DNA of 64,000 nt from a phage. Where the stretch lies: the sequence record OZ346151.1; one strand, written 5' to 3'. Positions within the stretch are counted from its first letter, which is position 1. Each line of letters begins with the position of its first letter. Of the stretch, positions 1-64,000 are shown one piece after another. Under the pieces are notes generated by a model. The model was not told where the DNA came from. It did no database searches and worked only from the letters and a program-made list of their open reading frames with translations. Both the position numbers and the translations under genes were made by a program.

Positions 1-1
1 T

Positions 2-352
2 ACATCTGACGGTCAAACTGAAAGAATTTATTACTCCAAGGCAAACACCTACCGCCTAGATGTAAGAATTACCTACTCCGGTGCTGCGCTTTCTACAACC
101 GAAAAAGATGCCATTATAGAGGCTCTTTTGCAGGTTGTTAACGGACTGGATGTTGCAGATACGTTGTATAATATCCAATTGGTAGGTGCTGCATCTGCTG
201 CTGTGTCAATAGGCAGATTTAATAGGCTGGTAATTCAAGTTAAATCCGTAGGAGCTTCTGATGAAGCTTACACTACAAACGATATTGTTGCGAACATGAC
301 CGAGGTGTTTGACCTCGACGAAAGTAATATAACTTTCCAACAAACTATTTAA
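2..352 (+). CDS. C-terminal fragment of a virion structural protein continuing from upstream of the window (baseplate-like by position)
   Basis: Frame open from window start with no stop (the 128 start in the ORF track is only a TTG); lies directly upstream of tail-fibre genes; no recognisable motif. Confidence 0.4.
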   Translation, partial: TSDGQTERIYYSKANTYRLDVRITYSGAALSTTEKDAIIEALLQVVNGLDVADTLYNIQLVGAASAAVSIGRFNRLVIQVKSVGASDEAYTTNDIVANMTEVFDLDESNITFQQTI

Positions 353-363
353 GGCGGCGAGAT

Positions 364-1050
364 ATGGCAGAGATTAAGTCGGATGTTAACCACATCCACA
401 CTCTGCCAGATTTTGTTCAGGGAGGTCTTGACTACCTGCCTGGAGATTTTCTGGCTGAGAAGGTTAATTTAGTCACATTCTTAACCGTATACCTTAAAAG
501 GTTGGAGGATGTTGATAAGATGCTGGTAGGTTTGGCTGAAGGAAGATTGCTTAACAATGCCAGCGGAAGATACCTTGACGAAGTTGGTAATCAACTTGGT
601 ATTCTTAGGAATGGACTTTCAGATGCTGATTTTCGTGCCACACTAATTATTCAGCAGGCCGCAGCATCAATGGGCGGGACTCGCGAAGATGTCATCTCCA
701 CCTTGCGACAATTGTTCGGAAGAGACAATTTCGATACGTGGAAAGGAGACAACTTCAGGTTTGACATAAATATTAGAAAAACTTGCTTTGACATATTGCA
801 GTCTATCGATCAGATCTTAGATATGCTACCATTGCCTTGTCATTTGCGTCTTACAGAATCGCAAGGGCAAGCTTTTGGTTTTGAAGGGGACTCTACAGCT
901 CTTGGCTTCGGATCAGTATGGGAAGAAAACCAGTTTGGAGTTGGTGGACTGGCTACTTTGCTGTATGTTCCTGACGTAAGACCTGATTGGGACACCACAA
1001 CCATTTATTGTGAAAGTATTACAGTAAACGCAACTAGACAGGAGGGTTAA
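364..1050 (+). CDS. tail/baseplate structural protein (228 aa)
   Basis: ATG start; stop overlaps next start (TAATG) indicating translational coupling in the structural operon; function inferred from position only. Confidence 0.45.
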   Translation: MAEIKSDVNHIHTLPDFVQGGLDYLPGDFLAEKVNLVTFLTVYLKRLEDVDKMLVGLAEGRLLNNASGRYLDEVGNQLGILRNGLSDADFRATLIIQQAAASMGGTREDVISTLRQLFGRDNFDTWKGDNFRFDINIRKTCFDILQSIDQILDMLPLPCHLRLTESQGQAFGFEGDSTALGFGSVWEENQFGVGGLATLLYVPDVRPDWDTTTIYCESITVNATRQEG

Positions 1051-3122
1051 TGGCAACAGCTGTTTTTAAACCTTACCGTGATTACTCTACAATGGCTGCA
1101 CGGTTTCATTACCGAACAGTTCAGGATACTGCCGTTCCTGGTAGGGATTATGATCATGTTGAGGGCGATGTAACTATCCCAGTTGGGGCAACCAGTATTG
1201 AGATCCCCGTGGAAATTGTTGACAAATTACCCAACAGGTTGCCAAGAAGCTTCTTTATGGAGTTTTCATCAAAATCTCAAGGGGTGATGATTGGAACACA
1301 AAGGGCGAAATGTACAATAGTTTCAGATGAGAATCTTGACAGGATATCTTGGGATACTGTTGAGGAGAGAATGTTTCACCCAAGATATTGGGTTACAACC
1401 ACTCAGCAGACTGAAAGTACCTGTATTGTTGCAGATAACAACTGTTGTATTAACCGTTTAGTGTCAAGAACATATGGAGGTATGGCTGGGTGCATTTGGG
1501 AAACAGTTGACAAGTATGACCATTTCGGTATTGGGTTTGATGATCACTATGAGATGAGAAACACCAAGCTTTGGTTCAGAATGTCAATAACCAACGCCAG
1601 CAACTTCTCCACTCCTGAAAAGATGATTATGACTGTAGACCTTGTTGATGGCACAATCATCTATGTTCCTTTAGCTCAATATGCTGTCAGCATCTCAGAG
1701 GATAAGAATGTTGCAGAAATTCATATTGATTTTGAGGACTGCGTCGGGATGGACCAGAACAACAACATGATGGGTGTTGATCCTCGGCAGGTGAGAAGGA
1801 TTTTAATACCGCTTATGCCTAAAGACTGGGTAAGTAATAGCACAGACCCGAGAACGGAAAATGTAAAGTGTGAGTTGCGCCTAGATCTGCTTCAGCCAGA
1901 CACAGGCTGGAAAATGATGCAACTTAACAATATCCAGGTGAGAGAGCACGATGTTGGGATCTGCACCGCATATGACGATATGTGGAACGTGTCTCCTTTA
2001 AGGGTGTTGAACAATATCAAGCGTCTGGGCTATACCGGAACCATAAACCATTATGTTGGTATGAGTCATTATTATGACTACACATGGTCAGGAACCCAAT
2101 GGTCTATAAACAGAACAGGAGCGCTAAACGCTGCAGCTTATAAATGGCATGATGATTTTATGTACAATGCCAAACGACATAACTTCGACGTTATGCAATC
2201 TGTAAGTTTTGAGCTTTTCAGCGATGCCTGCCCGTTGGAATGGACCCAAAGAGACTGGAACGATAACTACGCTAAAACAGGGTATACACCTTGTAGCTAC
2301 CTCCTGTCTCCAACCATTGAAGAGGGTATGAATTTCCTTACTGCAGTATTTAAGAATTTTGCATCAGCCGCTATGAGAAACAACCTGCCAGTGATTATGC
2401 AGGTTGGTGAACCGTGGTGGTGGTACAATACCGATACTCGTAGACCTTGTATTTATGATTACCCTACAAAACAGGCGTTTTATGATGAGACAGGCGAGTA
2501 TGCATTAGATATTGGGACTATTGACGATCCTAAAACTGGCGGTGTTTACGATAAGTATGTAGCATTTTGTCGTGGTAAGCTTGGCGCTCGTATTGCGGCT
2601 ATTTCAAAGGCAATAAAGGCACACGCTGCATCAGCTCAGATGACAGCTCTGCTGTTTTTCCCAACCATTATGGAAACCGAGCTTACGCAAAAGCTTAACC
2701 TTGCTGACCAATATAAAAAGGAAGCAGGTGCTCTTGATTTCTTCTGCACCGAGTGCTACGATTGGGTGATGCAGGGAGGTATTGAAAAGGCAAAAGAGTC
2801 TGTAAACATACCTATCGTTAAGTTAGGTTGGCAACCGTCTGAAATACAATACCTTGCAGGGTTCGTTCCTAGTAAAGAGCTTGCTCCGGTATATGGCTAC
2901 GACCCAACCAGGAATTACCAAGAATTTTTATGGAGATGTATCTGCGGAAACATGGCAACCATAGAGTATAGATACCCTGAGGTAAAACAGTATGTGTGGG
3001 CATACCCGCAAGTAATGTCTGACAGCATCACTGTTACAGCCAGAGATTCTACCGTGCTTCATATGGGGCAGGTTGCTCTGAAAGGGTATGTAGAAGATGT
3101 TGTCCCTCCAGACTTCTCATAA
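1050..3122 (+). CDS. large tail structural protein (690 aa), possible baseplate or receptor-binding component
   Basis: Long uninterrupted ORF with GGAGGG RBS immediately upstream of tail-fibre genes; no catalytic motif recognised. Confidence 0.45.
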   Translation: MATAVFKPYRDYSTMAARFHYRTVQDTAVPGRDYDHVEGDVTIPVGATSIEIPVEIVDKLPNRLPRSFFMEFSSKSQGVMIGTQRAKCTIVSDENLDRISWDTVEERMFHPRYWVTTTQQTESTCIVADNNCCINRLVSRTYGGMAGCIWETVDKYDHFGIGFDDHYEMRNTKLWFRMSITNASNFSTPEKMIMTVDLVDGTIIYVPLAQYAVSISEDKNVAEIHIDFEDCVGMDQNNNMMGVDPRQVRRILIPLMPKDWVSNSTDPRTENVKCELRLDLLQPDTGWKMMQLNNIQVREHDVGICTAYDDMWNVSPLRVLNNIKRLGYTGTINHYVGMSHYYDYTWSGTQWSINRTGALNAAAYKWHDDFMYNAKRHNFDVMQSVSFELFSDACPLEWTQRDWNDNYAKTGYTPCSYLLSPTIEEGMNFLTAVFKNFASAAMRNNLPVIMQVGEPWWWYNTDTRRPCIYDYPTKQAFYDETGEYALDIGTIDDPKTGGVYDKYVAFCRGKLGARIAAISKAIKAHAASAQMTALLFFPTIMETELTQKLNLADQYKKEAGALDFFCTECYDWVMQGGIEKAKESVNIPIVKLGWQPSEIQYLAGFVPSKELAPVYGYDPTRNYQEFLWRCICGNMATIEYRYPEVKQYVWAYPQVMSDSITVTARDSTVLHMGQVALKGYVEDVVPPDFS

Positions 3123-3134
3123 TCAGGAGATAAA

Positions 3135-4175
3135 ATGTCAAAACCTAGTTTTCCATTAGAGATTTGGGCAGAGGAGGATCAGGTTCTGCCTAACACCCAC
3201 AGACAGAACAGGCTACGCCCGATCGATGATTTGTGGAGAAAAGGTTGGGATCTTGGTCAAAAGCCATCCTGTGAAGAACTTAACTATATTTTCAATATGC
3301 TCGGAACTTGGGCAAAATACATTGCTGACGAGCAGATCCCCGCTCAAGAAGGCCGTTATCTGGTACGTGATAATAACTTGAGCGATCTTTTGAACATCCC
3401 TGTTGCCCGTAGAAACCTTGGGATTATCACTAAGGAAGAGGCAGACGCCAGGTATGTAAAAGTTACAGGTGATACAATGACAGGCCCCTTGGGGTTGCAA
3501 CGTATCAACTTTAAAGCTGCCGAGACAGATAAGGCTTGGATAGAGACAACTATTGGCCCAGATAAGACAACTCTCGACTTTGGGTTAAGTGATAATACCG
3601 GGTCGTTTGATGATGGTGGTACATCTACAGTGGATGCGTTTCGTTGGAGATTCCAGCCAACTCAGCCGGATATTAATCCAGAGTTCACTTTGATGTACCT
3701 TAACGCGATCACGGCTAATCGTGCGCTGTTGAAAGTGGTAGGCAATGTTGAAGTTGTCGATAACATGAGGTGCAATAACCTTACTATCAGCAATACAGCA
3801 ACATTCACCAACTGTAATGTGGCTAGTCAGTTGACGGCTGGGTCAGTATATGTTAATGGTGGTGCAAGTTGTGACAGTATGGTTGTAAGAAGCCAGCACT
3901 GTGTTGTCGGTAACAGAAATGTGGTGCGCTCCGTGAATGGAGTGACGGCTAACGGTAACGGTGATGTAACGATCACTATCCCGCAGACAGGTGTGCAAGA
4001 CATCAGAATCGGTGCAAGACTTGTGGACGGCGTTTCTGAATCTCCAATCCGCAACGGCTACGTTGTCACAGGCTGGCATTTCGGTGACAAAAAAGAGATG
4101 CGTGGTTCAACCTACTGGGCAGGACCCTTACAAAAACTTGTAAATGGTCAATGGATCACTGTTAATTATGCATAG
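3135..4175 (+). CDS. tail fibre protein, paralogue 1 (346 aa)
   Basis: AGGAGA RBS; N-terminus MSKPSFPLEIWAEED and C-terminus QKLVNGQWITVNYA nearly identical to the 5188..6231 paralogue; Gly/Asn/Thr-rich C-terminal half typical of fibres. Confidence 0.55.
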   Translation: MSKPSFPLEIWAEEDQVLPNTHRQNRLRPIDDLWRKGWDLGQKPSCEELNYIFNMLGTWAKYIADEQIPAQEGRYLVRDNNLSDLLNIPVARRNLGIITKEEADARYVKVTGDTMTGPLGLQRINFKAAETDKAWIETTIGPDKTTLDFGLSDNTGSFDDGGTSTVDAFRWRFQPTQPDINPEFTLMYLNAITANRALLKVVGNVEVVDNMRCNNLTISNTATFTNCNVASQLTAGSVYVNGGASCDSMVVRSQHCVVGNRNVVRSVNGVTANGNGDVTITIPQTGVQDIRIGARLVDGVSESPIRNGYVVTGWHFGDKKEMRGSTYWAGPLQKLVNGQWITVNYA

Positions 4176-4189
4176 ATCGGAGGACTAGC

Positions 4190-4774
4190 ATGAAAATACT
4201 TCAAGAGTTTAAACTTTACCAACCAGGATCTGGCGAATACCACTCCAACAAGGAAACCAAGGAGCTGACCCCTCAAGAGGTAGAGGATTACACCGCATAC
4301 ACTGGGTATTTTTTACGTAATGATGATGGTGATTGGTATGTGCAGTCACGAACATTACGACAAGAAAATCCAGGGTGTATCTTCCTACTTGTTGACGAGA
4401 AGGGAATTCTTAAGACATCTACAGAAGAACCTGATGCCTTATGGCCTGCTCCAGGTCTTCGTGTGGTTATCGCCAAAAAAGAAGAGGTACCAGAAAACAT
4501 TATGCTTCACCACGACGCTTTGCGTTTAGTTGGTGATGAATTTGTCACAGACAATGAATTCTTTGTTCAACAGGCAGAGGGTGTCATAGAGACAGAACTT
4601 GCTTGGGCTACTGCTAGAATTGGTGCCTATCAAGACATGATTGACCTTGAATATGATCTTACTGATGACCAGAAACGTAACATCAGAGATTTGAAAATGT
4701 ACAGGGTAAAACTTCTTGAAATAGATACATCTAAAGCCCCTGACATTTTCTTCCCAGAGCGACCTACCCTCTAA
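4190..4774 (+). CDS. hypothetical protein, possible tail-fibre assembly or accessory protein (194 aa)
   Basis: GGAGGA RBS; immediately follows fibre gene; role inferred from position only. Confidence 0.4.
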   Translation: MKILQEFKLYQPGSGEYHSNKETKELTPQEVEDYTAYTGYFLRNDDGDWYVQSRTLRQENPGCIFLLVDEKGILKTSTEEPDALWPAPGLRVVIAKKEEVPENIMLHHDALRLVGDEFVTDNEFFVQQAEGVIETELAWATARIGAYQDMIDLEYDLTDDQKRNIRDLKMYRVKLLEIDTSKAPDIFFPERPTL

Positions 4775-4785
4775 GAGGAGGTGTT

Positions 4786-5100
4786 GTGGAGTTGGATTTG
4801 GCGGCATTGTACGGTATCTGCATGGGTACCGTTGTCCCGATCTGTGTATGGGCTTTCAACCAGTGGCACACCAAATGGAAAGACATTTCCAAGAGGTTGG
4901 ATGAGCTGGAGAAAGACCTCATCTTAGTGAAAAACAGTATGGTTACAAAAGATAAACTTGATTCCGTTATAGAGACCCGGTTAAGCAAGCTAGAGGCCGA
5001 TATTAACGACCTTAAGCAGGATGTCAGGACAGATGTCTCCGGCATCAGAGCCGATGTACAAAAGATTTTGCACATGCTCGTAGAGCATAGTAAAAGGTAA
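4786..5100 (+). CDS. small membrane-anchored coiled-coil protein (about 104 aa, start uncertain)
   Basis: GTG start after AAGAGGAGG; hydrophobic N-terminal segment followed by heptad-like charged region. Confidence 0.4.
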   Translation: MELDLAALYGICMGTVVPICVWAFNQWHTKWKDISKRLDELEKDLILVKNSMVTKDKLDSVIETRLSKLEADINDLKQDVRTDVSGIRADVQKILHMLVEHSKR

Positions 5101-5128
5101 ACAAAGGTCAGAACGGAAAGGACTCCTC

Positions 5129-5157
5129 TTGCATTTTGTTCCCTAAAGTGTTAAAAT
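5129..5157 (+). promoter_or_regulatory. sigma70-like promoter (TTGCAT-17-TGtTAAAAT) upstream of second fibre cassette
   Basis: -35 and extended -10 hexamers with 17 bp spacing read directly from the sequence. Confidence 0.4.
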
Positions 5158-5187
5158 AGTCCTAAGGAATTTTCTCAGGAGAACGTG

Positions 5188-6231
5188 ATGACTAAACCAG
5201 TTATCCCTCTTGATATTTGGGCCAATCAGGATGTTGTGCTTGAAAATACGGGAGAGTTGAATAAGTCTCAACCAAAAAAAGAAGAGAGATTGAAAGGTTG
5301 GGATATGACACAAAGAGTGGCATGTGAAGTTGTTAACTTTGAACTTCACATGCTTTCTGCGTGGTTAAAGCATTTAACAGAAGATGTTGTCCCAGGATGG
5401 GATAATAGATTCTTAAGGGTCACTAATAATCTAGCAGACGTTCCAGACAAAGCTGCTGCACGTCAAGTTCTCAATGTATACTCGCCTGAAGAAATGGACG
5501 ATCTGTATGTTGACAAGTCTGGAGACATAATGACTCAGACTCAAACTTTAGGCCTTCAAAGAATCGAGTTTGCATCTGCGTCAACAGACAATGCGGCAAT
5601 ATATACCACCATAACTCCAGACAAGACGACGATGGACTTCTGGATTATGGACAACATCGGTGGTGCTGACGGCACAGACCTTGATGATCCTTCTCACCAA
5701 ATAGACGGGTTCCGTTGGAGATTTCAACCTTCTGGTGGGCAGCCTGTGTTTTCGGCTATGAAGCTCAATGCTATAACTGCCAACCGTGCAAGACTGGCTA
5801 TCCAAGGAAATCTTGAATGCAACGATGCAAAAAGTTCCTCTGCAAATGCCAATGCGGTCACGATACCAAGAGCCACTGTTAACGGACAACAATCCTGCGG
5901 AAGCGCTCAAATAGGTGGAAGAGTTGATTGTAACGATGAAACCGTTAGAGGCCAATATGCAACCGTTGGTGGAAGAAACGTGGTCCGCAGGGTAAACGGT
6001 AACAGCGCAGACGGTAGTGGTAACCTTACTGTCCCTATGCCCAGTAGAGGGGTTGACGATGTAAGGATAGCGAACCGTTTCAAAACCACCTACAGAGAGT
6101 CAAGGGTCTACCCTGGACATGTGATGTGCTCTGGTAACTACGCTTATAAACACCCTTATCAAGGTGATTACTGGACAGGTGCTATCCAAAAACTTGTAAA
6201 CGGTCAATGGATCACTATATCTTATGCTTAA
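5188..6231 (+). CDS. tail fibre protein, paralogue 2 (about 347 aa)
   Basis: ATG after GGAGAA RBS; shares PLDIWANQD N-terminus, LGLQRIEF, FRWRFQP and QKLVNGQWITISYA C-terminus with 3135..4175. Confidence 0.55.
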   Translation: MTKPVIPLDIWANQDVVLENTGELNKSQPKKEERLKGWDMTQRVACEVVNFELHMLSAWLKHLTEDVVPGWDNRFLRVTNNLADVPDKAAARQVLNVYSPEEMDDLYVDKSGDIMTQTQTLGLQRIEFASASTDNAAIYTTITPDKTTMDFWIMDNIGGADGTDLDDPSHQIDGFRWRFQPSGGQPVFSAMKLNAITANRARLAIQGNLECNDAKSSSANANAVTIPRATVNGQQSCGSAQIGGRVDCNDETVRGQYATVGGRNVVRRVNGNSADGSGNLTVPMPSRGVDDVRIANRFKTTYRESRVYPGHVMCSGNYAYKHPYQGDYWTGAIQKLVNGQWITISYA

Positions 6232-6242
6232 AAAGAGGGTAA

Positions 6243-6509
6243 ATGAAACTAACTCAGTTTTTATGGGGACTGGTTGCGGAATCTGATGACCCTACGAAAG
6301 TATCCCAATCTAAGCTATGGTCGAACATAGGCATGGTGGTGATGACTGGGGTGTTTATTCATATGGGGTATAATGATACGCTTCCTGAATGGTATGCGTG
6401 GATATATGCACCTTCAGTAGCCTGCCCCCAGCTTATTAGCAAATTCATCTCGCTCCGGTGGGGTTGCCAGCACCCTGACCACGTTAAAAACGAAGAGCAA
6501 AAAGCTTAA
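6243..6509 (+). CDS. hypothetical small protein downstream of fibre paralogue 2 (88 aa)
   Basis: AGAGGG RBS and ATG; position analogous to 4190..4774. Confidence 0.4.
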   Translation: MKLTQFLWGLVAESDDPTKVSQSKLWSNIGMVVMTGVFIHMGYNDTLPEWYAWIYAPSVACPQLISKFISLRWGCQHPDHVKNEEQKA

Positions 6510-6518
6510 GGAGAAATC

Positions 6519-8264
6519 ATGGCGCAAGACATGACAAGCTTCGAGCAGGCGGTAGATCAAGTAATTGTTGATTCTGAACGTTTGCACTTGATTGTCAACG
6601 GTAACGCTGTGGATGAAGTTGTCGTAGAGGATGGGACCACTATCCCTACGGTACGAAAAGCCATGCTTGACACCCTTTATTTTAAAACGCCACCAATCCC
6701 TTGGGCGTATGGTGCATCCACAACAGTTTTTAACCAGTTGTATGAGTTTAAAGGGGATACAGGCACTCAGTGGTGGTACGCCCCAGCAGCATCAAAATCT
6801 AACCCGGTTAGAATGCCAGCAGATCCTTCACAATCTCCAAACTGGAGATTATACACCGACTCTGCAGTAATGGCAAAATACTACGCAAAACTTAACAGCC
6901 CAAGGTTCGAAGGTGACCCGCGAGTACCTACACCTCCAATGGACGATAAGTCAGAGTCCATAGCAAACACAGAGTTTGTTGTTGACTATGTTGATAGCAT
7001 ATTTAAAGCCATGGAGGGGATGAAAGTTACTGTAGGATCTTTGGTGGTAAAAGGTCTTACAGAACTCGCTAACACTATAGTTGGTGGCACCCTTACCTTA
7101 CATGGACCTGTTAATGGGGCAGATTCTACTGCACGCTTTAGGAATCTAATCCTCACGGCAAATACTTCTACACTTACTTTTGCGTGGAGCGATCCTAAGC
7201 ATGCAGACTGGAGAAGTACAGAGCTGCAACCTCATGAAGTGTCCACCCACAGGGTTATAGCTGACACTATAACTTCTGGGAAACCAGTGGCTAATAATAA
7301 CGATGTGCATTTTGATGGTCTGGGTAATAACTTTTTTGACTACGTGTACATTCGTGGTAATGCCATGAAGGCAGCAACCGAACCGACATTGCAGGTAGAT
7401 GGGACCACCAGGGTTAAGAACCTTGAGGTGACAGGTACCGTTACAGGGATAACATACTCTGTCGATGGCACCATGATCTACCCTAGCTATATTGAAAGCA
7501 CTGGTGATGCATTGATAAATGGCGATTTGGAGGTTGGCGGGTCTGTAGTTATTCGAGGTACGGCCTCTATCCAAAACATAGCTCTGAATACCTTAAGAGT
7601 CAATGAGCGTGCAACTTTTGAAGGAGAAGGGCTTACAGCCAACAAAGGTGTAATTACCGAGCTGACAACAACCACTTTAACTGCAACAGCTGCAAACTCT
7701 GAAAACTGCAACGTTACCCGCAACTTGCAGGTAAATGGAGATGTCAGTTTAAACGCAGCAGGGCCTGGCACCACCTCTGTTCACAACCTTGAAATATCCG
7801 GCACGGTGACTGGGTGGTTGCCTGACTTCTCTAATGTCACCTTTGTCTGTAATGGCATTAACTCCAGTGGCAAGATAACCACCTCTCAAGAAATTGAGGC
7901 GGGTAAAACCATTACTGCCCCTACTTTCCACGCAGGAAAGGTAGATTTTGATTTAGAGGAGGTTGACGCGTCCAGTGGGACATGGACACCTAACGGGCAG
8001 GCCAGTATGTATGTTGTTCACGCGAAAGGGGATTTTACAATAGGACAGTGGCCTGGGACATCAGCGGAAGATAAACCTTATCCATTCACTGCGGTTATCT
8101 ATGTAATTCAGGATGCTGTAGGTCACAACGTGACTTTGCACGATAAGTATGCTATCCTGTCGGCAACACCTGTTATTAACAACAAGGCTAACAGTGTTAC
8201 CTTGCTGCAATTAACGTATTGTGGTGTTGGTGATATCGTAGACGTAGTAATTGCACAACGTTAA
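6519..8264 (+). CDS. tail fibre protein with conserved side-tail-fibre collar motif (581 aa)
   Basis: AAGGAG RBS; contains NSPRFEGDPRVPTPPMDDKSESIANTEFV, matching the conserved G-x-P-x-APTP...IATTAFV region of lambda Stf, P2 H and Mu S type fibres; Thr/Gly/Asn-rich C-terminal part. Confidence 0.65.
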   Translation: MAQDMTSFEQAVDQVIVDSERLHLIVNGNAVDEVVVEDGTTIPTVRKAMLDTLYFKTPPIPWAYGASTTVFNQLYEFKGDTGTQWWYAPAASKSNPVRMPADPSQSPNWRLYTDSAVMAKYYAKLNSPRFEGDPRVPTPPMDDKSESIANTEFVVDYVDSIFKAMEGMKVTVGSLVVKGLTELANTIVGGTLTLHGPVNGADSTARFRNLILTANTSTLTFAWSDPKHADWRSTELQPHEVSTHRVIADTITSGKPVANNNDVHFDGLGNNFFDYVYIRGNAMKAATEPTLQVDGTTRVKNLEVTGTVTGITYSVDGTMIYPSYIESTGDALINGDLEVGGSVVIRGTASIQNIALNTLRVNERATFEGEGLTANKGVITELTTTTLTATAANSENCNVTRNLQVNGDVSLNAAGPGTTSVHNLEISGTVTGWLPDFSNVTFVCNGINSSGKITTSQEIEAGKTITAPTFHAGKVDFDLEEVDASSGTWTPNGQASMYVVHAKGDFTIGQWPGTSAEDKPYPFTAVIYVIQDAVGHNVTLHDKYAILSATPVINNKANSVTLLQLTYCGVGDIVDVVIAQR

Positions 8265-8273
8265 TATATCTAA

Positions 8274-8298
8274 CCGCTCCTGACGGGGCGGTTTTCTT
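8274..8298 (+). terminator. rho-independent terminator or attenuator between fibre gene and giant gene
   Basis: CCGCTCC-tgac-GGGGCGG hairpin followed by TTTTCTT. Confidence 0.5.
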
Positions 8299-8312
8299 AT
8301 CTGGAGAACACA

Positions 8313-11300
8313 ATGCTTCCAATCCCTTTGCTAAAACTTGGTCGTCATTTCCTCGATAAGAGGGGTGGAATTAAGGAACTTGCTGTTCTGTCATACCCAA
8401 TAGACAACAGTGATGGTACAAGCAACACAGTATCCTATGTAAATAGCTTAGCTATACTTTTTGATGATGGTCAGCTTAATATTACTGGCTATAACAAGTT
8501 CGGAGAGTGCCGCACTGGGGATCGTAGCCCTATAAACTATCCGAGCGAAACAGCCTGGAATGTTGATCATGTGTGGAGAGCAGACCGCGCGTTTGTGATC
8601 CGGACTTTTGATAACCAGTTTTTCTACATCGGCTGCACTGCAGGTCTTATCGGATCCACTGCGGCAGGCGGTAATGATGTTTGCGTAAACGAGTGGACAC
8701 CACTCCCAGAGCAGATTGTTAAAGGATTGCACCTTGACACCCACCCAGAACGCCTTATTGAGGTGATGGGCGGTATTAACAACACTGTCTGGGTTATTGC
8801 AGAGGCAGAAGGTACTGGCATACTTAACCTGTATGGATCTGGTAACAACACCTACGGATCTTTGCATGTAGATAAAAATCAGCATGCAACCCCTGTAAAG
8901 ATTGGTGAGACATCGGAAAATCCTGAAACAGGCCCTTGGAAAAACCCAAGCATCAACTGTGAGGTGCATGACAACTCTGTTATTTTCGGTGGTCCTAGGG
9001 GTTTCTGGATTGCTGGATACGACTTTCTGAGAAATAACAGTAGAAACGACCTTGTTTGGCCTCCTGTGCAGATTACTCGTAACGATTTGAGGGGCATTCC
9101 TGCAGATGAGGAGTGGAAAGGGTTTATGTGTGGTCCTAACGGGGCAGTAATTGCTACACAGAGGATGCATAGACCCGATGACCAGCAGCTTGTTAACGTA
9201 TTTTATGGTCAAAACATTTGGGGAGATGATACATGGCGGGAACTGAATATCACCTACACCCATGAGGTAATGATGGCTCGTGGGTACGGCACAAGTGGCA
9301 TTTTCTTCAATAATGGCACTAAGCAGTATCGTGGGTTCTCTCGCAACTTATGTAATGATATTGGTGCACAATCTGCAAACAATAGTCCTAGGGCCGATTT
9401 TATCCACTATCAAGCTCTTGCTACAGCTAAATATGTTGAGCAACGCCTGCCAGTCAGCTGGACAGAGAGTGTTTATTTCCAAGGCATCCACAGAGAAGGT
9501 TTCTTAGGGACCTTTACTGTTGTTAATGGTAAACTTTGGTGGTCAGGTATCCCAAGGGGAAGTTTTACAGGCTCTAATAACCTGTTTGGCGGCAGACTTA
9601 ATAGTCAGGGGTTCACAGAGGTTCCTGAGAATTGGTATAAAAATGTCCCAGTAGACAGTTGGGGCGTTGATGATATTTTCGACGTTAATGGTGTTAGCAG
9701 TGTTAGCAATATCTACATTGGTGACACGGTCAAGATGAAATTGAAGCCTCAGCCAGAGGGAGCTACGTTCATCATTGACAAGATTGAACTGGTGAATGCT
9801 GCAGGTACGGTTGTTACAGATGCAAATTACCAATTCTCCACCAACTGGAACCACGGCGGGGCCAACGAAGTTGTTGTTACCCAGTATAACAGAAATGTTA
9901 ACAGACGTGGCCTGTACTCTGTAAAAATAACCTATCATGACAAGCATGGCACAGGCAGAACTCACACGACAAGGACTTTGAACTGGAACACCATAGTTCC
10001 TGCGTATCCGTCCAACGGCAAGTGGCATACCGTTGGTAGAAACAAGCAGTTCCATGTTAACGATACTGTATACTTTGGGCTGAATGGGACCCAGCCTGCA
10101 GTAGAAGGGGATACATCGTATATGGTCAGACTCCACAGAATGGATGCTGGATCAGTCACTTATGATGTGACCCAAGAGATCTACGATCAAAGACGCGCCA
10201 CGTATGACAATATTGTGAAAACACAAGCCTTGTGGGAGTTCAATCCTAATGGCAAGGGTGGTAAAATGTTGCAGGTTAATGAGCAGAACGGAACGTCGTT
10301 GACTGTTCACGAACACCCAGACCCTTGGCCTGATCCTGGAAAACCTCACCCGGGAGCTCGTACACTGAAAATTGTCAGCCATGATGCAGGATATTTCGGA
10401 ATACGCTGGGAAGCTACAGTAAGATATGTCGACGGGACAACAAACAACATAGGGATTACACTTGGCGGCACTAGTGAAGATAGCTCGCTGAAAATTGCCT
10501 ACACGCCCAGAGGTATCTCTATTGATAATATGGATGTTGTTCGCAATGGTTACGGCGATGTGAATGTCAAAGTTACTCTTGGCGAACATCTTGGTGGGGA
10601 AAGGATCATCATGTATGCCTTTGATCATGATCCACGCACCAATGGAACTTATGCAAATCAGGCATGGAGTTACCTGATAAATGCACCTGAGCCGAATACT
10701 AAAGAGTTCTACTATGGCATGAAGCGAGATGTGTGCAAGAAAACAGGAACACATGACTGGATTGCTATCTGCGTTAAAGATGAGCGCACAGCTTGGGATG
10801 AGCCTGTTAACAGATGGTTCATAGGTATTCCTACCAGAAGTGATAAGTATGTCGCAGAATATATTGTATGCATGGGCGGTACCAACCTAAACATGTGTTG
10901 GAACGAAGATGTAAACAAATACTCTGATTATGACTATATGAGGGATTACTCTTGTAATTTGTGGTTTAACCAAACTACAGGTTACCCTCCAAGACAGGCG
11001 AGAGTAAACCCTGCAATCTTCACAGACACGCAGGTTTTCTTGACAAAACAGGCCAACGAGGTTCAGACCTTCAAGAATAAATACGATCCTAACAAGTGGT
11101 TCTACAACTGTTACGGCGCATTTTTCTGGGGACCTGGTGAGTTACCTGGTGGTGGATCTTGCTTGAATGAGGCAACTTACGCAAGTGACTACATCATGGG
11201 GCAGGTCAAGAAGTATAAGATAATCCCCGGTCCTGAGACTTTGGGCAATGCCGTTGACCCTTATATCATCATGACTGCACTGAGATCAAACATGGATGGG

Positions 11301-13949
11301 ACATCCATGTCCATGCAAATTCCGGTAACAAACGGATACAAACGTGTTGTGATGATCATTAAGTGCGACCTGATAGGTAAACAAGTTCTTGCAGAAAACG
11401 GGACATCCACACATCCTTTTGAGATCGCTCTGCACTATCAGTTTGCTGACTCACCTTTTGCAGGGGATAAGAGAATATCTGATACAGACGCACAGCGTTG
11501 TAAGAAAGTATTGTTGGGTGCAGGTTGGTGGTGGTATGAGTTTGATTTAACAGACAAATTCACCGACACGTCTAAAGTTGTAACAGGACTTCGTCTAGAC
11601 CTTGGCGAGAACATGCACAAAGCTGTTTGTGATGGCACCTATGGTGACCCTACAATATACCTAAAATATGTTTCTTTTGAGCATCCGGAAGATGTTGTCT
11701 ACGGTCCAAAACTGAGATTGTTTGGCAGCTGGATTGCAAAAGATAGGGTAGGCATGGGTAAGAAGGTAAGAGGGTTCTTGGTTGATGCAGGAACAGAAGA
11801 CATGCTGGTTAATGCAGTATGGCCTGAATTACCTGGGACTCAGTGGGACAACTCAGCCAAATCTATAAACTGGTTTAACATTCATAGGGCCATGTGGACC
11901 ACTAACTGCTACTTGTGGAGAGAGCTTAACGATCAGGCCTTTGGATTCAGCGAGGGTAGAAGGATGGCGATCATTTGCTGGACAACACTGCAAAGATGTT
12001 ATGACCATGACTATGAGATTGGGGGCAGGGCATGGAAAAATATCAGGGATAGAATCATAACCAATTTTGCAGACGACAACGGTGGTGGAGCACATAACTT
12101 TGGCACAAGCCGACTCATCCATTTGAACGGATCCTCAGCCTACAAGAAAGAAGGTTACTCTGGGTCTATGATCGAGCGGGGTCTGGTGAAAGATGCTCGC
12201 GTATTGATGGGCCAGCAACTTGCTGCCGCAGTAGGTCCCAGCGCAGTGCAGTCGGTTAAACCAGCGTGGTTCGATATTCCATTGTGGTCACCCGGAACAC
12301 CGGGAACTGCTGCAATCAACCCTACCACTGGGGATCTGGAAATCTCCTGGGAAGACCTGAAGCAGGTCGGTGGTTGGGACAAAACAGGGTATCAGGTTCA
12401 ATGGTGGAGGGCTGACGGATCTTTAGCCGCTGATGAGTTTGTTAAGGACAATTTCTACACTATGTCCTCTGCAAAAGCACAGCAATTATTTGGTCAGGCA
12501 ACTCCGTCAACGATCACCATGTCTATGTGCTGTAAAGACAACAGGACTGGAGCTTTGGGGCCAAGGGTTGCTAAAGTTTTCTCAGGTATTAAATGGAATC
12601 TACCTGTCCAAAGTATTTCATGGAAGCAAATAGGTGATAACAAGCTGCTGGTTACCCCTGCCTGTCAGTTCAACGCAACTCTTAACGTTGATCCTGCTGT
12701 TGCGGCAAACTCAGCTAAAGCTTCTGACTTCTCTGTGTCTAACACTGCTATGGCAGATGTGAGGAAGATTGACACGCTGAACGCCAGAATTACCTGTAAA
12801 AACACTTATGGCACATTCCAAATCATCAACAACTTCACAGATGCTGATTCTAAGGTAGTGAGGACAGCAAGCCAGACTCTGAGTTTAGGAACTCTGGCCT
12901 ATGCGGCCCTGATCACCGAACAGTCGGCAACACTCCAAGGAGGTGGTGTAGGCAAGTCCATTACAACACCTGTGTGGAAGCCAAATGAGTGGGTTGTGTT
13001 TGATTTGACTGTGGACTTCTCCAGCGATAATAACTGGACATGGGTAAGGAATTGTTTGTCACAGTTGATGGGCGGTCCAAGCTCCGTTAGTGATAGTCAC
13101 GACTCTACTGACCCGAGTGTGTTCCAGGTAGGTAAAACTCACCCAGAGACTGGAGAAACGTTGCCTGACAGGAAGTATGCTTTGGTTTGCATCTCTTACG
13201 GGAAGGCAGATGTCGCCTTCTCAGGGACACACACTTATAACGGAACCTACAACTTCTCAAGGAAGTATAGTCTCAAAGCAGGGAACATTATAGACGAGGT
13301 TGGTGCGCTGTATAATCCGGGCAACGGCATAGGGATTGTTGGTGGTAAACTGCAGATGCAGGAACCTTCTATTACCCCTTCCAACGTATCCGGGATTAGA
13401 AAGACTTGGGAAAGTAGTAATACCAACATTGCAACAGTGGATGCCACCACAGGACTGGTAACATTTAAAGCTACTGGGAATGTCACCATAAAGTTTGTAG
13501 TTACTGATGATGTAGGGCGCAAAACGTCTTCAACATCTTTTACTGTCAAACAGATGGCACCACAGTGGAGAATGTGGATAGGTACAGCAACAAACGGGGC
13601 ATACCCTAATCCGTCAGGTACTTCTGGTATGAAGACTTTCTCTACAAGCAAACCGATGGAGTACGGCAGCGGTCCTAAGGTAGGGCAGATGGTGTACTTT
13701 GGTGCGTATATTCCTGAAATTATAGGGCTTCCTAGAAGTCAGCTTCAGTTGCTGTTTGGGGCTGGTGTTGACGATCTTGCCACTTTCGGGTATAGCGACA
13801 ACATCGAGGCTGCAAGGAGTTCAGGATGGGTAGGGTTCAGAATGGAGTCTGGAAAGGAAGGCAGGATTCTAGGGACAGCCTCTATAGGTGTTATGTTCCC
13901 TGGTGACCAGCAGTATCGTCTAGAAGCCTACGCAACCTTTTCTCGTTAA
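8313..13949 (+). CDS. giant virion-associated protein (1878 aa) with Big_2-type Ig-like domain; probable fibre, spike or host-specificity protein
   Basis: 5.6 kb uninterrupted ORF with GGAGAA RBS; C-terminal segment ATVDATTGLVTFKATGNVTIKFVVTDDVGRK matches the Big_2 pattern; follows fibre genes. Confidence 0.6.
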   Translation: MLPIPLLKLGRHFLDKRGGIKELAVLSYPIDNSDGTSNTVSYVNSLAILFDDGQLNITGYNKFGECRTGDRSPINYPSETAWNVDHVWRADRAFVIRTFDNQFFYIGCTAGLIGSTAAGGNDVCVNEWTPLPEQIVKGLHLDTHPERLIEVMGGINNTVWVIAEAEGTGILNLYGSGNNTYGSLHVDKNQHATPVKIGETSENPETGPWKNPSINCEVHDNSVIFGGPRGFWIAGYDFLRNNSRNDLVWPPVQITRNDLRGIPADEEWKGFMCGPNGAVIATQRMHRPDDQQLVNVFYGQNIWGDDTWRELNITYTHEVMMARGYGTSGIFFNNGTKQYRGFSRNLCNDIGAQSANNSPRADFIHYQALATAKYVEQRLPVSWTESVYFQGIHREGFLGTFTVVNGKLWWSGIPRGSFTGSNNLFGGRLNSQGFTEVPENWYKNVPVDSWGVDDIFDVNGVSSVSNIYIGDTVKMKLKPQPEGATFIIDKIELVNAAGTVVTDANYQFSTNWNHGGANEVVVTQYNRNVNRRGLYSVKITYHDKHGTGRTHTTRTLNWNTIVPAYPSNGKWHTVGRNKQFHVNDTVYFGLNGTQPAVEGDTSYMVRLHRMDAGSVTYDVTQEIYDQRRATYDNIVKTQALWEFNPNGKGGKMLQVNEQNGTSLTVHEHPDPWPDPGKPHPGARTLKIVSHDAGYFGIRWEATVRYVDGTTNNIGITLGGTSEDSSLKIAYTPRGISIDNMDVVRNGYGDVNVKVTLGEHLGGERIIMYAFDHDPRTNGTYANQAWSYLINAPEPNTKEFYYGMKRDVCKKTGTHDWIAICVKDERTAWDEPVNRWFIGIPTRSDKYVAEYIVCMGGTNLNMCWNEDVNKYSDYDYMRDYSCNLWFNQTTGYPPRQARVNPAIFTDTQVFLTKQANEVQTFKNKYDPNKWFYNCYGAFFWGPGELPGGGSCLNEATYASDYIMGQVKKYKIIPGPETLGNAVDPYIIMTALRSNMDGTSMSMQIPVTNGYKRVVMIIKCDLIGKQVLAENGTSTHPFEIALHYQFADSPFAGDKRISDTDAQRCKKVLLGAGWWWYEFDLTDKFTDTSKVVTGLRLDLGENMHKAVCDGTYGDPTIYLKYVSFEHPEDVVYGPKLRLFGSWIAKDRVGMGKKVRGFLVDAGTEDMLVNAVWPELPGTQWDNSAKSINWFNIHRAMWTTNCYLWRELNDQAFGFSEGRRMAIICWTTLQRCYDHDYEIGGRAWKNIRDRIITNFADDNGGGAHNFGTSRLIHLNGSSAYKKEGYSGSMIERGLVKDARVLMGQQLAAAVGPSAVQSVKPAWFDIPLWSPGTPGTAAINPTTGDLEISWEDLKQVGGWDKTGYQVQWWRADGSLAADEFVKDNFYTMSSAKAQQLFGQATPSTITMSMCCKDNRTGALGPRVAKVFSGIKWNLPVQSISWKQIGDNKLLVTPACQFNATLNVDPAVAANSAKASDFSVSNTAMADVRKIDTLNARITCKNTYGTFQIINNFTDADSKVVRTASQTLSLGTLAYAALITEQSATLQGGGVGKSITTPVWKPNEWVVFDLTVDFSSDNNWTWVRNCLSQLMGGPSSVSDSHDSTDPSVFQVGKTHPETGETLPDRKYALVCISYGKADVAFSGTHTYNGTYNFSRKYSLKAGNIIDEVGALYNPGNGIGIVGGKLQMQEPSITPSNVSGIRKTWESSNTNIATVDATTGLVTFKATGNVTIKFVVTDDVGRKTSSTSFTVKQMAPQWRMWIGTATNGAYPNPSGTSGMKTFSTSKPMEYGSGPKVGQMVYFGAYIPEIIGLPRSQLQLLFGAGVDDLATFGYSDNIEAARSSGWVGFRMESGKEGRILGTASIGVMFPGDQQYRLEAYATFSR

Positions 13950-13962
13950 CAAGGGGATAAAT

Positions 13963-13993
13963 AAAAAGGGGCCAAACGGCCCCTTTCTTTTTA
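13963..13993. terminator. bidirectional rho-independent terminator between convergent transcription units
   Basis: AAAAA-GGGGCC-aaac-GGCCCC-TTTCTTTTT hairpin flanked by A-tract and T-tract. Confidence 0.7.
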
Positions 13994-13996
13994 TAG

Positions 13997-14197
13997 TTAG
14001 TAATACTCCCAACATGCCCCATCTTCAGACGGCTTGACGCGCTTACCTTTATGGTCAACATAGGTATAGCCACAACCTTCACAAATAACAGGTGCTGCAT
14101 AGCCTTCCTTCCACTGATCCTCAGTGATCAGACCTTCCAAATCTTTGCAGTCAAAGCCAAACAACTCTTCAGAGCAATCTTTACAAAAATCAGCCAT
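13997..14197 (-). CDS. small Cys-rich zinc-ribbon-like protein (66 aa)
   Basis: ATG with GAGGA RBS; two CxxC pairs (CKDC ... CEGC). Confidence 0.5.
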   Translation of the reverse strand: MADFCKDCSEELFGFDCKDLEGLITEDQWKEGYAAPVICEGCGYTYVDHKGKRVKPSEDGACWEYY

Positions 14198-14200
14198 TTC

Positions 14201-14608
14201 TCAGTCCTCGCATTTAACAAATTTTTCTATAGATCCACCAAGCACAGCTTGTTGTTTGATGGCACTTTCTTCATCATAGTGGATAGACTTATGTTCCGTA
14301 CCTCCAAACTTACCTGTGTGGAAGGTGTGCACCCAAATCTCTTTAGGAAGGGATTTATTCTCTTCCTCCACCAACTCCCACATACCCCACAAGTGATCTG
14401 TGATATCTCTGATGAAATATCCCTCGCCGAGGTTTGTATTCACACTGTAAGCTGATTCGTGATCTCCGCAAATATAACGGAAGGCAGTGTACTCTTTACC
14501 TGGTGTGAAGTGAGTATCCATTAGTATGGCTGTTAAAGAATAAGGGTCTCGAAAGCCCAAGAACTTTAGTTTAACAATTTCGACATTTACATCTGCAAGA
14601 TTATCCAT
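14201..14608 (-). CDS. hypothetical protein (about 136 aa from ATG)
   Basis: ATG preceded by GAGGAG; function unknown. Confidence 0.45.
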   Translation of the reverse strand: MDNLADVNVEIVKLKFLGFRDPYSLTAILMDTHFTPGKEYTAFRYICGDHESAYSVNTNLGEGYFIRDITDHLWGMWELVEEENKSLPKEIWVHTFHTGKFGGTEHKSIHYDEESAIKQQAVLGGSIEKFVKCED

Positions 14609-14769
14609 GACGATCTCCTCTGTTTGGTTGGTGAGAATTATATATAGATCTGGTGGTGGCGTCAAGCTTAATTTTAAGAGATCTGAGAGGGTATTTTATT
14701 CAGGAAGGCAATCGCACAGGGTGGAGAAATTTATGAAGGCACAGGCCTCGTTTGAGGCCTTAAATTCTA

Positions 14770-15150
14770 TTATGACACTTTGACATAGCGCTCTGACAAA
14801 GCTGGGAAGCCAAAAGTAGTGCCTATACTACCATAGGCTATCCACCATTGGAGTTCATCGTGACACCATTTTCCGATCAGGAAGGTGCTGGGATAGCGGG
14901 TCAGTATTTTGGCATAAGCTTTAGGATCTGCATCTTCTGGGATAATGATGCTTGGAATATCTTTGTTATGACCACAGCAGCAGTTTAGCGTTTTCAAACC
15001 TGCTGCCCACAAACTCATGATAGGCTTAGCCATACACTTATCAAGGCACACACGTTTTTTGCCGTCACGAAGATTTTTAGGCACATCAACGATAACATTT
15101 GGATGCTTGGCACCTTTTACTTTCCAATTATAGGATTTACACTTGCACAT
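14770..15150 (-). CDS. Cys-rich hypothetical protein (126 aa)
   Basis: ATG with GGAG RBS; multiple Cys clusters (CKC, CLDKC, CCCGH). Confidence 0.45.
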   Translation of the reverse strand: MCKCKSYNWKVKGAKHPNVIVDVPKNLRDGKKRVCLDKCMAKPIMSLWAAGLKTLNCCCGHNKDIPSIIIPEDADPKAYAKILTRYPSTFLIGKWCHDELQWWIAYGSIGTTFGFPALSERYVKVS

Positions 15151-15376
15151 TTAATCAGTCTCCGTCTAGAAAGCCGCACTATACGTTTTTGAGGTATACT
15201 TTACTTAAAGTCTTTATCACCTGCCACGATTGCATGAATCCACTCATTGTGATGCTCAATAGCGGTGAGATGTAACATGATGTAGTGATCGTCATTGCCA
15301 AACATGATATGATAGGCTTTGGCAGCATTTTGATATAACTTCCACATCAGGTAATGATATCTTCGCCTCATGGCTC

Positions 15377-15841
15377 TTACTCCGGTTCAGGATCTGGGTA
15401 ATCTTCAATAATAAAGGGCCATCCGTTCCGCTTAGCCTCAGACTTATACTCAATCTCCTTCATTGCAAACTCTAACTGATTCTTAGCCGGAATACATGCC
15501 GGAGAATCATCAATCCAGATATCTGGGTAGATATCAAACTGCGCCAGGTAGGCTGCCTTCTGAACACCACCTGTGTAGAACACACCAACATCGAGCTCCT
15601 TGCGCCAATACTCAATGTCTACATTGTCTTGAGTAATGAATCGGAAAGTCACAAGGTAGACTGTCCACCCCTCCTTCTTCAGATCCCTGATCAGGCGGGA
15701 GAAGATGAAAGGGCTCGCATTAAACGTTCCATCAAAGTCGATGGCAATGATGTGCGTGCCGTGGCGAGTCTCATATGGATTGCTCGTGGTAAGATTGCTG
15801 TAATTAAAAGGGACTTCTTCCCCGCAGTAGCTGTAGTCCAT
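15377..15841 (-). CDS. HAD-superfamily phosphatase (nucleotidase or polynucleotide-phosphatase-like)
   Basis: HAD motif I IAIDFDGT (DxDGT) and motif IV IWIDDSP; ATG start abuts upstream stop (TGAatATG). Confidence 0.6.
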   Translation of the reverse strand: MDYSYCGEEVPFNYSNLTTSNPYETRHGTHIIAIDFDGTFNASPFIFSRLIRDLKKEGWTVYLVTFRFITQDNVDIEYWRKELDVGVFYTGGVQKAAYLAQFDIYPDIWIDDSPACIPAKNQLEFAMKEIEYKSEAKRNGWPFIIEDYPDPEPE

Positions 15842-15843
15842 AT

Positions 15844-16119
15844 TCACACCTTCTCGTTGATAAATTTACGGGCGGTTTGGTGAGTTGTTTCTGCTGTCTT
15901 CAGAATGATATTAATTTTATCGTCAAGATCATTCATCTCGGCAGTTAATTCAGGAATCTCTCCGGCATGCATGGTGAAATCATACATAGACATGCCCAAG
16001 ATCTCATTGATGCGGCGGTTGCATTCTGCAGCACGCTGGTTCATTTTCCAAGCTAACACCAAAGCCTCCTGCGTAGCCTCTAGTGCAAAATCTAATACGT
16101 CGGCCTCTTCTTTCGTCAT
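15844..16119 (-). CDS. hypothetical protein (91 aa)
   Basis: ATG with AGGAGAG RBS. Confidence 0.45.
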   Translation of the reverse strand: MTKEEADVLDFALEATQEALVLAWKMNQRAAECNRRINEILGMSMYDFTMHAGEIPELTAEMNDLDDKINIILKTAETTHQTARKFINEKV

Positions 16120-16176
16120 CTTAGTCTCTCCTGTTGTATTGTTGGTAGGTGTATGAATACCTTATAACTCACCTTT

Positions 16177-16743
16177 TTATTCAAACTGCAATAGTAAGTC
16201 CACCACCGCGCTAGGTCTGTCAACAAATTCCCCAGGTCCACATGCCCACAGAGGGTATCCGTCTACATACCGCCAAATCCAACCTGCAGTGTGGAGTTCG
16301 AGCAGGGCAGTACCGTCCTTACTGTCAACCACTCTTTCCCACAGTGTCGGGCAGCGAAGCTTGAGGATCGGATCCCCTCCCTTATACCCATCCATGTAGA
16401 TACCCATTGCAAAGTTCAGCATCATCTTTTTGTGCACTGATCTTTTACTGAGGGTACTCATCACTTCCTCTTTGTGAATGTTTGTAAGCTTCTCCTTGGC
16501 TACCCGCAGATCGTTGCAACCATTGTTCAGCAGATCTTCCAGACACTTGATCCGAAGGTCGTGAATGTCTTTGTCGTGTACCGTTGGCACAGGGTCGTAG
16601 CGGTATAGCACTGTTGATACAAGGTTGCTCGGGTGTGGGTCTGACAGCAACCCATAACCCCAATACTCTTCTGTATCTGAAAGGACAAGACACCCAATGT
16701 CTCTGTCAAGCTTTCCTGTGTTGTAAGCCACATTGACCGCCAT
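16177..16743 (-). CDS. hypothetical protein (188 aa)
   Basis: ATG start in compact leftward operon; no motif recognised. Confidence 0.45.
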   Translation of the reverse strand: MAVNVAYNTGKLDRDIGCLVLSDTEEYWGYGLLSDPHPSNLVSTVLYRYDPVPTVHDKDIHDLRIKCLEDLLNNGCNDLRVAKEKLTNIHKEEVMSTLSKRSVHKKMMLNFAMGIYMDGYKGGDPILKLRCPTLWERVVDSKDGTALLELHTAGWIWRYVDGYPLWACGPGEFVDRPSAVVDLLLQFE

Positions 16744-16745
16744 GA

Positions 16746-16991
16746 CTATAGCTCCACTAGCAAAGTGCTTTCAAAGTGACGTTCATGCAGACCGTTGTAA
16801 GGGACCACTTCCACAACGCCATCACGGACATATGGGGCCATCATGGTGGTATAATCTCCAAACGGGTTGGTATTGTCACTAACCACAACCACCTTCTGCC
16901 CTTCCTTGGCAGAGTGCCAAATAGATCTGCACTTCATCAGGTGTTCGAGAGCCCCAGGTAAAATTTTGTTACGTTCTTTACGGGTCTTCAT
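16746..16991 (-). CDS. hypothetical protein (81 aa)
   Basis: Tightly packed with neighbours, 2-nt intergenic gap. Confidence 0.4.
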   Translation of the reverse strand: MKTRKERNKILPGALEHLMKCRSIWHSAKEGQKVVVVSDNTNPFGDYTTMMAPYVRDGVVEVVPYNGLHERHFESTLLVEL

Positions 16992-17437
16992 AACAGGTAT
17001 AGCTCCTTATGAAAGTGATCTTTTAATTTCTCACTGAGAAACTTCTTGATACCTTCCTCTAAAGTGTTTTCGATGTAGTCCAGCTTAACTGCTTCGATGG
17101 ACATATCATAGATCGCCAGCTCTAAGCTGTCAAGTCCCATCATAGCATGAACCATAAGATTTTCATCTTCAGATACATTCAGGGGACTTCCTATAACATC
17201 TGGAGGCAGAATAGTTTCCCAATTATTCTGGGTGGTAGTTCTCCCTCCCTCTACTTTACGGCGCAGTTCGAATGTGTTCTTAGTGTAGAACACTTCATAA
17301 GAAACGATACGACTGTCGCTCTCGTAATAAACGAAGTTCAGGTAGGAGCCTAGCCGCAGTCGGCAAACTTCTACCCCAAACCATTGTTTCTTATAAGAAT
17401 TCAGGCTAATGCTGTCGCATTCACGTTTGCTCAACAC
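16988..17437 (-). CDS. hypothetical protein (149 aa)
   Basis: Overlaps downstream gene by 4 nt. Confidence 0.45.
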   Translation of the reverse strand: MLSKRECDSISLNSYKKQWFGVEVCRLRLGSYLNFVYYESDSRIVSYEVFYTKNTFELRRKVEGGRTTTQNNWETILPPDVIGSPLNVSEDENLMVHAMMGLDSLELAIYDMSIEAVKLDYIENTLEEGIKKFLSEKLKDHFHKELYLL

Positions 17438-17453
17438 GGCTCTCTCCTTTTTG

Positions 17454-17690
17454 TTAATCTTCGTAAATCAGGATTTCTGCTTTAGGTTTTCGTGCTTTCA
17501 TGTCCAGCTCTATCCAGTGCACCATAGCTGTTTCAAGAAAAACAGCCTGGATGCATCCGTCCTCAGCAGCGTGTCCTAGCAGCATAACAAGATCTTCTCC
17601 TTCGTCATCTGCACCACGAACATACAGAATCTCCCCGGGTTCAAAATCTTTAACAACCTGATTGTTGGATAATTTACGAATTTTCGCCAT
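17454..17690 (-). CDS. small protein, member of tandem paralogue family (78 aa)
   Basis: Shares size and FxPGxxV ... I(L/I)xE C-terminal pattern with the three genes upstream. Confidence 0.45.
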   Translation of the reverse strand: MAKIRKLSNNQVVKDFEPGEILYVRGADDEGEDLVMLLGHAAEDGCIQAVFLETAMVHWIELDMKARKPKAEILIYED

Positions 17691-17691
17691 A

Positions 17692-17955
17692 TTAGAAACC
17701 CTCTAAAAAGCTCTTGTAGAAAATAATTTCAGTATCTACACCAGTCACGATCTTATCGTTCCTGATTTCATCTGTAAGGTAGGTGTCAAAACGCAGAACC
17801 TGTGTGGTGTTGTCACACATCCACTCAGCTGTGACCATTGCGAAAATCTTAGCATCTTCATTATCTGGTGTGAATGTTACCACCTCACCGCACTTAAACT
17901 TTTCGATAGGCTGAGTGTTAGCTTTCGGTTCTGCGATAGTGATTTTTGTGGTCAT
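17692..17955 (-). CDS. small protein, tandem paralogue family (87 aa)
   Basis: Same length class as neighbours; FKCGEVV motif. Confidence 0.45.
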   Translation of the reverse strand: MTTKITIAEPKANTQPIEKFKCGEVVTFTPDNEDAKIFAMVTAEWMCDNTTQVLRFDTYLTDEIRNDKIVTGVDTEIIFYKSFLEGF

Positions 17956-18218
17956 TATTCTCCTCCTTCTTTTGAATAGCTTGTCTCTCCAAGGATGGTA
18001 ATTTTGGTGTCAAGCTCTGTAACTTTCATGTTTGGCGGCAGATCGTACAACTCATTATTTTCTAAATCGAACCCCCACACACAATGTTCTCCTGTTTTGA
18101 CAATCATAACTATGTTTTGAATGCCGTCTCCGTCGCAACTTACCACAGTCCCACACGGAAAGCTGTCTGCACGCTTTTTGTTCTTCACCTTAGAATTGAA
18201 TACAATGCTGGTAGCCAT
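17955..18218 (-). CDS. small protein, tandem paralogue family (87 aa)
   Basis: MAT N-terminus, K-rich segment, PCGTVV, FDL and I-x-I-L-G-E shared with 18218..18481. Confidence 0.5.
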   Translation of the reverse strand: MATSIVFNSKVKNKKRADSFPCGTVVSCDGDGIQNIVMIVKTGEHCVWGFDLENNELYDLPPNMKVTELDTKITILGETSYSKEGGE

Positions 18219-18481
18219 TATTGTTCCTCCACCATAACTTCGCCAATAATTTCTATGCAGGCATCCATTTCTGTAACAACCAAACTGTGAGGTAGTTCTA
18301 CAAACACCTTTCTGAACAGGTCAAATACCCCAACATATATGTTTGCAGGATGTGATTTTACAACAAGTGCTGTATTCACATCCCCAAGTTCATCAACAAA
18401 CATCACCACAGTGCCTGGAGCTACTGAGGACAGATACTTCTTAGTTTTACGGTTTGATGCAAATTTTAACTCTGTTGCCAT
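18218..18481 (-). CDS. small protein, tandem paralogue family (87 aa)
   Basis: MAT N-terminus, PGTVV, FDL, IEIIGE; clear paralogue of 17955..18218. Confidence 0.5.
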   Translation of the reverse strand: MATELKFASNRKTKKYLSSVAPGTVVMFVDELGDVNTALVVKSHPANIYVGVFDLFRKVFVELPHSLVVTEMDACIEIIGEVMVEEQ

Positions 18482-18496
18482 AAATAACCTCCTCTC

Positions 18497-19978
18497 TTAC
18501 TTAGCGTACTCGATTAATTCCACAGTTTTACCAAAGCTCGGGATATAATTTTTATTATACCCCTCAGTGAGGACCCATAGAGTATCGTACTTTTTCCACT
18601 TGTTGTCAACAACCTTTTGTTCAAAGTTATGCTCAAAGTATAGGTCGGTCAGGACGATGACATCTTTTGCATTAGGTATGTTGGCATCCAGATACTCGAA
18701 CACGCAAGCAGCTGTTGTGCCCCATGTTGAGTGGACCTCATAGTTGATCATCTCGTCTATGTTGCCGCGAGTGTATACTTTAACCTCTCCAACCTCAGTT
18801 GACCAACAGAACATTGTAACCTTAAACTCTTTATACAGATTGCACAATCCGGTGATTTCATTGAACATTTTCTTTAAAGTTCTTTGAGAGATCGAGCCAG
18901 AAACGTCTAAAGCCACCACAATATCTATAGTGTTTTCCGGATTACGACCAGGAACAATAACGTGCTGGTTCTTGTTTATAGCCCCAACTTTTCGCATTGT
19001 GCTGGTCAAAGACCCAGATCGGCGACCAGGTTTTCTGTAGGTCAGTTCGGCCTTTCTTTTAGACAACATACGTTGCTTAATGATGTCTATATAGTTGATT
19101 ACAGGCTTACCTCTGTTCTTGACAAACTCACGCACCGCCTCAGGGCAACGGCCTCCGGACGCTTGCATTGCTGCCTCCAGCATATCACCAGAGTCCTGCA
19201 TGGCCTGATCTTTATCAGATTGGCTGATTACAGGTTGTGGCTGATCATACCCCATAGCCTTTCCAAGATTATCACTGGTGCCACCGTTCCCACTCATGTG
19301 ATCATCGGTTTGTCGCTTATCACTTTGAGAGTTCTCACCTTTACCGTTCTTACTTTTACCGTTATTCTGATCTCTTTGCTTATCAAGAACTGCATAAACG
19401 TTCTCAGCAATCCATCCATGAAACTTCATGTCGCAGTAGCAGCTGGCTAAGAAGCCAAAAGGCTTACCTTTCATGAACGTAGTGCTTTTCCCCTTCGGGA
19501 AGAAAACACAAGGGGGTTTGCTAAAGTCAACCACAAGGCCTGTGTTGATAACGTGATCACAAGCAATATTGAACAGTTCCGGCTCAAAGCTTTTACCACG
19601 GACTAGGTGATCACAGATAATATGCCCCACCTCATGTGACAGAAGGAAGGCCACCTCTTTCACAGATTTTGGGGAATAGAAAACTTCAGCCATCTCAAAC
19701 TGCTCGTCAGTTAGAGAAGCCTTAAGAATAGCCTTGCGCTCATCAGCCAATCCCATAATGAACTCAGGACTGTAATAGATGCGTTTATGGTCGGTTGCCA
19801 TGGTGGAGCACCATGTGTGGTTTTCTACGAACTGCAACCCTGACAGTAGTGTGCCATAAAACGGCAGCTTTTCAAGGAGATACATACGTGCAGCCTGCAA
19901 CATTCTCAGGGCATCATCTTTCTGCGAGGCAATGATTTCTGAACTTCTGCTATCCATTAAAACTCCAGAAGGGGCCAT
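18497..19978 (-). CDS. VWA-domain protein with N-terminal HExxH metallopeptidase-like domain (DUF2201-like architecture)
   Basis: HEVGH zinc-binding motif in LLSHEVGHIICDHL; C-terminal VWA MIDAS motif IVVALDVSGSI (DxSGS). Confidence 0.65.
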   Translation of the reverse strand: MAPSGVLMDSRSSEIIASQKDDALRMLQAARMYLLEKLPFYGTLLSGLQFVENHTWCSTMATDHKRIYYSPEFIMGLADERKAILKASLTDEQFEMAEVFYSPKSVKEVAFLLSHEVGHIICDHLVRGKSFEPELFNIACDHVINTGLVVDFSKPPCVFFPKGKSTTFMKGKPFGFLASCYCDMKFHGWIAENVYAVLDKQRDQNNGKSKNGKGENSQSDKRQTDDHMSGNGGTSDNLGKAMGYDQPQPVISQSDKDQAMQDSGDMLEAAMQASGGRCPEAVREFVKNRGKPVINYIDIIKQRMLSKRKAELTYRKPGRRSGSLTSTMRKVGAINKNQHVIVPGRNPENTIDIVVALDVSGSISQRTLKKMFNEITGLCNLYKEFKVTMFCWSTEVGEVKVYTRGNIDEMINYEVHSTWGTTAACVFEYLDANIPNAKDVIVLTDLYFEHNFEQKVVDNKWKKYDTLWVLTEGYNKNYIPSFGKTVELIEYAK

Positions 19979-19990
19979 CGGCCCCTGTCA

Positions 19991-21031
19991 TTATTTAACG
20001 TGTTTGAAAATACCTGCCAACTCGGTCATTGTCATGCGGGTGGTCTTCATAAGATCTGTCATAGCTTTCTCCATAATTGGAGATACTACCATAAAGTTTC
20101 CTTTAGTGAAACCTTTATTCCAGTCGGTCACCAACAGGGGTTTAAGTCCAGCTCCAAGACGTTCACCAGTTAAAGCACAGCATTTGCGAATATACGAACT
20201 CTTAAATTGGCTGAACGACAGATCAACTTTCATACCTACATCGTAGAACGTTTGACAATAGAAAGTGTAAGCTTTGGCAATCTCAACATCATCAGGTAGT
20301 GCAGGAACCTCTTCTGTAAGCTCCTCTTCGACCTCCTGAGTCTCTTTTTCCTCTTCATGCACCTGTTGCGTCATTTCTTCAATCTCTTCTGTGATAGGCT
20401 CGTTTACAATGTCGGAAATGTGCTTCTTGGGTGCACGATAAGTAACTTTAGACATCGGTAGCATATCTTCCTCCTCTTCTTCGTCAAAGAGTGCTAGTTT
20501 ATCCTCTTCCGTTCCATATTGCAAGATGAAATCTTCAAAAGTATAATCACCTTTCAATTTCTCCATACGCTCTTCGCTCAGGTGGAGCATCATCTGCTGG
20601 ACAATTTTTCGATCAGTTTCGTCTTTAATCAAGACTGCAGTCTTTTTATCTACCAGACAGTCCTTTAGAGAGTTGCATCTCAATCCCACCACACAACAGT
20701 TATCAACCGCATAAGGACCTTCATCATCTATCCGCTCCAGAGATGGGTAGAAAGGATTCCCCAGCCCGTTTTCATCTGTGTGCATGTCAAAAGGTATAAG
20801 GGTATAGTCGCATACTCCATCTCCTAAAAGTTTTTTACCAAATAGGAGGTATTCTTCCCATGACAGGTCGAACTCTATATCTCGTTTCCGTGCGTTATTC
20901 TGTTTGCGTCTATATTTTTTGAGCAAGCGCTCTAACTCTTCTGGTGTATAATATTTTTCAAGATTCATGAGTCGTCTCTCGTGCTCTGTAAGTGAAGAAA
21001 TCGTATCAATTGTCTCAACAGATGTCAACAT
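19991..21031 (-). CDS. Glu-rich protein with two internally duplicated Cys-containing domains (degenerate HNH or His-Me-finger-like)
   Basis: N-terminal CDYTLIPF...SLERIDDEGPY...N..K repeated C-terminally as CCALTGERL...LLVTDWNKGF...N; acidic linker; weak RBS so start uncertain. Confidence 0.4.
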   Translation of the reverse strand: MLTSVETIDTISSLTEHERRLMNLEKYYTPEELERLLKKYRRKQNNARKRDIEFDLSWEEYLLFGKKLLGDGVCDYTLIPFDMHTDENGLGNPFYPSLERIDDEGPYAVDNCCVVGLRCNSLKDCLVDKKTAVLIKDETDRKIVQQMMLHLSEERMEKLKGDYTFEDFILQYGTEEDKLALFDEEEEEDMLPMSKVTYRAPKKHISDIVNEPITEEIEEMTQQVHEEEKETQEVEEELTEEVPALPDDVEIAKAYTFYCQTFYDVGMKVDLSFSQFKSSYIRKCCALTGERLGAGLKPLLVTDWNKGFTKGNFMVVSPIMEKAMTDLMKTTRMTMTELAGIFKHVK

Positions 21032-21041
21032 CAAAAACGTG

Positions 21042-21070
21042 TTGACTTTACTCTAACTCCACAATATAGT
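21042..21070 (+). promoter_or_regulatory. sigma70-like promoter (TTGACT-17-TATAGT) in the divergent intergenic region
   Basis: Near-consensus hexamers with 17 bp spacing, about 40 nt upstream of the 21111 ATG. Confidence 0.5.
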
Positions 21071-21110
21071 GCACCCATTCGAAAGAAAACTAACATAGGA
21101 GCACTTACTT

Positions 21111-22010
21111 ATGGCAAATCTTAACAGTTTTAGTACGCGGTGGAAACAGGACATAACAACCAATCTTTCAGCTGGGGACATCCTTTCTGCAATTTACGAG
21201 GCTTTAGATGATAAAGCTACTTCAAAAGCGGTTTGTACCAACCCATTAATTCCTATAGTGATGAAGGTTATTGAGCGTAGATTGGTATCTGGGTCTGATA
21301 AGTGGACATATTTAGATAATGAAGGACACACCTATTCCAATGGGTATGTCGATATAAAAGTAGAATACGCGGTATCATACCGCCGGAGCGGTTCTGTAAC
21401 TTTCAACTTCTCTGGAGGTTTTCGATCTCTGGCTACCTCACCTTTTGTTTCCTCAGAGGAGAAGTATGAGCTGCCATTTCTTTGGATGATGGCTAACGCG
21501 ACAGGAAAAACCCCCGTTAGCATCCGAGTAAAATACAACTACAACGGATCTAGTAAGATCTATGCCGAAAGTGTCTCAGCAAGTTTTTATTTTGTGATGG
21601 GGGATGGAATCCTCAAACATATAAAGATGTGCGATATGCATGATGTTATAAATGAAGTGACTGATAAGAATGTTCTAGTGAAAGACCTCAACAATTTTTA
21701 TACACCTGGAGACTATTACGTCAGCCGTCCACTGTGCATCTTTAATGCCGCACACCCTCTAGGTGAGTATTTGATCGCCAATAGCGATATTGCCAATAAC
21801 CGCTTCGAGGTAGCAAGAGTTCAGAATGAGGTATTGACATCTTGCAAGAGCGGTGATAAGTTTACCGAAGAAGAGATGGGTGTTTTAGAAATGATGGGAT
21901 ATAAGTGTAGCCTTTGGGTAGATGAGGTGTTTAATGATTGCATCTATGGACAGGATATTTACCCATTAAAGAAGTATACTGATACAAGTTTAATTTATGC
22001 GAGGGTTTGA
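21111..22010 (+). CDS. hypothetical protein (299 aa)
   Basis: ATG with AGGAGC RBS; first gene of the rightward unit. Confidence 0.5.
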   Translation: MANLNSFSTRWKQDITTNLSAGDILSAIYEALDDKATSKAVCTNPLIPIVMKVIERRLVSGSDKWTYLDNEGHTYSNGYVDIKVEYAVSYRRSGSVTFNFSGGFRSLATSPFVSSEEKYELPFLWMMANATGKTPVSIRVKYNYNGSSKIYAESVSASFYFVMGDGILKHIKMCDMHDVINEVTDKNVLVKDLNNFYTPGDYYVSRPLCIFNAAHPLGEYLIANSDIANNRFEVARVQNEVLTSCKSGDKFTEEEMGVLEMMGYKCSLWVDEVFNDCIYGQDIYPLKKYTDTSLIYARV

Positions 22011-22285
22011 CTATGATGAAGGCATGTGGTAATGTATATTACGTCGGTGAACATGTTCAGGCAGACAGTGTGTGGAAATCTATTAAGTCCACCACTGACG
22101 ATGCCCTTCTGAGTGGACTATGTTTCCCCAATCCGGGAGACATCCTCCCTCATCCTGGAGATTTTGTTGTCAACAAGATGGACGGTTATACCGTGTGCCT
22201 GATGGTTGAAAAAATCTTTTTAGACACTAGACACAATCACCGTCTTGTGTTAAAATTTCAAGAATGTAAAATGACAATTGCCTAA
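22007..22285 (+). CDS. hypothetical protein (92 aa)
   Basis: Overlaps upstream stop by 4 nt. Confidence 0.4.
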   Translation: MTMMKACGNVYYVGEHVQADSVWKSIKSTTDDALLSGLCFPNPGDILPHPGDFVVNKMDGYTVCLMVEKIFLDTRHNHRLVLKFQECKMTIA

Positions 22286-22298
22286 GGAGACCTTACCG

Positions 22299-22655
22299 AT
22301 GTCTAAAGTTACTTATCGTGCAGCTATTTACTGCAATGAACACCCAATCAATAATGATGGTCACTGCCTTTTTAAAGAAAATCAATTGGGCTGTATTGTC
22401 CTCCCTGATGAAGGGGAAGGTTATCTGATTGCATTGACAGGGTTTGAACCTGAGGCTCTGGAAGCCAATCTGGACTACCTGGTAGAAGAGGGTGCTGCAG
22501 ACCTGGTTGCCAATGGCCTCTCCATAAGCCTTGACGAAGTAGAGCGCTTCATGGGCAATTACCGTGTAGTGCGTGAGTTTACTATCGAGGTGGAAACTCC
22601 CGAGTGGAGTAGCCATGAAACTAATGCCGAAGAAAAAGAAGAGGAGGTAGAATAA
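22299..22655 (+). CDS. acidic hypothetical protein (about 118 aa)
   Basis: ATG after AAGGAG; N-terminus MSKVTYRA lies inside the 29-bp inverted repeat. Confidence 0.5.
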   Translation: MSKVTYRAAIYCNEHPINNDGHCLFKENQLGCIVLPDEGEGYLIALTGFEPEALEANLDYLVEEGAADLVANGLSISLDEVERFMGNYRVVREFTIEVETPEWSSHETNAEEKEEEVE

Positions 22656-22885
22656 TGAAAGTGCAGATCTTGACTAATGCCGAGAAGATGTTTATTGAAG
22701 ATACACCTTTTGAAGCTGGTGAGCTACAGTTCGTTTATTTTGTTGACTTAGATAAGGTGTTTCCTGCACTGAATCTAGGTTTGGATGAAGTTCCTCATAA
22801 GGTTTTGTGCCAAGTTGTTCGTGCCTTAGCGGCAGAGGGGGGAGTTCCACACCCTTCAAGATGTCCAGACCTACGGGTATCTTGA
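22655..22885 (+). CDS. hypothetical protein (76 aa)
   Basis: ATG overlaps upstream stop (TAATG). Confidence 0.4.
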   Translation: MKVQILTNAEKMFIEDTPFEAGELQFVYFVDLDKVFPALNLGLDEVPHKVLCQVVRALAAEGGVPHPSRCPDLRVS

Positions 22886-22915
22886 ACTACAACGAGAAGA
22901 AGAGGTGGACTGATA

Positions 22916-23296
22916 ATGGCTCAGTGGAAGACGACAGTTGACCTTCATGATCAGTGGTTAGGACGCATCACTGAAGACGGGAAGCTAGTGGAGTGGGACA
23001 ATAAGCATGTTAGCGAGTTGGCAAGTATTGTGGCTGGCAAGTTACGCTCCAAGTTCCCTGAACAACTGGATCCTGATAGTTCAAAGTTCGATCCTGAGTT
23101 GGAGGATGTTGTATACTACTTCGATACCGTGGATGACTACGATGCGTGGTTTGCAGCACGGGAGCTTTACCCACAAGGCTCTGCTATGCGCCAGATGGAA
23201 GAAGATTATCCTCCGTGTGAGCAATTCAATAGTGCAATGACTTGCCTCTATGATTGGGCAGATAAGAACCTTGTCTGGATTCGGACTGCATTTTAG
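22916..23296 (+). CDS. hypothetical protein (126 aa)
   Basis: ATG start; no motif recognised. Confidence 0.45.
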   Translation: MAQWKTTVDLHDQWLGRITEDGKLVEWDNKHVSELASIVAGKLRSKFPEQLDPDSSKFDPELEDVVYYFDTVDDYDAWFAARELYPQGSAMRQMEEDYPPCEQFNSAMTCLYDWADKNLVWIRTAF

Positions 23297-23340
23297 TGGG
23301 CAGGAATGGCGGCAAGGATGCCGCTTAAGGAGTAGTAGAG

Positions 23341-23610
23341 ATGTTATACCAGCAATATGAACTTCGTGCAGAAAAAGAGTTAAATTTTGACAAAGATATT
23401 CACAGATATTATTATGGGAAAGTTAGAGGGCAAGCAAGAAAGTGTACTCCAACACTCTTTTATGCCAGCAGACGACTAGCGCCAGAAGAGGCAACAGCAG
23501 AAAGGGTTGCGTACAACTGGAGAGTCACGTATGATATTGACAGATTCGATGTGATATCTGTTTTGGAAAACTTTGAAAACACTTACACACAAGTAGAGGA
23601 CTTTTACTAA
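23341..23610 (+). CDS. hypothetical protein (89 aa)
   Basis: ATG start; stop overlaps next start. Confidence 0.45.
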   Translation: MLYQQYELRAEKELNFDKDIHRYYYGKVRGQARKCTPTLFYASRRLAPEEATAERVAYNWRVTYDIDRFDVISVLENFENTYTQVEDFY

Positions 23611-24794
23611 TGTCAAGAAACGTATTCGAAAGTGGTCAAATCACTGTCCGTGAGTTGCCAGCTATTATTCAGTTTGCCCAACGTCATAGCCGATCTGTCC
23701 TAATTTTGGGACCAATGGGTGTGGGTAAAAGCCAGGTGATGAAGCAGATCGCTGATAATATGTTCGGTGAGCGAGATGACAACCTTGTTGACGTGCGACT
23801 GTCAGATAAAGATCCTGCCGACTTATCTGGGCTACCTATCCCTGTAGAAGCGGATGGAACTACACGTACAGTGTTTGCAATTCCAGAATTTTGGCCTGCG
23901 GATCCTGACTGGAGCGGAATTATCTTTCTGGATGAGCTCACTCATGCAGATAACTACCTGCAAAAGGTTGCAATGCAAATTATGCTTGACCACAAGTGCG
24001 GCACCTATGCATTCCCTAAGGGTTCTGTTTTTGTGGCTGCGGGTAACCGTTCTACAGATGGTGCGGTTCTTTCGGCGCTCGAAGCCCCTCTGGCTAACCG
24101 TTTTATCATTGTAGAGGTTACAAGCAATGCAGAGGTGTTTATTGAGGACTACGCATTCCTCAACGGGGTTCACTCCTCTGTAATTGGGTATCTGAAAAGA
24201 GTTCCATCAGCTATTGATAATTATGAGGCTATGGCTGAGATTAATTGTCCATCTTTTGCCACACCACGATCTTGGGTTGCTGCATCTGACATCTTGCACG
24301 ATTTTGACAGCGGTATTATTTCTGACGCTATGGCCCGTGTTCTTCTGCAAGGTGCTATTGGTCACACTGCAGCGGTAGAGATCTGGACATACCACACCAA
24401 GAAACGCAATTTACCGGAAATCGGTCGGATTATGGCAGGTGGCTGCAAAGAATACGTAGGCCCTAAGCAGCCAGACATTTTGTGGATTCTTGGATCTGAA
24501 GGTTGTATCGCTATTCGTAATATGATGGAAAATGCAAGTATCTCAGACGAAGATCTTGTCAGCTGTGTGGCAAACTTCCTCGATTTCCTTTGGGAAAACT
24601 TCAAGGACGAGAACCGAGATTTTGTATTCTCAGTCTTTATGGCGATGATGAAACCTAATGCCTTAGGAAATGCCTTGCTTATCGGTAAAGGGCGTGACAA
24701 GATTGTTGCTCAGCTGATCAAAGCATACCCAAACCTGATGAAGATTGTAAAAGAGTTTGGTGAAGAGTTTAGCGCCATTTTGGCTAAAGCTTAA
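23610..24794 (+). CDS. MoxR-like AAA+ ATPase
   Basis: Walker A GPMGVGKS, Walker B IIFLDEL, sensor-1-like VAAGN, about 390 aa with a C-terminal helical extension. Confidence 0.7.
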   Translation: MSRNVFESGQITVRELPAIIQFAQRHSRSVLILGPMGVGKSQVMKQIADNMFGERDDNLVDVRLSDKDPADLSGLPIPVEADGTTRTVFAIPEFWPADPDWSGIIFLDELTHADNYLQKVAMQIMLDHKCGTYAFPKGSVFVAAGNRSTDGAVLSALEAPLANRFIIVEVTSNAEVFIEDYAFLNGVHSSVIGYLKRVPSAIDNYEAMAEINCPSFATPRSWVAASDILHDFDSGIISDAMARVLLQGAIGHTAAVEIWTYHTKKRNLPEIGRIMAGGCKEYVGPKQPDILWILGSEGCIAIRNMMENASISDEDLVSCVANFLDFLWENFKDENRDFVFSVFMAMMKPNALGNALLIGKGRDKIVAQLIKAYPNLMKIVKEFGEEFSAILAKA

Positions 24795-24804
24795 GGGGGG
24801 TTGT

Positions 24805-25185
24805 ATGGCTAAAGTAGGTAAGCGGGGAAACTACCTGGTGGTATTGACCGAGGAGCCGGAGAAGGAGTACGAATGCAGCTCCACTTGCGTGATCGATATC
24901 CGAGAAAAAGATGTAGATGAAATCTGGTTTAAAATATTGGACGCTTGCGATAGCAGTGATTATTTCTTCATTTATGTCAACGATAAGGCTGGATTCTTCC
25001 ATGACGACGGAGAGTTGCCGTATGAAATCTATGAACTTGTAGAGGCTTGCCATCGTGGAGATGCGGAGTTGTTTGGCCTACGGCTGAAAAGCGGTAAATT
25101 CTTCTATCAAGATGAGTGCATGAATCTTCATAACTTTGTAGAGGGAACTTGCAACGATGGAGAGATTTTGGCACACTACGATTAA
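24805..25185 (+). CDS. hypothetical protein (about 126 aa)
   Basis: ATG preceded by AAGGGGGG. Confidence 0.45.
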   Translation: MAKVGKRGNYLVVLTEEPEKEYECSSTCVIDIREKDVDEIWFKILDACDSSDYFFIYVNDKAGFFHDDGELPYEIYELVEACHRGDAELFGLRLKSGKFFYQDECMNLHNFVEGTCNDGEILAHYD

Positions 25186-25195
25186 TTTCTAAGAC

Positions 25196-25225
25196 CTCCC
25201 CCGCTTCGGCGGGGATTTTCTATTT
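25196..25225 (+). terminator. rho-independent terminator
   Basis: CCCCCGC-ttcg-GCGGGG hairpin followed by ATTTTCTATTT. Confidence 0.6.
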
Positions 25226-25234
25226 GGAGTCATT

Positions 25235-25735
25235 GTGAAAATTAAGATCTTTGCTATTATTTTGAGCGCACTTTTATCGCTGCCTGTTGTTGCAGCACCA
25301 AAACAAAAAGTATATCATACTTGCAAGCCCTCAGATACTAAGGAAAACATTCTGGCATGCAATATCTACAGGGAGGCTAGAGGGGATGGCACGATGGGTA
25401 TGCTGGCATCAGGGTTTGCCACACTAAACAGGAAATCTCACCCCAAATACCCAGACACTATAAGAAAGATTGTCTACCAACCTAACCAGTTTTCGTGGAC
25501 AAACCACGGCAAAACTTTTAAGGTGACAGAAAAAGATTCATGGGATCACGCTAAAAGTCTTGCAAAGATGCTTCTAAAGGTCTATAATAACAACCATGTT
25601 GCATACATGGCTATGGACATAACAGGTGGAGCAACACACTACCATACAACCAAAGTACGACCGAAATGGGCAAAAAAGATGCAGAGGACAGCTCAATTCG
25701 GGAGTCATATCTACTACAAGGAGCGCAATAAATGA
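25235..25735 (+). CDS. secreted SleB-like cell-wall hydrolase (Hydrolase_2 domain)
   Basis: N-terminal signal peptide MKIKIFAIILSALLSLPVVAAP; motifs NIYREARGDG, ATLNR, VYQPNQFSW, TGGATHYH, QFGSHIYY match the SleB catalytic-domain pattern. Confidence 0.7.
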   Translation: MKIKIFAIILSALLSLPVVAAPKQKVYHTCKPSDTKENILACNIYREARGDGTMGMLASGFATLNRKSHPKYPDTIRKIVYQPNQFSWTNHGKTFKVTEKDSWDHAKSLAKMLLKVYNNNHVAYMAMDITGGATHYHTTKVRPKWAKKMQRTAQFGSHIYYKERNK

Positions 25736-26277
25736 TTGTAAACAGTAATGAAACTAAAGCAGTACTAACCGGAAATATGGAGGTCACCAGGGGCTCAATT
25801 TCTCTGAACAAAGAGACTTTTGGGCTAATCATTAAAGGGATTTACGAAGATAAGGTGCTGGCAAGCTGCCGTGAACCAATCTTCAATGCTGTGGACTCCC
25901 ATGTTGAGTCTGGACGGGGTGATGTACCGATCATCATTCACTCTCCTACAGACCTTGAACCATACTTCTTTGTGCAGGACGTTGGATTGGGCATGTCGGA
26001 AGAGATGGTCCGCAACACTTTCATGAACCTCGGGGAGTCAACCAAGCGCAACAGCAACGCTCTGGTAGGTAATAAAGGTGTAGGTTCAAAGGCCCCGTTC
26101 AGCATGGTGGACACTTTCGATGTGATCAGTGTGCCATACCAACACAACAGTGCTAAGTGCCGTGCATGCCGCTACGAAATAGTAGCAGCACCGGAATCAC
26201 GCAAAGATGGCGATCCGATTGAATACGTAGTTGACCGTGATGGTAACATCATCGACATTATCTACGAGGAGGCGTAA
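25732..26277 (+). CDS. HSP90-like GHKL mini-ATPase (181 aa, Bergerat fold only)
   Basis: N-box REPIFNAVDSH (cf. ELISNASDA), G1 box VQDVGLGMS...NLGES (cf. DTGIGMT...NLGT), G2 box GNKGVGSKAPF; stop overlaps helicase start (TAATGG). Confidence 0.6.
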   Translation: MIVNSNETKAVLTGNMEVTRGSISLNKETFGLIIKGIYEDKVLASCREPIFNAVDSHVESGRGDVPIIIHSPTDLEPYFFVQDVGLGMSEEMVRNTFMNLGESTKRNSNALVGNKGVGSKAPFSMVDTFDVISVPYQHNSAKCRACRYEIVAAPESRKDGDPIEYVVDRDGNIIDIIYEEA

Positions 26278-27647
26278 TGGAAAAAGGGCAGTATGACGTA
26301 GGCACAGATGCTGCCCTCATTGCAATCATGAGTGGTGAGAATGTCTTCGTTTCAGGACCTGCAGGTTGTGGGAAGACGTATCTCATCAACATGATCCAGT
26401 CAATGTATGGAGACTCTTGCATAACGGTTGCCCCGACAGGGGTAGCCGCTTTAAACGTTAATGGAGCAACAGCACACCGAACATTCGATCTTGCAGCAGG
26501 TGTGAGCATGGAGTCGGACTGGACCGCAATAAGGGCAAAAACAGCAAAGCCTTTGAAAAGCAAGGCATTTACCATCCTAATTATCGATGAAATCTCTATG
26601 ATCCGTGCTGATAAGTTTATAGAGATGGATAGGAAACTCCGCTTCCTTCGAAAAAATGACAAACCTTTCGGAGGCATACAGGTCATATTGTTTGGCGATT
26701 TTTACCAGGCACCTCCTGTTGTCTCTTCTATGGAGAAGGAAGCCTACTTCAACTTCTACCATACGGACCTGTGTTGCTACACCGAATCTTGGAAAGAGCT
26801 TGACCTCCACAACATAGCCCTAATAGATCAGTTCCGACAGGAGTCTATTCGATTTGCCACAATGCTTAACTGTGTTCGTGAGGGTCGTCGCATAAAAGAG
26901 GTTGTAGCAGAACTTAATGCTCGCTGTTACAAAGGTGGTGTACCAACAGATGCTCTCACAATTTGCGCCACCAACAAACAAGCAGAGGAAGTAAACAGAA
27001 GGTTCTATGATGCCATCAACGCCCCAGAGAAGGTATACACTGGTGAAATGAAGGGTAAGTTTCCCTCCACCCTGCCAGTTGAGCAGGAGATGAAGTTGAA
27101 AATTGGCATGAAAGTTATGATAACCGCCAACGATGTTGACCCGACGCACAAAGTACCTTATTATGTTAACGGAACACGTGCCACAATTGTTAAATTTAAG
27201 AACAAGGCGGTGGTGGTAGAGCTTGAAGATGGAACACAGGTTGACATAGAGCAGAGGTTGTGGGAGAATAACGAGTATAAGCCCTCTCAGAGATACAACA
27301 TTGCAGAAAGGAAGATGGAGAAGTTTATAGAGAGGGTAGTGATTGGGTCATACAAGCAACTTCCTCTGAAATCTGGGTACGCCGTAACATCTCATAAAAG
27401 TCAAGGACTTACGCTAGATTGTTACAACCTAGACCTTGGAAAGAACGGAGCTTTCTCTCCTGGGATGACGTATGTCGCTTTGAGTAGAGTTAAGACAATA
27501 CAAGGAATAAACTTGTTGCGTCCCCTAAGAGAAGTTGACATTATTGTTGACCCGCGAGTAGTAGAGTTTTACAATACAACATTCCCTGACTTAGACAAAA
27601 TTGTCAGGAAAGATTTTGAAACCAGAGCAGAAGAGGGGGACGTATGA
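26277..27647 (+). CDS. SF1B helicase, Pif1/RecD/Dda-like
   Basis: Walker A GPAGCGKT, Walker B IIDEISM, GDFYQAPPV, TSHKSQGLT and ALSRVKT motifs. Confidence 0.8.
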   Translation: MEKGQYDVGTDAALIAIMSGENVFVSGPAGCGKTYLINMIQSMYGDSCITVAPTGVAALNVNGATAHRTFDLAAGVSMESDWTAIRAKTAKPLKSKAFTILIIDEISMIRADKFIEMDRKLRFLRKNDKPFGGIQVILFGDFYQAPPVVSSMEKEAYFNFYHTDLCCYTESWKELDLHNIALIDQFRQESIRFATMLNCVREGRRIKEVVAELNARCYKGGVPTDALTICATNKQAEEVNRRFYDAINAPEKVYTGEMKGKFPSTLPVEQEMKLKIGMKVMITANDVDPTHKVPYYVNGTRATIVKFKNKAVVVELEDGTQVDIEQRLWENNEYKPSQRYNIAERKMEKFIERVVIGSYKQLPLKSGYAVTSHKSQGLTLDCYNLDLGKNGAFSPGMTYVALSRVKTIQGINLLRPLREVDIIVDPRVVEFYNTTFPDLDKIVRKDFETRAEEGDV

Positions 27648-27985
27648 GTTTGTGGAGAAATATCGTTAACTACGTGTGTGGCAATCCGACTCCTGAAGAG
27701 AAGGATGTTGTGATTCACGATTTTACTAAAAGATCTCGTGAAAAAGATCTACTGCTAACAAAGGTGACTGATAAAGATCCTGCAGTAGGGGACTGGGCAG
27801 GTTTTGCGTTTACATCGGACAAATACACCTTTAACAAAGGTGACTACCTTGTTGTGGATTTTAACGAAGACATTGAGGGTGCTGAACCTTACTATCAAAC
27901 CCTTATTGTTGCAGGGTGTGTTAATCTCTCTGCAGGTATGCACAGTTTGATTCTTTTTGAGCTTGACTCTGAAGACCTTGAGTAG
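27644..27985 (+). CDS. hypothetical protein (113 aa)
   Basis: Overlaps helicase stop by 4 nt. Confidence 0.45.
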   Translation: MSLWRNIVNYVCGNPTPEEKDVVIHDFTKRSREKDLLLTKVTDKDPAVGDWAGFAFTSDKYTFNKGDYLVVDFNEDIEGAEPYYQTLIVAGCVNLSAGMHSLILFELDSEDLE

Positions 27986-28046
27986 TAAGATGTGAGTATA
28001 AAGGGGAGGCACTCCTCCCCACAAAAACTAAGGAGAGCACCAAACG

Positions 28047-29372
28047 ATGAGTAAAACCAAATTAGAACTAACCTGGATAGGTAAAAACGAGCGCAAAAAG
28101 TTAGAGCCGCACATTTTGTTAGAAGATTCTAGCAAGTCTTACCACAGCCAGAAAGTGACCGAAAACGATATTTTTGATAATAAACTGATTTTTGGAGATA
28201 ACTTATTAGCATTGAAGGCGCTAGAGCAAGAGTATGCAGGCAAAGTGAAGTGTGTTTACATAGACCCGCCATTCAATACCGGGAGGGCTTTTGAGCACTA
28301 CGATGATAGCCTGGAGCATTCCATTTGGCTGGGCTTAATGAGGGATAGGTTAGAAATAATTCGTAATCTTCTAAGTGATGATGGGGTAATATTCGTTCAC
28401 TTAGATGATTGCGAAATGGCGTATTTAAAAGTTTTGATGGACGAGATTTTTGGTCGTGCAAATCAGTTAAATACCATATCGATGACCACAAATTCCCCTT
28501 CGGGATTTAAGGCAACAGGAGCCACAGTTTTCTCCACAGCAAACTTTTTGCTTGTATATGCAAAAGATCGCACCCAGAAACCGCTTAATAAAATCTATAT
28601 ACCTAAAGGGTACGATACAGGATATAACAAATACCTATTAAACCCGGATGACCATTATAAAAATTGGACGTGGTGCAGTATTGCCGATGCGTTTGCAAAG
28701 GCCAATGGCTATAAGGATGCAAAAGAAGCCAAGAAAAAACTGCCTGACACATTCGATGATGAATTAGCACAATTCGCAATTGATAATGCAGAACGTGTAT
28801 TTCAATCTGTTGCAATTGGTGGTGGTGCTAAAATAAAGAGAAAAGAAACTATCGAGAAGTCAAAGAAAGATAGGGATAAGGTTTATGTACATCCAAATGA
28901 GGATGTTGAAGGATTTTATATCGCAAATGGTAGGCAAATGGTCTTTTACTCCAATAGGCTTTTGGAAATTGACGGTGAGATGCAACCTGCGGAACTAATA
29001 ACTGATGTTTGGACAGACATTAGTTGGAATGGAATAGCAAATGAAGGCGGCGTTAGTTTCAAAAATGGGAAAAAACCAGAAGCGCTTTTGAAGCGGATTT
29101 TCGAAATGTGTACGCGAGAAGGCGATTTGGTATTGGATTCATTCGGTGGTTCGGGAACTACTGCTGCTGTAGCTCACAAGATGAAAAGACGTTGGATCTC
29201 AATCGAGCTAGGTGATCATTGTCATACCCATATTATTCCGCGCTTGGAAAAAGTGATCGATGGCGAAGATCAAGGTGGTATTTCTAAGTCTGTAAGCTGG
29301 CAAGGTGGTGGTGGCTTCCGTTATTACAAACTCACCCCGGCCTTAGTTGCGAAAGATAAGTCTGATCAATAA
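28047..29372 (+). CDS. DNA methyltransferase, N6-adenine/N4-cytosine class (beta-type, Mod-like)
   Basis: Motif IV VYIDPPF precedes motif I DLVLDSFGGSGTT; AAGGAG RBS; no restriction endonuclease gene adjacent. Confidence 0.8.
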   Translation: MSKTKLELTWIGKNERKKLEPHILLEDSSKSYHSQKVTENDIFDNKLIFGDNLLALKALEQEYAGKVKCVYIDPPFNTGRAFEHYDDSLEHSIWLGLMRDRLEIIRNLLSDDGVIFVHLDDCEMAYLKVLMDEIFGRANQLNTISMTTNSPSGFKATGATVFSTANFLLVYAKDRTQKPLNKIYIPKGYDTGYNKYLLNPDDHYKNWTWCSIADAFAKANGYKDAKEAKKKLPDTFDDELAQFAIDNAERVFQSVAIGGGAKIKRKETIEKSKKDRDKVYVHPNEDVEGFYIANGRQMVFYSNRLLEIDGEMQPAELITDVWTDISWNGIANEGGVSFKNGKKPEALLKRIFEMCTREGDLVLDSFGGSGTTAAVAHKMKRRWISIELGDHCHTHIIPRLEKVIDGEDQGGISKSVSWQGGGGFRYYKLTPALVAKDKSDQ

Positions 29373-29385
29373 AGAGTACAATCAA

Positions 29386-29691
29386 ATGATGAAACGTTAT
29401 AAACCATACACTTTTGAAATCGATTTCGAACTTGACGATATGTTCACTGTGGAAGCTCAGGCAGTTGTCCAGTTGCCAGACCCAGAGTGTCGTGATTCTG
29501 ATGTTGACTATTATGGATTTAGACAGATCACTGATGTGCATGTTTACCACAACGGTGAAGAGGTGGACTTCCACCAATTGCCAAACGATATGCGCCACTC
29601 AATTTACAAACGTGCAGCCCGTGAACTAGAGTCCTATCTGGATGCAGCGACGACAGCAGCTGCATTTGCTGAAGAAGTGGGAGGTTTCTGA
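29386..29691 (+). CDS. hypothetical protein (about 101 aa)
   Basis: First in-frame ATG after the methyltransferase stop. Confidence 0.4.
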   Translation: MMKRYKPYTFEIDFELDDMFTVEAQAVVQLPDPECRDSDVDYYGFRQITDVHVYHNGEEVDFHQLPNDMRHSIYKRAARELESYLDAATTAAAFAEEVGGF

Positions 29692-30086
29692 TGATTACAG
29701 GTGTGAAGATTATCCAATACCACTTAACCAAATTGGAAGATGCTGAAAAAGAGCTTGCAGAAGTTCTAAATAGTGGATATACTTTGCTATCATGCGCCTG
29801 CTCAGACACCTACGCTGTGTGGACACTTATCCGGAAGGAGGAGCCTGCAGGGATCTTGGTGCCAAACCCTAAGATTATCAGTGAAGTGGATGACTGCTCT
29901 CAGGACGGCCTGTCAGAAGACTGGGAAGCATGGGAAGGTGGTGAAAACCCTGCACCAGGTAAGTGGGTAAAATACAAACTACGTAGCGGTGCACAGCACG
30001 CTGGATACTCTGATAACCTGGACTGGAGTCATTCTTCACCGGAATCATTGGTAAGTGCATATGATATCGTTGCTTTTCAGGAATAA
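29691..30086 (+). CDS. hypothetical protein (131 aa)
   Basis: ATG after GGAGG; overlaps upstream stop. Confidence 0.45.
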   Translation: MITGVKIIQYHLTKLEDAEKELAEVLNSGYTLLSCACSDTYAVWTLIRKEEPAGILVPNPKIISEVDDCSQDGLSEDWEAWEGGENPAPGKWVKYKLRSGAQHAGYSDNLDWSHSSPESLVSAYDIVAFQE

Positions 30087-30098
30087 GGAGAGAGTGTT

Positions 30099-30581
30099 AT
30101 GTCAGATTTTATGTGGAAAGTAGGTTATGCCTCTCCTGAAATGTGCGAGGCTTGCTTTGTAAAAATAGGCCGCGAGGATATTGACAAAGTGATCTTTAAG
30201 TTTCGTGATGTATCTGTGATCGGCAACCGAGTGCTTAAGCACTTAAAGAATCTGAAGCTCACCAAAAAGAAGTTCTTCGGACTTTTCGAAGAGAAAGTTG
30301 ATGCTTGGACCCATTGCATTCAGGAAGCTAAATCTCACTACAGTGCTATCGTTACCCCAGAACGGGTAGCCAAGATGGAAGGATTCATCAACAGCACAGA
30401 GTTTGAGTGCCTAAAGGCTGCCCTTAATAGTTATCCAAAGTGCCTCAAACACCTTGACAAGTATGTAGAAAAGGATGGGGAAATGTATCTCACCCTGGAC
30501 GCATATTATGAGATGCAAGAAATTTTAAATTTAGATTTGACATTGGTATCCACCGAGTATACAATAGGTATCCGGGTTTAA
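30099..30581 (+). CDS. hypothetical protein (160 aa)
   Basis: AAGGAGAGAG RBS then ATG. Confidence 0.5.
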   Translation: MSDFMWKVGYASPEMCEACFVKIGREDIDKVIFKFRDVSVIGNRVLKHLKNLKLTKKKFFGLFEEKVDAWTHCIQEAKSHYSAIVTPERVAKMEGFINSTEFECLKAALNSYPKCLKHLDKYVEKDGEMYLTLDAYYEMQEILNLDLTLVSTEYTIGIRV

Positions 30582-30587
30582 CACTAG

Positions 30588-30614
30588 GCCCTGCCCGAAA
30601 GGGTGGGGCTTTTT
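30588..30614 (+). terminator. rho-independent terminator (copy 1 of a repeated terminator)
   Basis: GCCCTGCCCGAAAGGGTGGGG hairpin followed by CTTTTTG; near-identical copy at 41575. Confidence 0.6.
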
Positions 30615-30632
30615 GCATTAGGAGACAGCAAA

Positions 30633-31397
30633 TTGAAATTTATCTACAAAGAACACTACCACAAAGGTGTTGTGTGGAGTCTATTTGACGGGTCTGGTGG
30701 TGCAGTCATTGACTGGGCAAAAGCTGGGTACCTGTGCCTGTGCTTTAATGCAGAAGGCGCTGATCACGGCAGTTATGCAGAGGTTATAACCGATCATCCC
30801 AACATTCACTATGTGGATTATTGGATTGACCCATGGTTCCCTCAGGAAACTTTTTGCATGTACCCAGCTCCAGACTTTATTCTTGCATTTCCTCCGTGCA
30901 CGCATTTAGCGGTATCAGGTGCTGCACATTTTAAGAAAAAGCTGGCTAAGGACCCTCTGATCCAAATTAATGCCGTAAAGGATGCTCGGGTTGCGGAAGA
31001 GCTGGGAGAGATTTACGATTGCCCGTGGCATGTAGAGAATCCTGTGGGTGTTATGTCCACACTGTGGCGCAAACCTGATTACCGTTTTCATCCTTCTGAC
31101 TATGGTGGGTATTTACCGGAGGATGATGTAAACCCTTGGTTTCCTGAATTTATAGCTCCACGTGATGCCTATCCAAAAATAACTTGCGGCTGGATAGGTA
31201 ATGGATTTATAATCCCGCCCACAAAACCTGTCCCGCAAATAGTTGACGCGGTTAGCGGGTATTCTATGCAACACGCCAAGCTGGGTGGAAAGAGTGCAAG
31301 AACGAAGATGATTCGAAGTCTCACACCACGTGGCTGGGCAAAAGCCGTATTCTTAGCAAACGAGCCTGTAGTAAGGAGCAGAATTAATGGGAAGTAA
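30633..31397 (+). CDS. DNA cytosine-5 methyltransferase-like protein (about 254 aa)
   Basis: Motif I-like SLFDGSGG, motif IV-like FPPC (catalytic Cys), motif VI-like VENPVG; likely TTG start after AGGAGA; unusually short for a C5-MTase. Confidence 0.45.
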   Translation: MKFIYKEHYHKGVVWSLFDGSGGAVIDWAKAGYLCLCFNAEGADHGSYAEVITDHPNIHYVDYWIDPWFPQETFCMYPAPDFILAFPPCTHLAVSGAAHFKKKLAKDPLIQINAVKDARVAEELGEIYDCPWHVENPVGVMSTLWRKPDYRFHPSDYGGYLPEDDVNPWFPEFIAPRDAYPKITCGWIGNGFIIPPTKPVPQIVDAVSGYSMQHAKLGGKSARTKMIRSLTPRGWAKAVFLANEPVVRSRINGK

Positions 31398-33465
31398 ATT
31401 TATGGCATCTGCATACAACCGTTTCGGTGAGCCAAACCCGAAAGCAACTAAGTATAAAAGTGGGGGGAGTGTGAAACGAGACTATCGTGATGAAAAAGAA
31501 GTTGAAACTGTAGAGACTGTTTTAGAAAATACTAAAATTGTCCCTGTCCCACAACAAAATATCGGTCTGATGGCTGCACAATATTTTGGTGTGCGATCAG
31601 CATTGTCCCAAGAAGACGGTGTGACAGTCACTGCAACATATTTCCCATATTACGACCGCTACGGAAATCTGTCTGGTTTCAAAAAGCGTGACTGGACTAT
31701 TCCTAAAGAGCAAAGGGGCCATTTCTCCGTTGTTGGCATCGTAAAGGCCAACTCCCAGATGTTTGGTCAAAAGCTGTGTGCATCTTCCAACAACCGTAAG
31801 CAGATTAATGTTTGTGAGGGAGAAGGTGATGTTATTGCAGCATGGCAGGCTGCATATCAAATACAAGTAAAAGGGATTCTCACCAACGCTAAAGCCCCGG
31901 CAAAGGTGAAACAGTGGGCTAAAGAGGTCCAGGACGGGATCGATGCAGTTATCAACGGGGGTGATTTGGCAGGAAAACCCTGCCTGCCTTTTGTTGGAAT
32001 TAACTGTGGATGTGCAAACGCAGTAGATACTTTTGCAAACAATGAGAAATTTATCCGTAGCTACGGAACAGTGGTCCTTGCAATGGACAACGATGCGGCT
32101 AACGAGGTAGAGAAGCAAAAACACGTTATCAAAGGTGTTGAAGCCACACATAATATTGCAGCATTTTTGATGGCTGACAACGTTTACCACGTGGAATATC
32201 CTGGCGAGGTAAACGACCCTGATGGTGTAAAAGATATCCGTGACATGCTGAAGGCTAAAAAGCTGGAAGATATTGTAAACATGTTCCGGCATCCTGTTAA
32301 GTATGTGCCTGATGCTGTGTCGGATTTAGAAGACTTCTCTATCGAATCTTTGCGGAAAAAGACTTCCAACGGGGTAGATATCAGCGCAGAGTTTCCAAAA
32401 CTGCAAAAAATGCTAAAAGGCTTGCACAAAGGGACACTCGTAATGCTTACAGGTCCATCAGGAGGTGGTAAAACAACTGTAGCCAAAAAACTGGAACACT
32501 GTATTGCAAGATACCTAATGGACCCGACATGTCCAAAGGCCGATGACTACGAAGAGGATGATCGTCTATGCATGATTCATCTTGAGGAGGACCCAGAGGA
32601 AGCAATTAACTCCTTGTATGCAAACCAGTTAGGGTTTGATGTTAAAGAGTTTGTTGAAGATCCTAGCCAGTTTTTAACTGATCAAGAACATGCAGAGATT
32701 CACCAATCATGGGCAAAAGCTGGAAAAATCAAAGTGTTCAAACATTTCGGGTCTATTCCAGTGGACGAGTTGATTACCAAGCTTAAGCAAATGGTTTGCC
32801 TGTACCATTGTCGCTATATTGTGCTGGATCACCTGTCTATGGTAATTTCAGGGCTTAATGTTAAAGATGAGCGAAAAGAACTGGACATGGCTATGACTCA
32901 GCTGGCTGCGTTTTGTAAGCAGTTTAACGTGTTTATCTTGGTGATCGCTCACCTCAAACGTACAGAGATTGTGCCTCCTAAGGACAAGGATGGTAACCCA
33001 TTACCTTTCTGGTATCCTGTGCGAAAAGAGAATTTGCGAGGATCGGCTGGGCTTGAACAGTTGAGTTGGGTAGTCATAGGTGTCGAGGCCGAAGAAATGG
33101 TGGATCGTTCTCGTGGGCGTGTCCGTCTGGTAGGTCTTAAAAACCGTCCAGCAAAAACTTTAGGTATTGCTGACACTTTAGTTATGGACCCACATACAGG
33201 TAAGTTCCATGATGCCAGTAATTGGTACTGGGACAAAGAAATGCAGATGTTTACAGACGGAGAAGGTGGGGAGGTTGTTTGGAGACCTCAGGCCATGTTT
33301 GAGGACCAAGAGCATGCAGTTGTAGAAACACCTATGGGCAAGGTTGTAGCCGATAAGGTTGTAACTCCTACTATTAAGCCTGTTGACACGCAGGAAGACC
33401 TTCAGTACGATGATCCATCCTCTGATCCGGTCCCCGGTTTTGAGGATGATGAAACACCTTTTTAA
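31387..33465 (+). CDS. bifunctional DNA primase-helicase (toprim plus DnaB-like SF4 helicase, T7 gp4-like)
   Basis: Toprim acidic motif VVLAMDNDAAN; Walker A LTGPSGGGKT; Walker B-like YIVLDHLSMV; 692 aa. Confidence 0.8.
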   Translation: MGSKFMASAYNRFGEPNPKATKYKSGGSVKRDYRDEKEVETVETVLENTKIVPVPQQNIGLMAAQYFGVRSALSQEDGVTVTATYFPYYDRYGNLSGFKKRDWTIPKEQRGHFSVVGIVKANSQMFGQKLCASSNNRKQINVCEGEGDVIAAWQAAYQIQVKGILTNAKAPAKVKQWAKEVQDGIDAVINGGDLAGKPCLPFVGINCGCANAVDTFANNEKFIRSYGTVVLAMDNDAANEVEKQKHVIKGVEATHNIAAFLMADNVYHVEYPGEVNDPDGVKDIRDMLKAKKLEDIVNMFRHPVKYVPDAVSDLEDFSIESLRKKTSNGVDISAEFPKLQKMLKGLHKGTLVMLTGPSGGGKTTVAKKLEHCIARYLMDPTCPKADDYEEDDRLCMIHLEEDPEEAINSLYANQLGFDVKEFVEDPSQFLTDQEHAEIHQSWAKAGKIKVFKHFGSIPVDELITKLKQMVCLYHCRYIVLDHLSMVISGLNVKDERKELDMAMTQLAAFCKQFNVFILVIAHLKRTEIVPPKDKDGNPLPFWYPVRKENLRGSAGLEQLSWVVIGVEAEEMVDRSRGRVRLVGLKNRPAKTLGIADTLVMDPHTGKFHDASNWYWDKEMQMFTDGEGGEVVWRPQAMFEDQEHAVVETPMGKVVADKVVTPTIKPVDTQEDLQYDDPSSDPVPGFEDDETPF

Positions 33466-33523
33466 TGTTTAACAAAGAGTGGGAGGGGTAGTACAACCGC
33501 CTCCCCTTTAAGGAGAACTGTAT

Positions 33524-35953
33524 ATGAGCATGTGGTCGTTCGACTTTGAGTCATCCGGTTTGCTGGAAGACCCAGATCTTTATTATCACTGCGGCCTGTT
33601 TAAAGAGCTGAATAAGAACCGTTTTATGCTGTTCCTTCCTCTAAATGACCGCACACACTACTCCGAGGAGGATATAGAAAAGGCTAAGAACTTCATTCTG
33701 GCAAAGAAAACTCTTTATAAAGATTTTGAAGTTCGCATAGCAGATTTTTCAGAGTTGGAAGGTTGGCTTACAGGAAATTCTGACTGGTCACCAACAGCTT
33801 TGAACTGCCATAACTGCTACAGTTATGACTTTATGCTGATGGAAAGATTATCTGGTATTCATTTTGATATGTTCCGTGATCCTAAGTGTATGGGGACTAT
33901 CAACGATCACCAGGTTAACCTGTTTGATACGTTGGCGATGAGCCGAATCTTGTGGCCTGATCGCCCTTTACCAAAAGGTTGTCCGGACTCTGTATTCAAC
34001 CCGGTTACTAAGAAAATGCAGCCTGTTGGTCCTCACGGCCTTATGGCATGGGGCTACGCCCTTGGTAACCAGAAAGTTCAAATTGATGACTGGCGCGATC
34101 TTCCGTTATGGAAGTATGTGGATCGTGTATTTGAGGACGTTATCATCCAGGAGCTGCTCTGGAAAGAGCTGGTAGCGGAATCAAAAGGTGTATTCTACGG
34201 CAAATCTGACATGCAGAACTTTATGTACGATCCTGCCAAAGAGAAGCCGAAAGGGTTCAAGAAGATCACCTGGAAGAACGCATTACGTCGAGGCATGTTG
34301 CAGCACTTCCTGATGGAGCTGCAGGCCCGTCAGGGTGTATACTTCGACATAGATGGGGCTATTGCTTTACGTGACCGCTGCGATGCGTGGATGAAAGAGA
34401 TCGCTGATCGTGTTGAACCACAACTGCCTTTAAAAGAGCTGTCAATGTCTCAGCGGCCCAAGTTCCCTGAAAAGCCGTTTAACCAAGATGGGACAATCTC
34501 TAATAATGGTTGGAAATGGTTAAAAGATAAGCTTGGCTATCCTGTGGACATGAGTGCTTTAGAGTTCAAAGCCCCACCTAAGCGAGCATTTACCTCTACA
34601 GGAGATGTCAGTAAGATGGGGATAAAATGGTGTGAAGAGATGGGCTGCAAAGACCACGATAAGATGGCTGATTTCTTGAGAGGTTATATTAAGGGCACCT
34701 CCACACCACAACCTTTACCTAAAGAGCTGATGGATCAGGCAATAAGCGATCTGCAACAGAAGCGAATGCCTGACTGCAAGATACCTATGAAAATCAGCAA
34801 TCAGGACGACATTAAGCGATACCTGATCAGTGCTGGTTGGCTTCCGACAATGTGGAGAACTAAGGATGTAACTAAGGACAGCAAGAAGAAAGCTCTACCT
34901 GATGCAGATGTTGATGCACGAGTATATGCATACATGGACGAGCTTTTAGAGTCAGAGTATTGTGACCTAATTATCAACTTCTGGAACAAAACTGATGCTA
35001 AGTTTCAGACAACAGTGCACAAGTTCCGAAGCTTTCCTAACTCCGAAAGGATTAAAAAGGAAGTGTTCGGGAAAATACGCAGAAAAGCCAGGGCACTTAT
35101 TACTTCTCCGCAACTGAAAGATACGTTTGGACACCTATGTCCGAATCTTGAAAAATTGAACGGAGAGATGGCTAAAGATATCGTCTTGTGGTTATCATTG
35201 CGAAACCGCAGATCGGTCCTTGATCCAATCAAGGAGGATAAGGTTGATACTGGTCTTCTTAATCACCCACGTTTGAAGATTGACCATAAGCTTCCTGCTA
35301 AAAGCTCTGGATTAACAAACACTTCCCGACAGAAACACAGTATTTGTGCAAACATGCCTAAACCATCTCCTAAAGTGGTTATGGGTAAAGAGATGCGTAG
35401 CTTGTGGGGTGTTCCTCCTGGATACTTTGAGATCGGTATTGACGGGTCCAACTTAGAGCAGCTTATCGGGGCTTGGGGTGCCTTTGAGTTCGACAACGGC
35501 TTGTACTATGATGTTGTAAGTAACGGGGACGCACACCAAAACAATGCTGAGGCATATACAAAAGTAGCAGGCAGAGAGGTGTCTCGTAACGACGGTAAAC
35601 CTATCACGTATGGGGTTATGTACGGGGCACAAAAAGATAAAGTTGCAGATATGCTGGATATCTCCCCAGAGTTGGGGCAAAGGGTGATCGATGCACTTTG
35701 GGATGCCAACCCAGGTCTTAAGGGGCGCAAAGAGGATCTGGAGAAATTCTGGGAAGCAACAGGTAAGAAGTTTATCTACTCTTTTGATGGTCATGCTATC
35801 TGGACCCGATCTAAACACTCTTTACTTAATGCATACCAACAAAATGGCGGCGCATCGTTGTGTGACTTAGTTGGGATACTCATGCACCATCAAATGGTGA
35901 AGCGTGGGTGGTACGATGAAGGTGTTCGTCGTATTATCTATTACCATAAATAA
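33524..35953 (+). CDS. family A DNA polymerase, 5' exon (unspliced reading frame ends at 35953)
   Basis: 3'-5' exonuclease Exo I FDFES near N-terminus; motif A EIGIDGSNLEQL and motif B RNDGKPITYGVMYGAQ (cf. T7 RDNAKTFIYGFLYGAG); frame stops 1-2 codons into the intron. Confidence 0.8.
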   Translation: MSMWSFDFESSGLLEDPDLYYHCGLFKELNKNRFMLFLPLNDRTHYSEEDIEKAKNFILAKKTLYKDFEVRIADFSELEGWLTGNSDWSPTALNCHNCYSYDFMLMERLSGIHFDMFRDPKCMGTINDHQVNLFDTLAMSRILWPDRPLPKGCPDSVFNPVTKKMQPVGPHGLMAWGYALGNQKVQIDDWRDLPLWKYVDRVFEDVIIQELLWKELVAESKGVFYGKSDMQNFMYDPAKEKPKGFKKITWKNALRRGMLQHFLMELQARQGVYFDIDGAIALRDRCDAWMKEIADRVEPQLPLKELSMSQRPKFPEKPFNQDGTISNNGWKWLKDKLGYPVDMSALEFKAPPKRAFTSTGDVSKMGIKWCEEMGCKDHDKMADFLRGYIKGTSTPQPLPKELMDQAISDLQQKRMPDCKIPMKISNQDDIKRYLISAGWLPTMWRTKDVTKDSKKKALPDADVDARVYAYMDELLESEYCDLIINFWNKTDAKFQTTVHKFRSFPNSERIKKEVFGKIRRKARALITSPQLKDTFGHLCPNLEKLNGEMAKDIVLWLSLRNRRSVLDPIKEDKVDTGLLNHPRLKIDHKLPAKSSGLTNTSRQKHSICANMPKPSPKVVMGKEMRSLWGVPPGYFEIGIDGSNLEQLIGAWGAFEFDNGLYYDVVSNGDAHQNNAEAYTKVAGREVSRNDGKPITYGVMYGAQKDKVADMLDISPELGQRVIDALWDANPGLKGRKEDLEKFWEATGKKFIYSFDGHAIWTRSKHSLLNAYQQNGGASLCDLVGILMHHQMVKRGWYDEGVRRIIYYHK

Positions 35954-36765
35954 CATTGTGGCTTCGTGCAGTGATGCACGTCGAAAACCTCTTTAATTGA
36001 CGGGAAGGCTAAGTTGACTTTTACACCTAAACATGGTAAAAGCTCAATATGCTAATCCGCAGCGAAGACTAAAGGGGTGTAGTTAAAATGGCTAGATCAG
36101 TTGAGTATCACGGATATACCGTGTTTGATGATGGAACAATACCTTTATCGAAACGTGATCATACAACAATGTTTTGTTTTGATAATGGTCGAGGTTACCT
36201 TTGCGTAACCATGTTCATCGAGGGGAAGCAGTGCACAAAAGGTGTCCACCACTTGGTTGCTGAATGCTTTGTATCAAACCCTGATCCTGAAAGGCTCACA
36301 TGGGTGAACCATAAGGACGGAAACAAATACAACAATGCATACTGGAACCTTGAATGGACCACCCCTGGTGGAAATATCAAACACGCTTATGATAATGACC
36401 TCAGAGTAAGGCCAGTCGGTGAGTATAATGCCAACGCTGTACTGACCGAGGATGAGGTAACGGAGATTTGCGAACTGTTACAAAGTGGTTTACGACAATG
36501 CGAGATTAGGGATCTTGGGTATCCTTATGAGACGGTCAGAGCCATAAAGCAAAGAAGACAGTGGAAACATATCTCTAAAAACTACACCTGGTAGTAACGT
36601 TCAGAGACTATCGAAAGCATAGCGCCAACATAAATTGGTGCGAAGAAGCGAGTAGAGTAGACCAGCAAGTGCGGTCGAAATGGGAGGTGCCTTGGTAACA
36701 AGGTAGTGAGATAGTCCGATCCATACAGGAAACTGTATGGCTGTGCACGTAATGGTGCGGGGTAG
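35948..36765 (+). mobile_element. group I self-splicing intron (boundaries approximate) carrying an HNH homing endonuclease ORF
   Basis: Core elements present: P-like AATTGACGGGAAGG (about 35997), Q AATCCGCAGC (about 36053), R GTTCAGAGACTAT (about 36597), S GAGATAGTCC (about 36708); ORF sits between Q and R; downstream exon has no start codon. Confidence 0.65.
36088..36594 (+). CDS. HNH homing endonuclease (intron-encoded)
   Basis: HNH motif HHLVAECF...VNHKDGNKYNNAYWNLEWTT typical of phage intron HNH_3 endonucleases; own RBS. Confidence 0.75.
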   Translation: MARSVEYHGYTVFDDGTIPLSKRDHTTMFCFDNGRGYLCVTMFIEGKQCTKGVHHLVAECFVSNPDPERLTWVNHKDGNKYNNAYWNLEWTTPGGNIKHAYDNDLRVRPVGEYNANAVLTEDEVTEICELLQSGLRQCEIRDLGYPYETVRAIKQRRQWKHISKNYTW

Positions 36766-37143
36766 CTTAACGACCTACCTGAACTATTGGATGAGTACCA
36801 ACTTCAAGTCCCTGACACACCGAAGTATAAGACTGTGTACACCTTCGACACAATCGAAGAACTGGAAGCATTTAAGGCAGAGCAGGAGGCCAAACTTCAT
36901 GTGTTCGACGGTCATAAGTACAAAAAGGCACGCAAGGATGAGGACGGAAACGAAGTGGTTGACAGAGACGGAAACACGGTGTACGATCCTATCCTGAACG
37001 ATGACGGAAAGCTTGAACTTATCTGGAGCCCTGTGGGTGAAATGGTGGTGCATTGCTTCTGGCAAGCTTCTAAAATGATGGGCGTCCCGTTCCAGATCAC
37101 GGGTGAATACCTGTGTGGTCGTAATTGGGGTGATTGTCACTAA
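36766..37143 (+). CDS. family A DNA polymerase, 3' exon (C-terminal about 125 aa)
   Basis: Frame open from just after the intron core with no in-frame ATG for about 100 codons; C-terminus GRNWGDCH matches Pol I/T7 Pol termini (GENWDQAH, GPNWAICH). Confidence 0.55.
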   Translation, partial: LNDLPELLDEYQLQVPDTPKYKTVYTFDTIEELEAFKAEQEAKLHVFDGHKYKKARKDEDGNEVVDRDGNTVYDPILNDDGKLELIWSPVGEMVVHCFWQASKMMGVPFQITGEYLCGRNWGDCH

Positions 37144-37192
37144 TGTAAACTATCAACACATGGAAGTGTTGTTGAGCAAAGAGGAGACTTTT

Positions 37193-37477
37193 ATGGTAGT
37201 AGAACCAACAAAAACATTTACATCCATGACTATCCCTGTTATTATGCAGGTGGAGTGTGTTCAGGTATCTCAAGTGTGGCCTGGCACCAAAATCCCGACA
37301 GGGCCTGATTTCTTTCAGGTTGGCAAAGTGTACAATGTCTGGAAGGCACCAGATTGTTACCCTTTCATCAAAGATGACCGTGGGATGCTGTGGTATCTTG
37401 GAAATGATTTGACACTGCACCTTGGGAATGCTATTATTGCAGTATTCAGACTTAACAAGAAGGAGACTGATCAATGA
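37193..37477 (+). CDS. hypothetical protein (about 94 aa)
   Basis: ATG after AGAGGAG. Confidence 0.4.
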   Translation: MVVEPTKTFTSMTIPVIMQVECVQVSQVWPGTKIPTGPDFFQVGKVYNVWKAPDCYPFIKDDRGMLWYLGNDLTLHLGNAIIAVFRLNKKETDQ

Positions 37478-37701
37478 CGACTTTGGTTAAAGCTACCTTT
37501 GTAGAAGAAAAGATGACAGACCTGTCATTCTTTAAAGAAGGAAAGACCTACGAGGTTTATTACGATAAAGCTCGTGCAAATAAAATGATTAAAGACGAGG
37601 AAGGGGTTGCCTGGTTTATCTCCCATCTGGCAAACGGTGAGTATCATATCTACGGAACCACCCTGCTTGCCAAGTTTGTAGCTGTTGAAGAGGACCTATG
37701 A
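37474..37701 (+). CDS. hypothetical protein (75 aa)
   Basis: AGGAGA RBS; overlapping stop/start. Confidence 0.45.
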   Translation: MTTLVKATFVEEKMTDLSFFKEGKTYEVYYDKARANKMIKDEEGVAWFISHLANGEYHIYGTTLLAKFVAVEEDL

Positions 37702-37892
37702 AAGTAAAGTATCTGGCTGAGGGTATGAGTAGGTATTTCACCCTTGGTGAAGAATATTGGCCATTTACAAGCAACGGCGATGTCTACGTGAAAGATAATT
37801 TCGGCACGCCATGGTTTTTGCACCCTAACGGGTTAGGGTATTCTATTTATCGCAGTGCAATGAGCGACACAACCCTTGCAGAGTTTGTATAG
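37698..37892 (+). CDS. hypothetical protein (64 aa)
   Basis: GAGGA RBS; overlapping stop/start. Confidence 0.4.
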   Translation: MKVKYLAEGMSRYFTLGEEYWPFTSNGDVYVKDNFGTPWFLHPNGLGYSIYRSAMSDTTLAEFV

Positions 37893-37902
37893 AGGAGGTA
37901 GA

Positions 37903-38274
37903 ATGTTAGTAAAAGGTACTCACACAGTCAAACAACGTATCGAAGTTGAGATCGATGACTGCGAGCTGAAGCATATTTTACGGTCATGTTCCAACGTTTT
38001 GCTCCTTAGTATTCTCCAGGAGCGAGCGGAGAACGAGTTCTTAAATGCACTGGCAGGCCGCCCTGGTGATTTCTGTGTGCGTAAGCGTGGTGACAACAAG
38101 TCATGGCTGTGGGAGATAGACGCAGAATGGGATTACCATAAAAATGAGGGTATAGATGAACCTATTCGTGAATTGACGGACAACGAGGTTCAGATGTACA
38201 ATGAAGTTTGTCAGTGGGCAAAAAGTCAACAAACTTATCTTGATCCTTGGTGGATGATCGAAAATAGTCGTTGA
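37903..38274 (+). CDS. hypothetical protein (about 123 aa)
   Basis: ATG after AGAGGAGG. Confidence 0.45.
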   Translation: MLVKGTHTVKQRIEVEIDDCELKHILRSCSNVLLLSILQERAENEFLNALAGRPGDFCVRKRGDNKSWLWEIDAEWDYHKNEGIDEPIRELTDNEVQMYNEVCQWAKSQQTYLDPWWMIENSR

Positions 38275-38350
38275 CAGGAAGTAAGATTAGATATAAGATG
38301 CTTCACACAAACAGAGCGTTGATTGTTTAACACTTAAGGAGACCGCTAAG

Positions 38351-38605
38351 ATGAAAATTACTCTGAAGCCAGAATGCGTTGAAAATGACCGAGCTTTTAA
38401 AGATTGCACAATCGGTGCAATTTATGAAGCAGAGTTTTGTGAGAACCCTTTGGTAAAAGCCCTTCTGGAAGAAGGAGCTCCTCTATCACAGGAAGAGCTT
38501 GATGAGTTGGAAAACTCAGCACAGTGCCTTACCTTTAAAGATGATGAAGGAGACTCTGTCTGGTGCACTGTTAATGAAGTAGTTTTTGTAAAACCTGAAC
38601 ATTAA
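38351..38605 (+). CDS. small acidic protein, paralogue pair member (84 aa)
   Basis: AAGGAG RBS; shares AF(K/R)DCT and KDD(E/Q)GD...CT motifs with 38669..38941. Confidence 0.45.
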   Translation: MKITLKPECVENDRAFKDCTIGAIYEAEFCENPLVKALLEEGAPLSQEELDELENSAQCLTFKDDEGDSVWCTVNEVVFVKPEH

Positions 38606-38668
38606 TGCTTGACAACAGTCATAGGGCCTACTATAATGGCCCTATCAAAACGAAAGGGGACCACAGCA

Positions 38669-38941
38669 ATGACCAAACAATATCAACGAATTAAAGCCAA
38701 GGTTAAGCCAGACTATCTGGAGAAGGACTCTGCTTTTCGGGACTGCACAGCTGACAAAGTTTACACAGGGGCCGTCCTGTTGAACGATGAACTTGAAGTA
38801 GATATTCTGGGTAAAGAGGCCACTATTAAGGACGACCAAGGCGATTATGTTTGCTGCACCACACGTGAGCTAGAAATCTTAGAATACTTCGGTGAAATCT
38901 TCACCTCTCTTGATGATTACTTAGATGATGAGGAAGCGTGA
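38669..38941 (+). CDS. small acidic protein, paralogue pair member (about 90 aa)
   Basis: ATG after AAAGGGGA; paralogous to 38351..38605. Confidence 0.45.
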   Translation: MTKQYQRIKAKVKPDYLEKDSAFRDCTADKVYTGAVLLNDELEVDILGKEATIKDDQGDYVCCTTRELEILEYFGEIFTSLDDYLDDEEA

Positions 38942-39330
38942 TGAAAAATATTTGGGATATCGATATCTTTGAAGCCTCTAAGCTTGATGGTGCTGATGGA
39001 GTGATTATGGTGTCTGATGGCAAAGCAACACTAACTTCCGGAGATATCATCTATGCCTTGGACGAGCTGGCGCTTCTGAAATCTACCGGTAACACTTTAG
39101 AGGAGCGTCTTCAAGGCTTCGCCTTCAAAGAAGGCACAAATACCGCCATGATGTGCACCACACGGACAGTTCAAGTTGGTAACGGTGTCTATATGATCAT
39201 TGCTGTGTGTCCTAAATTCAGCAACGTCAACAAAGATGATGCTGACGCTGTCAACGATGTGGTTGTTCTCTTCGTGGGTGACGCTATGGCAGATCTGATG
39301 AATGCAGGAGAAGCAGCAAATGAAGACTGA
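38941..39330 (+). CDS. hypothetical protein (about 129 aa)
   Basis: ATG start; no motif recognised. Confidence 0.45.
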   Translation: MKNIWDIDIFEASKLDGADGVIMVSDGKATLTSGDIIYALDELALLKSTGNTLEERLQGFAFKEGTNTAMMCTTRTVQVGNGVYMIIAVCPKFSNVNKDDADAVNDVVVLFVGDAMADLMNAGEAANED

Positions 39331-39622
39331 AAACATCACCCCCGCAGGGTTCTTAAAAGTATACCGTGAACTGCTATATACTACAGAGGACAGTGTTCTA
39401 GAGTATCCAGAATATCTTTTGCTGTATAAGTATCTGCAGGAGGCTGGTGAAAATCTGCCAGTTAGTGCAGAAGGTGGTCCGAACTGGATATACAGCGCAT
39501 GGAGAAAGGTTGACATTCTCCCAGATCCGGGTAAAGATATGGTAGTTTGGCAGCTTATCAACAACATCGGGATTCCAATCTTTGATGAAGCTGTTAAAAT
39601 CTATTTTGAACTTGACGATTAA
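39320..39622 (+). CDS. hypothetical protein (about 100 aa)
   Basis: ATG after GGAGAAG. Confidence 0.45.
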   Translation: MKTENITPAGFLKVYRELLYTTEDSVLEYPEYLLLYKYLQEAGENLPVSAEGGPNWIYSAWRKVDILPDPGKDMVVWQLINNIGIPIFDEAVKIYFELDD

Positions 39623-39639
39623 TATCAGGAGACCTTAAG

Positions 39640-39885
39640 ATGGCTGAAGTAGTTGCTCGCGCAGGACAGAAAGTACGTTGTGTGGAAGTAGGTTTTGGTG
39701 GCAAAGGGTGTCAAAACTTGACTCAAGGTAAGGAATACGCTGTTATTTCTGGTGGTGGCGACGAGAGTATTGTGTTCGAGGGCCACATCCTGGATGCTGA
39801 AAACTTTGAAATCTTTGACGACGATGGAGATCCGATCACCTGCCTGCTGGACGGGAATTGGGGAACTTTCGAAGTGATTGGCTAA
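39640..39885 (+). CDS. hypothetical Gly-rich protein (81 aa)
   Basis: AGGAGA RBS and ATG. Confidence 0.45.
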   Translation: MAEVVARAGQKVRCVEVGFGGKGCQNLTQGKEYAVISGGGDESIVFEGHILDAENFEIFDDDGDPITCLLDGNWGTFEVIG

Positions 39886-39968
39886 CAAATACCTATTGTA
39901 ATTTACAGAAGGGGATGCTAAAATAGTGTCTCCTTCTATGTTGTTCAAATAAAATCGGAGATTCCATA

Positions 39969-40334
39969 ATGGAACAAATGAACGATCAAGCGTCGGTTGC
40001 GATGAACGAGCAAGAACAACCTCAAGAATTTTTCTTAGGGTTAAGTAAAGATCAAGTGTCTCTTCTGCTAGTGCTTTCTTCTTTCATGGGAAGACTTCAG
40101 GAGCTCACACAACAGCCAGAGGCTGAACAATTATTCCAAGCTTTGCGTGAAGAAGAAAAATATCGTCGTTTGGACTATGCCTTAGGTTGGGTAGCTCAAC
40201 AACGAGATATGCTGATGGCCCTCTCTGGGACCACAAGTTTTGCAATGGGGCTGTTGGCTCAAGTTCAGGACAAATTAATTCAAGCAGGGTTTGCACACAC
40301 GGCAAACACTAACGAAGAACAAGGAGACAAATAA
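39969..40334 (+). CDS. hypothetical protein (121 aa)
   Basis: GGAGA RBS; stop overlaps next start. Confidence 0.45.
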   Translation: MEQMNDQASVAMNEQEQPQEFFLGLSKDQVSLLLVLSSFMGRLQELTQQPEAEQLFQALREEEKYRRLDYALGWVAQQRDMLMALSGTTSFAMGLLAQVQDKLIQAGFAHTANTNEEQGDK

Positions 40335-41560
40335 TGAGCGTTATTCAACAATTCGCTAACCCGATGAATCCGCGTGAAACTGTTTTACTGGCTCACGGCA
40401 TGATTAAACGTGTCAGCATCAAGCCTATCAAAGGTGCTGATCCTACAACAGGTATTAAAACCACTGTGTGGCAAGGTAAGAAAATTGAATCCAGCCACAC
40501 CATCTCTTTACTGATTTCTGAACTGGATTCCTCTGATAACCTGCTTCAAGGTGGTGAAGAAGTTTGGATCAGCATGGGTGATAAGCTGCTTAAACCTGGT
40601 CATCAAGACTCTGTCTCTGTTAAAATTGATGACAAGTGGGAAACCGTAACGCCGGGATGGATCGTAAATATTCCTTTGAAGGCAAACGAGCATAACGGTA
40701 AGACCTATTACAAAGGCTCACTGGCTAAGATGGTCAAGCTGGGTGCAGGAGAGGCTCCAGCAGCGACTCAGCAGCAAAAACAGCAACAAGGTGCACAATC
40801 ACAAGGCCAGAAGCAGAAACCTCAGCAGAATGCCAATCAGGACGTTTTACGCATCTATGGTGATGTGACTCAGATTGTTGGCAACGTGGTTACTGTTAAT
40901 GACCACAAGATTGGCGAAGGTGCTATGGTTGTAACTGATGAGCAGCTTAAAGACCTGGTGGTAGGTGGTCGTGTTGCAGCCATTGTTGACAAAGACACCG
41001 GAAACATTATCAGTGGTTTCAAGGCCTATCCTCCTAAGGCAGAGAACGGCACTCAAGGCTCTGGTGGCAAGCGTAAATCCTCTTACGACCCTATCGGTGT
41101 GGAAACGGGGCATAGCATCAATGCGTTGCAGATCATCCTGGATCGCGGGTTTAAGGTAGACGACCCACTGGGCGTGGCTAAAACACTGCACGTAGTCACC
41201 ATTGAGCTTAAGAAAGAGTATGCTCAAGCCACCAACCGAGCTGAAGATGAAGTAGGTGCCAGTGTCGGTAATGCGGTGTTGAACGCTTGTCGCCGTATTG
41301 ACAAGAAAACGAAAGTTGATGATTTTGCAGTGGCAATTACTGCAGAAGCAAAAGATGTCTTGACTAATCTAGCTGAGCCGTTGTACGATTGGATCAAGAA
41401 CGGTGCTGAGTCCACTGACCATCAAGAACCTCAGGCTGCCAAACAGGAAGCAGCTCCACAGCAAAACACTGTAGACGCTCCTCCTGTAAATGATGCGGAA
41501 GATGACCCAATGGATCAGAATCCAGCACAGTACGTCTTTGATGATGACATCCCATTTTAA
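40334..41560 (+). CDS. SSB-like single-stranded DNA-binding protein with Gln-rich linker and acidic C-terminal tail (408 aa)
   Basis: C-terminus DDDIPF is identical to the bacterial SSB protein-interaction tail; Q-rich low-complexity linker; sits in the replication module. Confidence 0.55.
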   Translation: MSVIQQFANPMNPRETVLLAHGMIKRVSIKPIKGADPTTGIKTTVWQGKKIESSHTISLLISELDSSDNLLQGGEEVWISMGDKLLKPGHQDSVSVKIDDKWETVTPGWIVNIPLKANEHNGKTYYKGSLAKMVKLGAGEAPAATQQQKQQQGAQSQGQKQKPQQNANQDVLRIYGDVTQIVGNVVTVNDHKIGEGAMVVTDEQLKDLVVGGRVAAIVDKDTGNIISGFKAYPPKAENGTQGSGGKRKSSYDPIGVETGHSINALQIILDRGFKVDDPLGVAKTLHVVTIELKKEYAQATNRAEDEVGASVGNAVLNACRRIDKKTKVDDFAVAITAEAKDVLTNLAEPLYDWIKNGAESTDHQEPQAAKQEAAPQQNTVDAPPVNDAEDDPMDQNPAQYVFDDDIPF

Positions 41561-41574
41561 CATTTAGTTAACAT

Positions 41575-41603
41575 AGCCCTGCCAGAAAGGGTGGGGTATT
41601 TTT
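41575..41603 (+). terminator. rho-independent terminator (copy 2 of repeated terminator)
   Basis: GCCCTGCCAGAAAGGGTGGGG hairpin followed by TATTTTTG. Confidence 0.6.
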
Positions 41604-41622
41604 GTATAAGGAGATCTAAAAA

Positions 41623-42039
41623 ATGACATTAGAAGATATCATTGTTAAACCTGAGAACTATGACCAATACAACCTGTCAACTCAATCTGTAGACCTTGGA
41701 TGCGCCACGGTCAGTGCGTGGCTGGTTAACGGAAAAGAGCTGGATAAATGCTTAGAAGCTCACATGTCTATTAACAAGTTTCTGGATGAAAATACTCACT
41801 GGCTTGAGGGTGCAGGAGTATATGCTTCATGGTTGGAAAGTATGGGATTCGACTACCAATCTGAAGAAGGGTGGTGGAGCTATTTAGCTATCTGCCCAGA
41901 GACGCTGCAATGCTTCATGAAATATTCTGAAGATTTGGAGTACCGGGCGGTGGTTGATAGTGCTATTGCCCGTTATAGCCGTAAACCTTTTTCCCACGAC
42001 ATTAAAACTGTGGAAGAGTTTGTTGAAGTTTTCTGTTGA
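41623..42039 (+). CDS. hypothetical protein (138 aa)
   Basis: AAGGAGA RBS and ATG. Confidence 0.45.
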   Translation: MTLEDIIVKPENYDQYNLSTQSVDLGCATVSAWLVNGKELDKCLEAHMSINKFLDENTHWLEGAGVYASWLESMGFDYQSEEGWWSYLAICPETLQCFMKYSEDLEYRAVVDSAIARYSRKPFSHDIKTVEEFVEVFC

Positions 42040-42135
42040 CACAGGTGGAAAGGTGTGCAATTATAACTTCATAGAACGGGAGGACGTGATGAACGAAGAA
42101 AACTGGGATGTATAACTAACAGGAGGCCACTGCCC

Positions 42136-42333
42136 ATGATTTATCGAATCCGTGTAAGAGAAGATGCACCAGGCTGTTACTTTGACTGGCGTGGGTGGTG
42201 GTTTCTCCACCCAATGGATGGACTCACAGATAGAATGCTGGATGCTGCCCTTTATACAGATACCGACATAGAATATAATCTCTATCTGAAGGACGGTATA
42301 GATAACGGCCTGTTTGAAGCAATTCCTGTGTAA
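42136..42333 (+). CDS. hypothetical protein (65 aa)
   Basis: AGGAGG RBS and ATG. Confidence 0.4.
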   Translation: MIYRIRVREDAPGCYFDWRGWWFLHPMDGLTDRMLDAALYTDTDIEYNLYLKDGIDNGLFEAIPV

Positions 42334-42401
42334 GAGACTGTAATAGCTATGTTTTATGATCTTCCTGTAGCACCACCACCTGTTGAACCCGGAGAACTAA
42401 G

Positions 42402-42827
42402 ATGATCTATGAAATGCCAAAACTGATTCGTGACGATGCCCAAAACGCCCACACCTTTATCATGGGCAAGCGCATGGATATTATTTGTCATAAAGATTTC
42501 TGGGAAGGTAGTTACTTCACAGAATATTTTGGTAAACTGGATAATGGTCTGCTGATCCAGTTCTACACCGATGCGGAAAACAATATCTGCTGGGAGTTCG
42601 AAACTGAAGATATCCATAAACTTTTCACCTTCCTAGGTATTAAGGTTGAGGCCAAGTTTGAAGAAGGCGAGTGCGACGATTGTGGATTCTACGAGGTAAC
42701 AGATTTCTATCTCCCAAGTGGTGAGAACCTTTACTATGAAAGCCACTTCGGCAACTCAAATATGCCACAAGGTTGGGATGAGTTTTTTGAAATTGCGGAA
42801 GAGGAGCTGACATACCGTGATTATTGA
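42402..42827 (+). CDS. hypothetical protein (141 aa)
   Basis: GGAGAA RBS; stop overlaps macrodomain gene start. Confidence 0.45.
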   Translation: MIYEMPKLIRDDAQNAHTFIMGKRMDIICHKDFWEGSYFTEYFGKLDNGLLIQFYTDAENNICWEFETEDIHKLFTFLGIKVEAKFEEGECDDCGFYEVTDFYLPSGENLYYESHFGNSNMPQGWDEFFEIAEEELTYRDY

Positions 42828-43275
42828 TACTGTAGCGGGAGATTTAATCTCCCTTTTTAAGAGCGGTGCTGGTCACCTGATCCACGGTTGTAACTGCTTT
42901 CATACAATGGGTGCAGGCATAGCGAAAGATATTGCCCGTGAGTTCCCTCAAGCACTGGCAGCCGACAAAGAGACTGCCTATGGTAATCTGGACAAGCTGG
43001 GTATGTTTTCTTGTTGGGAGCATTTTGCCAAGAACAGGGTCGTATATGGAATCAACCTGTATACCCAGTTCTACCCAGGGCCCAATGCTGAATACTTCTC
43101 AATAATGAAAGGTTTTGAGCGAGTCAACGAGGTATTCAAAGGTGTGTCATTGCCGTTCTACATTCCTAAAATTGGATGCGGTATTGGCGGTCTAAAGTGG
43201 GAACATGTAGAAGATGTAATTAATCTTGCAACCACAGATATTGATGTGGTTGTAGTAGAGTACAAAAAGTGTTGA
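42817..43275 (+). CDS. macrodomain protein (TARG1/DarG-like ADP-ribose-binding or hydrolase fold)
   Basis: IHGCNCFHTMGAGIAKDIAREFP matches the HC(N/I)S...MGAGIA signature of TARG1/DarG-type macrodomains; 152 aa; GTG start overlapping upstream stop. Confidence 0.6.
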   Translation: MIIDTVAGDLISLFKSGAGHLIHGCNCFHTMGAGIAKDIAREFPQALAADKETAYGNLDKLGMFSCWEHFAKNRVVYGINLYTQFYPGPNAEYFSIMKGFERVNEVFKGVSLPFYIPKIGCGIGGLKWEHVEDVINLATTDIDVVVVEYKKC

Positions 43276-43526
43276 CGACCATCTTCTGAGGTGATATAGT
43301 TTCCACAACAACTAAGAGAGGAGAGCACTGTGGAGACTAAAATCTTAATTCTTGCTGTGGTAGATACAACCGAAGGAGCTATATTCGAATCTGCAGGGAG
43401 GTATTTCTACCTACCATACGGAAAAAGAACTTCCGAGCCAAGTAAAGATTCAATCCTCAAGGTGTTCCCGTGTGCTTTCTGGCTGGAGATTTTGGTATAA
43501 GATTGCAGAGGATTTGGGAGAGAATT

Positions 43527-43721
43527 ATGAGAAACAAGAAAGAGCTTTACTCTGGTGAGTGGATCAACGATCAACAGGTGGGAGAGGTAACCTGCTTCCG
43601 ATGTTTTACCAGGTACAATCTTAAAACTGCACCAAAAAGTGTTCCAAAGACTGACGGTTATTACATAAAAGAACCTCATTGCCCAAAATGTAAATGCCGA
43701 TTATACTGGAGTAACCTGTAA
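43527..43721 (+). CDS. small zinc-ribbon protein (about 64 aa)
   Basis: ATG after GGGAGAG; CFRC ... CPKCKC pattern. Confidence 0.4.
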   Translation: MRNKKELYSGEWINDQQVGEVTCFRCFTRYNLKTAPKSVPKTDGYYIKEPHCPKCKCRLYWSNL

Positions 43722-43784
43722 AAGATTGACATCTGAAAACTGCAGTGTATAATATATGCATAAACTAACAGAGAGTGATGTATT

Positions 43785-43976
43785 ATGGTAATTTTTAACC
43801 GGGATGGTATCATAGTTAGACAGCACCCGTTCCTTGAATACTATCAAATTGAGCAATGGTGCTACGGGGATTGCAGTCACTCCTATGGGCAAAGTTGGGG
43901 ATATCGTACAGTTTTTGAATCCACAGACCTTGACAAAGTAAAACAGAAAGTTTTAGAACTTCTTAACAACAAGTGA
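43785..43976 (+). CDS. hypothetical protein (63 aa)
   Basis: ATG start; small ORF. Confidence 0.35.
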   Translation: MVIFNRDGIIVRQHPFLEYYQIEQWCYGDCSHSYGQSWGYRTVFESTDLDKVKQKVLELLNNK

Positions 43977-43986
43977 GTATCGTGCC

Positions 43987-44319
43987 ATGGTAACATTGGA
44001 AAGACGTAAAGCTATTGCCGCCACACTGGCAGACATCTTTTGGGATTGTAATTTAAAATCTACCCGAAATTGTGGTGCATCTGTAGATGTATTATTCCCA
44101 CGGCCTACTATTGTTGCAATGGGCAACCTGCTCGATGTGGTATATGGAGCATGGGACAAGGAAGGTGGATTCTATATCTGGCAACCTGACTACGGGACTT
44201 GGAAAGAGGTTAGTGGTTCTTCGGACTTCACTCCTGCAGTGGCTAAAATGGATGGCTGGAAAATCTATGTCGGTAACGACATGGAACTGAAAGGCGAAAT
44301 TGTTTACTGGTTACCTTAA
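43987..44319 (+). CDS. hypothetical protein (110 aa)
   Basis: ATG start. Confidence 0.45.
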   Translation: MVTLERRKAIAATLADIFWDCNLKSTRNCGASVDVLFPRPTIVAMGNLLDVVYGAWDKEGGFYIWQPDYGTWKEVSGSSDFTPAVAKMDGWKIYVGNDMELKGEIVYWLP

Positions 44320-44340
44320 GAAAGTCCAGGAGATAAAGTT

Positions 44341-44586
44341 ATGAACAAAGGGTGGACATTTGTAGACGGCGTTAAAAACATGCCTCTAGGAAAGTATATT
44401 GTAGCCATGGCAGATGAGAATGGCAAGGTTGATTTCGGAGTTTGCGAGGTTGTTCTTGCAGGATCTGGTGACTATGCTCACAAAACTGGGATAATTAACG
44501 GTCATTTCTACTTTGATTACAACCCTGTTGTGGCGTATATGGCTATGCCAGAGTTCGAGCTCCCAAAGGAAGGTGCAGATGTTTAA
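44341..44586 (+). CDS. hypothetical protein (81 aa)
   Basis: AGGAGA RBS and ATG. Confidence 0.4.
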   Translation: MNKGWTFVDGVKNMPLGKYIVAMADENGKVDFGVCEVVLAGSGDYAHKTGIINGHFYFDYNPVVAYMAMPEFELPKEGADV

Positions 44587-44776
44587 GCTTAAATCTGCAT
44601 GGAACATCGCTGTGGGGGACGAGATCCGTATCCCAGGTGGAAAGACCATTATGAAAATATCTCGTATCGAGTACGAAGGTGATCGTGTATTTCATATCTT
44701 TGCAGAAGATGGTCGAGAGATTTATATACAGGTAGGATCTCACATCTATATTCGTAAGAAAGGGGAGGACAAATGA
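44582..44776 (+). CDS. hypothetical protein (about 64 aa)
   Basis: ATG after AAGGAAGG; overlaps upstream stop. Confidence 0.4.
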   Translation, partial: FKLKSAWNIAVGDEIRIPGGKTIMKISRIEYEGDRVFHIFAEDGREIYIQVGSHIYIRKKGEDK

Positions 44777-45102
44777 CAGAGATCATCATTTCAACTGCAG
44801 GGTATGTATTCCTGACAATCATTGCACTGGCTATTTTGGTGACAGTGTATGGGTTTGTTATCCTTCCTATCCTTGAGACATTTAGTTTGTGTCGGTGTTG
44901 GAGAAAAGCTTACGGTCCACAACCATGGAAGGACTGGCCCCACCTGGTGCGCTTAGCGTTCTCTTATGCTTACGATCACTCCAGTAGTGCATGCATAACC
45001 GGATACCACGCCCACAACTGGAGCTGGGAAGGGTTGAGGAAATGGAATGTTACAAAGACCATACCTCTGCGCATGTACAAACCTAAAAACAAAGACAACT
45101 GA
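44773..45102 (+). CDS. membrane protein (109 aa)
   Basis: GGGGAGG RBS; N-terminal hydrophobic helix IISTAGYVFLTIIALAILVTVYGFVILPIL. Confidence 0.45.
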   Translation: MTEIIISTAGYVFLTIIALAILVTVYGFVILPILETFSLCRCWRKAYGPQPWKDWPHLVRLAFSYAYDHSSSACITGYHAHNWSWEGLRKWNVTKTIPLRMYKPKNKDN

Positions 45103-45410
45103 TACTTGAAAATTCCTGGCATATCAAGTATAAGGGGGATTTCTAAAATGGATTTCCTCCTTTTGATATTTCACCGGGCTGGATATTTTAAAATTCTTAG
45201 AAAATCAGAAAATGGATCGAAAACTAAAATGGATTTTTCAGAGTAGGCGCGACAAGCTGAATAACTCATCCTATCGTTTGCACCATATTCCAGGCCACCA
45301 TTATAGATTTCCCACACATGCTAACCTCTCCCTACTAGAACTTCCTCCACTTACCCTTGACCTTCTATGGTAACAATCTAACCGCTATCTTGAAGTTGCG
45401 GTGCAGCTTT

Positions 45411-45600
45411 CCAGGTACTCGATCTACTTTTCATTTCAGGGCTTGGATTTTCTGAAAATTTTTCTCGATAAATTTCTCAGTACTCGATCTGTTTTTCGTT
45501 TTCTGAATCGGATTTTCTGGAAATCGTTCCGGCTCTCAACCTGAAATTTTTGGGGACGAAATCGATTTTTCGTTTTCAGAAATGGATTTTTAAAATTTCT
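45411..45600. repeat. iteron-like imperfect tandem direct repeats (about 64-bp unit, 2 full copies plus a partial one)
   Basis: CAGGTACTCGATCTACTTTTCATTTCAGG...GGATTTTCTGAAAAT recurs as CAGTACTCGATCTGTTTTTCGTTTTCTG...GGATTTTCTGGAAAT, then a partial CGATTTTTCGTTTTCAG...GGATTTTTAAAAT. Confidence 0.5.
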
Positions 45601-45705
45601 ATATGGGAATATTTTAGTGGATACTGTTTTATAGGAAATTGTTACGGAGGGTAATTAGCATGCTAATTAAATTTATTAAATGCGAGGAGTTCTCATTTAG
45701 AATTT

Positions 45706-45930
45706 TGAATGATAATCATTCTCGTTTGCAGAATAACGGGCAGGCCCGGTGATTGTCTCCCGGCCCCTGTTGCCCCGGCTTGTTATTATAGTATCACACA
45801 GGACAAAGAAAGCAAGGACTTTTTGCATAAATTTTTAAATGATAATGATAACCGTTCTCATTTTATGCAGCGCCCATCCCCGGTGGTTGTCTCCCCCGTC
45901 ACCGGTGCCTGCCGTCCTTTCGATATGTAT
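45706..45930. repeat. pair of about 85-bp imperfect direct repeats in non-coding DNA
   Basis: GATAATCATTCTCGTTTGCAG...CCCGGTGATTGTCTCCCGGCCCC recurs about 130 bp downstream as GATAACCGTTCTCATTTTATGCAG...CCCGGTGGTTGTCTCCCCCGTC. Confidence 0.4.
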
Positions 45931-46286
45931 ATTGTGCCACCTGGCGGGGCCGCTGTCAACACTTTTCAAAAAATTTTTCTAACCTGGTGCGCTAACCGTT
46001 GCAACCTGGCGGGGCCAGCCTGGCAGGACCTAACTGACCAGGTAGGGGAGAATGAAGGCTTGTAAACCTGGTGGGCCTATGCTACAGGATAGGTAACAAT
46101 TGAAGAGGAGGTACAAAAATGATATGATCCCCCTGGAAAATGTAGCTATTAATGACTCTGAGGCTATCGCCCTGGTTGAAAAGGCTATGGCGGGAGCGTT
46201 GGAACATAAAGAAGAGTACGAAAATGGTGGTTAACCTGGCGGGGGCGGCAGGTGGATTCTATCATAAAAATAATTTAAAATAGTAG

Positions 46287-46314
46287 TTGACAACAAGGTT
46301 AATCATGGTATTAT
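46287..46314 (+). promoter_or_regulatory. sigma70-like promoter (TTGACA-16-TATTAT)
   Basis: Consensus -35 with good -10, upstream of the 46365 gene. Confidence 0.5.
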
Positions 46315-46364
46315 TACCCTACAAGGTGAACAACACCGCACTAACCAGTAAAGAGGATAAATTT

Positions 46365-46562
46365 ATGAACGCATACGGGATCAAAGTACGTCGCAACACT
46401 CGCCAGGTGGTCACCAATCAAGTGATTTGCCGGGTGGATGTAACCATCAACAACGGGCAAGGCCTTTATAAATTTCGTCGCGGTCATAGCTATACCCTGC
46501 AACAGCTTAATCGTTGCGCCCTGACAAAAGGTCAGATCAACCACTGGTTTAATAAAAAATAA
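46365..46562 (+). CDS. small basic hypothetical protein (about 65 aa)
   Basis: ATG after AGAGGATAAA; first of a run of small rightward genes. Confidence 0.45.
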   Translation: MNAYGIKVRRNTRQVVTNQVICRVDVTINNGQGLYKFRRGHSYTLQQLNRCALTKGQINHWFNKK

Positions 46563-46565
46563 GTA

Positions 46566-46594
46566 TTGACATACAGTCAGACACCAAATACACT
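46566..46594 (+). promoter_or_regulatory. sigma70-like promoter (TTGACA-17-TACACT)
   Basis: Consensus -35 and TAnnnT -10 upstream of the 46627 gene. Confidence 0.45.
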
Positions 46595-46626
46595 AAAAGC
46601 ACAAAAGACACTAAGAGGATAAAATC

Positions 46627-46812
46627 ATGAAAACCACTACCTTTAATTTTGATAATGCAGACTTTTCTTTTTCTGATGTCAAGAACTGCCGCCGTGATCG
46701 TGGATTTTACAAGGCTTATAATCTGGTGGGCCTGGACGATGACAATAATTTGCACGAAGTAGCTGAGATCCAGCTTGACAGATTGGACGGGAAAGTACTA
46801 AAAACTTATTGA
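46627..46812 (+). CDS. hypothetical protein (61 aa)
   Basis: AAGAGGATAAAATC then ATG. Confidence 0.45.
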   Translation: MKTTTFNFDNADFSFSDVKNCRRDRGFYKAYNLVGLDDDNNLHEVAEIQLDRLDGKVLKTY

Positions 46813-46814
46813 GT

Positions 46815-46860
46815 TTATTTTTAGATGGCCTTGACACCAGGGCCATCAATAAAGTAAACT
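46815..46860 (+). promoter_or_regulatory. 46-bp palindrome-containing promoter element, copy 1
   Basis: TTATTTTTAGATGGCCTTGACACCAGGGCCATCAATAAAGTAAACT; TTGACA sits in the loop of a GATGGCC/GGCCATC inverted repeat. Confidence 0.5.
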
Positions 46861-47012
46861 AACCACAGTTGAGCGGAAAAGGAGGCTTAAAGATGAGCAC
46901 TACACGCCAGCACACAAAGGTAACCATCATCGTTTGCATCATTGGGTACATCCTGGCGCAAATGTTGATGGGTAGCGCCAACGGTGTCGCAAAATTTTTC
47001 TTAAACTTTTAA

Positions 47013-47040
47013 TTGACAAGCTAACTTAAATCGATATAAT
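47013..47040 (+). promoter_or_regulatory. sigma70 promoter (TTGACA-16-TATAAT)
   Basis: Perfect consensus hexamers upstream of the 47092 gene. Confidence 0.55.
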
Positions 47041-47091
47041 AAGCACATAAACGGGAAAACTTCCCAGAACACACAAAAGGAGAAAAACACC

Positions 47092-47433
47092 ATGACTACT
47101 ATGACCGCCTCAGAAAAAGCTATGCAGATCGCTGAACTGAAAAAACAGATCGCAGACCTTGAGAATAAGATCGATAACTTTGAAATCGACGAGGACAAGT
47201 ACGACGAAAACTATGATGAATGGTTAGACGAGATCTACGGCGAAATTATGATCGGAAACATTTCTTTTCTTCCGTCGCGTATCCTCAAGGAGCTAGATCC
47301 TATCGCTTACCGCTGCGGATTTAGCGACTACATCGACAGCCTGGATATTGAGGACGATGAAGAATACCAGGAATTACAGACAGAGTTAGAAGAAGCAAAA
47401 GAAGAGCTTGCGGAGCTGGAAGAAAACGAGTAA
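47092..47433 (+). CDS. highly acidic coiled-coil protein (113 aa)
   Basis: AAAGGAGAAAAACACC then ATG; E/D-rich heptad-like sequence. Confidence 0.5.
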   Translation: MTTMTASEKAMQIAELKKQIADLENKIDNFEIDEDKYDENYDEWLDEIYGEIMIGNISFLPSRILKELDPIAYRCGFSDYIDSLDIEDDEEYQELQTELEEAKEELAELEENE

Positions 47434-47435
47434 GC

Positions 47436-47481
47436 TTATTTTTAGATGGCCTTGACACCAGGGCCATCAATAAAGTAAACT
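47436..47481 (+). promoter_or_regulatory. 46-bp palindrome-containing promoter element, copy 2 (identical to copy 1)
   Basis: Exact repeat of the 46815 element immediately after the stop of the preceding gene. Confidence 0.5.
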
Positions 47482-47522
47482 TTATACTGTTAACACTGAA
47501 CTAATGCATAGGAGTTAAAACC

Positions 47523-47768
47523 ATGGCAGCACTAATCACCAAATATTATGCCCCTACCAACACCAAAAGCGCCCGTATCATGGTAAAAGGCTTCGGACGT
47601 AAAAAGGTGTACACCTGGGATTATGCCTTAGACACGGAAGACAACTACACCAACGCAATGACCGATTTTATTAATGAACTAAATAAGCAGATCTTGACAA
47701 GTTATAAAGTGACCGATATTGCTTATATAGGTGAAGGCGGGATCTGTTTTGTAGGCATTGTGAAATAG
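47523..47768 (+). CDS. hypothetical protein (81 aa)
   Basis: TAGGAGTTAAAACC then ATG (same 20-nt RBS/start context as the 51767 gene). Confidence 0.45.
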   Translation: MAALITKYYAPTNTKSARIMVKGFGRKKVYTWDYALDTEDNYTNAMTDFINELNKQILTSYKVTDIAYIGEGGICFVGIVK

Positions 47769-47815
47769 TTATTTTTTCGGTGGTCCTGGTTGCAGGGCCA
47801 TCTATAAAGATAATT
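47768..47815 (+). promoter_or_regulatory. diverged variant of the palindromic promoter element
   Basis: GGTCCTGGTTGCAGGGCCATCTATAAAGATAAT: same architecture with GTTGCA in place of TTGACA. Confidence 0.35.
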
Positions 47816-47842
47816 TATTAACACCATGAAAGGAGAAAGTAC

Positions 47843-48196
47843 ATGATCAGCGGGGCAAGTTTTATTATTGGCGCTATTGCTACGGCTTTAATTGTAAATA
47901 AGATCCAGGATAAAAAGGAAAGAGGAAGTACCGCCCTTGCAGAATATCCATTTTGGGCATTCAACGATAACGAAGATTATATTATAAAGTATAAAAATAA
48001 AGAAGGTGACCAAGTAACACCGCGACCGATCCCGGCTTACAAAATGCAGGAAACACTATACCGCCTGGAGGCGGGTGGCGCAAAAATTGTAGACTTTTGG
48101 GGATACGACCACACAGATCAGGAAGTTATAAAGCGCCGTATCCGGGCTATTCAGGCCAATATTGAAGTTAGCAAGGGGGGAATATATGAAAATTAA
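47843..48196 (+). CDS. membrane-anchored hypothetical protein (117 aa)
   Basis: AAAGGAGAAAG RBS; N-terminal hydrophobic helix ISGASFIIGAIATALIV. Confidence 0.45.
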   Translation: MISGASFIIGAIATALIVNKIQDKKERGSTALAEYPFWAFNDNEDYIIKYKNKEGDQVTPRPIPAYKMQETLYRLEAGGAKIVDFWGYDHTDQEVIKRRIRAIQANIEVSKGGIYEN

Positions 48197-48383
48197 TTTC
48201 GAGAAAATTGTAAAGCGCCCTCATGATTCCGAAGAGCTGCCAGAACGCCGCCAGCGTAACAATAAACTGAATAAGCCAAAAAGGTTTGGGAAGATCTGGC
48301 GTAATCATTATGATCGTAAATTGCCCGGCCTACTTTTGGAACGTGAACGACAGGCAGAACGATACCGCCATAAAGACAAATAA
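48186..48383 (+). CDS. small highly basic protein (about 65 aa)
   Basis: ATG after AAGGGGGG; Arg/Lys-rich. Confidence 0.4.
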   Translation: MKINFEKIVKRPHDSEELPERRQRNNKLNKPKRFGKIWRNHYDRKLPGLLLERERQAERYRHKDK

Positions 48384-48391
48384 CAACCAAC

Positions 48392-48420
48392 GCCCCGCCA
48401 TTGTGCGGGGCTTTTTATTT
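48392..48420 (+). terminator. rho-independent terminator
   Basis: GCCCCGC-cattgt-GCGGGGC hairpin followed by TTTTTATTT. Confidence 0.65.
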
Positions 48421-48540
48421 CTATCCTACGAATAGCGCCCCTGGTTGGCCCTGTAAGCGCCAAAAAGGCCCCCACCTATGCAATCGCCCCTTTAACCTGA
48501 AAACATCGCCCAGGGCCGTTTCATGGCGTTAAAAATATCA

Positions 48541-48568
48541 TTGACATCGTCAACAGGTTAGCTATACT
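48541..48568 (+). promoter_or_regulatory. sigma70-like promoter (TTGACA-16-TATACT)
   Basis: Near-consensus hexamers upstream of the 48601 gene. Confidence 0.5.
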
Positions 48569-48600
48569 AACCACATCAAAGAGAGAAAGGAGTAAACGCC

Positions 48601-48861
48601 ATGCGTAAATTAAAAAATTTTGATAAAGTTGATGTTATCCTGAATAATTTTTACTACTGCAACAACAAGGCTATTTGGTGGCGTGATAGTTCCACCGATA
48701 AAGTCAGGGCGCGCTTTCTTCAGGGGCACTGGCAAGGCCGCCCAGTGATTAAAATCATGGGGCAATCGGTAGCGTTTAAAAATTGCCGCCGTGTTGATGA
48801 CGTTGAGGAGATTTTAAACATTTTGCGCCACAATAATTTAAAAAATAGTGTTGACAAGTAA
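48601..48861 (+). CDS. hypothetical protein (86 aa)
   Basis: AAAGGAGTAAACGCC then ATG. Confidence 0.45.
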   Translation: MRKLKNFDKVDVILNNFYYCNNKAIWWRDSSTDKVRARFLQGHWQGRPVIKIMGQSVAFKNCRRVDDVEEILNILRHNNLKNSVDK

Positions 48862-48878
48862 GCCTCAATAAGTATACT
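48851..48878 (+). promoter_or_regulatory. sigma70-like promoter (TTGACA-16-TATACT) overlapping the 3' end of the preceding gene
   Basis: Same hexamer pair as the 48541 promoter. Confidence 0.45.
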
Positions 48879-48935
48879 TAAACACACAGGCGGGAAAACT
48901 TCCCGCCACTAACAAAGAAAATAGGAGAAAATATC

Positions 48936-49559
48936 ATGACCACCGTTAACATTACCGCAGGTTACAATTTATCTTTCGACGTGCTGACCGACGAACAAAA
49001 AGAAAAAGCCGTTGAAATGGTCCGCGAAAGAGAAGAACACAGCGGGGATAACTTTTTTGCAGAAAGTGTAATTGAATACTATAAAGAATATGTTTTTCCA
49101 GAGTATGGCCTTGAAGATACCGAAGTACATTGGTCAGGCTTTTGGTGCCAGGGTGACGGCGCGTCAATCAGTGCTGAAAACGTGGATTTAGAAAAATTTT
49201 TACGTAAAGTAAAGGCCCTGACCAAGTTCCGATCAATTCGTCACTTGTTCGGCACAATGCACGATGGCGAGTTATCAGCCAGTGTTGAACGCGACAAGTA
49301 CAGCCATTACAGCCATGAAAACACTGTAAGCGGGTACATTGATACCACTTGGCTAGATCTGACCGCCAAACAAGAAAACAAAGTGGAAGACCTGGAAGAA
49401 CTGATCACCGAGACGGTACGGGAGCTATCCCGCAAGGTTTACGTAGACCTGGAGGAGGCCTATCTAGAACAGTTCACCGCAGAAAACCTGATCGGCCTTA
49501 TCGAGGCCAATGATTGGCGGTTTGATGTCGATGAATATGGTGAGATGACTTTTTCATAA
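48936..49559 (+). CDS. acidic hypothetical protein (207 aa)
   Basis: AATAGGAGAAAATATC then ATG; no confident family assignment. Confidence 0.5.
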   Translation: MTTVNITAGYNLSFDVLTDEQKEKAVEMVREREEHSGDNFFAESVIEYYKEYVFPEYGLEDTEVHWSGFWCQGDGASISAENVDLEKFLRKVKALTKFRSIRHLFGTMHDGELSASVERDKYSHYSHENTVSGYIDTTWLDLTAKQENKVEDLEELITETVRELSRKVYVDLEEAYLEQFTAENLIGLIEANDWRFDVDEYGEMTFS

Positions 49560-49567
49560 ATAAAGTG

Positions 49568-49595
49568 TTGCAATAACCTAAAAACCTGCTATATT
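49568..49595 (+). promoter_or_regulatory. sigma70-like promoter (TTGCAA-16-TATATT)
   Basis: Hexamers read directly upstream of the 49650 gene. Confidence 0.4.
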
Positions 49596-49649
49596 AAAAC
49601 TCAAGGGGGCAAGACGTTTGCCCCAACACAAAACAAAGAGGATAACATC

Positions 49650-50030
49650 ATGAAAAACACTACCAAGGCTATTGACACCGTTATGTTTAACCTGGTTACA
49701 TTCCGTGAAGATATGAAAGATCTTCCTCGTGAAACAGTGTGCGACCATATCGAAAACTATCGCAAACTAATCAAAGAGTTGCCTTTAAAACGTGATCAAT
49801 ATGCGGCTAACGCCATGCTTAATGCCATGATCAAAAAGATGATCCAGTGTGATTTAACCCTGGCCTATGATTATGCAGGCGGTCGTTTTGCAGTATACAA
49901 TCAGCCCGTGCCCGGTATGAGCACCACCGAAGAATTGCACGCGCTCAATCTAAAACAAGACGTGTGGGATAGTATGCCTCGCGTGGTGGTATGGGTAGAA
50001 AGCGGAAAGATTTACGGCGATAATTTTTAA
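49650..50030 (+). CDS. hypothetical protein (126 aa)
   Basis: AAGAGGATAACATC then ATG. Confidence 0.45.
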   Translation: MKNTTKAIDTVMFNLVTFREDMKDLPRETVCDHIENYRKLIKELPLKRDQYAANAMLNAMIKKMIQCDLTLAYDYAGGRFAVYNQPVPGMSTTEELHALNLKQDVWDSMPRVVVWVESGKIYGDNF

Positions 50031-50037
50031 TCAGGTA

Positions 50038-50067
50038 GCAGGCGGCATATTTGCCGCCTTATTGTTA
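50038..50067 (+). terminator. rho-independent terminator
   Basis: GGCGGCA-tattt-TGCCGCC hairpin followed by TTATTGTT. Confidence 0.55.
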
Positions 50068-50094
50068 ATCAGAACTGTAAAAGAGGTACATAGA

Positions 50095-50466
50095 ATGGAA
50101 TTTATTATTTTGGCTGTATTGGTTGCCTTGTTTAACGCCTGGATCGCTGGCAAGATGGGAAGATCCGCCTTTTTATGGTTTATTATATCTATTTTCCTGG
50201 GGGTGGTTGCAACTATTGTATTGGTTATCCTTGCAATTGTTGACAAGGGGAATAATAGAAAGGGTAAAGTATTTTCAGACCTGTACGACGCTCAAACGTT
50301 TGTCAACGCCTATTATAGTGATCTTCCAGTCTCCCTACGTTGCAGCCTTGCACAACAGGTTTTCGATGAAGCTAAAACCAGAGATCACGCCCATGAGATT
50401 TGTTTAACTGAGGCGGATCGCCTATTTGAGAGGAATAGAAAATATGTGGACCAGCCGTTTAAATAA
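50095..50466 (+). CDS. membrane protein with two predicted TM helices (about 123 aa)
   Basis: ATG after AAAGAGG; hydrophobic segments FIILAVLVALFNAWIAG and FLWFIISIFLGVVATIVLVILAIV. Confidence 0.45.
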   Translation: MEFIILAVLVALFNAWIAGKMGRSAFLWFIISIFLGVVATIVLVILAIVDKGNNRKGKVFSDLYDAQTFVNAYYSDLPVSLRCSLAQQVFDEAKTRDHAHEICLTEADRLFERNRKYVDQPFK

Positions 50467-50576
50467 TGCCACGTTAATTAACCCCTTTAGTAAAGATTTG
50501 AAGCCAGCCGCCTGGCGGGATGGATTCAATAACGAACGCTTTATTTTCAGGCCTGATCTTGAGGAATTTTATAACA

Positions 50577-50804
50577 ATGGATCGAACAACAGCGGAGATA
50601 ATTTTTCTTGTGGTGTGTGTCGTGATAGGACTCCTGGGGGCCATTGTAGATCGCGTCACTACTACCAGAAGGAAAGGGGAGACGATGACAACCAAGGATA
50701 AGCCCCGCACCGATAAGGTGCGCCGTGTTATGGTATGGCTTGAGATCATCGCCCTTGAAATATTGTTAGGCGTAGGGATGTATTTTATCTCTGTAAGTAA
50801 CTGA
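50577..50804 (+). CDS. small membrane protein with two TM helices (about 75 aa)
   Basis: ATG after GAGGAA; hydrophobic N- and C-terminal segments; preferred over the overlapping alternative frame 50426..50701. Confidence 0.4.
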   Translation: MDRTTAEIIFLVVCVVIGLLGAIVDRVTTTRRKGETMTTKDKPRTDKVRRVMVWLEIIALEILLGVGMYFISVSN

Positions 50805-50947
50805 TAACGGCCCCCGATCCCTGGGGGGCCTAACTTTTTTCAAAAAATTTTTCTTCCGGGGTGTTGCAATCCGGTCCTGAATATGGATAATAACAATCAA
50901 CGGGGAAACATCCCCACCAACACAAAAACCAGAAAGGAGAAACAAAA

Positions 50948-51148
50948 ATGAGCAACAATATCCGCGTTATTAACTTCAAAAAAGAAGAAAAAATTGCCGT
51001 GCTGATTGACGGTCAAGAAATCTTCAAGGGCGACTATGAAGATCATCAAACGGCGATTAGTATCACTCGCGTGATTGGTTACCATAATTTTTACCCCCAA
51101 GGCGCTGAGGCGGCGGTTAAACGAATCAAAGAGATTGTAGGCCTGTAA
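50948..51148 (+). CDS. hypothetical protein (66 aa)
   Basis: GAAAGGAGAAACAAAA then ATG. Confidence 0.45.
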   Translation: MSNNIRVINFKKEEKIAVLIDGQEIFKGDYEDHQTAISITRVIGYHNFYPQGAEAAVKRIKEIVGL

Positions 51149-51151
51149 AAT

Positions 51152-51197
51152 TTATTTTTAGATGGCCTTGACTCTAGGGCCATCAATAAAGTAAATT
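51152..51197 (+). promoter_or_regulatory. 46-bp palindrome-containing promoter element, copy 3
   Basis: TTTATTTTTAGATGGCCTTGACTCTAGGGCCATCAATAAAGTAAAT; a few substitutions relative to copies 1 and 2. Confidence 0.5.
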
Positions 51198-51241
51198 TAA
51201 ACCCTGTTAAAATACCACGCAGTTAACAAGGAGTAATGATC

Positions 51242-51541
51242 ATGTTTATCCAGGCTAATAATCTTTATTTCTTTGATGGTCAGATCGTAGATGGTGTGGA
51301 AGTGGAGATCACTGGGTGCCCTGGTGGTCAGGCTATGACTTTTCGGAATAATGCCTTTGATGATTCTCATATCGTTATGAGAATGGAAGTTACAAAGCTG
51401 GACGACAAGAAAACGCTCATTGACTATTCCGTGAAAGATCATCCAGACTACCACATGATCTATGGTGATTTGTGCATTGTTGACCGTGACAAGGTGGGCG
51501 GCATTGTGATCGCTATTGTGAACGATGTTTTCTCTGTATAG
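51242..51541 (+). CDS. hypothetical protein (about 99 aa)
   Basis: ATG after AAGGAG. Confidence 0.45.
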   Translation: MFIQANNLYFFDGQIVDGVEVEITGCPGGQAMTFRNNAFDDSHIVMRMEVTKLDDKKTLIDYSVKDHPDYHMIYGDLCIVDRDKVGGIVIAIVNDVFSV

Positions 51542-51766
51542 TTCCGGCAAATGATGCAAAATAAGGCCCCTAGCAGGGCCTACAGCGATATAATCACATA
51601 AAGGCCATGCAACCGCATGGCCTTTATTATTTTGGCGTTACAGCGGCCCCAAGGCGCTTAAAAATTTTTTAAAGAAGTACTTGCATCAAGCCCTACAATA
51701 TGGATAATAGGACGTGTCAGGGGGGGGAGGCCCCAATCATTAACCGGATAGATAGGAGTTAAAACC

Positions 51767-52051
51767 ATGGCTATTGTTACCGCTGGCGATGTAGTAGAAA
51801 TGGAAGCAAAATACTTAAAAGCGGGTATGCATATCCTACGCAACGATCTTGAACTGGTCCTGACAATGGTTGACTATAACCCAGGGCAAGATTATCCAAG
51901 TGTTGACTACTTTTTTGAGTATGTTGATGAAGAGTTGAAAGAGGATGAGGCCTATTGCGGTGAGTTCTGCAACTTCTTTTGTCCTGATGAGGTTGTAAAG
52001 GTTATCTATCAACCTGGCGTAGCTTTCCCGCTGCACGCTATCAATAAATAA
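51767..52051 (+). CDS. hypothetical acidic protein (94 aa)
   Basis: TAGGAGTTAAAACC then ATG. Confidence 0.45.
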   Translation: MAIVTAGDVVEMEAKYLKAGMHILRNDLELVLTMVDYNPGQDYPSVDYFFEYVDEELKEDEAYCGEFCNFFCPDEVVKVIYQPGVAFPLHAINK

Positions 52052-52055
52052 ACCT

Positions 52056-52080
52056 GGCGGGGGCCTTTTCGGCCCCCGCC
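52056..52080. terminator. strong GC hairpin, terminator candidate (weak T-tract on + strand)
   Basis: GGCGGGGGCC-tttt-GGCCCCCGCC perfect 10-bp stem; shares the AACCTGGCGGGG motif found four times in 45.9-46.3 kb. Confidence 0.35.
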
Positions 52081-52114
52081 TGAAATTATGAAAAATAAAA
52101 AGAGGCAAACTATC

Positions 52115-52348
52115 ATGATGGAACAAATTAAACGCGCTGAGGCTATTAATGGCAATGTAATCTATTTTGTCAGCAAAAACGAAAAAGGCGTACCCTATGC
52201 GGCGGTAATAGTACAGCCTGACGGCGATTATTGGTGCACTGTGTACGGCGCTTATTCTTTTGGGCGTCCAGTGCATGATAAAATTTTGAAAGTAGCGAAC
52301 CCTACCGGGAAAAATATTACAGCAGAAAAATTTTTTGAAAAAAGTTGA
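52115..52348 (+). CDS. hypothetical protein (about 77 aa)
   Basis: ATG after AAAGAGG. Confidence 0.45.
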   Translation: MMEQIKRAEAINGNVIYFVSKNEKGVPYAAVIVQPDGDYWCTVYGAYSFGRPVHDKILKVANPTGKNITAEKFFEKS

Positions 52349-52424
52349 CATGACCATATAAAACTGTAGTATATAAATCAAAGGGGGCAACAAGCCCCAC
52401 CAACCACAAAGAGGATAAAAAATC

Positions 52425-52604
52425 ATGGCTATTATTGCAAAGACCGAGATCGTAGGCTTAGATTCTATTCTCCTCGCATATGAGGAAGCTATAGAAATGT
52501 ATGTGGTTTCCTATGGTGAGTATATCCGTGAATATGAATCTATTGATCTAGCTTTTGAATGTTATATTCGCCAGGTTAATAAAGCGTACGATGATTATCG
52601 TTAA
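52425..52604 (+). CDS. small hypothetical protein (59 aa, below the ORF-track cutoff)
   Basis: AAGAGGATAAAAAATC then ATG; fits the spacing of the surrounding small-gene array; coordinates hand-counted. Confidence 0.35.
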   Translation: MAIIAKTEIVGLDSILLAYEEAIEMYVVSYGEYIREYESIDLAFECYIRQVNKAYDDYR

Positions 52605-52695
52605 AATAGTTTGACAACAAACAACCATCTAACAAAGCATAATACATAAGGTGGTAGAATGATCCGCCACCCGGAACAAAGAAGAGGTAAACACC

Positions 52696-52941
52696 ATGAA
52701 AAGCAATAAAGGTTATAACGGTTACAAAAACAAAACTCATTGGAATGTAAGCCTTTGGATTAATAACGATGAGTCATTGTACCGGTTGGCCCAAGGATTT
52801 ATTAACGCTAATGCTAATCGTAATGATGCGGCGCGGGATATGATGCTTTTTCTGGAGCTAACCGGACAAGATAAGACCCCGGACGGCTTCAAGTACAGCA
52901 CTACGGCGATCCGTGCCGCGATGGTTGGAATGAAACACTAA
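52696..52941 (+). CDS. hypothetical protein (81 aa)
   Basis: AGAAGAGGTAAACACC then ATG. Confidence 0.45.
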   Translation: MKSNKGYNGYKNKTHWNVSLWINNDESLYRLAQGFINANANRNDAARDMMLFLELTGQDKTPDGFKYSTTAIRAAMVGMKH

Positions 52942-53259
52942 AAGCACATAGCCGCCAGATCTCAGAATTTACGTACGCTCACCAGTCTATAGCCTGCTAA
53001 GTATTTATTCCAACCATAGAATAACGGAATAGTCAATACCTGCATAAAATAATTATTCGTGTAAACTGCATAACATAAATCGGCTAGGATGTCAACATTT
53101 TTCGTAAACAGCTCGAAATTATAACGGTGAGTTATAATAAACAGAGAAATCTTTAGTCGTCTAATGTTTACTGTACATTACTATACTGACTGGAATCATT
53201 AGATGACTAAGAGAAAGATAAGAAATCATTAACAATGCAATTGTTTTATTCGTAACAAT

Positions 53260-53454
53260 AAGGCAACTATGCAAACGGATGGCATGGCGCGACGGAGTCG
53301 CGACATAATATAAAAGCAGTAACCATCACCCCCGTGATAGTTTGTCTGCAAACTATTAATCAGATCATAGTTGCCTTGTATTTAGTTAATCATGACATAA
53401 CAAGCAAGGCAACTATAGATCTGCTAATAGTTGCCCTGCTTTTATATTATGTCA
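53260..53454. repeat. nested inverted repeats forming a large imperfect palindrome
   Basis: 18-bp perfect inverted repeat GACATAATATAAAAGCAG at 53302-53319 and 53437-53454 enclosing the 12-bp inverted repeat ATAGTTGCCTTG / CAAGGCAACTAT (53367-53378, 53405-53416); the AAGGCAACTAT motif occurs 4 times in alternating orientation. Confidence 0.55.
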
Positions 53455-54984
53455 TAGATTATTAGCCTGTTAATTGTTAGTCAGTCAAATCAACAACGTT
53501 ATCATTTCAGTCTTTATTGTTGTTGATCGTTATTGTTATCATGCAAACGAATGGCATGGCTTATCATTTTTGAGTAAACAATCTATACGTGAACAGTGAG
53601 GCATGCAATAGTAAGGGCGGGAATAATGAGAGTGTAAACTGTCAAGGGTAATGTCAATTATATCAATCGTGTCAGTTATGTCACCATTATGTCAGCAGAG
53701 TTTTTCTCCTCTTTGTCAAGTGCTGCATGCCCACACAAATAGTAAGAAATATAATTGTTATGTGCGTAAACAGTAACTCATGTTATCAATCCCTGTATGT
53801 ATCGCCAGTGGTGCGCATAATGGGTATTATGTTAAATTGCCCGTAATGATAATGGTTCTCACAATGATAGGTATTCTCATTCCCCCACACAAAATAGATT
53901 GCAAATGTTGTGCCACTATGTGAACGGCCTCACCTATTAATTTGCCTCACTGCCTCGATATTTGAGAATTATCATAAGAATGAGAAGTATTCCCATTTCG
54001 TCCGCCTGGCAGCACTCCAGTCGCTACGGCTCAGAACAGGGCAGAATTGTGTCCATTCAGATATTTCTGTCTGGCTCTTCAGGTCTGTGTGGGAAAAGTC
54101 CACCTCTCTGGCGGGGCATGGGGTCATGACGGGAAAATTGCAGGTCAATTAAAAAATTTACGTGGTGTATGAAGCGCTCTTCAGGTAAGGCATGTATTAT
54201 GGGATGAAACCCTCTTCAGGCAATGATATTTGTGGGTGTGATATTTGCTGGAAAGCCAGATATGACGGGACTCCCGGCGGGGCAGGGGTAGTACAGACAG
54301 GGGAAATATGGAGGATGTGGTTAGGTGAATTGATCAGACAGGTAGAGTATGGAATATGTTACAGGTATGTTAAATAGGGCGGCTGAATATCTGTAGGATT
54401 TGTGTGTAAAATCAAAGACTTAAGTGGTGTTGTGGTATTTTCTATAAATAATTCAAGTTTAATAGGTAATATTTGTCTCTATTCGCTTTGTGTGGTAAAC
54501 AGATTCAGATGAGATTGGTTTACAAGCGTATACATAATATACAAATTAAAGATACAAGAAACCCCCCTCCCCCTTCGGCTACCATTCACCTTTTCCTCTG
54601 ACTGGTACTTAAACACTTATTCAGACTCTTCAGGTTATCACCCATATATCATATGGCAGTGACTGGTGTCCTCCGGCCCCTCTTTCGTCACCCGTCCGCT
54701 TCGCCATGCTAATGCCATAGCCAATGGTTCGGTTGTTCACCCTGTTCACTCAGGTGTATCTCCATACCCCTTCAAAACGAAGAGAACAGAAAACCCGAAT
54801 TACTCGGTAAAAGAAAAGAGAAGAACTTAATTTTATCAGGATAGGCAAGAATGTCAAGGCATGACTGCTCACTAAACAAGCAAACAGTCATGTGTGGGAG
54901 GTAAGTGATTGTGGTGGTAGGAAATTTAGTTGAAAGATGTGTTATAGGTGCTTCCAGCACTTTAGCCGGGCAGCTAATTGTGTG

Positions 54985-55200
54985 TCAGTCCAGCGGTTCA
55001 TCCTCTACTTCACTGAAATCAATGTTCATGGTCTCTTCCCAACCATCGATCTCAGCACAAGAGTGGAGTTCTTTAGGGTTTACTCCTAAAGCCTCAGCAA
55101 CAGAGTCTATATTTAACACCTCTGGCAGGTATGATTCATCAAATTCAAGGTAAATCAGGCCACGAGTGTTGTCAGCTCCACCAAATATTTCTATCTTCAT
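54985..55200 (-). CDS. small acidic protein (71 aa)
   Basis: ATG start; last gene of the leftward small-gene array. Confidence 0.4.
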   Translation of the reverse strand: MKIEIFGGADNTRGLIYLEFDESYLPEVLNIDSVAEALGVNPKELHSCAEIDGWEETMNIDFSEVEDEPLD

Positions 55201-55321
55201 AAAATCTCCTCTGGAAATGAGAGTGTGAACAGGGTTTTATACGTCCCAATGCACAGGAATTATGCACGTTTTCCTCTTCAGGCCATGCTTTAGCATGAGG
55301 AACCTGTGTGGGCTCGGTGCT

Positions 55322-55534
55322 TCATAGTCTACCACCTCTGAACTCTTCGTGCTCAGGCATAATAGAGAACCAGATATCTACGATGTCCTCCCACGTCAGG
55401 TCATCAGCCTCAGGATCTGTCTGGGACGAAGATGAAGAGTCCTCAGAATCTAAGTTTTCCTCTTTAACTGGCTCATCCAAGGGACATATGGTCACTCCTT
55501 CGGATGTCTCTTCAGATGCATGTGTGTTGATCAT
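55322..55534 (-). CDS. small acidic Ser-rich protein (70 aa)
   Basis: ATG start overlapping the stop of an upstream small TM ORF. Confidence 0.4.
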   Translation of the reverse strand: MINTHASEETSEGVTICPLDEPVKEENLDSEDSSSSSQTDPEADDLTWEDIVDIWFSIMPEHEEFRGGRL

Positions 55535-55894
55535 GTTCCACCCGTGAGTATTCCGGCAACAGCTGCTATGGACGTAATGATCATCAGGATCACCACTAAA
55601 ACTTCGGACAATGTTCTCATTGTGTACTCCATATTCTACAAACTATGTGTGGATACTATCACTGGATCGGTAATGTGTCAACAGAAACGCCGCGAGGGTT
55701 TGGTTAAAATCCGAGCGTATGGTGATTTGGGTCAAAACGGACGTGCGTTCTCGCTACGCTCGAAAGAGAGATTTGTTTGTAGGAAGCTCTTAAACGCTCT
55801 GTAATGAGATTATCTGTCCAAGGTATGCAATCGTGCACCAGATAAAGAAAAGGACGCCACAGAGCGTCCTAGGTGTCTTAAATTTGATATTTTG

Positions 55895-56194
55895 CTATAC
55901 CCATGAGGGCTTATCAAGGTTGGAGTAGCTGAAAGGTGTCAAAAGGTGACTGTCAAAATCTCTCAAACTATCTAAATCTTTTTCCTCGTCCTGACACCAT
56001 CTGTGCCTACATTTATTGTTGTAGTGCATAGAATGCATAGCGTTCTGCAACTTAACAGGTACAAGTGATTCAGGAGTAGATAGTATTGTTGGGTATGCCA
56101 GAATCACCTCAAACAGTGGAAACACATCGAAACTAAAGTCTACCTCTGCAGAGGTTGATGGCATATAGGAGTATTTAGCCGCCTTTGTAGACAT
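55895..56194 (-). CDS. hypothetical protein (about 99 aa)
   Basis: ATG after GAGGTGG. Confidence 0.4.
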   Translation of the reverse strand: MSTKAAKYSYMPSTSAEVDFSFDVFPLFEVILAYPTILSTPESLVPVKLQNAMHSMHYNNKCRHRWCQDEEKDLDSLRDFDSHLLTPFSYSNLDKPSWV

Positions 56195-56202
56195 AATCCA
56201 CC

Positions 56203-56529
56203 TCACACAGGTTTGATAATACCTTTACCGAATAATTCTTCGTATCTAATCTTATCCGGATCCCACTCTTGGATAATTTCGAAGACAATATCCAACCCAG
56301 GGATAATCACTTCTCCAGTGTCAAGTTTGGCAAGAACAAAACCAGAAGGCTGAATGGTTTCCCAGTTGCGCCGATTGGAATAGAAGACCTCGAAAATATC
56401 GCCGACCTTTATCTGTTGATCAAGATGTTCAAGATTCTCTTTCATATAGACGCAGCGGATTTTTCGTGCAGGCCATAGACCACCTGCATCACGTTCATTT
56501 AGCTCTTTTACAGTAATCGGTATACCCAT
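56203..56529 (-). CDS. hypothetical protein (108 aa)
   Basis: ATG start; followed downstream by terminator hairpin. Confidence 0.45.
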   Translation of the reverse strand: MGIPITVKELNERDAGGLWPARKIRCVYMKENLEHLDQQIKVGDIFEVFYSNRRNWETIQPSGFVLAKLDTGEVIIPGLDIVFEIIQEWDPDKIRYEELFGKGIIKPV

Positions 56530-56552
56530 CTCAAATCTCCTTCATAGATAGT

Positions 56553-56582
56553 AAAAAGAGGGGCCCAAGCCCCCCTCTTTGT
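56553..56582 (-). terminator. rho-independent terminator within the leftward array
   Basis: GAGGGG...CCCCTC hairpin flanked by A-tract and T-tract, just downstream of the 56585 gene stop. Confidence 0.5.
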
Positions 56583-56584
56583 CA

Positions 56585-56890
56585 TCATTCTACAGAGCGT
56601 TTGAACAGAATGTCTGCCTCAGACATGTGCTCAACCTCTTCTTCGATTTTAGCGCGACGTTTTTCAGCCTCATAGCGAATATCGAACTCGGTAGCCACCA
56701 GAGATTTGATGAATTTAGGAGAATACAGGTGATCCTGCTTCTCAACGAGAATGATATCCTTAATGGCATCTTTCAGATCTTTAATCTGAAGTTGGAGTTC
56801 TACCAGTTCTTCGATTGTTTTGCGAAGGCGATCACGCTCTGCAGTGTCAGAAGGAAGAGAGGTGAACAGTTCAACTTTAGATTTAGCCAT
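56585..56890 (-). CDS. coiled-coil hypothetical protein (101 aa)
   Basis: ATG start; charged heptad-rich sequence. Confidence 0.45.
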   Translation of the reverse strand: MAKSKVELFTSLPSDTAERDRLRKTIEELVELQLQIKDLKDAIKDIILVEKQDHLYSPKFIKSLVATEFDIRYEAEKRRAKIEEEVEHMSEADILFKRSVE

Positions 56891-56918
56891 AGTAAGAGTC
56901 TCCTTATGTTGTTTTAAA

Positions 56919-57170
56919 TTAACGTTCTACAAAAATACCGTTCAGTTCAATAACCAGGAATTTCTGGTCTTCACTATCGTCTCGTGCCAGCACCTCACAG
57001 ACGTATCGGTCATCCCCATCATCATCGCAGTCAAATACAAGACTGAGGACTTTATCATGGTAAACCTTCGCCACTACCGCCTCGTAAGTATTGCCGATTG
57101 TGAATCCAAGATAATCTCCGATGCATTTGACAACAACATGGTCTCCAGCATTTAAGTCAATCTTCGTCAT
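56919..57170 (-). CDS. hypothetical protein (about 83 aa from ATG)
   Basis: ATG (MTKIDLNAGDHVV) coupled to an upstream small ORF. Confidence 0.4.
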   Translation of the reverse strand: MTKIDLNAGDHVVVKCIGDYLGFTIGNTYEAVVAKVYHDKVLSLVFDCDDDGDDRYVCEVLARDDSEDQKFLVIELNGIFVER

Positions 57171-57325
57171 TACTGCGCTCCTTGGGTAATAATACTGTAT
57201 GTAAAACTTTAACCAGAGATGTGAATAACGCCCCAAAACACACCGATAGCGCTAAAACAGACAAGGCCATCATTAAAGCTTCAGTAAAATCAGTCATTCC
57301 TCACCTCTTGTTAGCCACTATACTA

Positions 57326-57589
57326 TCATTTATCCTTTTCGTCAAGAACTTTTTTAAATCTTTCAGGGATATCTCCCGTTCTTAGATAGTTCATGACCTC
57401 GCAAGGTTCCCACTTGAATTTCTTACAGAGCAGGGCGGCTGAGATTGTTTCATTGCGAAAAGAAAGGATATTAATATCCCACTCTGAGAACCCCAACTTC
57501 CGAAGGGTAGCTACAGAAATCCTCACCGCAACCCAGCAGCAAAAACATGCAACAAACGCCACTGCTACAACCCACATCAGGATGTTCAT
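57326..57589 (-). CDS. small membrane protein (87 aa)
   Basis: N-terminal hydrophobic helix ILMWVVAVAFVACFCCWVAV. Confidence 0.45.
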   Translation of the reverse strand: MNILMWVVAVAFVACFCCWVAVRISVATLRKLGFSEWDINILSFRNETISAALLCKKFKWEPCEVMNYLRTGDIPERFKKVLDEKDK

Positions 57590-57678
57590 ATAAGCACCTT
57601 ACTGAAATACAAGACACAGTGTTAAGGTTACTGACCAGCAAATAATTAGCAGGACCATTGCAACCTTGGCAAGATTTA

Positions 57679-57966
57679 TCATAGTGCCTCTAAGATTTCA
57701 TATCCTTCAGGTCGAAATACAAGCCACTCCGTGGCTCCGTTTGGTCGATACGCTTTATACAGAACAACCTGATCTCGGCACATGCACATGGCTACATAGT
57801 TTTCATCCACACCTGCAGCCTGCATTGCATCTTCTTCTCCGGCAACTGCTTTGCTTACAACTTCCTTGGTAGGTAGGTGTGCGATCAGCTCGTCACCATC
57901 ATTAATTCCAAAATGACTGAGTTCTCCATTGGTATCTTTAATCTTAATCTTAACCAGATCTTTCAT
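57679..57966 (-). CDS. small protein of the MK-start / acidic-C-terminus family (95 aa)
   Basis: N-terminus MKDLVKIKIK, C-terminus YEILEAL; overlapping stop/start with neighbour. Confidence 0.45.
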   Translation of the reverse strand: MKDLVKIKIKDTNGELSHFGINDGDELIAHLPTKEVVSKAVAGEEDAMQAAGVDENYVAMCMCRDQVVLYKAYRPNGATEWLVFRPEGYEILEAL

Positions 57967-58295
57967 TAGTCTTTCTCCAGGTTCAAAGGTCCTAAGATTT
58001 CATATGCCAGATTAGAAGTTACCAGAGGGTCTTCTGCATCTTTAGTATTGTACCACCCGTGAATAACCAGAGTCCCACTTTGTTTCATATCCAACTGGAA
58101 CTGTTCTGCAGTTTCCTCATCCAGCTCCAAGATTTCCATAAGGTATTTGATGTTAGGAAGGTATGCAGCTGTTACAGTTCCCTCCACCAAACCTTCGGGC
58201 CAACCTACATCCGGATGACAAGTAGGAACCAGGTTGGTCAACTTAATGGTGTACGCTTTTTCTGCACGAGCCTTCAGTAACGGGTCAATCTTCAT
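57966..58295 (-). CDS. hypothetical protein (109 aa)
   Basis: Overlapping stop/start on both sides. Confidence 0.45.
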   Translation of the reverse strand: MKIDPLLKARAEKAYTIKLTNLVPTCHPDVGWPEGLVEGTVTAAYLPNIKYLMEILELDEETAEQFQLDMKQSGTLVIHGWYNTKDAEDPLVTSNLAYEILGPLNLEKD

Positions 58296-58645
58296 TATTC
58301 GTCCTCCTCTTCGGTGCCTGCTTCCAGTAATAAGTTAAGAATATCTTCTGCACAAGGCTCATAGAACTCTTGGCCTTCATTATCGATGATTTTGTAGTCA
58401 TCTCCACGAATAATCAGGGGATCACTCTCAAAATTATCGAGACCTTTAACAACGACAACACGATCGATTGCCATCATTGTAAGAACTTTATCGACATCTT
58501 CCTCTGCTACACCATACTGCAGCAGAATGTCTTTGGTAGGAGGAACAGCATCCACCACAACGCCGTTACCAAAACCTTCTGGAAGTTTAGCTAAAATATC
58601 TTCCGGAACCACATTCACATCAAAACCGGTAATTTCTACTTTCAT
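58295..58645 (-). CDS. small acidic protein (116 aa)
   Basis: N-terminus MKVEITGFDV; acidic C-terminus. Confidence 0.45.
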   Translation of the reverse strand: MKVEITGFDVNVVPEDILAKLPEGFGNGVVVDAVPPTKDILLQYGVAEEDVDKVLTMMAIDRVVVVKGLDNFESDPLIIRGDDYKIIDNEGQEFYEPCAEDILNLLLEAGTEEEDE

Positions 58646-58906
58646 TTACAGCACCTCTTCGTCAACTACTTCATAAAAATGGCCTGGGATTGCAATAGCG
58701 TTCTCACCTTCACCTGCAAACACAGTTCCGTCAAGAATCAACATCATAAGAATTTCTGTAATATCCTCTTCCGGAACGTTGCCAAAACCTTTAATCAGCT
58801 CGTAGGTTGGAATATTTACATCTAAGATGTCACCATCTTTAGAACGGAAATCAACACCGTCCTGAATCTCTGCCGTTTCAAGGTTTTTCAATTTAATCTT
58901 CATCAA
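58646..58906 (-). CDS. small acidic protein (86 aa)
   Basis: N-terminus MMKIKLKNLE, C-terminus YEVVDEEVL. Confidence 0.45.
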   Translation of the reverse strand: MMKIKLKNLETAEIQDGVDFRSKDGDILDVNIPTYELIKGFGNVPEEDITEILMMLILDGTVFAGEGENAIAIPGHFYEVVDEEVL

Positions 58907-58982
58907 TCGGTCTCCTGTCTTGTTAAGATGAAGGTATTATTTCACACAGGGTTGGCGTTGTCAACACCTGTGTGCAAGAAAA

Positions 58983-59378
58983 TTACTGAAACAGTGCGGA
59001 TAAATTACCTTCTGGTGGGAACTTATCTGCCAAAAACGGTGTTAGCACAGTAGCCTTCTGAAGATCTGGGGTCCACTCGTTGTTCAGAACATCCCAGTAG
59101 TACGCAATGTTGCTGTGTGGGTGCCGCATTACGAACTTTTTCCCTTCGTAGTCGTCTGAAACCTCTACAGAAGAAATAACAACAGAATCTTCAAGGGTTT
59201 CTTCATAGAAAGATCCCCCTTCAAATTTCCAACGAGATGCAAGAGCCCCTGCCTTGAACGCTGCAGATAACGGACTGTCGGCAAGAACATACATTTCTTG
59301 CACTCTGTCGCTGCGATCTTTGCTTCTTACGTTGTATACAGTATCTGAGCTATACTCAACACGGTATAGGCTTACCAT
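58983..59378 (-). CDS. hypothetical protein, paralogue of 61190..61588 (131 aa)
   Basis: Shares H-P-x-S ... YW ... W-T-P segment with 61190..61588. Confidence 0.5.
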   Translation of the reverse strand: MVSLYRVEYSSDTVYNVRSKDRSDRVQEMYVLADSPLSAAFKAGALASRWKFEGGSFYEETLEDSVVISSVEVSDDYEGKKFVMRHPHSNIAYYWDVLNNEWTPDLQKATVLTPFLADKFPPEGNLSALFQ

Positions 59379-59710
59379 TACCGCACCTCCTCAATAACTT
59401 CCACATCTGAACCTACCACAAATGCAAAAGGACAGGTTTCATGAAAGACATCTGGATCGCCGCCAAGCTTGCTAACAATCTCTCCACCACTAATAAACAC
59501 AAGCTCACCGATATTCATCAGATTGCTGAAATAGTACCCATAATGATTAAAGAATGCAGCAGGGTCAGGTAGACTGGTAGCCTCAAGCACTACATCGGTT
59601 GAGGTTACTTTCTTATCATAACCTCTCGCCTTTTGAGATGCAAGATCTGCAGAATCCTCAGGAGACCGGAGATGCACAGGAATTGTTTCACCAATAAAGC
59701 GTACTTTCAT
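59378..59710 (-). CDS. hypothetical protein (about 110 aa from second ATG)
   Basis: Preferred start gives MKVRFIGE, matching the family N-terminal pattern. Confidence 0.4.
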   Translation of the reverse strand: MKVRFIGETIPVHLRSPEDSADLASQKARGYDKKVTSTDVVLEATSLPDPAAFFNHYGYYFSNLMNIGELVFISGGEIVSKLGGDPDVFHETCPFAFVVGSDVEVIEEVR

Positions 59711-59714
59711 ATTA

Positions 59715-59978
59715 TCACCCAACAACCATAGCTTCAAAAGGAGTCATGAACGAATAAACGGCATCATCATCTGCTTCAGGGAATGCTCCCAAAGACTTCA
59801 TATCTGAACCCTTGACAAATACAAGGTTTTGATCAAAGGCTTCTTGGGGGTCAATCCGATACATATTTCGTAGAATATCGCTTACCTCCTCATCAAGAGG
59901 TGAGTATGCTGTGCACGTTTTTCCGATCAAGCTTTGAGAATCAGGGTATCCACCTGAAGTTTTAAAATAAACAATCAT
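59715..59978 (-). CDS. hypothetical protein (87 aa)
   Basis: ATG start in compact array. Confidence 0.4.
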   Translation of the reverse strand: MIVYFKTSGGYPDSQSLIGKTCTAYSPLDEEVSDILRNMYRIDPQEAFDQNLVFVKGSDMKSLGAFPEADDDAVYSFMTPFEAMVVG

Positions 59979-60069
59979 ATAGTATCACCTCTGGTAAGAG
60001 ATTGGGATTCCTTTCCCACAAATAATTACAAATCTTCCTTATCGAGGAAGTATGCTAATCCAAGCAGGA

Positions 60070-60339
60070 TTATTCCTCTACAATCTCATACACATCAGGA
60101 GTTACAATCAACTCTTCTCCGTTACCCGGTGCAACAAACACCACCAAACCTTCAGGTGTGTGCTTTTTAGCCATCTCGATAACATCTTCTCGCAGAGCTG
60201 GCTCCATCAGATCAAAACCTTCACCCAGGGCATCACGAACCACCTTCATATAGTCAACTGGTTGTGCTTCAACAATCATGCCTTCAACCAGTCCACAGTT
60301 TTTGTCTGCCAGCTCAGTTTTGAATAATTTAATTTTCAT
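60070..60339 (-). CDS. small acidic protein (89 aa)
   Basis: N-terminus MKIKLFKTE, C-terminus YEIVEE. Confidence 0.45.
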   Translation of the reverse strand: MKIKLFKTELADKNCGLVEGMIVEAQPVDYMKVVRDALGEGFDLMEPALREDVIEMAKKHTPEGLVVFVAPGNGEELIVTPDVYEIVEE

Positions 60340-60476
60340 TTAGAGGTCTCCTCAATTATTTGATATTAATAGCCGTAACCTAACACATTAACTACAACTG
60401 CGATTGCAAACATAATTTCAAAGCATGCAATCTCTACATTTGGGACTAATTTCTTAATCACACCCATTGTAGCACC

Positions 60477-60797
60477 TCATTCTCCAAAGTCAATCTTTAC
60501 TTTGCCTTTCCCCTTACCTTTCTTTCCACCGCATTTAGCCAGCTGACGTGCTGCAACATCTACCATACGGTCAGTTGCCTCGTAAGCATCACTGCCTTTA
60601 GCCTTGGCAATAACTTCTTTTCCAGAATTGTCAAAAATGAACGCCATAACTTCCTGGTGATCATTTTCAACTTTTACACTTACACGTGCATAGTTAACAG
60701 AGGGATGTAAACGCTCCAGCTTGGACATTTTGCGGGAAATAAAAGATACCATACCTTCTGTGATTTCTACATTGTTGCCAGTGATTTCAATTTGCAT
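60477..60797 (-). CDS. hpf: ribosome hibernation promoting factor / RaiA (YfiA) family homologue
   Basis: N-terminus MQIEITGNNVEITEGM closely matches bacterial HPF MQLNITGNNVEITEAL; length 106 aa with KLERL, V-x-V-K-V-E and ARQLAK segments at corresponding positions; Lys/Gly-rich C-terminal tail. Confidence 0.7.
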   Translation of the reverse strand: MQIEITGNNVEITEGMVSFISRKMSKLERLHPSVNYARVSVKVENDHQEVMAFIFDNSGKEVIAKAKGSDAYEATDRMVDVAARQLAKCGGKKGKGKGKVKIDFGE

Positions 60798-60881
60798 AAC
60801 GTGTTCCTTTTAAGGAAGAGGGAATAACTATCTCTCTTTGAAAACAATGATACTAAATCTGAAGCGTTGTGTCAACAGTTT

Positions 60882-61172
60882 TTACAGCTTGTTGTCGATA
60901 GTTTTTAAAATATCCACAGCAAGATCTGCCATTTTTCGAACATACTCTGCAAACTCAACAGGATCCTTGATCAAAGAATTCACAGGGTCGTACCCTAGAG
61001 CGTTTAAAATGGCTGCAGCATCTACAACCTTCTCATCATTTGCGAAGATCTCTCCGTCAAACTTGTAGGTCCATTTTGAGTCAACCTTAGCAGAGCAGGG
61101 TTTGTCCATGCTTGTTACACCATCGTCTTTAAACTCTCCTGCGTTATCAATATTTAGAATTAAATCCATCAT
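60882..61172 (-). CDS. hypothetical protein (96 aa)
   Basis: ATG start in compact array. Confidence 0.45.
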   Translation of the reverse strand: MMDLILNIDNAGEFKDDGVTSMDKPCSAKVDSKWTYKFDGEIFANDEKVVDAAAILNALGYDPVNSLIKDPVEFAEYVRKMADLAVDILKTIDNKL

Positions 61173-61189
61173 GGTGACACCTCACTGTT

Positions 61190-61588
61190 TCAGTTTAGCT
61201 TTTCTTCAACAACCCCATAACTTGGGGCAGAGTCAAGAGCTTTCTGGTTTAAAAGTGGCGTAGCAGAATCTGCAAACGGTGTCCAAGTTTTTGTTCTGGA
61301 ATTCCAGTAATGCTTCACTCTGGAATCTGGATGCACTATAACAAAAACTTTTTCACTTGTCAACACATTAATTTCTTCTACACCCTTGCTGATAATTTCT
61401 CCGTCATAGCCCCCAGTCTGGTATCCTTCGTACCAGGTTCTTGCATAGGCATAGCCAGCCTGCCAGCATGCAGCCTCCTCCGAGGTGGAGACTACGTAGA
61501 AGTCTTTCTCAAATTCCGGAATACGCCCTTGCTTTACGCTCCAAGCTCCGCGAATTTTCATTGTTACTTTGAAAAGCTTGTTCTTCAT
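61190..61588 (-). CDS. hypothetical protein, paralogue of 58983..59378 (132 aa)
   Basis: VHPDSRVKHYWNSRTKTWTP parallels RHPHSNIAYYWDVLNNEWTP. Confidence 0.5.
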   Translation of the reverse strand: MKNKLFKVTMKIRGAWSVKQGRIPEFEKDFYVVSTSEEAACWQAGYAYARTWYEGYQTGGYDGEIISKGVEEINVLTSEKVFVIVHPDSRVKHYWNSRTKTWTPFADSATPLLNQKALDSAPSYGVVEEKLN

Positions 61589-61589
61589 A

Positions 61590-61844
61590 CTACCGCTCTA
61601 CAATCTCTACGTCTGTTCCTACACCGAAGGCATAGTAATGTTCTTCCCCAAAGTAATACTTGGGGACACCCGCTTTGATCAGATCTAACCCGCGAATAAA
61701 TACCACACCGTGTGATACAGTGGAATGCTTCTGACGCACAGGATCGTTGTCAGGCAACCATTCAAAGTACACCGCAGGTACAACCTTTCCCTTCAGGAAG
61801 GATTGTCCCAAGTAGACGTTAGAATCAAGAATTTTAACCTTCAT
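61590..61844 (-). CDS. small protein, paralogue of 61834..62061 (84 aa)
   Basis: MKVKILDSNVYLGQ ... TDVEIVER versus MKVKVLDSSFYIGQ ... EDAEIVED. Confidence 0.5.
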   Translation of the reverse strand: MKVKILDSNVYLGQSFLKGKVVPAVYFEWLPDNDPVRQKHSTVSHGVVFIRGLDLIKAGVPKYYFGEEHYYAFGVGTDVEIVER

Positions 61845-62061
61845 TCTCGTCCTCCACTATCTCTGCATCCTCACCAAGGGCAAAGTTGTAGGTCCACTGG
61901 CTGTCAAAGCAGTCCTGAGATGCACCAGCGGCAATAAGATCTGCACCTTTTATTTTTAAAAGGTCAGGATAATCTTCGTTAGGGATAGCGGTAAACACTT
62001 TCCCCACTAAGGGCTCCTGACCAATATAGAAGCTTGAATCTAAAACTTTAACTTTCATCAA
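61834..62061 (-). CDS. small protein, paralogue of 61590..61844 (75 aa)
   Basis: See paralogue; overlapping stop/start. Confidence 0.5.
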   Translation of the reverse strand: MMKVKVLDSSFYIGQEPLVGKVFTAIPNEDYPDLLKIKGADLIAAGASQDCFDSQWTYNFALGEDAEIVEDENEG

Positions 62062-62345
62062 CGGTCTCCCTCAGGCGGTTGTGGGACGTAAACACTGTTA
62101 CGAATATCGTCAGCAGTGTAGTAATAAGTGGTTCCAACCCTATCTCGGGCTGCAATGTACTCTGCTATACCAACAAGTGCCATTGATTTGGTGGCGTATC
62201 TTCCCCACTCGTTAGCTCCCCAGTAGAATTTAGACCAGTAGGGAATAAGACCGAACAAATATACCTTTTGACGAACTTCCCAGTAAGTGCCTTTTCCGAC
62301 AAGTTTAAACTCTACTTCACTACTGTTAATCTTTTTCATTATCAA
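62058..62345 (-). CDS. hypothetical protein (95 aa)
   Basis: Overlapping stop/start with neighbours. Confidence 0.45.
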   Translation of the reverse strand: MIMKKINSSEVEFKLVGKGTYWEVRQKVYLFGLIPYWSKFYWGANEWGRYATKSMALVGIAEYIAARDRVGTTYYYTADDIRNSVYVPQPPEGDR

Positions 62346-62638
62346 TCTCCCTCTACCGTGGTCGGATTGTCAGTAAGAAATTGAGCATTGGCTGGAGGCA
62401 CGCCTGACATTTTCCACACAACCATAAGTTTATAACCAGGCACTCTATTAAGTGCAGATCGAGTAGAGTTTGTGCACGTATACTTTCGCTTTCCAAACCC
62501 GTTCTCCATCATAATCCAGTACCCAGTATCTTTGTCACCAGGTATCGGTAGACCACCTTCATCAACCCACTGAATTGACCACGGCACGATGGCTACAGCT
62601 TTATATTTAAACTTTTTAAACCACTCAAAAAGTTTCAT
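62342..62638 (-). CDS. hypothetical protein (98 aa)
   Basis: ATG start coupled to an upstream small TM ORF. Confidence 0.45.
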   Translation of the reverse strand: MKLFEWFKKFKYKAVAIVPWSIQWVDEGGLPIPGDKDTGYWIMMENGFGKRKYTCTNSTRSALNRVPGYKLMVVWKMSGVPPANAQFLTDNPTTVEGD

Positions 62639-62938
62639 AATTCAGCCCCGCATAGACATAATCACTATAAATAGGCAAACAATGAATCCGAATGCCACGC
62701 CACCCATAAACGTTAATATTGATGCAATCATAGTCAATCAGCCTCGCCTGGCAACTCTTCTACCTTAACATGCCGAAAAGTGTTACCGTAATGGTTGATC
62801 CATGACATCAGCTCACTTTCTTGCTCTTCCTCTGGGATGAACTCTCGAATACTGACAAGTTTTAAGAAAACCTAATCACAATCTGCACCCATTCTACCAG
62901 ACAGACAATAGTGCTTCATAAAAACCCTCCCGCCCGGT

Positions 62939-63133
62939 TTAGAATATTGCTTCTTCCATTGCGCCTGAGAGCAACAAAGAGGTGATCTGGCTAACATTCA
63001 TCTCAGACTCTACTTCCTCCCCTTTGAAAGGTTCGCGGCAGAATAGGACTGTTTCAGGACTTTTACTTCGAACAATATAATACAAATCATTCAATGTGTT
63101 GTAGTAATAAGTGTTAAAACGTAAGTTTTTCAT
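62939..63133 (-). CDS. hypothetical protein (64 aa)
   Basis: Stop overlaps next start. Confidence 0.4.
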   Translation of the reverse strand: MKNLRFNTYYYNTLNDLYYIVRSKSPETVLFCREPFKGEEVESEMNVSQITSLLLSGAMEEAIF

Positions 63134-63417
63134 TTTCTAGTCCTCTTCTTAGATTTTTGGGGAGAAACGCTTTCTGCAATACGAGACAGACGTTCTTCTG
63201 AAGCCTTACCTACTCCAGGTTTTTTGAGTGGATTATCTTTATGACCACAATCCAACTGGATATTGGATACCTCTCCAACTTTGTAAGTCAATTCTAGCAA
63301 AAGGTTGTCGTCCTTGTCAAATGTTTTTACGATAAATTTTTTATCGTTCTCCTGAACTTCATATCTGGTACCTGCAGTATACAGCATGGTGCCATCAGCA
63401 TAGGATATCCAGATCAT
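63130..63417 (-). CDS. hypothetical protein with basic C-terminal tail (95 aa)
   Basis: Overlapping stop/start; Lys/Arg-rich C-terminus. Confidence 0.45.
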   Translation of the reverse strand: MIWISYADGTMLYTAGTRYEVQENDKKFIVKTFDKDDNLLLELTYKVGEVSNIQLDCGHKDNPLKKPGVGKASEERLSRIAESVSPQKSKKRTRK

Positions 63418-63761
63418 TGAGCCTCCTTTTGCTGCAACAGCATTAACTCTTTGTTAGAGATCTTTACTGCTGTTTTTATTGTTCCATCTTCACGAAACCA
63501 CGACCAGAACTCTACAGTGTCACCACTATCAAGTAAAGCATGCCCATGGTAAAAATCTTTGTCCTTAGACAGTTTCTCATCTATATCTGCATCAACACAT
63601 TCGTGATCCAGAGCATTTTGCCTGAACGCATCGGTTATGCCAATGCACGCCTTGCTCTCAAGACTGGTATATCCGATATCTTTTAATTCAGTTTCCCAAG
63701 TCCAGTACCCTATAAAAGCTAAAACAGCTACCCACAGTAATAACGTTTTAATCTTTGGCAT
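63414..63761 (-). CDS. membrane-anchored or secreted protein (115 aa)
   Basis: AGAGGTAGAGAGA then ATG; N-terminal hydrophobic helix KTLLLWVAVLAFIGYW; first gene of the leftward array. Confidence 0.5.
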   Translation of the reverse strand: MPKIKTLLLWVAVLAFIGYWTWETELKDIGYTSLESKACIGITDAFRQNALDHECVDADIDEKLSKDKDFYHGHALLDSGDTVEFWSWFREDGTIKTAVKISNKELMLLQQKEAQ

Positions 63762-64000
63762 TCTCTCTACCTCTTTCTTAGTTTATTTCACTATGGCACA
63801 TCCTTTGTGCCATATCTCAACTACTACTTAAATAGTAGTTCAAAATAGTGCAAAATTAACAGAAGTTGAACTACACCTAGTGCAACGGCGAGTATGTTAA
63901 TCTTAGAATCGAAAAACTTCTTAACTTTTACTCTAAAAGGTTCCTTAATGTCCTTTACGATCCTATCTATAGATGACCTCATATCTCTGATTACCATCCT

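Follow-up and report, generated by a model that had tools for sequence, protein, structure and literature searches.

Why does a phage carry two related tail-fibre genes close together on one strand, and what does the second one do? We addressed this for a 64,000-nucleotide stretch of phage DNA (record OZ346151.1; hereafter the window), in which two fibre genes, A and B, had been read from the sequence as tandem cassettes that signal dual receptor specificity or ongoing host-range diversification. Both open reading frames were confirmed, fibre A at 3135..4175 (+ strand, 346 aa) and fibre B at 5188..6231 (+ strand, 347 aa from its ATG, with an alternative GTG start possible at 5185). BLASTP aligned the two proteins over their whole length with 43% identity (E 2e-95), establishing them as paralogous tail-fibre genes, and both matched phrog_4465 'tail fiber protein' at full length (A, E 1.8e-171 over residues 1-346; B, E 5.4e-166 over residues 1-347).

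The window belongs to a Vequintavirus, an rV5-like phage, and is 99.5% identical to phages naswa and magaca and 98-99.5% identical to rV5-like phages. At the same positions, CarlMeissner (BASEL) is annotated 'short tail fiber / tail fiber chaperone / hypothetical / short tail fiber', and the rV5 gene table agrees in order and lengths (gp33 346, gp32 194, gp31 104, gp30 347 and gp29 88 aa). Indeed, rV5 gp33, gp32 and gp30 are the same locus as in the window by gene order, lengths and ~99% protein identity, with no sequence difference to set the two loci apart; A is the gp33 orthologue and B the gp30 orthologue. Kropinski 2013 (PMC3606486) reported 42.3% identity between gp30 and gp33 and proposed two LPS chemotypes. 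In BASEL Vequintavirus phages, Maffei 2021 (PMC8594841, S5D Fig) described two paralogous short tail fibres with one chaperone, and noted that fibres and chaperone are homologous to those of phi92-like phages and to Mu gpS/gpU. The pair, its homology and the dual-LPS idea have thus been in print since 2013 and 2021. The P030 late-promoter motif and the presence of just one chaperone had likewise been published before this work, so the window adds no new kind of system. To the extent that these two papers were accessible to us, what goes beyond them is the replacement of a four-TM gene, the dN/dS values, the orthologues in a sister lineage, the B-specific N-terminal substitutions and the likeness of the C-termini within each genome.

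Gene content around the two fibres

The preliminary description had each fibre gene followed by a small gene, which is correct to the letter yet gives the wrong picture. Downstream of A lie two genes, encoding a 194-aa tail fibre assembly protein or chaperone (TFA; 4190..4774, + strand; rV5 gp32 orthologue) and then a 104-aa protein that has a coiled coil and a single TM segment near its N-terminus (4786..5100, + strand; rV5 gp31), whereas the gene directly 3' of B encodes an 88-aa membrane protein (6243..6509, + strand; rV5 gp29). The TFA matches Pfam Caudo_TAP (E 9e-12 over residues 121-192) and phrog_136, and had no PDB sequence match to Mu gpU. The 104-aa protein falls in phrog_5345, of unknown function, and is called 'membrane protein, 1 TMD' in the rV5 table; the 88-aa protein falls in phrog_1322 'membrane protein' and gave no Pfam match. 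Because the 88-aa protein is a phrog_1322 membrane protein and does not resemble the TFA, it was rejected as a chaperone. The small flanking proteins are mutually unrelated (alignment z-scores of -1.8 to +1.5 against shuffles), no second TFA copy was found in the window, and tblastn located the TFA at one place in each listed Vequintavirus record (250 places in 248 matching records). The locus therefore does not consist of duplicated cassettes; only the fibre gene is duplicated.

The 104-aa and 88-aa genes have their orthologues in a membrane-protein block of genera with a single fibre copy. They form the first and last members of this block, which is conserved across Vequintavirinae, and are 32-33% and 49-52% identical, respectively, to the syntenic 104-aa and 87-91-aa genes of PVP-SE1, TH18, Av-05, GAP31 and KB57. 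The order in the related genera is fibre, TFA, 104-aa, 157-aa four-TM and 88-aa gene, and fibre B occupies the slot of the 157-aa four-TM membrane-protein gene. The four-TM gene is kept from Seunavirus through to Certrevirus and was found in 107 phage records. Among the matches listed there was no rV5-like phage, and only 16 of the records are Escherichia phages, as against ~97 Escherichia Vequintavirus records. It was not found in the window.

The 87-nt gap upstream of B contains a promoter-like element (5129..5158, + strand; TTGCAT-N17-TAAAAT, containing TGTTAAAATA), which is unique in the window and identical to P030, a putative late promoter in Kropinski 2013 Table S4C. The element is also kept upstream of the second fibre in L018, a divergent contig from an uncultured sister lineage. 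Beyond the 88-aa gene, a 581-aa tail fibre gene (rV5 gp28; phrog_4549) and a terminator-like hairpin together span 6519..8293 on the + strand, the hairpin (8272-8293) being identical to t028 in Kropinski 2013 Table S4D. Fibre B and the 88-aa and 581-aa genes are thus predicted to form one transcription unit starting at P030. The genera with a single fibre copy carry a homologous 581-600-aa fibre and have no B.

Upstream of both fibre genes lies the gene for a 228-aa baseplate protein (364..1050, + strand; rV5 gp35; phrog_4056, E 2.7e-103). In PVP-SE1, GAP31, KB57 and the phi92-like PD06, a 209-225-aa baseplate protein directly precedes the fibre gene, and because gp35 holds the corresponding position, its product may, tentatively, be a candidate docking partner for the fibre N-termini. 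The wedge protein that bears the homologous fibres is 'wedge 1' in phiTE (PMC11972413) and gp145 in phi92 (PMC13450770).

A Mu/P1-type invertible dual-specificity segment was also considered. Inverted repeats in 2900-6700 were found only at chance level (14-18 nt), with no invertible segment, and such a switch was rejected since both genes are complete, on the + strand and without flanking inverted repeats. Mu itself obtains two specificities by inversion of the G segment (S/S', U/U'). The window differs in having two complete same-strand genes with one chaperone and no flanking inverted repeats, while it resembles Mu gpS/gpU (5yvq, 9ki1) in its homologous tip and part of the shaft and in the Caudo_TAP gene directly downstream of A.

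Similarity between the fibres and to known fibres

A and B had been described as sharing their N- and C-terminal segments and differing in the centre. This holds only in part: similarity extends from end to end, and is highest at aa 119-148 (70% identity in the pairwise alignment), within a wider region at aa 119-205 with 58%. Identity is lowest at aa 205-245 (23%, where indels occur) and at aa 291-320 (27%), and in the distal region VTGWHFGDKKEMRGSTYW of A corresponds to MCSGNYAYKHPYQGDYW of B. At the C-terminus, near-identity is confined to the last ~15 residues, and the sole long repeat at the DNA level is a 62-nt stretch at both 3' ends (4113-4174 and 6169-6230; 81% identical). The fraction of identical codons is ~0.3, with synonymous sites largely randomised.

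The N-terminal regions of both proteins match the phiTE short tail fibre (STF; 9cuy), A over residues 1-108 (E 1.4e-19) and B over residues 1-83 (E 2e-8); a family profile matched the same structure over residues 1-80 (E 1.6e-27). At the other end, residues 286-343 of A match residues 440-501 of Mu gpS (5yvq; E 1.7e-6), and the family profile matches residues 438-503 (E 3.6e-8) and part of the shaft. B alone fell below significance against gpS, yet aligns with A throughout the tip domain. Foldseek with a model of A gave 5yvq_A as the sole significant match (E 1.1e-7), the model being a poor, low-confidence AF2 monomer (pLDDT 64, pTM 0.33). By homology, both fibres comprise an N-terminal region of ~80-110 residues of the wedge-docking type, a shaft and a C-terminal Mu gpS-type tip of ~60 residues, with a docking domain of the phiTE/phi92 type and not the Mu type.

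In phiTE, STF residues 3-92 form a trimeric joint that binds wedge 1 (PMC11972413). The phiTE fibre (9cuy, 9mjn) is homologous to those of the window in its N-terminal ~80-110 residues, but is a 554-aa single-copy protein with a coiled coil and Ig-like domains from a flagellotropic phage. The fibre of phi92 (gp147, 'fiber III') and PD06 is also homologous, with a tip 57% identical to that of A and a Caudo_TAP gene after it; it differs in being single copy, with 24-29% overall identity and a different shaft, and in PD06 it is followed by 'lipoprotein' and colanic-acid-degradation protein genes and not by the membrane-protein block. In phi92, gp147 forms six downward trimers under the wedge protein gp145, with a proposed role in irreversible outer-membrane binding, and six wedge docking sites are described (PMC13450770). 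T4 gp12 resembles the pair in its proposed role, LPS-core binding at irreversible adsorption, and Kropinski 2013 (PMC3606486) reported HHpred similarity to 1PDI. However, we recovered no sequence or fold match to gp12: no gp12 chain appeared among PDB sequence matches at E<=1, among profile matches at E<=0.01 or in the Foldseek list, where the low-confidence model makes the fold test weak. We therefore rejected membership of the T4 gp12 family, as single sequences, the family profile and Foldseek all gave no match; 'short tail fibre' is here a functional label.

Fibre A is 45% identical to PVP-SE1 gp46, whereas B is 35-39% identical to the single-copy orthologues. The tip of A is 57% identical to the type found in PVP-SE1, Av-05 and phi92-like phages, and that of B 33-43%. 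The N-terminus of B departs from A at seven positions (P19E, I30K/E, W34R, Y51F, Y62H, N94V/A and G117Q) that are invariant in the 23 other family members. A is the canonical copy, being similar in its N-terminus and tip to the fibres of related genera that have one copy, and B is the derived copy, altered in both its N-terminal and distal regions.

Conservation and age of the pair

Every one of the ~117 Vequintavirus records contains both fibre genes, and these are the only records with two fibre copies. A has at least 99% protein identity in 101 of 116 Vequintavirus records and B at least 95% in 116 of 117. Among 7-10 relatives read codon by codon, both genes are intact, with none of the pseudogene features that the preliminary description had named as evidence against two functional fibres, and dN/dS was 0.013-0.026 for A and 0.054-0.084 for B, indicating strong purifying selection on both. 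This intactness, together with these low values, argues that both copies are functional. B has more variable sites among relatives (37 vs 16, with B put at ~3x A), and Maffei 2021 (PMC8594841) described considerable allelic variation as absent.

The sister-lineage contig L018 has the same layout, and its A is 74% identical to that of the window. In a tree including this contig, the two A proteins cluster with bootstrap 1.0 and the two B proteins with 0.83. The duplication is thus older than the split between the two lineages. That A and B are sisters has only moderate support (75% NJ bootstrap). The tips behave differently: in a tip tree the two L018 fibres group together (bootstrap 0.99), and their tips are 82-90% identical to each other. 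Likewise, both window copies end in QKLVNGQWIT(V/I)(N/S)YA and both L018 copies in QKLVNGQWITVQTL. That the extreme C-termini are alike within each genome is consistent with concerted evolution and with one chaperone serving both fibres.

Thus the suggestion of ongoing host-range diversification does not hold for genes that are near-invariant across records, intact and at dN/dS <=0.084. The window fibres are old, highly conserved copies and not a freshly duplicating host-range cassette; the pair is fixed, strongly conserved equipment.

Roles of the two fibres

We favour, with a probability of about 0.6, the reading that this is a Vequintavirus pair of the Mu gpS/phi92 gp147 type, with an ancestral A, a derived B and a shared chaperone, in which B has a different docking and/or binds a different LPS-core variant. 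A would be the ancestral-type gene adjoining the single chaperone, like the sole fibre gene of the sister genera, and B would be the product of an old duplication, placed two genes downstream in the four-TM slot with its own predicted late promoter. Both fibres would be made late and folded by one chaperone, as gene counts and C-terminal conservation suggest, and would sit on the baseplate to act in irreversible adsorption, the step that depends on the LPS core. Because B has diverged at N-terminal positions that are otherwise invariant and, in this lineage, also distally, its docking probably differs from that of A and/or it probably recognises another LPS-core variant. The L018 tips, nearly the same in the two fibres, weaken the case for a different receptor. 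It is possible, though we put it only tentatively, that B has been subfunctionalised for another mounting site or partner, with docking-region changes that date from before the split from the sister lineage and a C-terminus held by the shared chaperone, and that the four-TM gene was lost when B arrived.

The receptor side rests largely on published work. The rV5-like phages require the LPS outer-core GlcI, i.e. waaC and waaG, and all Vequintavirinae tested have the same LPS-core dependence (both PMC8594841). The rV5 mass-spectrometry (DTASelect) table lists 19 proteins without gp30, gp32 or gp33, and the text of Kropinski 2013 (PMC3606486) places these three under 'total phage proteomics'; with neither fibre in the table, both are putative virion proteins. 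The available structures are of the phiTE and phi92 homologues. We found no experiment on dual receptor specificity of the pair in the literature searched. Dual specificity would fit the divergent distal region of B in the window lineage.

One form of it, proposed by Kropinski 2013 (PMC3606486), is that trimers of A and of B occupy the same six wedge positions interchangeably and differ only in the LPS-core chemotype bound, so that a mixed set on each virion broadens the host range. The strong distal difference (27% over aa 291-320) and the retention by A, and not B, of the tip type of PVP-SE1, Av-05 and phi92-like phages speak for this, and both N-termini still match the phiTE STF. However, the seven B-specific substitutions lie in the docking region and make identical docking doubtful, the similar L018 tips mean that a tip difference is not a conserved feature of the pair, and the LPS-core dependence is common to all tested Vequintavirinae, so we regard full interchangeability as rather unlikely. 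B could also be a specialised paralogue mounted elsewhere, for example as a putative adaptor or branch point for the 581-aa fibre, and not primarily receptor-binding. Its N-terminal substitutions are kept between two B clusters, it is orthologous across lineages, it appears to lie, together with the 88-aa and 581-aa genes, in one predicted transcription unit that runs from P030 to t028, and fibre-to-fibre contacts are seen in phiTE (PMC11972413). Yet B retains a complete tip domain and a chaperone-type C-terminus, and in the genera with one copy the homologous 581-600-aa fibre is mounted with no B present, which makes a purely structural role improbable.

The closeness of the two genes and the greater variability of B could suggest a recently duplicated, actively diversifying host-range cassette or a decaying redundant copy. 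This is very improbable given paralogues only 43% identical with largely randomised synonymous sites, a duplication older than a lineage whose A is 74% identical, the low dN/dS and intactness of both genes in the relatives read, their presence in every Vequintavirus record, and the lack of flanking inverted repeats or an invertible segment. Finally, A and B probably share a chaperone, have like C-termini and are best conserved in the shaft (aa 119-205, 58-70% identity), as might be expected if they co-assembled as heterotrimers. We consider this the least credible option: A and B have separate predicted promoters, and the N-terminal joint of the phiTE STF consists of three intertwined identical chains in precisely the region altered in B. 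To our knowledge, heterotrimers are without precedent among fibres of this family.

Phages of the rV5 type have broad host ranges and are often put forward for therapy and biocontrol of E. coli. Their engineering would depend on whether the two short tail fibres supply two terminal-receptor specificities or fill two structural positions. If B is subfunctionalised, the changes in its docking region would imply another mounting site or partner, and B would not be an interchangeable receptor binder.

Gene order and published record of the fibre locus

Two paralogous tail-fibre genes had been proposed in the preliminary description, and both open reading frames are indeed present, at 3135–4175 (A) and 5188–6231 (B). 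Over nucleotides 3000–6600, more than 100 rV5-like coliphages (Vequintavirus) match the window at 98–99.5% identity, phages naswa and magaca best, and the rV5 gene table corresponds one-to-one to the window in gene content and lengths. The order is short tail fibre A (plus strand, 346 aa; rV5 gp33), a tail fibre chaperone (4190–4774, 194 aa; gp32), a single-TM coiled-coil protein (4786–5100, 104 aa; gp31), short tail fibre B (plus strand, 347 aa; gp30), a membrane protein (6243–6509, 88 aa; gp29) and a fibre gene of 581 aa (6519–8264; gp28). In the BASEL phage CarlMeissner, the genes from A to the 88-aa protein are annotated as "short tail fiber protein", "tail fiber chaperone", "hypothetical", "short tail fiber protein" and "hypothetical". 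The paralogous fibre pair is an already known feature, published by Kropinski et al. and by Maffei et al.

The 87-nt gap before B contains a promoter-like element (5129–5158, TTGCAT-N17-TAAAAT with TGTTAAAATA), which is the putative late promoter P030 in Table S4C of Kropinski 2013 (PMC3606486), and a hairpin at 8272–8293 is terminator t028 of the same paper. The late-promoter-like motif TGNTAAAATA has further exact plus-strand copies at 28826–28835, 39916–39925 and 51205–51214, giving four in the window against a chance expectation of 0.8. GC skew is negative at 14000–22000 and 56000–64000, consistent with minus-strand gene blocks as in the divergent transcription units of rV5. Upstream of A, a 690-aa protein (1050–3122; rV5 gp34) carries Calx-beta, NCTSP_N and TIM-barrel_NCTSP domains (E 4e-80), which are of the phage N4 gp65 type; a 2026 preprint attributes binding of the NGR glycan in Vequintavirus and Justusliebigvirus to this protein class. 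TH18 and Av-05 also have the protein, whereas PVP-SE1, GAP31 and KB57 lack it at this position.

The text of Kropinski 2013 might be read as reporting both fibres in virions, which finds no support in the deposited DTASelect table. Its 19 rV5 proteins are gp61, 60, 64, 53, 52, 133, 79, 152, 82, 34, 237, 41, 62, 235, 106, 37, 1, 27 and 228, and none of its peptide, mass or locus entries belongs to gp30, gp32 or gp33. The main text of PMC3606486 and its Additional file 5 are at odds on these fibres, and later papers that cite rV5 virion proteomics for them may rest on the text. The 690-aa protein, with 10.3% coverage, is among the few tail proteins in the rV5 table. Tryptic peptides that would tell the paralogues apart include AWIETTIGPDK (A) and IEFASASTDNAAIYTTITPDK (B).

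Divergence and conservation of the two fibres

A and B are homologous over their full length (BLASTP 43% identity, E 2e-95) and both are end-to-end members of phrog_4465; Pfam found no domain at threshold in either. The idea that they share their ends and differ in the centre is only partly borne out. Near-identity is confined to the last ~15 residues; identity is only 39% over the N-terminal 118 residues and peaks internally, at aa 119–148 (70%), with lows at aa 205–245 (23%, with indels) and aa 291–320 (27%). At the DNA level, the sole sizeable repeat is a 62-nt stretch at both 3' ends that is 81% identical. A small gene does follow each fibre, as had been noted, but the reading of these units as cassettes fails, since the small proteins are dissimilar to one another: A is followed by the chaperone (Caudo_TAP, Pfam E 9e-12) and then the 104-aa coiled-coil protein, and B by the 88-aa membrane protein. 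We also observed a motif, (Y/F)L..(N)NL(S/A)D(L/V)....(V/A)AR..L(G/N), once per paralogue at aa 71–117 (about 3345–3485 and 5398–5538), which in a profile search matched a sixfold repeat in PDB chain 9zd7, "short tail fiber gp92".

A codon-level comparison of each window gene with full-length copies from relatives covered 7 sequences for A and 10 for B, the most distant at about 89% nucleotide identity. Every copy of either gene is intact, and dN/dS is low (0.013–0.026 for A, 0.054–0.084 for B). A is at least 99% identical in 101 of 116 records and B at least 95% identical in 116 of 117. Variable sites carry conservative substitutions and are densest at aa 206–285 in both proteins, not at the tip. 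Intactness, dN/dS and conservation together contradict both pseudogenisation and the ongoing diversification that had been suggested for this pair.

Origin of the pair

In a tblastn search of 50,697 phage records, two copies per genome occurred only in Vequintavirus (about 117 records), whereas Seunavirus, Mydovirus, Avunavirus, TH18, phi92-like and Certrevirus phages have a single copy. PVP-SE1, GAP31, TH18, KB57 and Av-05 have the fibre gene followed in turn by genes for the chaperone, the 104-aa TM protein, a 157-aa protein with four TM segments, the 88-aa membrane protein and a fibre of ~585–600 aa. In the window and all Vequintavirus loci read, B occupies the exact position of the four-TM gene of the other genera. 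This gene (phrog_7451) was found in 107 phage records, reaching as far as phiTE, but not in the window; the matches listed include no rV5-like record and 16 Escherichia phages, as against ~97 Escherichia Vequintavirus records. More generally, a three-gene membrane block 3' of the chaperone (about 5150–6270 in loci L012–L015 and L017 of related genera) is common to Seunavirus, Mydovirus, Avunavirus and TH18, and encodes proteins of 104 aa (one TM, coiled coil; phrog_5345), 157 aa (four TM) and 87–91 aa (phrog_1322). In Certrevirus (phiTE) the four-TM protein is about 32% identical, and Vequintavirus has the block without its middle gene. Pfam and PHROGs gave no function for the 104-, 157- or 88-aa proteins.

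B may have arisen by duplication in place, or may have been acquired from a close relative. A is closer than B to the single-copy orthologues (45% versus 36% identity to the Seunavirus fibres of PVP-SE1 and SSE121) and also keeps the position adjoining the chaperone. In a neighbour-joining phylogeny, A and B are sisters at only 75% support, and the signal is mosaic along the gene. The comparative set was drawn from phage records in GenBank plus a single ENA contig, and an IMG/VR scan for relatives of B gave only 4 loci. The contig, L018, is a divergent metagenome sequence with the same layout, in which the A-type fibre (L18A) is 74% identical to A, the chaperone 44% identical, and the second fibre (L18B) 354 aa long. 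In trees that include it, the A-type fibres cluster (bootstrap 1.0), as do the B-type fibres (0.83), indicating that the duplication is older than the L018 split. An invertible segment was also considered and rejected.

Some database records at this locus call for care. The fibre gene of Klebsiella phage KB57 (L015, 3501–3700) seems to carry a frameshift close to its 5' end: tblastn splits it into two matches, the CDS as annotated begins at family residue ~40, and the preceding frame codes for the conserved MAIPTIPLQIWA... until it meets stop codons. The cause could be an error in sequencing or a genuine truncation in this isolate. In addition, 16–21 "Campylobacter phage" records in GenBank (MG0656xx, host C. 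jejuni) are 98% identical at the locus to rV5-like or phi92-like coliphages, and the one that we opened is marked UNVERIFIED. They are probably mislabelled or from mixed lysates, and make hosts look more diverse than they are in database summaries.

Tips, chaperone and mounting

PDB searches matched the N-terminal ~80–110 residues to the phiTE short tail fibre (A, E 1.4e-19; B, E 2e-8; profile, E 1.6e-27) and the C-terminal ~60 residues to the Mu fibre gpS (A, E 1.7e-6; profile, E 3.6e-8), with an additional, weaker match of the family profile to Mu gpS in the shaft. An AlphaFold2 monomer of A, built on a 25-sequence alignment, was too poor for a tip-by-tip comparison (mean pLDDT 64, pTM 0.33), as expected when a trimeric fibre is modelled as a monomer; in Foldseek, the sole significant match of this low-confidence model was the Mu fibre–chaperone complex 5yvq (E 1.1e-7). 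Neither the single-sequence and profile PDB searches nor Foldseek with this model matched T4 gp12, so "short tail fibre" is a functional label. The phi92 homologue, gp147, makes up six fibres that point downward beneath wedge protein gp145, and its proposed role is irreversible outer membrane binding. rV5-like phages depend on LPS outer-core glucose I, that is, on waaC and waaG, and the literature searched assigns no receptor or baseplate position to either paralogue. Dual receptor specificity, also raised in the preliminary description, is an old hypothesis; it would fit the divergent distal region of B here, but not the near-identical tips of the sister lineage.

Every Vequintavirus record listed has one detectable chaperone gene for its two fibres (250 places in 248 matching records). 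Its family assignment is based on Pfam Caudo_TAP and phrog_136; phmmer against the PDB found neither gpU nor any other meaningful match. The extreme C-termini of the fibres are alike within a genome, not between orthologues. Both window copies end in QKLVNGQWIT(V/I)(N/S)YA and both L018 copies in QKLVNGQWITVQTL, the latter with 82–90% identity over the last ~60 residues, and the L18A and L18B tips cluster (bootstrap 0.99). Recent gene conversion between A and B was rejected, as codon identity is raised only in a short 3' tract. In the window it reaches 0.77–0.83 over about 12 identical residues, and the L018 tips, at about 85% protein identity, use the same codon in only 0.52 of identical residues. 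This moderate elevation points to old homogenisation or shared constraint rather than a recent event. Judged from the sequences, the simplest reading of the C-terminal likeness is that both fibres would have to fit the single chaperone.

The chaperone count, the within-genome C-terminal likeness and a set of B-specific N-terminal changes go beyond the published papers. B-type proteins differ at seven otherwise family-invariant positions (P19E, I30K/E, W34R, Y51F, Y62H, N94V/A and G117Q), all within the N-terminal 117 residues, including the region homologous to the joint (residues 3–92) that binds wedge protein 1 in phiTE. These departures suggest that B may be mounted otherwise than A.

Follow-up and report, generated by a model that had tools for sequence, protein, structure and literature searches.

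Domain organisation, allelic variation and possible role of gp27, the giant protein encoded at the end of the Vequintavirus tail-fibre cluster

What kind of protein is encoded by the last gene of a Vequintavirus tail-fibre cluster, and does it take part in recognition of the host? This question was addressed for a giant open reading frame (ORF; 8313..13949, plus strand; 1878 aa and a stop codon) in a window of 64,000 nucleotides from sequence record OZ346151.1, which is the whole stretch of DNA analysed and which is Vequintavirus sequence. Its orthologs are rV5 gp27 and BASEL bas48_0041; the gene matches phrog_15684 end to end and is the largest of the fibre cluster, taking up about 4% of the genome. 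Its product is called gp27 here.

The gene, its locus and its orthologs

The first-pass annotation, made from the sequence alone, had proposed a single 5.6-kb ORF after the fibre genes, and this reading is confirmed by a ribosome-binding site and by selection. The site GGAG (8303..8306, plus strand), as read from the sequence, is followed by the ATG 6 nt downstream. In a codon alignment of seven Vequintavirus orthologs, dN/dS was 0.02–0.16 in all 60-codon windows but one, aa 1741–1800, where it reached 0.40; the gene is real and is under purifying selection over all 1878 codons. The genes on its 5′ side lie on the same strand and form a baseplate and tail-fibre run, comprising a baseplate protein, an N4-gp65-like TIM-barrel fibre, two paralogous short fibres, a lambda-gpK-type assembly chaperone, a small membrane protein and a 581-aa fibre protein. 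The giant gene closes this late tail-fibre cluster, and the placement is kept across three genera. A terminator-like hairpin (8272..8293, plus strand; 9-bp stem followed by a T-rich tract; −14.9 kcal/mol, z = −3.4) separates the giant ORF from the fibre gene upstream, and a putative terminator is also annotated directly upstream of the phAPEC8 ortholog. A second terminator hairpin (13965..13986, plus strand; likewise followed by a T-rich tract; −16.8 kcal/mol, z = −4.1) closes the late tail-fibre transcription unit; rho-independent terminators are annotated at the matching position in rV5, and the genes past the hairpin switch strand. No paralog of any gp27 module was found elsewhere in the 64-kb window.

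The full-length gene is carried by 108 phage records, every one of them a Vequintavirus. At the DNA level, it is 99.9% identical to that of Escherichia phage naswa, 99.4% to that of the BASEL phage CarlMeissner and about 94–95% to those of rV5-type phages, within a range of 93–99.9% for the Vequintavirus orthologs. The Vequintavirus orthologs, including rV5 gp27 (208,334 Da at 1878 aa), share the length, the position and the Big_2 domain with the gene in the window, with no difference of substance. The 2013 rV5 listing gives gp27 as a conserved hypothetical protein with Big_2, the RefSeq entry (YP_002003529) is named "Ig-like domain-containing protein", and the BASEL genomes call the ortholog (e.g. 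bas48_0041 of CarlMeissner) a "lateral tail fiber protein with intimin domain". Public records of more than 100 genomes thus already contain the gene, with its Big_2 domain and a tail-fibre annotation, and their detection is not new.

Homologs were also detected on metagenomic phage contigs of 15–142 kb (15 homologs, 40–96% identity), and the locus is fully syntenic even around the homolog with 40% identity. Conservation among these homologs drops from the N- to the C-terminus, with 60–85% identity at aa 1–500, 35–70% at aa 500–1300 and 16–38% past aa 1300, and the last ~230 residues are missing from two of them. Almost no matches came from word-index searches that used the N-terminal 470 aa or a mid-region profile, a weak negative given that known family members were missed as well. 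Intact in the window, the gene occurs in a split or truncated form in naswa, ime, Alma, phita32, nomine, V18 and DrSchubert. The isolates with the split or truncated gene are viable, and many were grown on K-12; the splits could be sequencing errors.

Domain organisation

The N-terminal module (aa 1–450; 8313..9662, plus strand) is the part of the family that is most conserved across genera; within it, allelic segments occur at aa 61–180 and 241–300. A beta-propeller had been suggested for it in the first-pass annotation from repeated G-x-N-x-x-G-(E/S)-x motifs. The propeller reading holds when relatives of the protein are included. Of the motif itself, two strict copies (GYNKFGE at aa 59 and GNNTYGS at aa 177) and a loose one (GQNIWG at aa 299) are above chance yet hardly a repeat array, with a spacing compatible with a period of ~60 aa. 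With regard to the seven repeats of about 50–60 aa that such a propeller would have, the internal periodicity was not significant (z = 2.4 against a threshold of 3.85), and no significant internal repeats were revealed by autocorrelation, pairwise segment alignment or BLAST self-hits. Against the RCC1 models, gp27 alone scored below threshold (PF25390, 21.1 bits with a cutoff of 150, E = 2.2e-4; RCC1_2, 13.2 bits with a cutoff of 22).

The assignment comes from positional orthologs in two other genera. In Phapecoctavirus (phAPEC8 gp086, 891 aa) and Seunavirus (4MG gp038 and GAP31_232, 567 aa), the fibre cluster closes with a gene for a shorter "tail protein" (phrog_11922). These three orthologs pass the PF00415 RCC1 threshold of 21.7 with 24.0, 36.9 and 32.7 bits, carry an RCC1-like domain model at aa ~40–330 (E = 6e-11 to 7e-9) followed by Big_2 domains, and match PHROG "regulator of chromosome condensation" families at E = 1e-42 and 4e-34. 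BLAST reached into them over aa 1–200 only; by hhalign, aa 1–450 of the Vequintavirus family aligned with their aa 1–416 at 99.85% probability (E = 1.3e-30), and the propeller motif positions are invariant across the genera. A cross-genus profile that included the window sequence was compared with the PDB, and 23 of its 24 matches have the RCC1-like propeller fold, led by UVR8 (E = 1.2e-8), HERC1 (2.9e-7) and HERC2 (1e-6) and followed by RCC2, RPGR and RCC1. The blade with GSGNNTYGSL aligned in turn with six UVR8 blades. Because the orthologs pass the RCC1 threshold and align with aa 1–450, and because the cross-genus profile matches these structures, we conclude by homology that aa ~40–450 constitute a predicted RCC1-like propeller. 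The AlphaFold2 model of aa 1–453, built on a 17-sequence alignment, stayed at pLDDT <50 with no propeller among its fold matches, and hhalign of the N-terminal profile with human RCC1 (checked against PDB 5tbk) was not significant, a single-sequence template being too weak.

The blade signature strand and the G-x-N-x-x-G-x-L-G pattern of seven-bladed RCC1-like propellers (UVR8, the HERC1/HERC2 RLD, RCC1) are common to gp27, but the sequence of gp27 reveals no more than two or three blades, and its own Pfam scores stay below threshold. The nucleotide exchange and chromatin functions of RCC1 bear no relation to the phage protein, in which the propeller is taken as a virion or adhesion module. 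The three positional orthologs share with gp27 the cluster-end position, the homologous N-terminal module and Big_2 following it, but are shorter by about 1000–1300 residues, with neither the additional sandwiches nor the conserved helical region nor the C-terminal domain of Vequintavirus.

Downstream of the propeller, the protein is largely predicted as a chain of beta-sandwiches. AlphaFold2 was run on aa 1–1140 and aa 840–1878 with 16–17 homologs; mean pLDDT was 46 and 53, and the beta-sandwich domains alone are usable. Sandwiches were modelled confidently at aa ~735–845, 969–1124, 1329–1429, 1509–1569 and 1589–1759, and aa 1774–1878 moderately. The first domain of the chain is a probable Ig/PKD-like sandwich at aa ~455–560 (9675..9992, plus strand; PKD_4, E = 0.076; pLDDT 50–72), and the equivalent place in homolog P0003 matches Bact_surface_Ig-like at E = 8e-4. 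It is followed by an Ig-like sandwich at aa ~735–845 (10515..10847, plus strand; pLDDT 62–83) with Foldseek matches to MG/Ig/adhesin arrays, a jelly-roll or CBM-like sandwich at aa 969–1124 (11217..11684, plus strand) with allelic variation at aa 961–1020 and 1081–1140, an FN3-like sandwich at aa ~1329–1429 (12297..12599, plus strand) and an Ig-like sandwich at aa ~1589–1670 (13077..13322, plus strand; pLDDT 71–87), within which the phrog_215 match starts at aa 1592. The Big_2 domain that had been placed near the C-terminus was found there, at aa 1682–1738 (13356..13526, plus strand), above the Pfam cutoff (PF02368, 33.7 bits against 22.8, E = 3.5e-8); the C-terminal segment alone scored 37 bits, and the Ig-like beta-sandwich fold was recovered. 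The chain ends in a variable C-terminal domain at aa 1741–1878 (13533..13946, plus strand; pLDDT 52–71), which matches the C-terminal part of phrog_215 at E = 6.5e-19.

By sequence, the Big_2 part matched Ig domains of intimin and of the Sap S-layer protein in the PDB, and the full-family profile gave nothing meaningful against PDB sequences. In an exhaustive HMMER search of the C-terminal 1039 aa against 1.84 billion representative proteins, the non-family proteins among the 150 listed of 663 matches all fell on Big_2. Membership of the intimin/invasin family was rejected, with 22 bits against a cutoff of 1400 for NF033627 and ~40 residues of Big_2 covered; because this family model is so far below its cutoff, the "intimin domain" of the BASEL label refers to Big_2 only. 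The Big_2 Ig-like domain and the beads-on-a-string design are common to gp27 and the intimin/invasin adhesins, whose LysM or beta-barrel anchor is absent in gp27. Fibre-type trimerisation elements (coiled coil, triple beta-helix, beta-helix, C-terminal intramolecular chaperone) were neither predicted nor matched, and the domain types suggest that gp27 is monomeric.

A tape measure, or another internal tail protein, had been set aside in the first-pass annotation on the grounds of composition, and rightly so. Size is the sole argument for it. A tape measure is a long helical protein encoded between the tail chaperones and the baseplate hub; gp27 is rich in beta structure, combines a propeller with Ig-like domains and has no long helical repeats. 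Its gene is the last of the fibre cluster, and the tape measure of rV5 is gp49, at the opposite end. This reading is refuted by the domain content.

The fold matches of the sandwiches are solely to adhesins, S-layer proteins, phage Ig decorations and carbohydrate-binding modules. Chains of Ig-like domains in the lambda gpV C-terminal domain, T5 pb6, T4 Hoc and the tentaclins are thought to give weak carbohydrate binding or flexible reach, as may hold for gp27; those, however, are single domains on tube or capsid proteins, or small proteins of 313–649 aa with an N-terminal C-type lectin, whereas gp27 is a separate 208-kDa propeller protein. [quoted passage not shown] Such matches also bear on the reading of gp27 as a Hoc-like decoration of the capsid, neck or sheath that adheres to mucus or environmental surfaces rather than to the host cell. 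Phage decoration proteins typically carry Big_2 and other Ig-like domains, the family matched by aa 1592–1877 (phrog_215) is filed under "head and packaging", and weak or fold-level matches to decoration and Hoc-like proteins were obtained. The gene, however, closes the fibre cluster and is a long way from the head genes, the "tail protein" orthologs share its N-terminal module, and the head decoration protein of rV5, gp61, is already abundant (1077 spectra, against 9 for gp27). A decoration elsewhere on the particle is accordingly considered improbable, and is ranked second among the rivals discussed here, after an enzymatic and before a non-virion protein.

The enzymatic reading arises from a region that the first-pass annotation overlooked, namely about 330 conserved, probably helical residues, a sixth of the protein length, in two parts that flank the confident sandwich at aa 969–1124. 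The first part covers aa ~840–965 (10830..11207, plus strand), with helices predicted at low confidence; the second covers aa ~1125–1330 (11685..12302, plus strand), where helices are likewise predicted and E1162-D1163, N1189-x-H1191-R1192, E1235, E1280 and E1288 are invariant. In conservation, the region ranks second within the family; it is rich in invariant Glu, Asp, His, Arg, Trp and Cys residues, and was modelled at pLDDT <50 as what is probably a helical fold. No relatives of either part were found in Pfam (E up to 10), in NCBIfam or in the PDB by profile, and none of the region in PHROGs outside its own family, in the exhaustive HMMER search or in a profile word search. A polysaccharide-lyase reading of N-x-H-R at aa 1189–1192 was dropped, as no lyase family was matched even at E up to 10.

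These residues could be catalytic. In that case, gp27 would be an enzymatic fibre or spike in which the two parts, with the CBM-like sandwich between them, form an unrecognised glycan-degrading or glycan-modifying domain. The degree of conservation and the invariant acidic, His and Arg residues agree with this, glycosidases typically carry accessory modules of the kinds found as CBM-like and Big_2-CBM56-like fold matches, and neighbouring fibre genes of the "Swiss army knife" cluster carry enzyme domains. On the other hand, no catalytic family was matched in Pfam (E up to 10), NCBIfam or the PDB by profile, the exhaustive and word searches gave no relatives outside the family, neither a beta-helix nor a TIM barrel is predicted, the fold of the region is unreadable at pLDDT <50, and no recognisable catalytic fold was found in gp27. 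An enzyme is unlikely on this evidence, and heads the rivals by likelihood.

Allelic variation and the virion record

Variation along the gene is concentrated in segments, at aa 61–300 in the propeller and at aa 901–1020, 1081–1200 and 1741–1878. The alleles of each segment are discrete, with about 100% identity inside groups and 69–85% across groups; the C-terminal segment (aa 1741–1878) has two alleles with 69% identity. The groupings change from segment to segment, and HdK5, for example, carries the rV5/JeffSchatz allele in the propeller and the allele of the window at the C-terminus. This pattern is a recombination mosaic, in agreement with the remark in the BASEL study that the last large fibre gene, gp27, is moderately variable in alleles. 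Among cultured phages, the C-terminal 289 aa are restricted to Vequintavirus, with bimodal identities. Genes whose products encounter variable host structures typically behave in this way.

The virion record is thin. Protein 27 is covered to 3.1% in the rV5 virion mass spectrometry (MS) table, by 9 spectra from 3 peptides. All three are non-tryptic or semi-tryptic and have XCorr values of 2.65–3.2, Sp ranks of 1, 9 and 14 and mass errors of 1–2 Da, and gp27 is not named among the detected proteins in the text of that paper. Cryo-EM of the Vequintaviruses Bas49 and Bas54, both of which carry the gene, gave density for three of nine annotated fibres, and gp27 was not placed; in the same maps, the TC8 fibre head touches density that fits no fibre model. 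One fibre was also left unassigned in the cryo-EM of phi92. In related genera, RCC1-annotated proteins were detected in virions by MS, with a role guessed from the family name.

This record bears on the possibility that gp27 is not a virion protein, and is instead a late product released at lysis or acting in the cell (e.g. binding debris or receptors), or comes from an accessory gene that can decay when phages are passaged in the laboratory. The MS evidence is at a likely false-positive level, terminator-like hairpins lie on both sides of the gene, and the gene is split or truncated in the seven phages named above. Against this stand the location directly after the fibre genes on the same strand, the purifying selection across 1878 codons, the recombination of alleles as in receptor-binding genes and the MS detection of RCC1-like proteins in the virions of related phages. 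A non-virion role is therefore doubtful, and takes the last place in the ranking of the rivals given above.

The known receptors map to other proteins of the cluster, namely ECA/NGR to the deacetylase fibre (1050..3122 in the window) and the LPS core to the short fibres. Phapecoctavirus keeps solely the head of the upstream fibre (51% identity) and the propeller, and the bodies of both proteins differ. The C-terminal head of the upstream fibre is found in 385 records and the propeller module in 214, and the coupling is not exclusive; because the head is more widespread than the propeller, docking of the propeller on this head is proposed only as a hypothesis. In its boldest form, gp27 would be a monomeric "branch" seated by its propeller on the head of the upstream trimeric fibre, corresponding to the unfitted cryo-EM density, and the ~330 conserved residues would make up a new domain that either binds glycans or acts as an enzyme on a polymer of the host surface. 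We regard this combination as a long shot, placed between the decoration and the non-virion readings.

A candidate accessory adhesin and its significance

The explanation we favour, with a probability of roughly one half, is that gp27 is a non-enzymatic accessory adhesin of the tail-fibre apparatus that makes weak glycan contacts and modulates adsorption and host range. Several lines of evidence were counted in its favour: the cluster-end position, which is kept in three genera and in the metagenomic relative with 40% identity; sandwich matches solely to adhesins, S-layer proteins, phage Ig decorations and CBMs; a conserved N-terminus, as against a C-terminus in which homologs diverge or which they lack; alleles that recombine in the loops of the propeller, in the CBM-like domain and in the C-terminal domain; the assignment of the known receptors to other cluster proteins, together with unfitted density on the Vequintavirus fibre head; and the split or truncated gene in viable isolates, many of them K-12-grown. 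Counted against it were the three poor rV5 peptides and the cryo-EM of Bas49 and Bas54 without gp27, as well as the unreliable AlphaFold model of aa 1–453, the ~330 conserved residues without a readable fold and the non-exclusive coupling of head and propeller. The first-pass description as an adhesin-like host-recognition or decoration protein is partly supported: the fold matches agree with an adhesin-like protein and do not decide between host recognition and decoration, and for the virion there are three poor MS peptides and no cryo-EM placement.

As an accessory adhesin, gp27 would be anchored to the virion by its conserved N-terminal module, possibly at the head of the 581-aa upstream fibre. 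The flexible chain of beta-sandwiches, probably monomeric, would extend as a "tentacle" in the baseplate and fibre network, and the variable modules, chiefly the C-terminal domain as the candidate ligand-binding tip, would touch glycans of the host or of surrounding surfaces weakly and reversibly. Such contacts may raise the adsorption rate before ECA/NGR is engaged by the N4-gp65-like deacetylase fibre and the LPS core by the short fibres. The protein would then modulate host range and adsorption, and would be dispensable on E. coli K-12.

Phages of the rV5 type are often put forward for therapy and biocontrol, and have a broad host range that is ascribed to the multi-fibre apparatus. In this much-used genus, gp27 is a 208-kDa protein that is under selection and recombines like a receptor-binding gene. 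If the combination of a propeller branch and a new catalytic domain were true, the fibre-on-fibre attachment by a propeller together with a new catalytic fold would be a new design of phage host-recognition device. The domain map shows which pieces to express, delete or seek in existing cryo-EM maps, namely the propeller, the two-allele C-terminal domain and the conserved region without a recognised fold.

Conserved helical region of the giant protein

The giant protein, the 1878-aa ortholog of rV5 gp27, carries a conserved region in two parts, namely, aa ~840-965 (window 10830-11207) and aa ~1125-1330 (window 11685-12302), which are separated by a CBM-like beta-sandwich. Both parts are probably helical and contain invariant E, D, H, R, W and C residues. 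Beyond the protein's own family, no relatives of these parts were found in Pfam, NCBIfam, PDB and PHROGs, nor were any detected among 1.84 billion representative proteins.

Giant-gene orthologs in public records

The ortholog is annotated as two CDSs each in the public records of naswa, ime, Alma, phita32 and nomine and as four CDSs in that of V18, and the DrSchubert ortholog (L009) is truncated by a stop at codon 1818. The phages with split or truncated orthologs are viable, and many were isolated on E. coli K-12. Either these disruptions are sequencing errors, or they indicate that laboratory hosts can be infected without an intact giant gene. The giant gene was also observed in approximately 15-20 GenBank MG0656xx records ('Campylobacter phage' A135, C12, D1 and others) labelled with Campylobacter jejuni as host. 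At 93-98% identity, the gene in these records is that of E. coli Vequintavirus phages, and the host label looks doubtful.

Neighbouring genes and flanking hairpins

The 690-aa fibre protein of the N4 gp65 type (1050-3122, +) matched NCTSP_N and TIM-barrel_NCTSP (E=4e-80) and also contained a Calx-beta match; it is the deacetylase fibre to which the literature ties the recognition of ECA/NGR by Vequintavirus and N4. The 581-aa fibre encoded directly upstream of the giant gene (6519-8264, +) ends in a C-terminal head of ~105 aa (aa 477-581), a mobile module present in 385 phage records. Among these are phi92-like, Klebsiella, Certrevirus and jumbo phages, whose proteins with this module bear the annotation long tail fibre proximal subunit. 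The N-terminal ~110 aa of the 581-aa fibre also occur in the colanidase tailspikes of phi92-like phages.

Strong terminator-like hairpins flank the giant gene. The hairpin at 8272-8293, which follows the 581-aa fibre gene and precedes the ribosome-binding site of the giant gene, would keep giant-gene expression below that of the fibre, and a terminator is predicted at the equivalent position in the Phapecoctavirus phAPEC8; the other lies at 13965-13986. Directly past the latter, a 134-aa ORF (14051-14455, +) overlaps a 154-aa ORF (14201-14665, -). The former is probably not a gene, because curated relatives annotate only minus-strand genes at this place and it had no PHROG matches. Further downstream, three abutting ORFs of identical length (87 aa; 17692-17955, 17955-18218 and 18218-18481, -) look like a tandem triplication, and their counterparts in the Vequintavirus CarlMeissner are annotated as hypothetical proteins.

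RCC1-fold proteins in virions

The RCC1-fold virion proteins W70_237-239 of phage W70 (Vequintavirinae) were previously interpreted as 'chromosome condensation' proteins aiding DNA packaging (PMC11370258), a reading that seems to derive from the name of the family. The architecture of the giant protein, a propeller plus Ig-like domains, suggests instead that such proteins have surface or adhesion roles.

Follow-up and report, generated by a model that had tools for sequence, protein, structure and literature searches.

The adjacent modA and modB genes of phage T4, which encode ADP-ribosyltransferases, exemplify tandem paralogous genes of the early or accessory type, and large lytic phages often carry small accessory genes that have been duplicated in tandem. 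The rV5-like phages, which are among the phages most commonly isolated on Escherichia coli, have found use in typing, in biocontrol and as components of therapy cocktails; to our knowledge, a function has been assigned to only a minority of their non-structural genes. In the rV5 genome, genes 11-26, including the relatives of the array described here, constitute one sigma-70-driven transcription unit, and its gp11 is regarded as a homologue of Srd; the late morphogenesis genes (27-66) are apart from this unit (PMC3606486).

The DNA analysed here, hereafter the window, is a stretch of 64,000 nucleotides from the record OZ346151.1. Its positions 16000-20000 match Escherichia phage naswa (MN850595) at 100%. 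Phage naswa is an rV5-like member of the genus Vequintavirus (species V. murica), and many other rV5-like phages match this segment at 98-99% identity. Sixteen records (MG0656xx) that carry the name 'Campylobacter phage' and list Campylobacter jejuni as host reach up to 99.7% identity (record C12) with E. coli rV5-like phages over this region, and their host labels look doubtful.

The initial annotation of the window described four consecutive leftward genes of 78-87 aa separated by 0-2 nt and viewed them as a tandem array of paralogues. These four minus-strand ORFs are present and coincide with the annotated CDSs of four hypothetical genes, naswa_80 to naswa_83 (g80-g83, Table 1). At the g83/g82 and g82/g81 junctions, the stop and start codons overlap by 1 nt (TAATG), and a 1-nt gap separates g81 from g80 (TAAtATG). 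All four proteins are full-length members of PHROGs (E=1e-41 to 1e-62) for which the listed function is unknown, and GenBank notes assign both g82 and g83 to the pVOG VOG5597.

Table 1. Position of the array, its neighbours and associated signals. Coordinates refer to the window, except for the Seunavirus gene (loci L012 and L013).
Feature	Position	Strand	Description
Candidate sigma-70 promoter of the leftward unit of the array	21000-21028	-	TTGACA-17-TACGAT with TG; consensus match only
VWA/metallopeptidase gene	18497-19978	-	493 aa; DUF2201_N and VWA-like domain; upstream neighbour, left slot border
Shine-Dalgarno of g83	18488-18496	-	GAGAGGAGG; directly after the VWA/metallopeptidase stop codon
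g83 (naswa_83)	18218-18481	-	87 aa; pI 5.0; slot-1 paralogue A; phrog_10698 (E=2e-42)
g82 (naswa_82)	17955-18218	-	87 aa; pI 4.9; slot-1 paralogue B; phrog_10698
Exchangeable cassette	17967-18466	-	g83 minus its first 15 nt and g82 minus its last 12 nt
g81 (naswa_81)	17692-17955	-	87 aa; pI 4.5; phrog_12861
g80 (naswa_80)	17454-17690	-	78 aa; pI 4.7; phrog_12046
g79	16988-17437	-	149 aa; GTG start; rV5 gp017-like; downstream neighbour, right slot border
Palindromic terminator	13965-13986		From sequence scan
Seunavirus 85-aa gene	L012 1737-1994; L013 1731-1988		PVP-SE1 gene 217 (L012)

The proteins encoded by g80-g83 share only 15-38% identity. When Smith-Waterman scores were compared with those of 1000 shuffles, g83-g82 (z=17), g81-g80 (z=6.3, p about 2e-4) and g82-g81 (z=4.7, p about 1e-3) were found to be related, and g83-g81, g83-g80 and g82-g80 were weak or non-significant as direct pairs; for some pairs, the similarity is thus beyond chance only transitively. 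Profile comparisons by hhalign gave E=1e-5 for the g82/g83 family against g81, E=6e-4 for g81 against g80 and E=0.06 for g82/g83 against g80. When 1.84 billion representatives were searched with a profile of the four paralogues, 10 matches were retrieved, including an 83-aa protein from metagenomic phages (P0016) that is encoded by a single-copy gene. Nine of these matches are family-like small proteins or fragments and the tenth, a repetitive protein of 1,684 aa, was taken as spurious. The single-copy type has significant similarities to each of the four genes in shuffle tests (z=7.9, 8.1, 6.3 and 6.7, the last for g80).

An HMM was also built exclusively from outside sequences (61 members of the single-copy clade, none from the window) and searched against the 733 stop-to-stop ORFs of the window. 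The top four ORFs were g82, g80, g83 and g81 (E 2.4e-4 to 4.4e-3, with E=3.4e-4 for g80), all aligned over their full length from the start methionine, and the next-best ORF had E=1.8, so that no fifth member of the family was found among the 733 ORFs. Altogether, these sequence comparisons show that g80-g83 are true, deeply diverged paralogues of a single gene family, with a similarity that goes beyond composition; the tandem paralogous array put forward by the initial annotation is thus upheld. The single-copy clade is an intermediate that unifies phrog_10698, phrog_12861 and phrog_12046 in one family, whereas the PHROG and pVOG databases treat them as three unrelated families. With g83 as the only query, a word-indexed protein search returned only relatives with at least 92% identity, and tblastn with g83 and g81 against 50,697 phage records gave no match outside Vequintavirus at E<=1.

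Several small genes of the same region were considered as additional members. Two genes of naswa, g78 (81 aa) and g76 (91 aa), were rejected by shuffle tests, a marginal g82-g76 score (z=3.2) being absent from the HMM results. The Seunavirus phages carry, between their Srd-like and VWA genes, an 85-aa gene without counterpart in Vequintavirus; this PVP-SE1/EspYZU12 gene was rejected as a displaced member of the family (z<=2.3).

The array occupies a syntenic slot, the gene order being the Srd-like gene, the DUF2201 metallopeptidase/VWA gene, the slot, the gp017-like gene and the gp018-like gene. The number of family genes found in this slot differs between relatives. It is empty in Seunavirus (PVP-SE1 and EspYZU12), where the gp017-like gene overlaps the end of the VWA gene. 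It harbours one family gene in a metagenomic sister clade (IMG/VR 3300045988 contigs), three in rV5, FV3 and Pr121LW (gp014, gp015 and gp016) and four in naswa, Murica, ECP26 and Aya. Among 118 Vequintavirus records, 44 carry two phrog_10698 genes and 74 carry one. An IMG/VR scan using g79 as anchor yielded seven loci and no further copy-number states. The occurrence of zero, one, three and four copies in one syntenic slot supports growth by tandem duplication, in agreement with the amplification initially suggested.

The difference between three and four copies does not result from a recent duplication, as nucleotide comparisons show. Blastn homology between naswa and rV5, FV3 or Pr121LW ends at 18467, 15 nt into g83, and restarts at 17966, 11 nt ahead of the start of g81. 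Between these points, a cassette of 500 bp (g83 and g82) in naswa corresponds to one of 230 bp (gp014 type) in the three-gene phages. The flanks are 93-97% identical, whereas no nucleotide similarity between the two slot-1 cassettes is detectable by blastn; the gp014 protein is about 40-42% identical to both g83 and g82. Since Pr121LW belongs to the same species (murica) as naswa and has the rV5-type cassette, the cassette has been exchanged by recombination. The recombination sites would be the conserved gene start ATGGCNAC and the junction of Shine-Dalgarno and TAATG, both of which recur at every gene boundary. Taken as a whole, the history of the slot is as follows: a single ancestral gene located between the VWA/metallopeptidase and gp017-like genes underwent tandem duplication, leading to the three copies of the rV5 type, and in the Murica/naswa type, slot 1 holds two genes instead of one, this slot being swapped as a cassette.

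A member of the family was also found alone in a distant phage. In an unrelated 137-kb phage contig, where the Srd-like and VWA proteins share just 37% and 46% identity with those of naswa, there is a g81-like gene (P0008) displaying 82% amino acid and 81% nucleotide identity (window 17708-17968). This solo gene lies immediately upstream of the Srd-like gene and at a distance from the VWA gene, and no other member of the family was found within 18 kb. The presence of a lone g81 at 82% identity beside diverged core genes shows horizontal transfer of a single paralogue, and its occurrence alone in a distant phage shows that g81 is independent of its neighbours. The same contig encodes two adjacent 142-aa proteins (L025 8080-8508 and 8558-8986) that are 73% and 62% identical to the products of two naswa genes lying far apart, at 42387-42824 (+) and 14773-15150 (-). 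As the core genes are 31-46% identical, these values suggest a cluster of horizontally exchanged accessory genes.

Comparison of naswa with Aya, ECP26, rV5 and FV3 gave dN/dS values of 0-0.03 for g81 (for example, 16-18 synonymous versus 0-2 non-synonymous differences), 0.09-0.13 for g80, 0-0.15 for g82 and 0.19-0.33 for g83, similar to those of the flanking genes. All four are therefore real genes that are separately under purifying selection, and no sign of positive selection among orthologues was seen in this comparison. In all 118 Vequintavirus records, g81 and g80 occur together and are 90-100% conserved; the latter is the most diverged of the four paralogues and is kept across the genus. 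The gene g83 is confined to the approximately 44 'four-gene' genomes.

The initial annotation considered that such an amplification suggests a dosage-dependent or diversifying function, for instance in host takeover or anti-defence. The first proposal, according to which the copies would serve a larger output of one product, can draw on the tandem layout and the similar lengths of the genes. However, the copies are far from near-identical (15-38%, as indicated above), the alternative slot-1 cassettes have no detected nucleotide similarity, and the genes belong to three PHROG families in which every group of orthologues is conserved separately, g81 and g80 being retained in 118 genomes. Dosage amplification is thus effectively refuted and retains hardly any probability. 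The second proposal fares better, but only in part: the paralogues are deeply diverged and slot 1 is exchanged, while orthologues evolve without detected positive selection.

The sequence motifs on which the array was first recognized are partly borne out by the alignment. The residues conserved in all paralogues are M1, F20 (nearly invariant), G23 and an isoleucine near the C-terminus (both invariant), together with a few hydrophobic positions. Of the (F)xPGxVV motif initially reported, the phenylalanine, the glycine and the V/I following it are retained, but the proline is not conserved. Likewise, the lysine-rich N-terminus attributed to all four proteins is limited to g82, g83 and rV5 gp014. 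The few shared hydrophobic and glycine residues would be consistent with a conserved core bearing divergent surfaces.

The C-terminal pattern has a mixed origin. A GGAGG-type Shine-Dalgarno sequence can be read before every start of g80-g83, and RBS annotations are found at the matching places in phage Murica; every gene of the array thus possesses a strong ribosome binding site. Those of g82, g81 and g80 sit within the final codons of the preceding paralogue (tail windows 18218-18235, 17955-17975 and 17692-17705 on the minus strand). The acidic or glycine-containing tails of g83 (VEEQ), g82 (EGGE) and g81 (LEGF) arise because the Shine-Dalgarno of the next gene is encoded there, and part of the C-terminal 'motif' is therefore a translation-initiation constraint. 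The I-x-I strand that precedes these tails is truly conserved.

The structure of g82 was predicted with AlphaFold2, with a pLDDT of 73 from a 10-sequence alignment and of 81.7 (pTM 0.69) from an 82-sequence alignment. In this model, which contains only beta structure, an extended N-terminal beta segment leads into a barrel. The predicted barrel agrees with the SH3-like small beta-barrel fold, defined as a five-stranded, strongly bent antiparallel barrel of ~50-60 residues superposable on solved SH3, Tudor or KOW domains. It does not agree with the ring-forming Sm/Hfq-like barrels, which are defined by an N-terminal alpha-helix ahead of the Sm1/Sm2 barrel. It corresponds to a generic SH3-like small beta-barrel from which no particular functional family stands out. 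Foldseek comparison with BFVD retrieved the family's own members and many uncharacterised phage proteins of 70-90 aa. These include proteins of similar length from the Kuravirus-like phages SU7, LAMP, 172-1 and ECBP2 and N4 gp21 (TM 0.55-0.68), for which sequence identity is 11-22% and E only 1e-3 to 5e-2. As these fold matches have no known function, they add no mechanism.

None of the 82 members of the family matches the KOW, Tudor or CarD_TRCF_RID Pfam families at E<=1, matches to other Pfam families are likewise lacking, and in a PDB sequence search, the 82-member profile gave only chance-level matches (pilin, E=0.08; bL19, E=0.54). The label DUF1883 (PF08980), attached to P0035 by its source, was examined by hmmscan and rejected, with 0/82 members matching at E<=1; nothing usable concerning this lead was found in the literature. 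Searches in Pfam, NCBIfam, PHROGs, PDB sequences and by fold found no functional homologue, and no match to known anti-defence proteins (anti-CRISPR proteins, or DNA mimics of the Ocr/Ard type) was obtained at either the sequence or the fold level. All members are acidic (pI 4.2-5.0, net charge -4 to -9); the first 20 residues of g82 and g83 are basic. The best explanation is that each paralogue is a soluble acidic protein of ~9-10 kDa with a predicted SH3/Tudor/KOW-like barrel and that the family is restricted to the Vequintavirus group. It can be compared with the Tudor, KOW, ribosomal L2 C-terminal, EF-P domain I, UvrD/PcrA C-terminal Tudor and CarD RID domains without belonging to any of them at the sequence level. 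Unlike the families of the SH3-like superfold, g80-g83 have an additional N-terminal beta extension, are strongly acidic and are stand-alone proteins of 78-87 aa.

In UvrD/PcrA and in CarD, a Tudor-like domain serves to bind the beta subunit of RNA polymerase. By analogy, the paralogues might be small barrels of the KOW, L2 or EF-P type, able to bind nucleic acids and to modulate transcription or translation, for example by binding RNA polymerase or the ribosome. The basic N-terminal hairpin of g82 and g83, a weak N-terminal resemblance to bL19 and the location in the same operon as a Srd-like gene annotated as an anti-sigma factor would fit such a role. However, the net negative charge of the proteins is unfavourable to it, no member out of 82 has a KOW, CarD_TRCF_RID or ribosomal Pfam match, the bL19 match is not significant and the fold matches are generic, which makes this explanation quite improbable.

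The expression context is that of the rV5 transcription unit mentioned above; a candidate promoter and a palindromic terminator are present in the window (Table 1). The literature search brought up no study addressing either the transcription or the function of these genes. The promoter type and gene position suggest an early timing for g80-g83. One might alternatively consider them as minor virion or assembly proteins, as the neighbouring g79 matches phrog_6790, named 'tail protein'. However, no tryptic peptide of rV5 gp14, gp15 or gp16 is present in the supplementary virion MS file, and the virion proteins listed in the rV5 paper come from genes 30-64 and 133, while the array belongs to the sigma-70 unit 11-26. 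A virion role is therefore very improbable, and g80-g83 are probably non-virion products of an early-type operon. The name of g79 is copied by RefSeq, and one record says 'putative holin'. This gene has a GTG start and lies in the early-type operon; its label 'tail protein' may be unreliable.

The upstream neighbour of the array harbours a DUF2201_N putative metallopeptidase domain and a VWA-like domain (Pfam E=4e-28 and 6e-11). It is a single 493-aa ORF in naswa and is split in gp012 and gp013 in the rV5 reference NC_011041 (L003 1024-2485), owing to a frameshift or a sequencing error. RefSeq annotates gp011 (Srd-like) and gp012 as 'HNH endonuclease', which conflicts with the Pfam assignment to DUF2201_N/DUF2201 and with the Srd-like assignment. 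A MoxR-type ATPase is encoded at 23340-24793 (+) by naswa_91 (270 nt) and naswa_92 (1185 nt), which overlap by one base and may be a split gene or a gene with a small upstream partner; this ATPase is likely the partner of the VWA/metallopeptidase.

This neighbourhood raises the alternative that the paralogues are subunits of a hetero-oligomer, produced in fixed proportions through translational coupling, maybe together with the VWA/metallopeptidase and the MoxR ATPase. The stop/start overlaps and fixed gene order, the joint presence of g81 and g80 in 118 genomes, and the position of the array directly downstream of the DUF2201 VWA/metallopeptidase gene, with the MoxR ATPase gene ~5 kb away on the other strand, are in line with such a complex. 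However, the sister clade has one copy, Seunavirus has none and yet keeps the VWA gene, one or two genes are interchangeable in slot 1, and g81 is found alone in another phage, distant from the VWA gene and with no other member within 18 kb. Such a complex thus appears unlikely.

The reading preferred here is that the paralogues are independent early small proteins that would bind different host or defence factors, and we would give it a probability of about 0.45. In this model, each paralogue would be a small binding module acting on its own and expressed before virion assembly. The barrel surface of each paralogue would have its own binding partner among the host or host-defence proteins. 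Duplication, divergence and the exchange of the slot-1 cassette would then widen or change the set of targets rather than increase a dose. As no functional homologue was found, the binding-module or anti-host role is drawn from context and analogy only; it is compatible, as is the initially suggested host takeover or anti-defence, with the location in a sigma-70 unit by a Srd-like gene, with the absence from the virion MS data and with the transfer of g81 alone. The finding of purifying and not positive selection gives weaker support to an arms race than raised dN/dS values would. In addition, a broad anti-restriction activity of these proteins is unlikely, since the BASEL study (PMC8594841) described the Vequintavirinae as unusually sensitive to restriction-modification systems. 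Much greater confidence, close to certainty, attaches to the descriptive part, i.e. the family, the predicted barrel, the selection, the expansion, the cassette exchange and the solo g81.

A bolder version, in which these single-domain SH3-like proteins would form a hitherto unrecognised class of phage inhibitors and each paralogue would neutralise a different host defence or host factor, is unlikely on present evidence. If true, the one- or two-gene cassette of slot 1 and the spread of g81 would be traces left by an arms race deciding which E. coli strains can be infected by an rV5-like phage. The cassette polymorphism among near-identical phages offers a ready comparison of 44 four-gene with 74 three-gene genomes, usable for differences in host range or defence sensitivity; judging by the record names, the BASEL collection appears to include several members of both types, among them the four-gene phages EmilHeitz, CarlMeissner, WalterGehring and MaxTheCat and the three-gene phage JohannBauhin.

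Small genes have repeatedly been duplicated in tandem in the naswa genome. Further paralogue pairs were observed in the window (27-43% identity, E 1e-7 to 1e-93): at least two are tandem pairs of small genes, 38297-38602/38606-38938 (+) and 61593-61856/61837-62070 (-), and two larger pairs lie at 58986-59390/61193-61597 (-) and 3123-4172/5155-6228 (+). Concerning g80-g83, the annotation as hypothetical proteins and the PHROG and pVOG memberships were already known; the unification of the family, the assignment of a predicted fold and the evolutionary series are new. The array is an ordinary expansion of accessory genes, notable mainly for its clearly traceable growth from one to four copies. 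It has in common with tandem genes of the T4 modA/modB type that small duplicates lie in non-structural transcription units. It differs from them in that it comprises four members that are far more diverged, and in that its relatives reveal a traceable series of copy numbers and a polymorphic cassette.

Follow-up and report, generated by a model that had tools for sequence, protein, structure and literature searches.

Evidence that an HNH-bearing group I intron splits motif C of the DNA polymerase gene in an rV5-like phage

Introduction

What interrupts the family A DNA polymerase gene of the phage studied here, and where exactly do the two parts of that gene meet? The phage is a Vequintavirus (rV5-like) that infects E. 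coli, and the 64-kb stretch of its DNA that we analyzed is called the window below. Its polymerase frame (33524..35953) ends '...RGWYDEGVRRIIYYHK*' in the ORF list. A first-pass annotation, made from the sequence, attributed the interruption to a group I intron with an HNH gene. Introns of this kind have been known in phage polymerase genes since SPO1. Our results bear out the attribution: Rfam scores, covariation, the allele classes of related phages, the restored reading frame and the matches of the HNH protein to PHROG 59 and I-HmuI all agree with it. We put the probability that an HNH-bearing group I intron splits the Pol A gene between the His and Asp of motif C at roughly 0.93.

Results and Discussion

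The polymerase exons meet inside motif C

The family A polymerase gene consists of exon 1 (33524-35947) and exon 2 (36790-37143), with the intron between them:

33524..35947, + strand: DNA polymerase exon 1, 808 codons, ending ...TAT TAC CAT, the Y-Y-H of motif C
35948..36789, + strand: group I intron of subgroup IA2, 842 nt long, first base A35948, last base G36789 (omega-G)
36790..37143, + strand: DNA polymerase exon 2, opening with GAT GAG (D-E of motif C) and comprising 117 codons and a stop

Without splicing, the exon 1 frame continues into the intron as AAA TAA, which leaves a truncated product of 809 aa. Exon 1 aligns with motifs A to C of T7 gp5 and matches Pfam DNA_pol_A at 27.9 bits (E=1.5e-6), under the Pfam cut-off of 34.3. 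The exon 2 frame ends ...GRNWGDCH* with its stop at 37143 and is, as previously proposed, the polymerase C-terminus with its NWGDCH ending.

Splicing the exons in silico yields a 925-aa polymerase, and all 925 residues agree with those of phage A12a, in which the polymerase ORF is uninterrupted. The peptide across the spliced junction is IIYYHDEYQLQVPDTPK, and it aligns with ...WVH653|D654E655... in motif C of T7 gp5, so that the comparison with Pol A sequences suggested earlier gives a continuous alignment through the junction. The motif cut by the intron is motif C (YYH|DE). A WYDE segment is indeed present ahead of the stop, where the first-pass annotation saw it, but it is plain exon 1 sequence and not the split motif. 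Between the window and A12a, the exons differ at 38 nucleotides; all 38 differences are synonymous, and the polymerase exons are thus under strong purifying selection.

The exon boundaries are unambiguous because intron-less relatives fix both. When aligned with intron-less alleles such as those of DrSchubert and A12a, the insertion point falls exactly between CAT and GA(T/C), with no slide possible, and the three allele classes found among relatives (intron-less, intron without a homing-endonuclease gene [HEG], and intron plus HEG) together fix the exon boundaries. The 3' splice site lies after G36789, and exon 2 begins at 36790. Of the interval first given for the intron, 35948-36765, the start is the true first intron base, whereas the end falls 24 nt short of 36789; it marks a stop codon (TAG, 36763-36765), the last one in frame ahead of the open downstream frame, and not the 3' splice site. 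We found no tRNA gene and no second intron anywhere in the 64-kb window.

The intron has a complete subgroup IA2 fold

A comparison with group I covariance models had been proposed as a check. Rfam Intron_gpI (RF00028) matches the intron at 39.1 bits, with E-values of 4.3e-8 locally and 1.8e-6 when the whole window is searched, and with E-value reporting it is the sole RNA-family match on either strand of the 64-kb window. The cmscan alignment covers model positions 1-253 and places P1-P9, and it treats the ORF as 510 nt inserted in P6. The score is under the curated gathering threshold of RF00028 (50 bits); at gathering thresholds the whole 64-kb window gives no Rfam match, and the intron surfaces only with E-value reporting. 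The low score is explained by the HEG insertion of 528 nt. In phage HMD-6, the HEG-less twin, with 13 differences from the window in 314 core positions, scores 75.6 bits, and the HEG-less introns of JLBYU08 and RudolfGeigy score 72.5 and 64.7 bits. Even the introns of phage CB7, for which splicing has been shown experimentally, reach only 46.6-47 bits.

The P, Q, R and S elements, in the canonical order that the first-pass annotation described, are located from 35995 to 36717. On the 5' side of the HEG are the P-like element AAUUGACGGGAA (35995-36006) and the Q-like element AAUCCGCAGC (36054-36063); the 3' core holds the R-like element GUUCAGAGACUA (36599-36610) and the S-like element GAGAUAGUCC (36708-36717). 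Around these elements, the structure comparison gives the following helices:

35944..35961, + strand: P1, exon CCAU plus intron AA (35944-35949) with the internal guide UUGUGG (35956-35961)
35954-35957 with 36790-36793, + strand: P10, intron CAUU with exon 2 GAUG, 4 bp
35965..35980, + strand: P2 hairpin, CGUGCA-GUGA-UGCACG, all 6 pairs with compensatory changes
35988-35993, + strand: P3, 5' strand
35997-36004, + strand: P element/P4, 5' strand, with a bulged A
36007-36009/36051-36053, + strand: P5
36013-36048, + strand: P5a/b
36056-36062, + strand: Q element/P4, 3' strand
36063-36064 (5' strand) and 36598-36599 (3' strand), + strand: P6
36606-36610, + strand: R element/P7, 5' strand, GACUA
36622-36641, + strand: P7.1 hairpin
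36657-36676, + strand: P7.2, after a GUA linker, 3 of 6 pairs compensatory
36682-36687, + strand: P3, 3' strand
36688-36705, + strand: P8
36712-36716, + strand: S element/P7, 3' strand, UAGUC
36721-36740, + strand: P9, with a GAAA loop
36746-36757, + strand: P9.1
36760-36780, + strand: P9.2
3' of P9.2 to omega-G36789, + strand: intron 3' tail, ...GAACUAUUG

The segment 36721..36789 reaches beyond the Rfam match and beyond the intron end first given, 36765. The 5' splice-site pair is U35947.G35958, within the 6-bp P1.

We specified this group I structure by hand, including the P3/P7 pseudoknot, and scored it on ten diverged homologous cores. Across the ten homologues 99.1% of cells are paired, and 27 of the 64 pairs show compensatory changes, compared with 35-42% paired and at most 7 compensatory pairs in slid controls. 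On four measures (cells paired, pairs with compensatory changes, compensatory cells and covariation score) none of 500 shuffles reached the observed value; on a fifth, the number of further pair types, the observed alignment and the shuffles did not differ. Compensatory (double) changes are present in each of P3, P7, P7.2 and P8. P1 is paired in 10/10 homologues but invariant, and the T at exon 2 position +3, the P10 partner of A8, occurs in 15/15 intron-containing alleles; because they do not vary, P1 and P10 give no covariation evidence. RNAalifold placed a GUCCGA/UUGGAU pairing where P7 belongs and drew two other small helices, all of which we regard as pseudoknot artefacts and replaced with P7 and P6.

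The mark of subgroup IA2 is a pair of additional helices, P7.1 and P7.2, that lie between P7 and P3' and are joined by G-U-A (PMC3428280). The window's intron has both helices and an invariant GUA, and its fold is that of a full IA2 intron. The resemblance to group I introns is not a product of chance. Were it so, the polymerase would be a pseudogene broken by junk, a reading that can point to the Rfam score under the gathering threshold. The whole-window E-value, the strong covariation and the strong purifying selection on the exons described above refute it. The polymerase is also essential, and the same insert is present in 31 phage records, a number that includes some duplicates of one phage. 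We regard its probability as negligible.

Homologous introns and the case for splicing

CB7, phiTE, CR9, SSE121, PVP-SE1 and Vibrio phages have homologous introns at the same site. The CB7 intron (with the HNH gene CB7_50) and its relatives share with the window the site ...IIYYH|DEYQL..., the first 17 nt and the IGS, and their core is homologous to, and covaries with, that of the window. The ORFs that they carry vary: an HNH gene 55% identical to the window's lies in the same P6a position in SSE121 and CR9, whereas in CB7 and phiTE a 127-aa HNH_3 ORF starts in a P5 extension and runs through P4' and P6, and in PVP-SE1 a LAGLIDADG_2 ORF follows P7. CB7 and SSE121 also contain a second, upstream polymerase intron that is absent from the window. 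In CB7, a Pectobacterium phage of the genus Certrevirus, splicing of the polymerase introns has been documented by RT-PCR and cDNA sequencing (PMC7344957).

Splicing, shown only for this homologous CB7 intron, is what we infer for the phage of the window. Its transcript would fold into the P1-P10 architecture, and an exogenous guanosine would attack after U35947, held in a U.G wobble with G35958 in P1. The freed end of exon 1 would then attack after G36789 while P10 (GAUG/CAUU) aligns exon 2. Ligation of ...TAT TAC CAT to GAT GAG... would restore motif C (YYHDE) and the 925-aa polymerase.

Splicing could also be dispensed with if a free-standing HNH cassette had broken the polymerase gene into two polypeptides that reassemble, as reported for Aeh1 NrdA/mobE. 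An ORF in the mechanical list, 36787..37143, covers exon 2 from a TTG start, many GenBank records show two separate 'DNA polymerase' CDSs, and HNH insertions that are not spliced do exist, such as CB7_245 (PMC7344957). However, this TTG is the last three bases of the intron and the only start-like codon of the exon 2 frame; no Shine-Dalgarno sequence precedes it, and the region immediately 5' of it (36760-36780) is paired in P9.2. The first-pass annotation had considered that the downstream frame might have a functional start of its own and no similarity to polymerase C-termini; what we find is a polymerase C-terminus whose sole candidate start ends the intron. In addition, the break would part the His from the Asp-Glu of catalytic motif C, HEG-less alleles retain a covarying ribozyme core that a mere gene break would not need, and the homologous CB7 intron splices. 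We consider a split gene of this kind very improbable.

In the T7-like phages PhiI and W31, introns split motif C between His881 and Asp882, at site 881 of the E. coli Pol I numbering, and have an HNH ORF in P6a (PMC3428280). The window's intron is like them in site, through the T7 H653|D654 alignment, and in ORF position. The PhiI and W31 introns are reportedly of subgroup IA2 as well, as described by Bonocora and Shub in 2004. Their host phages, podoviruses of ~40 kb, are unlike that of the window, and among the 60 of 65 tblastn matches to the HEG product that were listed, none was a record of T7-like size. The introns of SPO1, SP82 and Bastille (encoding I-HmuI, I-HmuII and I-BasI) are likewise group I introns with an HNH endonuclease in a family A polymerase gene, and among proteins of solved structure I-HmuI (PDB 1U3E) is the one most closely related to the window's HEG product. 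These phages infect Gram-positive hosts, we saw no sequence similarity between their introns and that of the window, and their introns are inserted elsewhere, in the fingers domain (site 674 by E. coli numbering; PMC3428280).

The P6a loop contains an I-HmuI-like gene

By anchoring HEG-less and HEG-containing introns on the Q and R elements, we delimited the inserted cassette and its gene:

36068..36595, + strand: HEG cassette, 528 nt in the P6a loop
36088..36594, + strand: HNH homing-endonuclease gene, I-HmuI-like, 168 aa, between Q and R

The gene lies where an HNH ORF had been noticed earlier, between Q and R. Its cassette is closed by ACUA/UAGU (36068-36071 with 36592-36595) and a 9-bp stem, GGUGUAGUU/AACUACACC. 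An SD-like AAGGGGUG at 36072-36079 is partly within this closing stem, and the stop codon UAG (36592-36594) sits in the P6a 3' strand. Scanning for sigma-70-like promoters found none 5' of the HEG within the intron, where promoter-like matches fall only inside the ORF; in the scanned region such sites are about as frequent as in shuffled sequence, and no terminator was found. The local RNA fold around the HEG start is uninformative (z-score -0.9).

The HEG product contains the motif VNHKDGNKYNN...N and a helix-rich C-terminal DNA-binding region. It matches PHROG 59 HNH endonuclease (E=6.5e-38) and the I-HmuI structure (PDB 1U3E; E=4.4e-6, residues 12-100 on 15-100), with VNHKDGNKYNN...GGN aligned to VDHKDGNKDNN...KIN of I-HmuI; the Pfam HNH_3 match is weak (17.7 bits, cut-off 24.8). 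In these alignments, the protein shows a beta-beta-alpha-metal HNH motif, including its catalytic His and the Asn residues that are conserved in it. The Asn in place of Asp74 of I-HmuI could suggest a decaying nuclease, an idea that we dropped: N-H is the majority form among the 150 nearest family representatives. The protein is identical to GenBank QXV75625.1 and belongs to a cluster of 155 members. Its ORF is intact, at 93-100% identity, in 31 phage records among the tblastn matches listed; in phage C12, the HEG appears in two tblastn pieces, a possible frameshift.

Alleles among Vequintavirus relatives

The intron of phage AlexBoehm (MZ501048, BASEL collection) is identical to that of the window at 842 of 842 nt, and its GenBank polymerase (QXV75624.1, a CDS join) is the product spliced at the boundaries derived here. 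The intron and its exon junction are thus already known, and the earlier statement that this copy and its exact site need defining is outdated. In the BASEL paper, the boundaries come from comparative genomics (PMC8594841). In the rV5 genome paper, the only introns listed are those of terminase and the polymerase has 775 aa (PMC3606486), and we found no publication on the RNA structure or splicing of the Vequintavirus copy. With the site reported in T7-like phages, a CB7 homologue that splices and an identical intron annotated, the locus has little value as a discovery. Its practical value lies in annotation: most public rV5-like records, RefSeq and the rV5 type-phage paper included, give a truncated polymerase of 775-809 aa plus a small 'hypothetical protein' or a second 'DNA polymerase', and the coordinates given here correct the records of rV5-like phages.

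HEG-less alleles are common, with an insert of 276-329 nt and a ribozyme core that is fully conserved and covarying. Twins of 328 nt in HMD-6, JEP1 and JLBYU08 have a 14-nt hairpin, CAUCCGAGAGGAUG, at the place of the cassette. The 276-nt RudolfGeigy intron is not a simple HEG deletion but a diverged variant; the true HEG-less twin is the 328-nt form (HMD-6, JEP1). The site thus offers a series of intron-less alleles, HEG-less introns of 276 and 328 nt and the 842-nt intron with its HEG, alongside three different HEGs of related genera. Gain and loss of intron and HEG, and target-site resistance, could conveniently be studied in this natural system.

AlexBoehm is a different isolate from the phage of the window. 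The two polymerases differ at 34 residues, 33 of them in the first 192, and at 223 nucleotides. Their exon flanks are identical from -186 through the last base of exon 2, whereas the 5' part of the gene is strongly different. Recent co-conversion would be expected to leave such a pattern of identical flanks and a divergent 5' part. If its activity and target specificity resemble those of I-HmuI, I-BasI and I-PfoP3I, the HEG product would nick intron-less alleles, or cut them, close to the point of insertion in a mixed infection. Through repair by recombination, the recipient would then acquire the intron together with exon markers that flank it, resulting in homing.

It is also conceivable, if unlikely, that the intron splices while its endonuclease is no longer active in homing, either because it is decaying or because its role is mainly one in exclusion or in competition between markers, as described for I-HmuI and I-HmuII. 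In that case, common descent and general recombination, and not continued homing, would underlie the distribution seen today. Such a state would suit the common 276-nt and 328-nt HEG-less forms, the Pfam HNH_3 score under its cut-off, the C12 gene in two pieces, and the fact that I-HmuI-type enzymes cut intron-plus and intron-minus DNA alike (PMC3428280). Arguing for active homing instead are the ORF intact in the 31 records and 155-member cluster noted above, a catalytic motif in the commonest form of its family, and the contrast between identical flanks and divergent 5' part in the window and AlexBoehm.

Most intron-less alleles read GAC GAA TAT CAG in the first four exon 2 codons, versus GAT GAG TAC CAA, a fixed block of four synonymous third-position changes just 3' of the insertion site. 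Enzymes of the I-HmuI type are reported to nick in the exon 2 region just downstream of the insertion site (PMC3428280). HEGs occupy three positions at the His|Asp site: HNH in P6a, HNH from P5 through P6, and LAGLIDADG after P7. We tentatively suggest that this site has been a long-lived battleground in at least four Vequintavirinae genera and some Vibrio phages, where one ribozyme lineage may have gained at least three different endonuclease genes independently in three positions, and where the exon 2 block might mark cleavage-resistant 'immune' alleles under selection. If so, immune alleles would account for about half of sequenced Vequintavirus phages staying intron-free.

An intron between the histidine and aspartate of polymerase motif C

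In the window, which derives from an rV5-like E. coli phage, the region around the DNA polymerase gene is 99.4% identical to that of phage AlexBoehm across 1.6 kb, and many other rV5-like Vequintavirus phages match it at 95-98% identity. The polymerase frame ends in ...RGWYDEGVRRIIYYHK followed by a stop codon. The relevant features, all on the given strand, are:

31387..33465, T7 gp4-like primase/helicase ORF, upstream of the polymerase ORF
33524..35953, long polymerase ORF with a weak Pfam DNA_pol_A match
33524-35947, exon 1
35948-36789, intron
35995-36006, P-like element
36054-36063, Q-like element
36068-36595, endonuclease cassette
36088..36594, 168-aa ORF, the homing-endonuclease gene (HEG)
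36599-36610, R-like element
36622-36641, helix P7.1
36660-36676, helix P7.2
36708-36717, S-like element
G36789, terminal intron base, by direct reading
36790-37143, exon 2

Querying Vequintavirus records with the spliced exons separated three allele classes by the continuity and span of the match: a continuous 754-nt match (intron-less), two pieces over 1030 nt (a 276-nt insert) and two pieces over 1596 nt (an 842-nt insert). A single further record, HMD-6, contains a 328-nt insert. With a slash marking the splice junction, the intron-less junction of DrSchubert reads ...TATTACCAT/GACGAATAT..., and the window reads ...TATTACCAT/AAATAAC...CTATTG/GATGAGTAC.... Because the bases flanking each junction differ, no slide of the junction is possible, and the comparison therefore places the intron at 35948-36789 (842 nt). 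The first-pass annotation had proposed a group I intron with an HNH homing endonuclease at 35948-36765. Comparison with the intron-less allele shows its start to be exact; its end is the in-frame TAG before the open downstream frame, and the true 3' splice site lies 24 nt further. The P-, Q-, R- and S-like elements that it listed, the ORF between Q and R, and the downstream frame ending in NWGDCH, which stops at 37143, are all present. Its observation is thus confirmed with one coordinate corrected, and its interpretation is supported.

Phage A12a lacks the intron, and the protein encoded by its continuous polymerase ORF is identical to the in silico spliced product over 925/925 residues, despite 38 differing positions in the DNA. 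T7 DNA polymerase aligned through the junction, with IIYYH/DEYQL in the spliced protein set against MAWVH653/D654EIQV. Within motif C, the intron therefore splits the histidine from the catalytic Asp-Glu pair.

A covarying group I ribozyme of subgroup IA2

Rfam at gathering thresholds reported no match in the window. With E-value reporting, Intron_gpI was the sole match on both strands of the 64 kb (39.1 bits, E=1.8e-6); it aligns to model positions 1-253 and is interrupted in P6 by 510 inserted nt. HEG-less relatives score above the Rfam threshold (HMD-6, 75.6 bits; JLBYU08, 72.5; RudolfGeigy, 64.7; K412, 77.3), the HMD-6 core differs from that of the window at only 13/314 positions, and even the CB7 introns, for which splicing has been shown by experiment, reach 46.6-47 bits. 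The sub-threshold score of the window copy is therefore probably a consequence of the insertion and not a sign of a defective core. No other Rfam match was found in the window at E<=0.1, so the terminase introns known from rV5 lie outside it; a search for tRNA genes in the 64 kb also found none.

Direct reading gives P1 as CCAU/AA paired with UUGUGG, including a U35947.G35958 wobble pair, and P10 as exon 2 GAUG paired with intron CAUU. P7.1 and P7.2 are joined by an invariant GUA; under the criterion cited in PMC3428280, this makes the intron a member of subgroup IA2.

Homologous introns, 254 to 919 nt long, occupy the same codon junction in V5/rV5, RudolfGeigy, JLBYU08, HMD-6, JEP1, CB7, phiTE, CR9, SSE121, a Klebsiella phage, PVP-SE1, Vibrio phage K412 and uncultivated viral contigs. 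We aligned ten distinct intron cores after taking out their endogenous ORFs. RNAalifold recovered P1, P2, P3, P4, P5, P7.2, P8, P9, P9.1 and P9.2; three further helices were judged artefactual, and P7 (a pseudoknot) and P6 were put in their place. In the edited structure, 99.1% of 639 cells hold standard pairs and 27 of the 64 pairs show compensatory changes. When pairing partners were slid by 1-3 columns, pairing fell to 35-42% and compensatory pairs to 0-7. In 500 shuffles, the observed numbers of paired cells, of compensatory pairs and of compensatory cells and the observed covariation score were never reached; for further pair types, the observed count did not exceed that of the shuffles.

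These features bear on whether the gene could simply be split, with two polypeptides made and no RNA splicing. The only start-like codon available to exon 2 is formed by the last three bases of the intron and has no Shine-Dalgarno sequence, and the segment just upstream of it (36760-36780) is paired in P9.2. Moreover, an unspliced break would cut catalytic motif C, and the covarying ribozyme is still kept in alleles that carry no HEG. We consider a split gene very unlikely. Group I self-splicing is the best-supported explanation for the interruption: ordinary splicing would restore motif C and yield the 925-aa polymerase. Experimental proof of splicing, from RT-PCR and cDNA sequencing, exists only for the homologous intron of CB7 (PMC7344957).

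The endonuclease cassette

In HMD-6, JEP1 and JLBYU08, P6a is a 14-nt hairpin, CAUCCGAGAGGAUG. The window has 528 nt (36068-36595) in its place, closed by ACUA/UAGU plus a perfect 9-bp stem, GGUGUAGUU/AACUACACC. A Shine-Dalgarno-like AAGGGGUG lies 8 nt upstream of the HEG AUG and is partly covered by the 9-bp stem. Searches within the intron found neither a sigma-70-like promoter upstream of the HEG nor a terminator.

The 168-aa protein matches PHROG 59 (HNH endonuclease; E=6.5e-38) and, among solved structures, I-HmuI of the SPO1 polymerase intron (E=4.4e-6); its Pfam HNH_3 score is under the cut-off. Its HNH motif has Asn at the position of I-HmuI Asp74, and among the 150 nearest representatives of this very large family N-H occurs more often than any other form. 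It is identical to GenBank QXV75625.1, is found at 93-100% identity in 31 phage records, and shares 55% identity with the HEG product that SSE121-type introns encode at this position in P6a. Endonuclease-driven homing would account for mobility of the intron. The HEG of phage C12 (MG065635) is matched by tblastn in two pieces (97% identity) and could be a frameshifted, decaying copy.

Endonuclease genes and ribozyme variants in related introns

SSE121, CR9 and Klebsiella K54_rec2 carry an HNH gene in P6a. In CB7 and phiTE, an HNH_3 ORF runs from a P5 extension through P4' and P6, placing the Q element inside coding sequence, and in PVP-SE1 a LAGLIDADG_2 ORF follows P7. Such a spread of three endonuclease genes over three positions suggests that HEGs invaded a single ribozyme lineage independently.

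The 276-nt HEG-less intron of RudolfGeigy and V5/rV5 (DQ832317) has ends nearly identical to those of the window intron, but P2, P5, P6a, P7, P7.1, P8 and P9 have diverged with compensatory changes. We therefore rejected the idea that it is a deletion derivative of the window intron; rather, the site is shared by two circulating ribozyme variants, which appear to be recombinant mosaics.

In CB7 (2946-3616 of our CB7 locus, L004) and SSE121 (about 870-1540 of L005), the polymerase gene holds a second HNH-containing insert, upstream of the first. The CB7 insert is a group I intron (Rfam, 47 bits), and the window polymerase is uninterrupted at this site.

Allele distribution and the exon 2 block

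The exons have matches at >=90% identity in approximately 116 records, although such counts are approximate and redundant given duplicate records in the database. The HEG-containing intron occurs in 31 records, the 276-nt form in about 24 (at >=95% identity) and the 328/329-nt form in at least 3; in an evenly spaced sample, 14 of 29 records were intron-less.

All 15 intron-containing alleles examined read CCAT/GATGA. All Vequintavirus intron-containing alleles but JLBYU08 start exon 2 with GAT GAG TAC CAA (window 36790-36801), whereas 7 of 9 intron-less alleles, one from the genus Seunavirus, have GACGAATATCAG (GAC GAA TAT CAG). The two blocks differ by four synonymous changes at +3, +6, +9 and +12; outside them, no difference occurs within -57..+195 (A12a) or -186..+312 (DrSchubert). 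The T at +3, present in 15/15 intron-containing alleles, strengthens P10. The block as a whole may reflect P10 optimisation, co-conversion or resistance of the endonuclease target site. JeffSchatz (MZ501082) is intron-less yet has the intron-type exon 2 sequence GATGAGTACCAA, making it a candidate for either precise intron loss or a still-susceptible homing site.

Within the first 192 residues, the window and AlexBoehm polymerases differ at 33 (window 33524-34100 compared), and about 160 of the first 600 nucleotides differ; from junction -186 through the stop codon the two are nucleotide-identical. The A12a protein is identical to that of the window over its full length. The gene is a mosaic, consistent with recombination or co-conversion around the intron.

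Relation to known introns and existing annotation

Introns of the T7-like phages PhiI and W31 lie at site 881 (E. coli numbering) with an HNH ORF in P6a; those of SPO1, SP82, Bastille and Pf-WMP3 lie at site 674 (PMC3428280). Site 881 is the same His/Asp junction as that of the window intron, which resembles the PhiI and W31 introns in site and in P6a ORF position.

The AlexBoehm intron is identical to that of the window (842/842). Splicing AlexBoehm and RudolfGeigy at the derived boundaries returned exactly the GenBank proteins QXV75624.1 and QXV84155.1, and the BASEL paper annotated intron boundaries via comparative genomics (PMC8594841). The feature is thus known already, though only from annotation, and the window element behaves as a regular member of a known, annotated intron lineage. 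We found no paper on the RNA structure of the Vequintavirus polymerase intron, and in the rV5 genome paper the only introns mentioned are those of the terminase, with the polymerase given as 775 aa (PMC3606486). Among the public records matched, only BASEL records use a joined polymerase CDS; most GenBank/RefSeq rV5-like records (e.g., FV3, FFH2, APECc02 and SophiaRose) annotate the polymerase as truncated (809 aa), with a small CDS listed separately.

Sixteen "Campylobacter phage" records (MG0656xx) are ordinary Vequintavirus genomes that share 95-100% identity with E. coli phages at this locus, and the host they name is probably incorrect. Of these, A12a (MG065666) was inspected in full; its record is flagged UNVERIFIED and carries no annotation.
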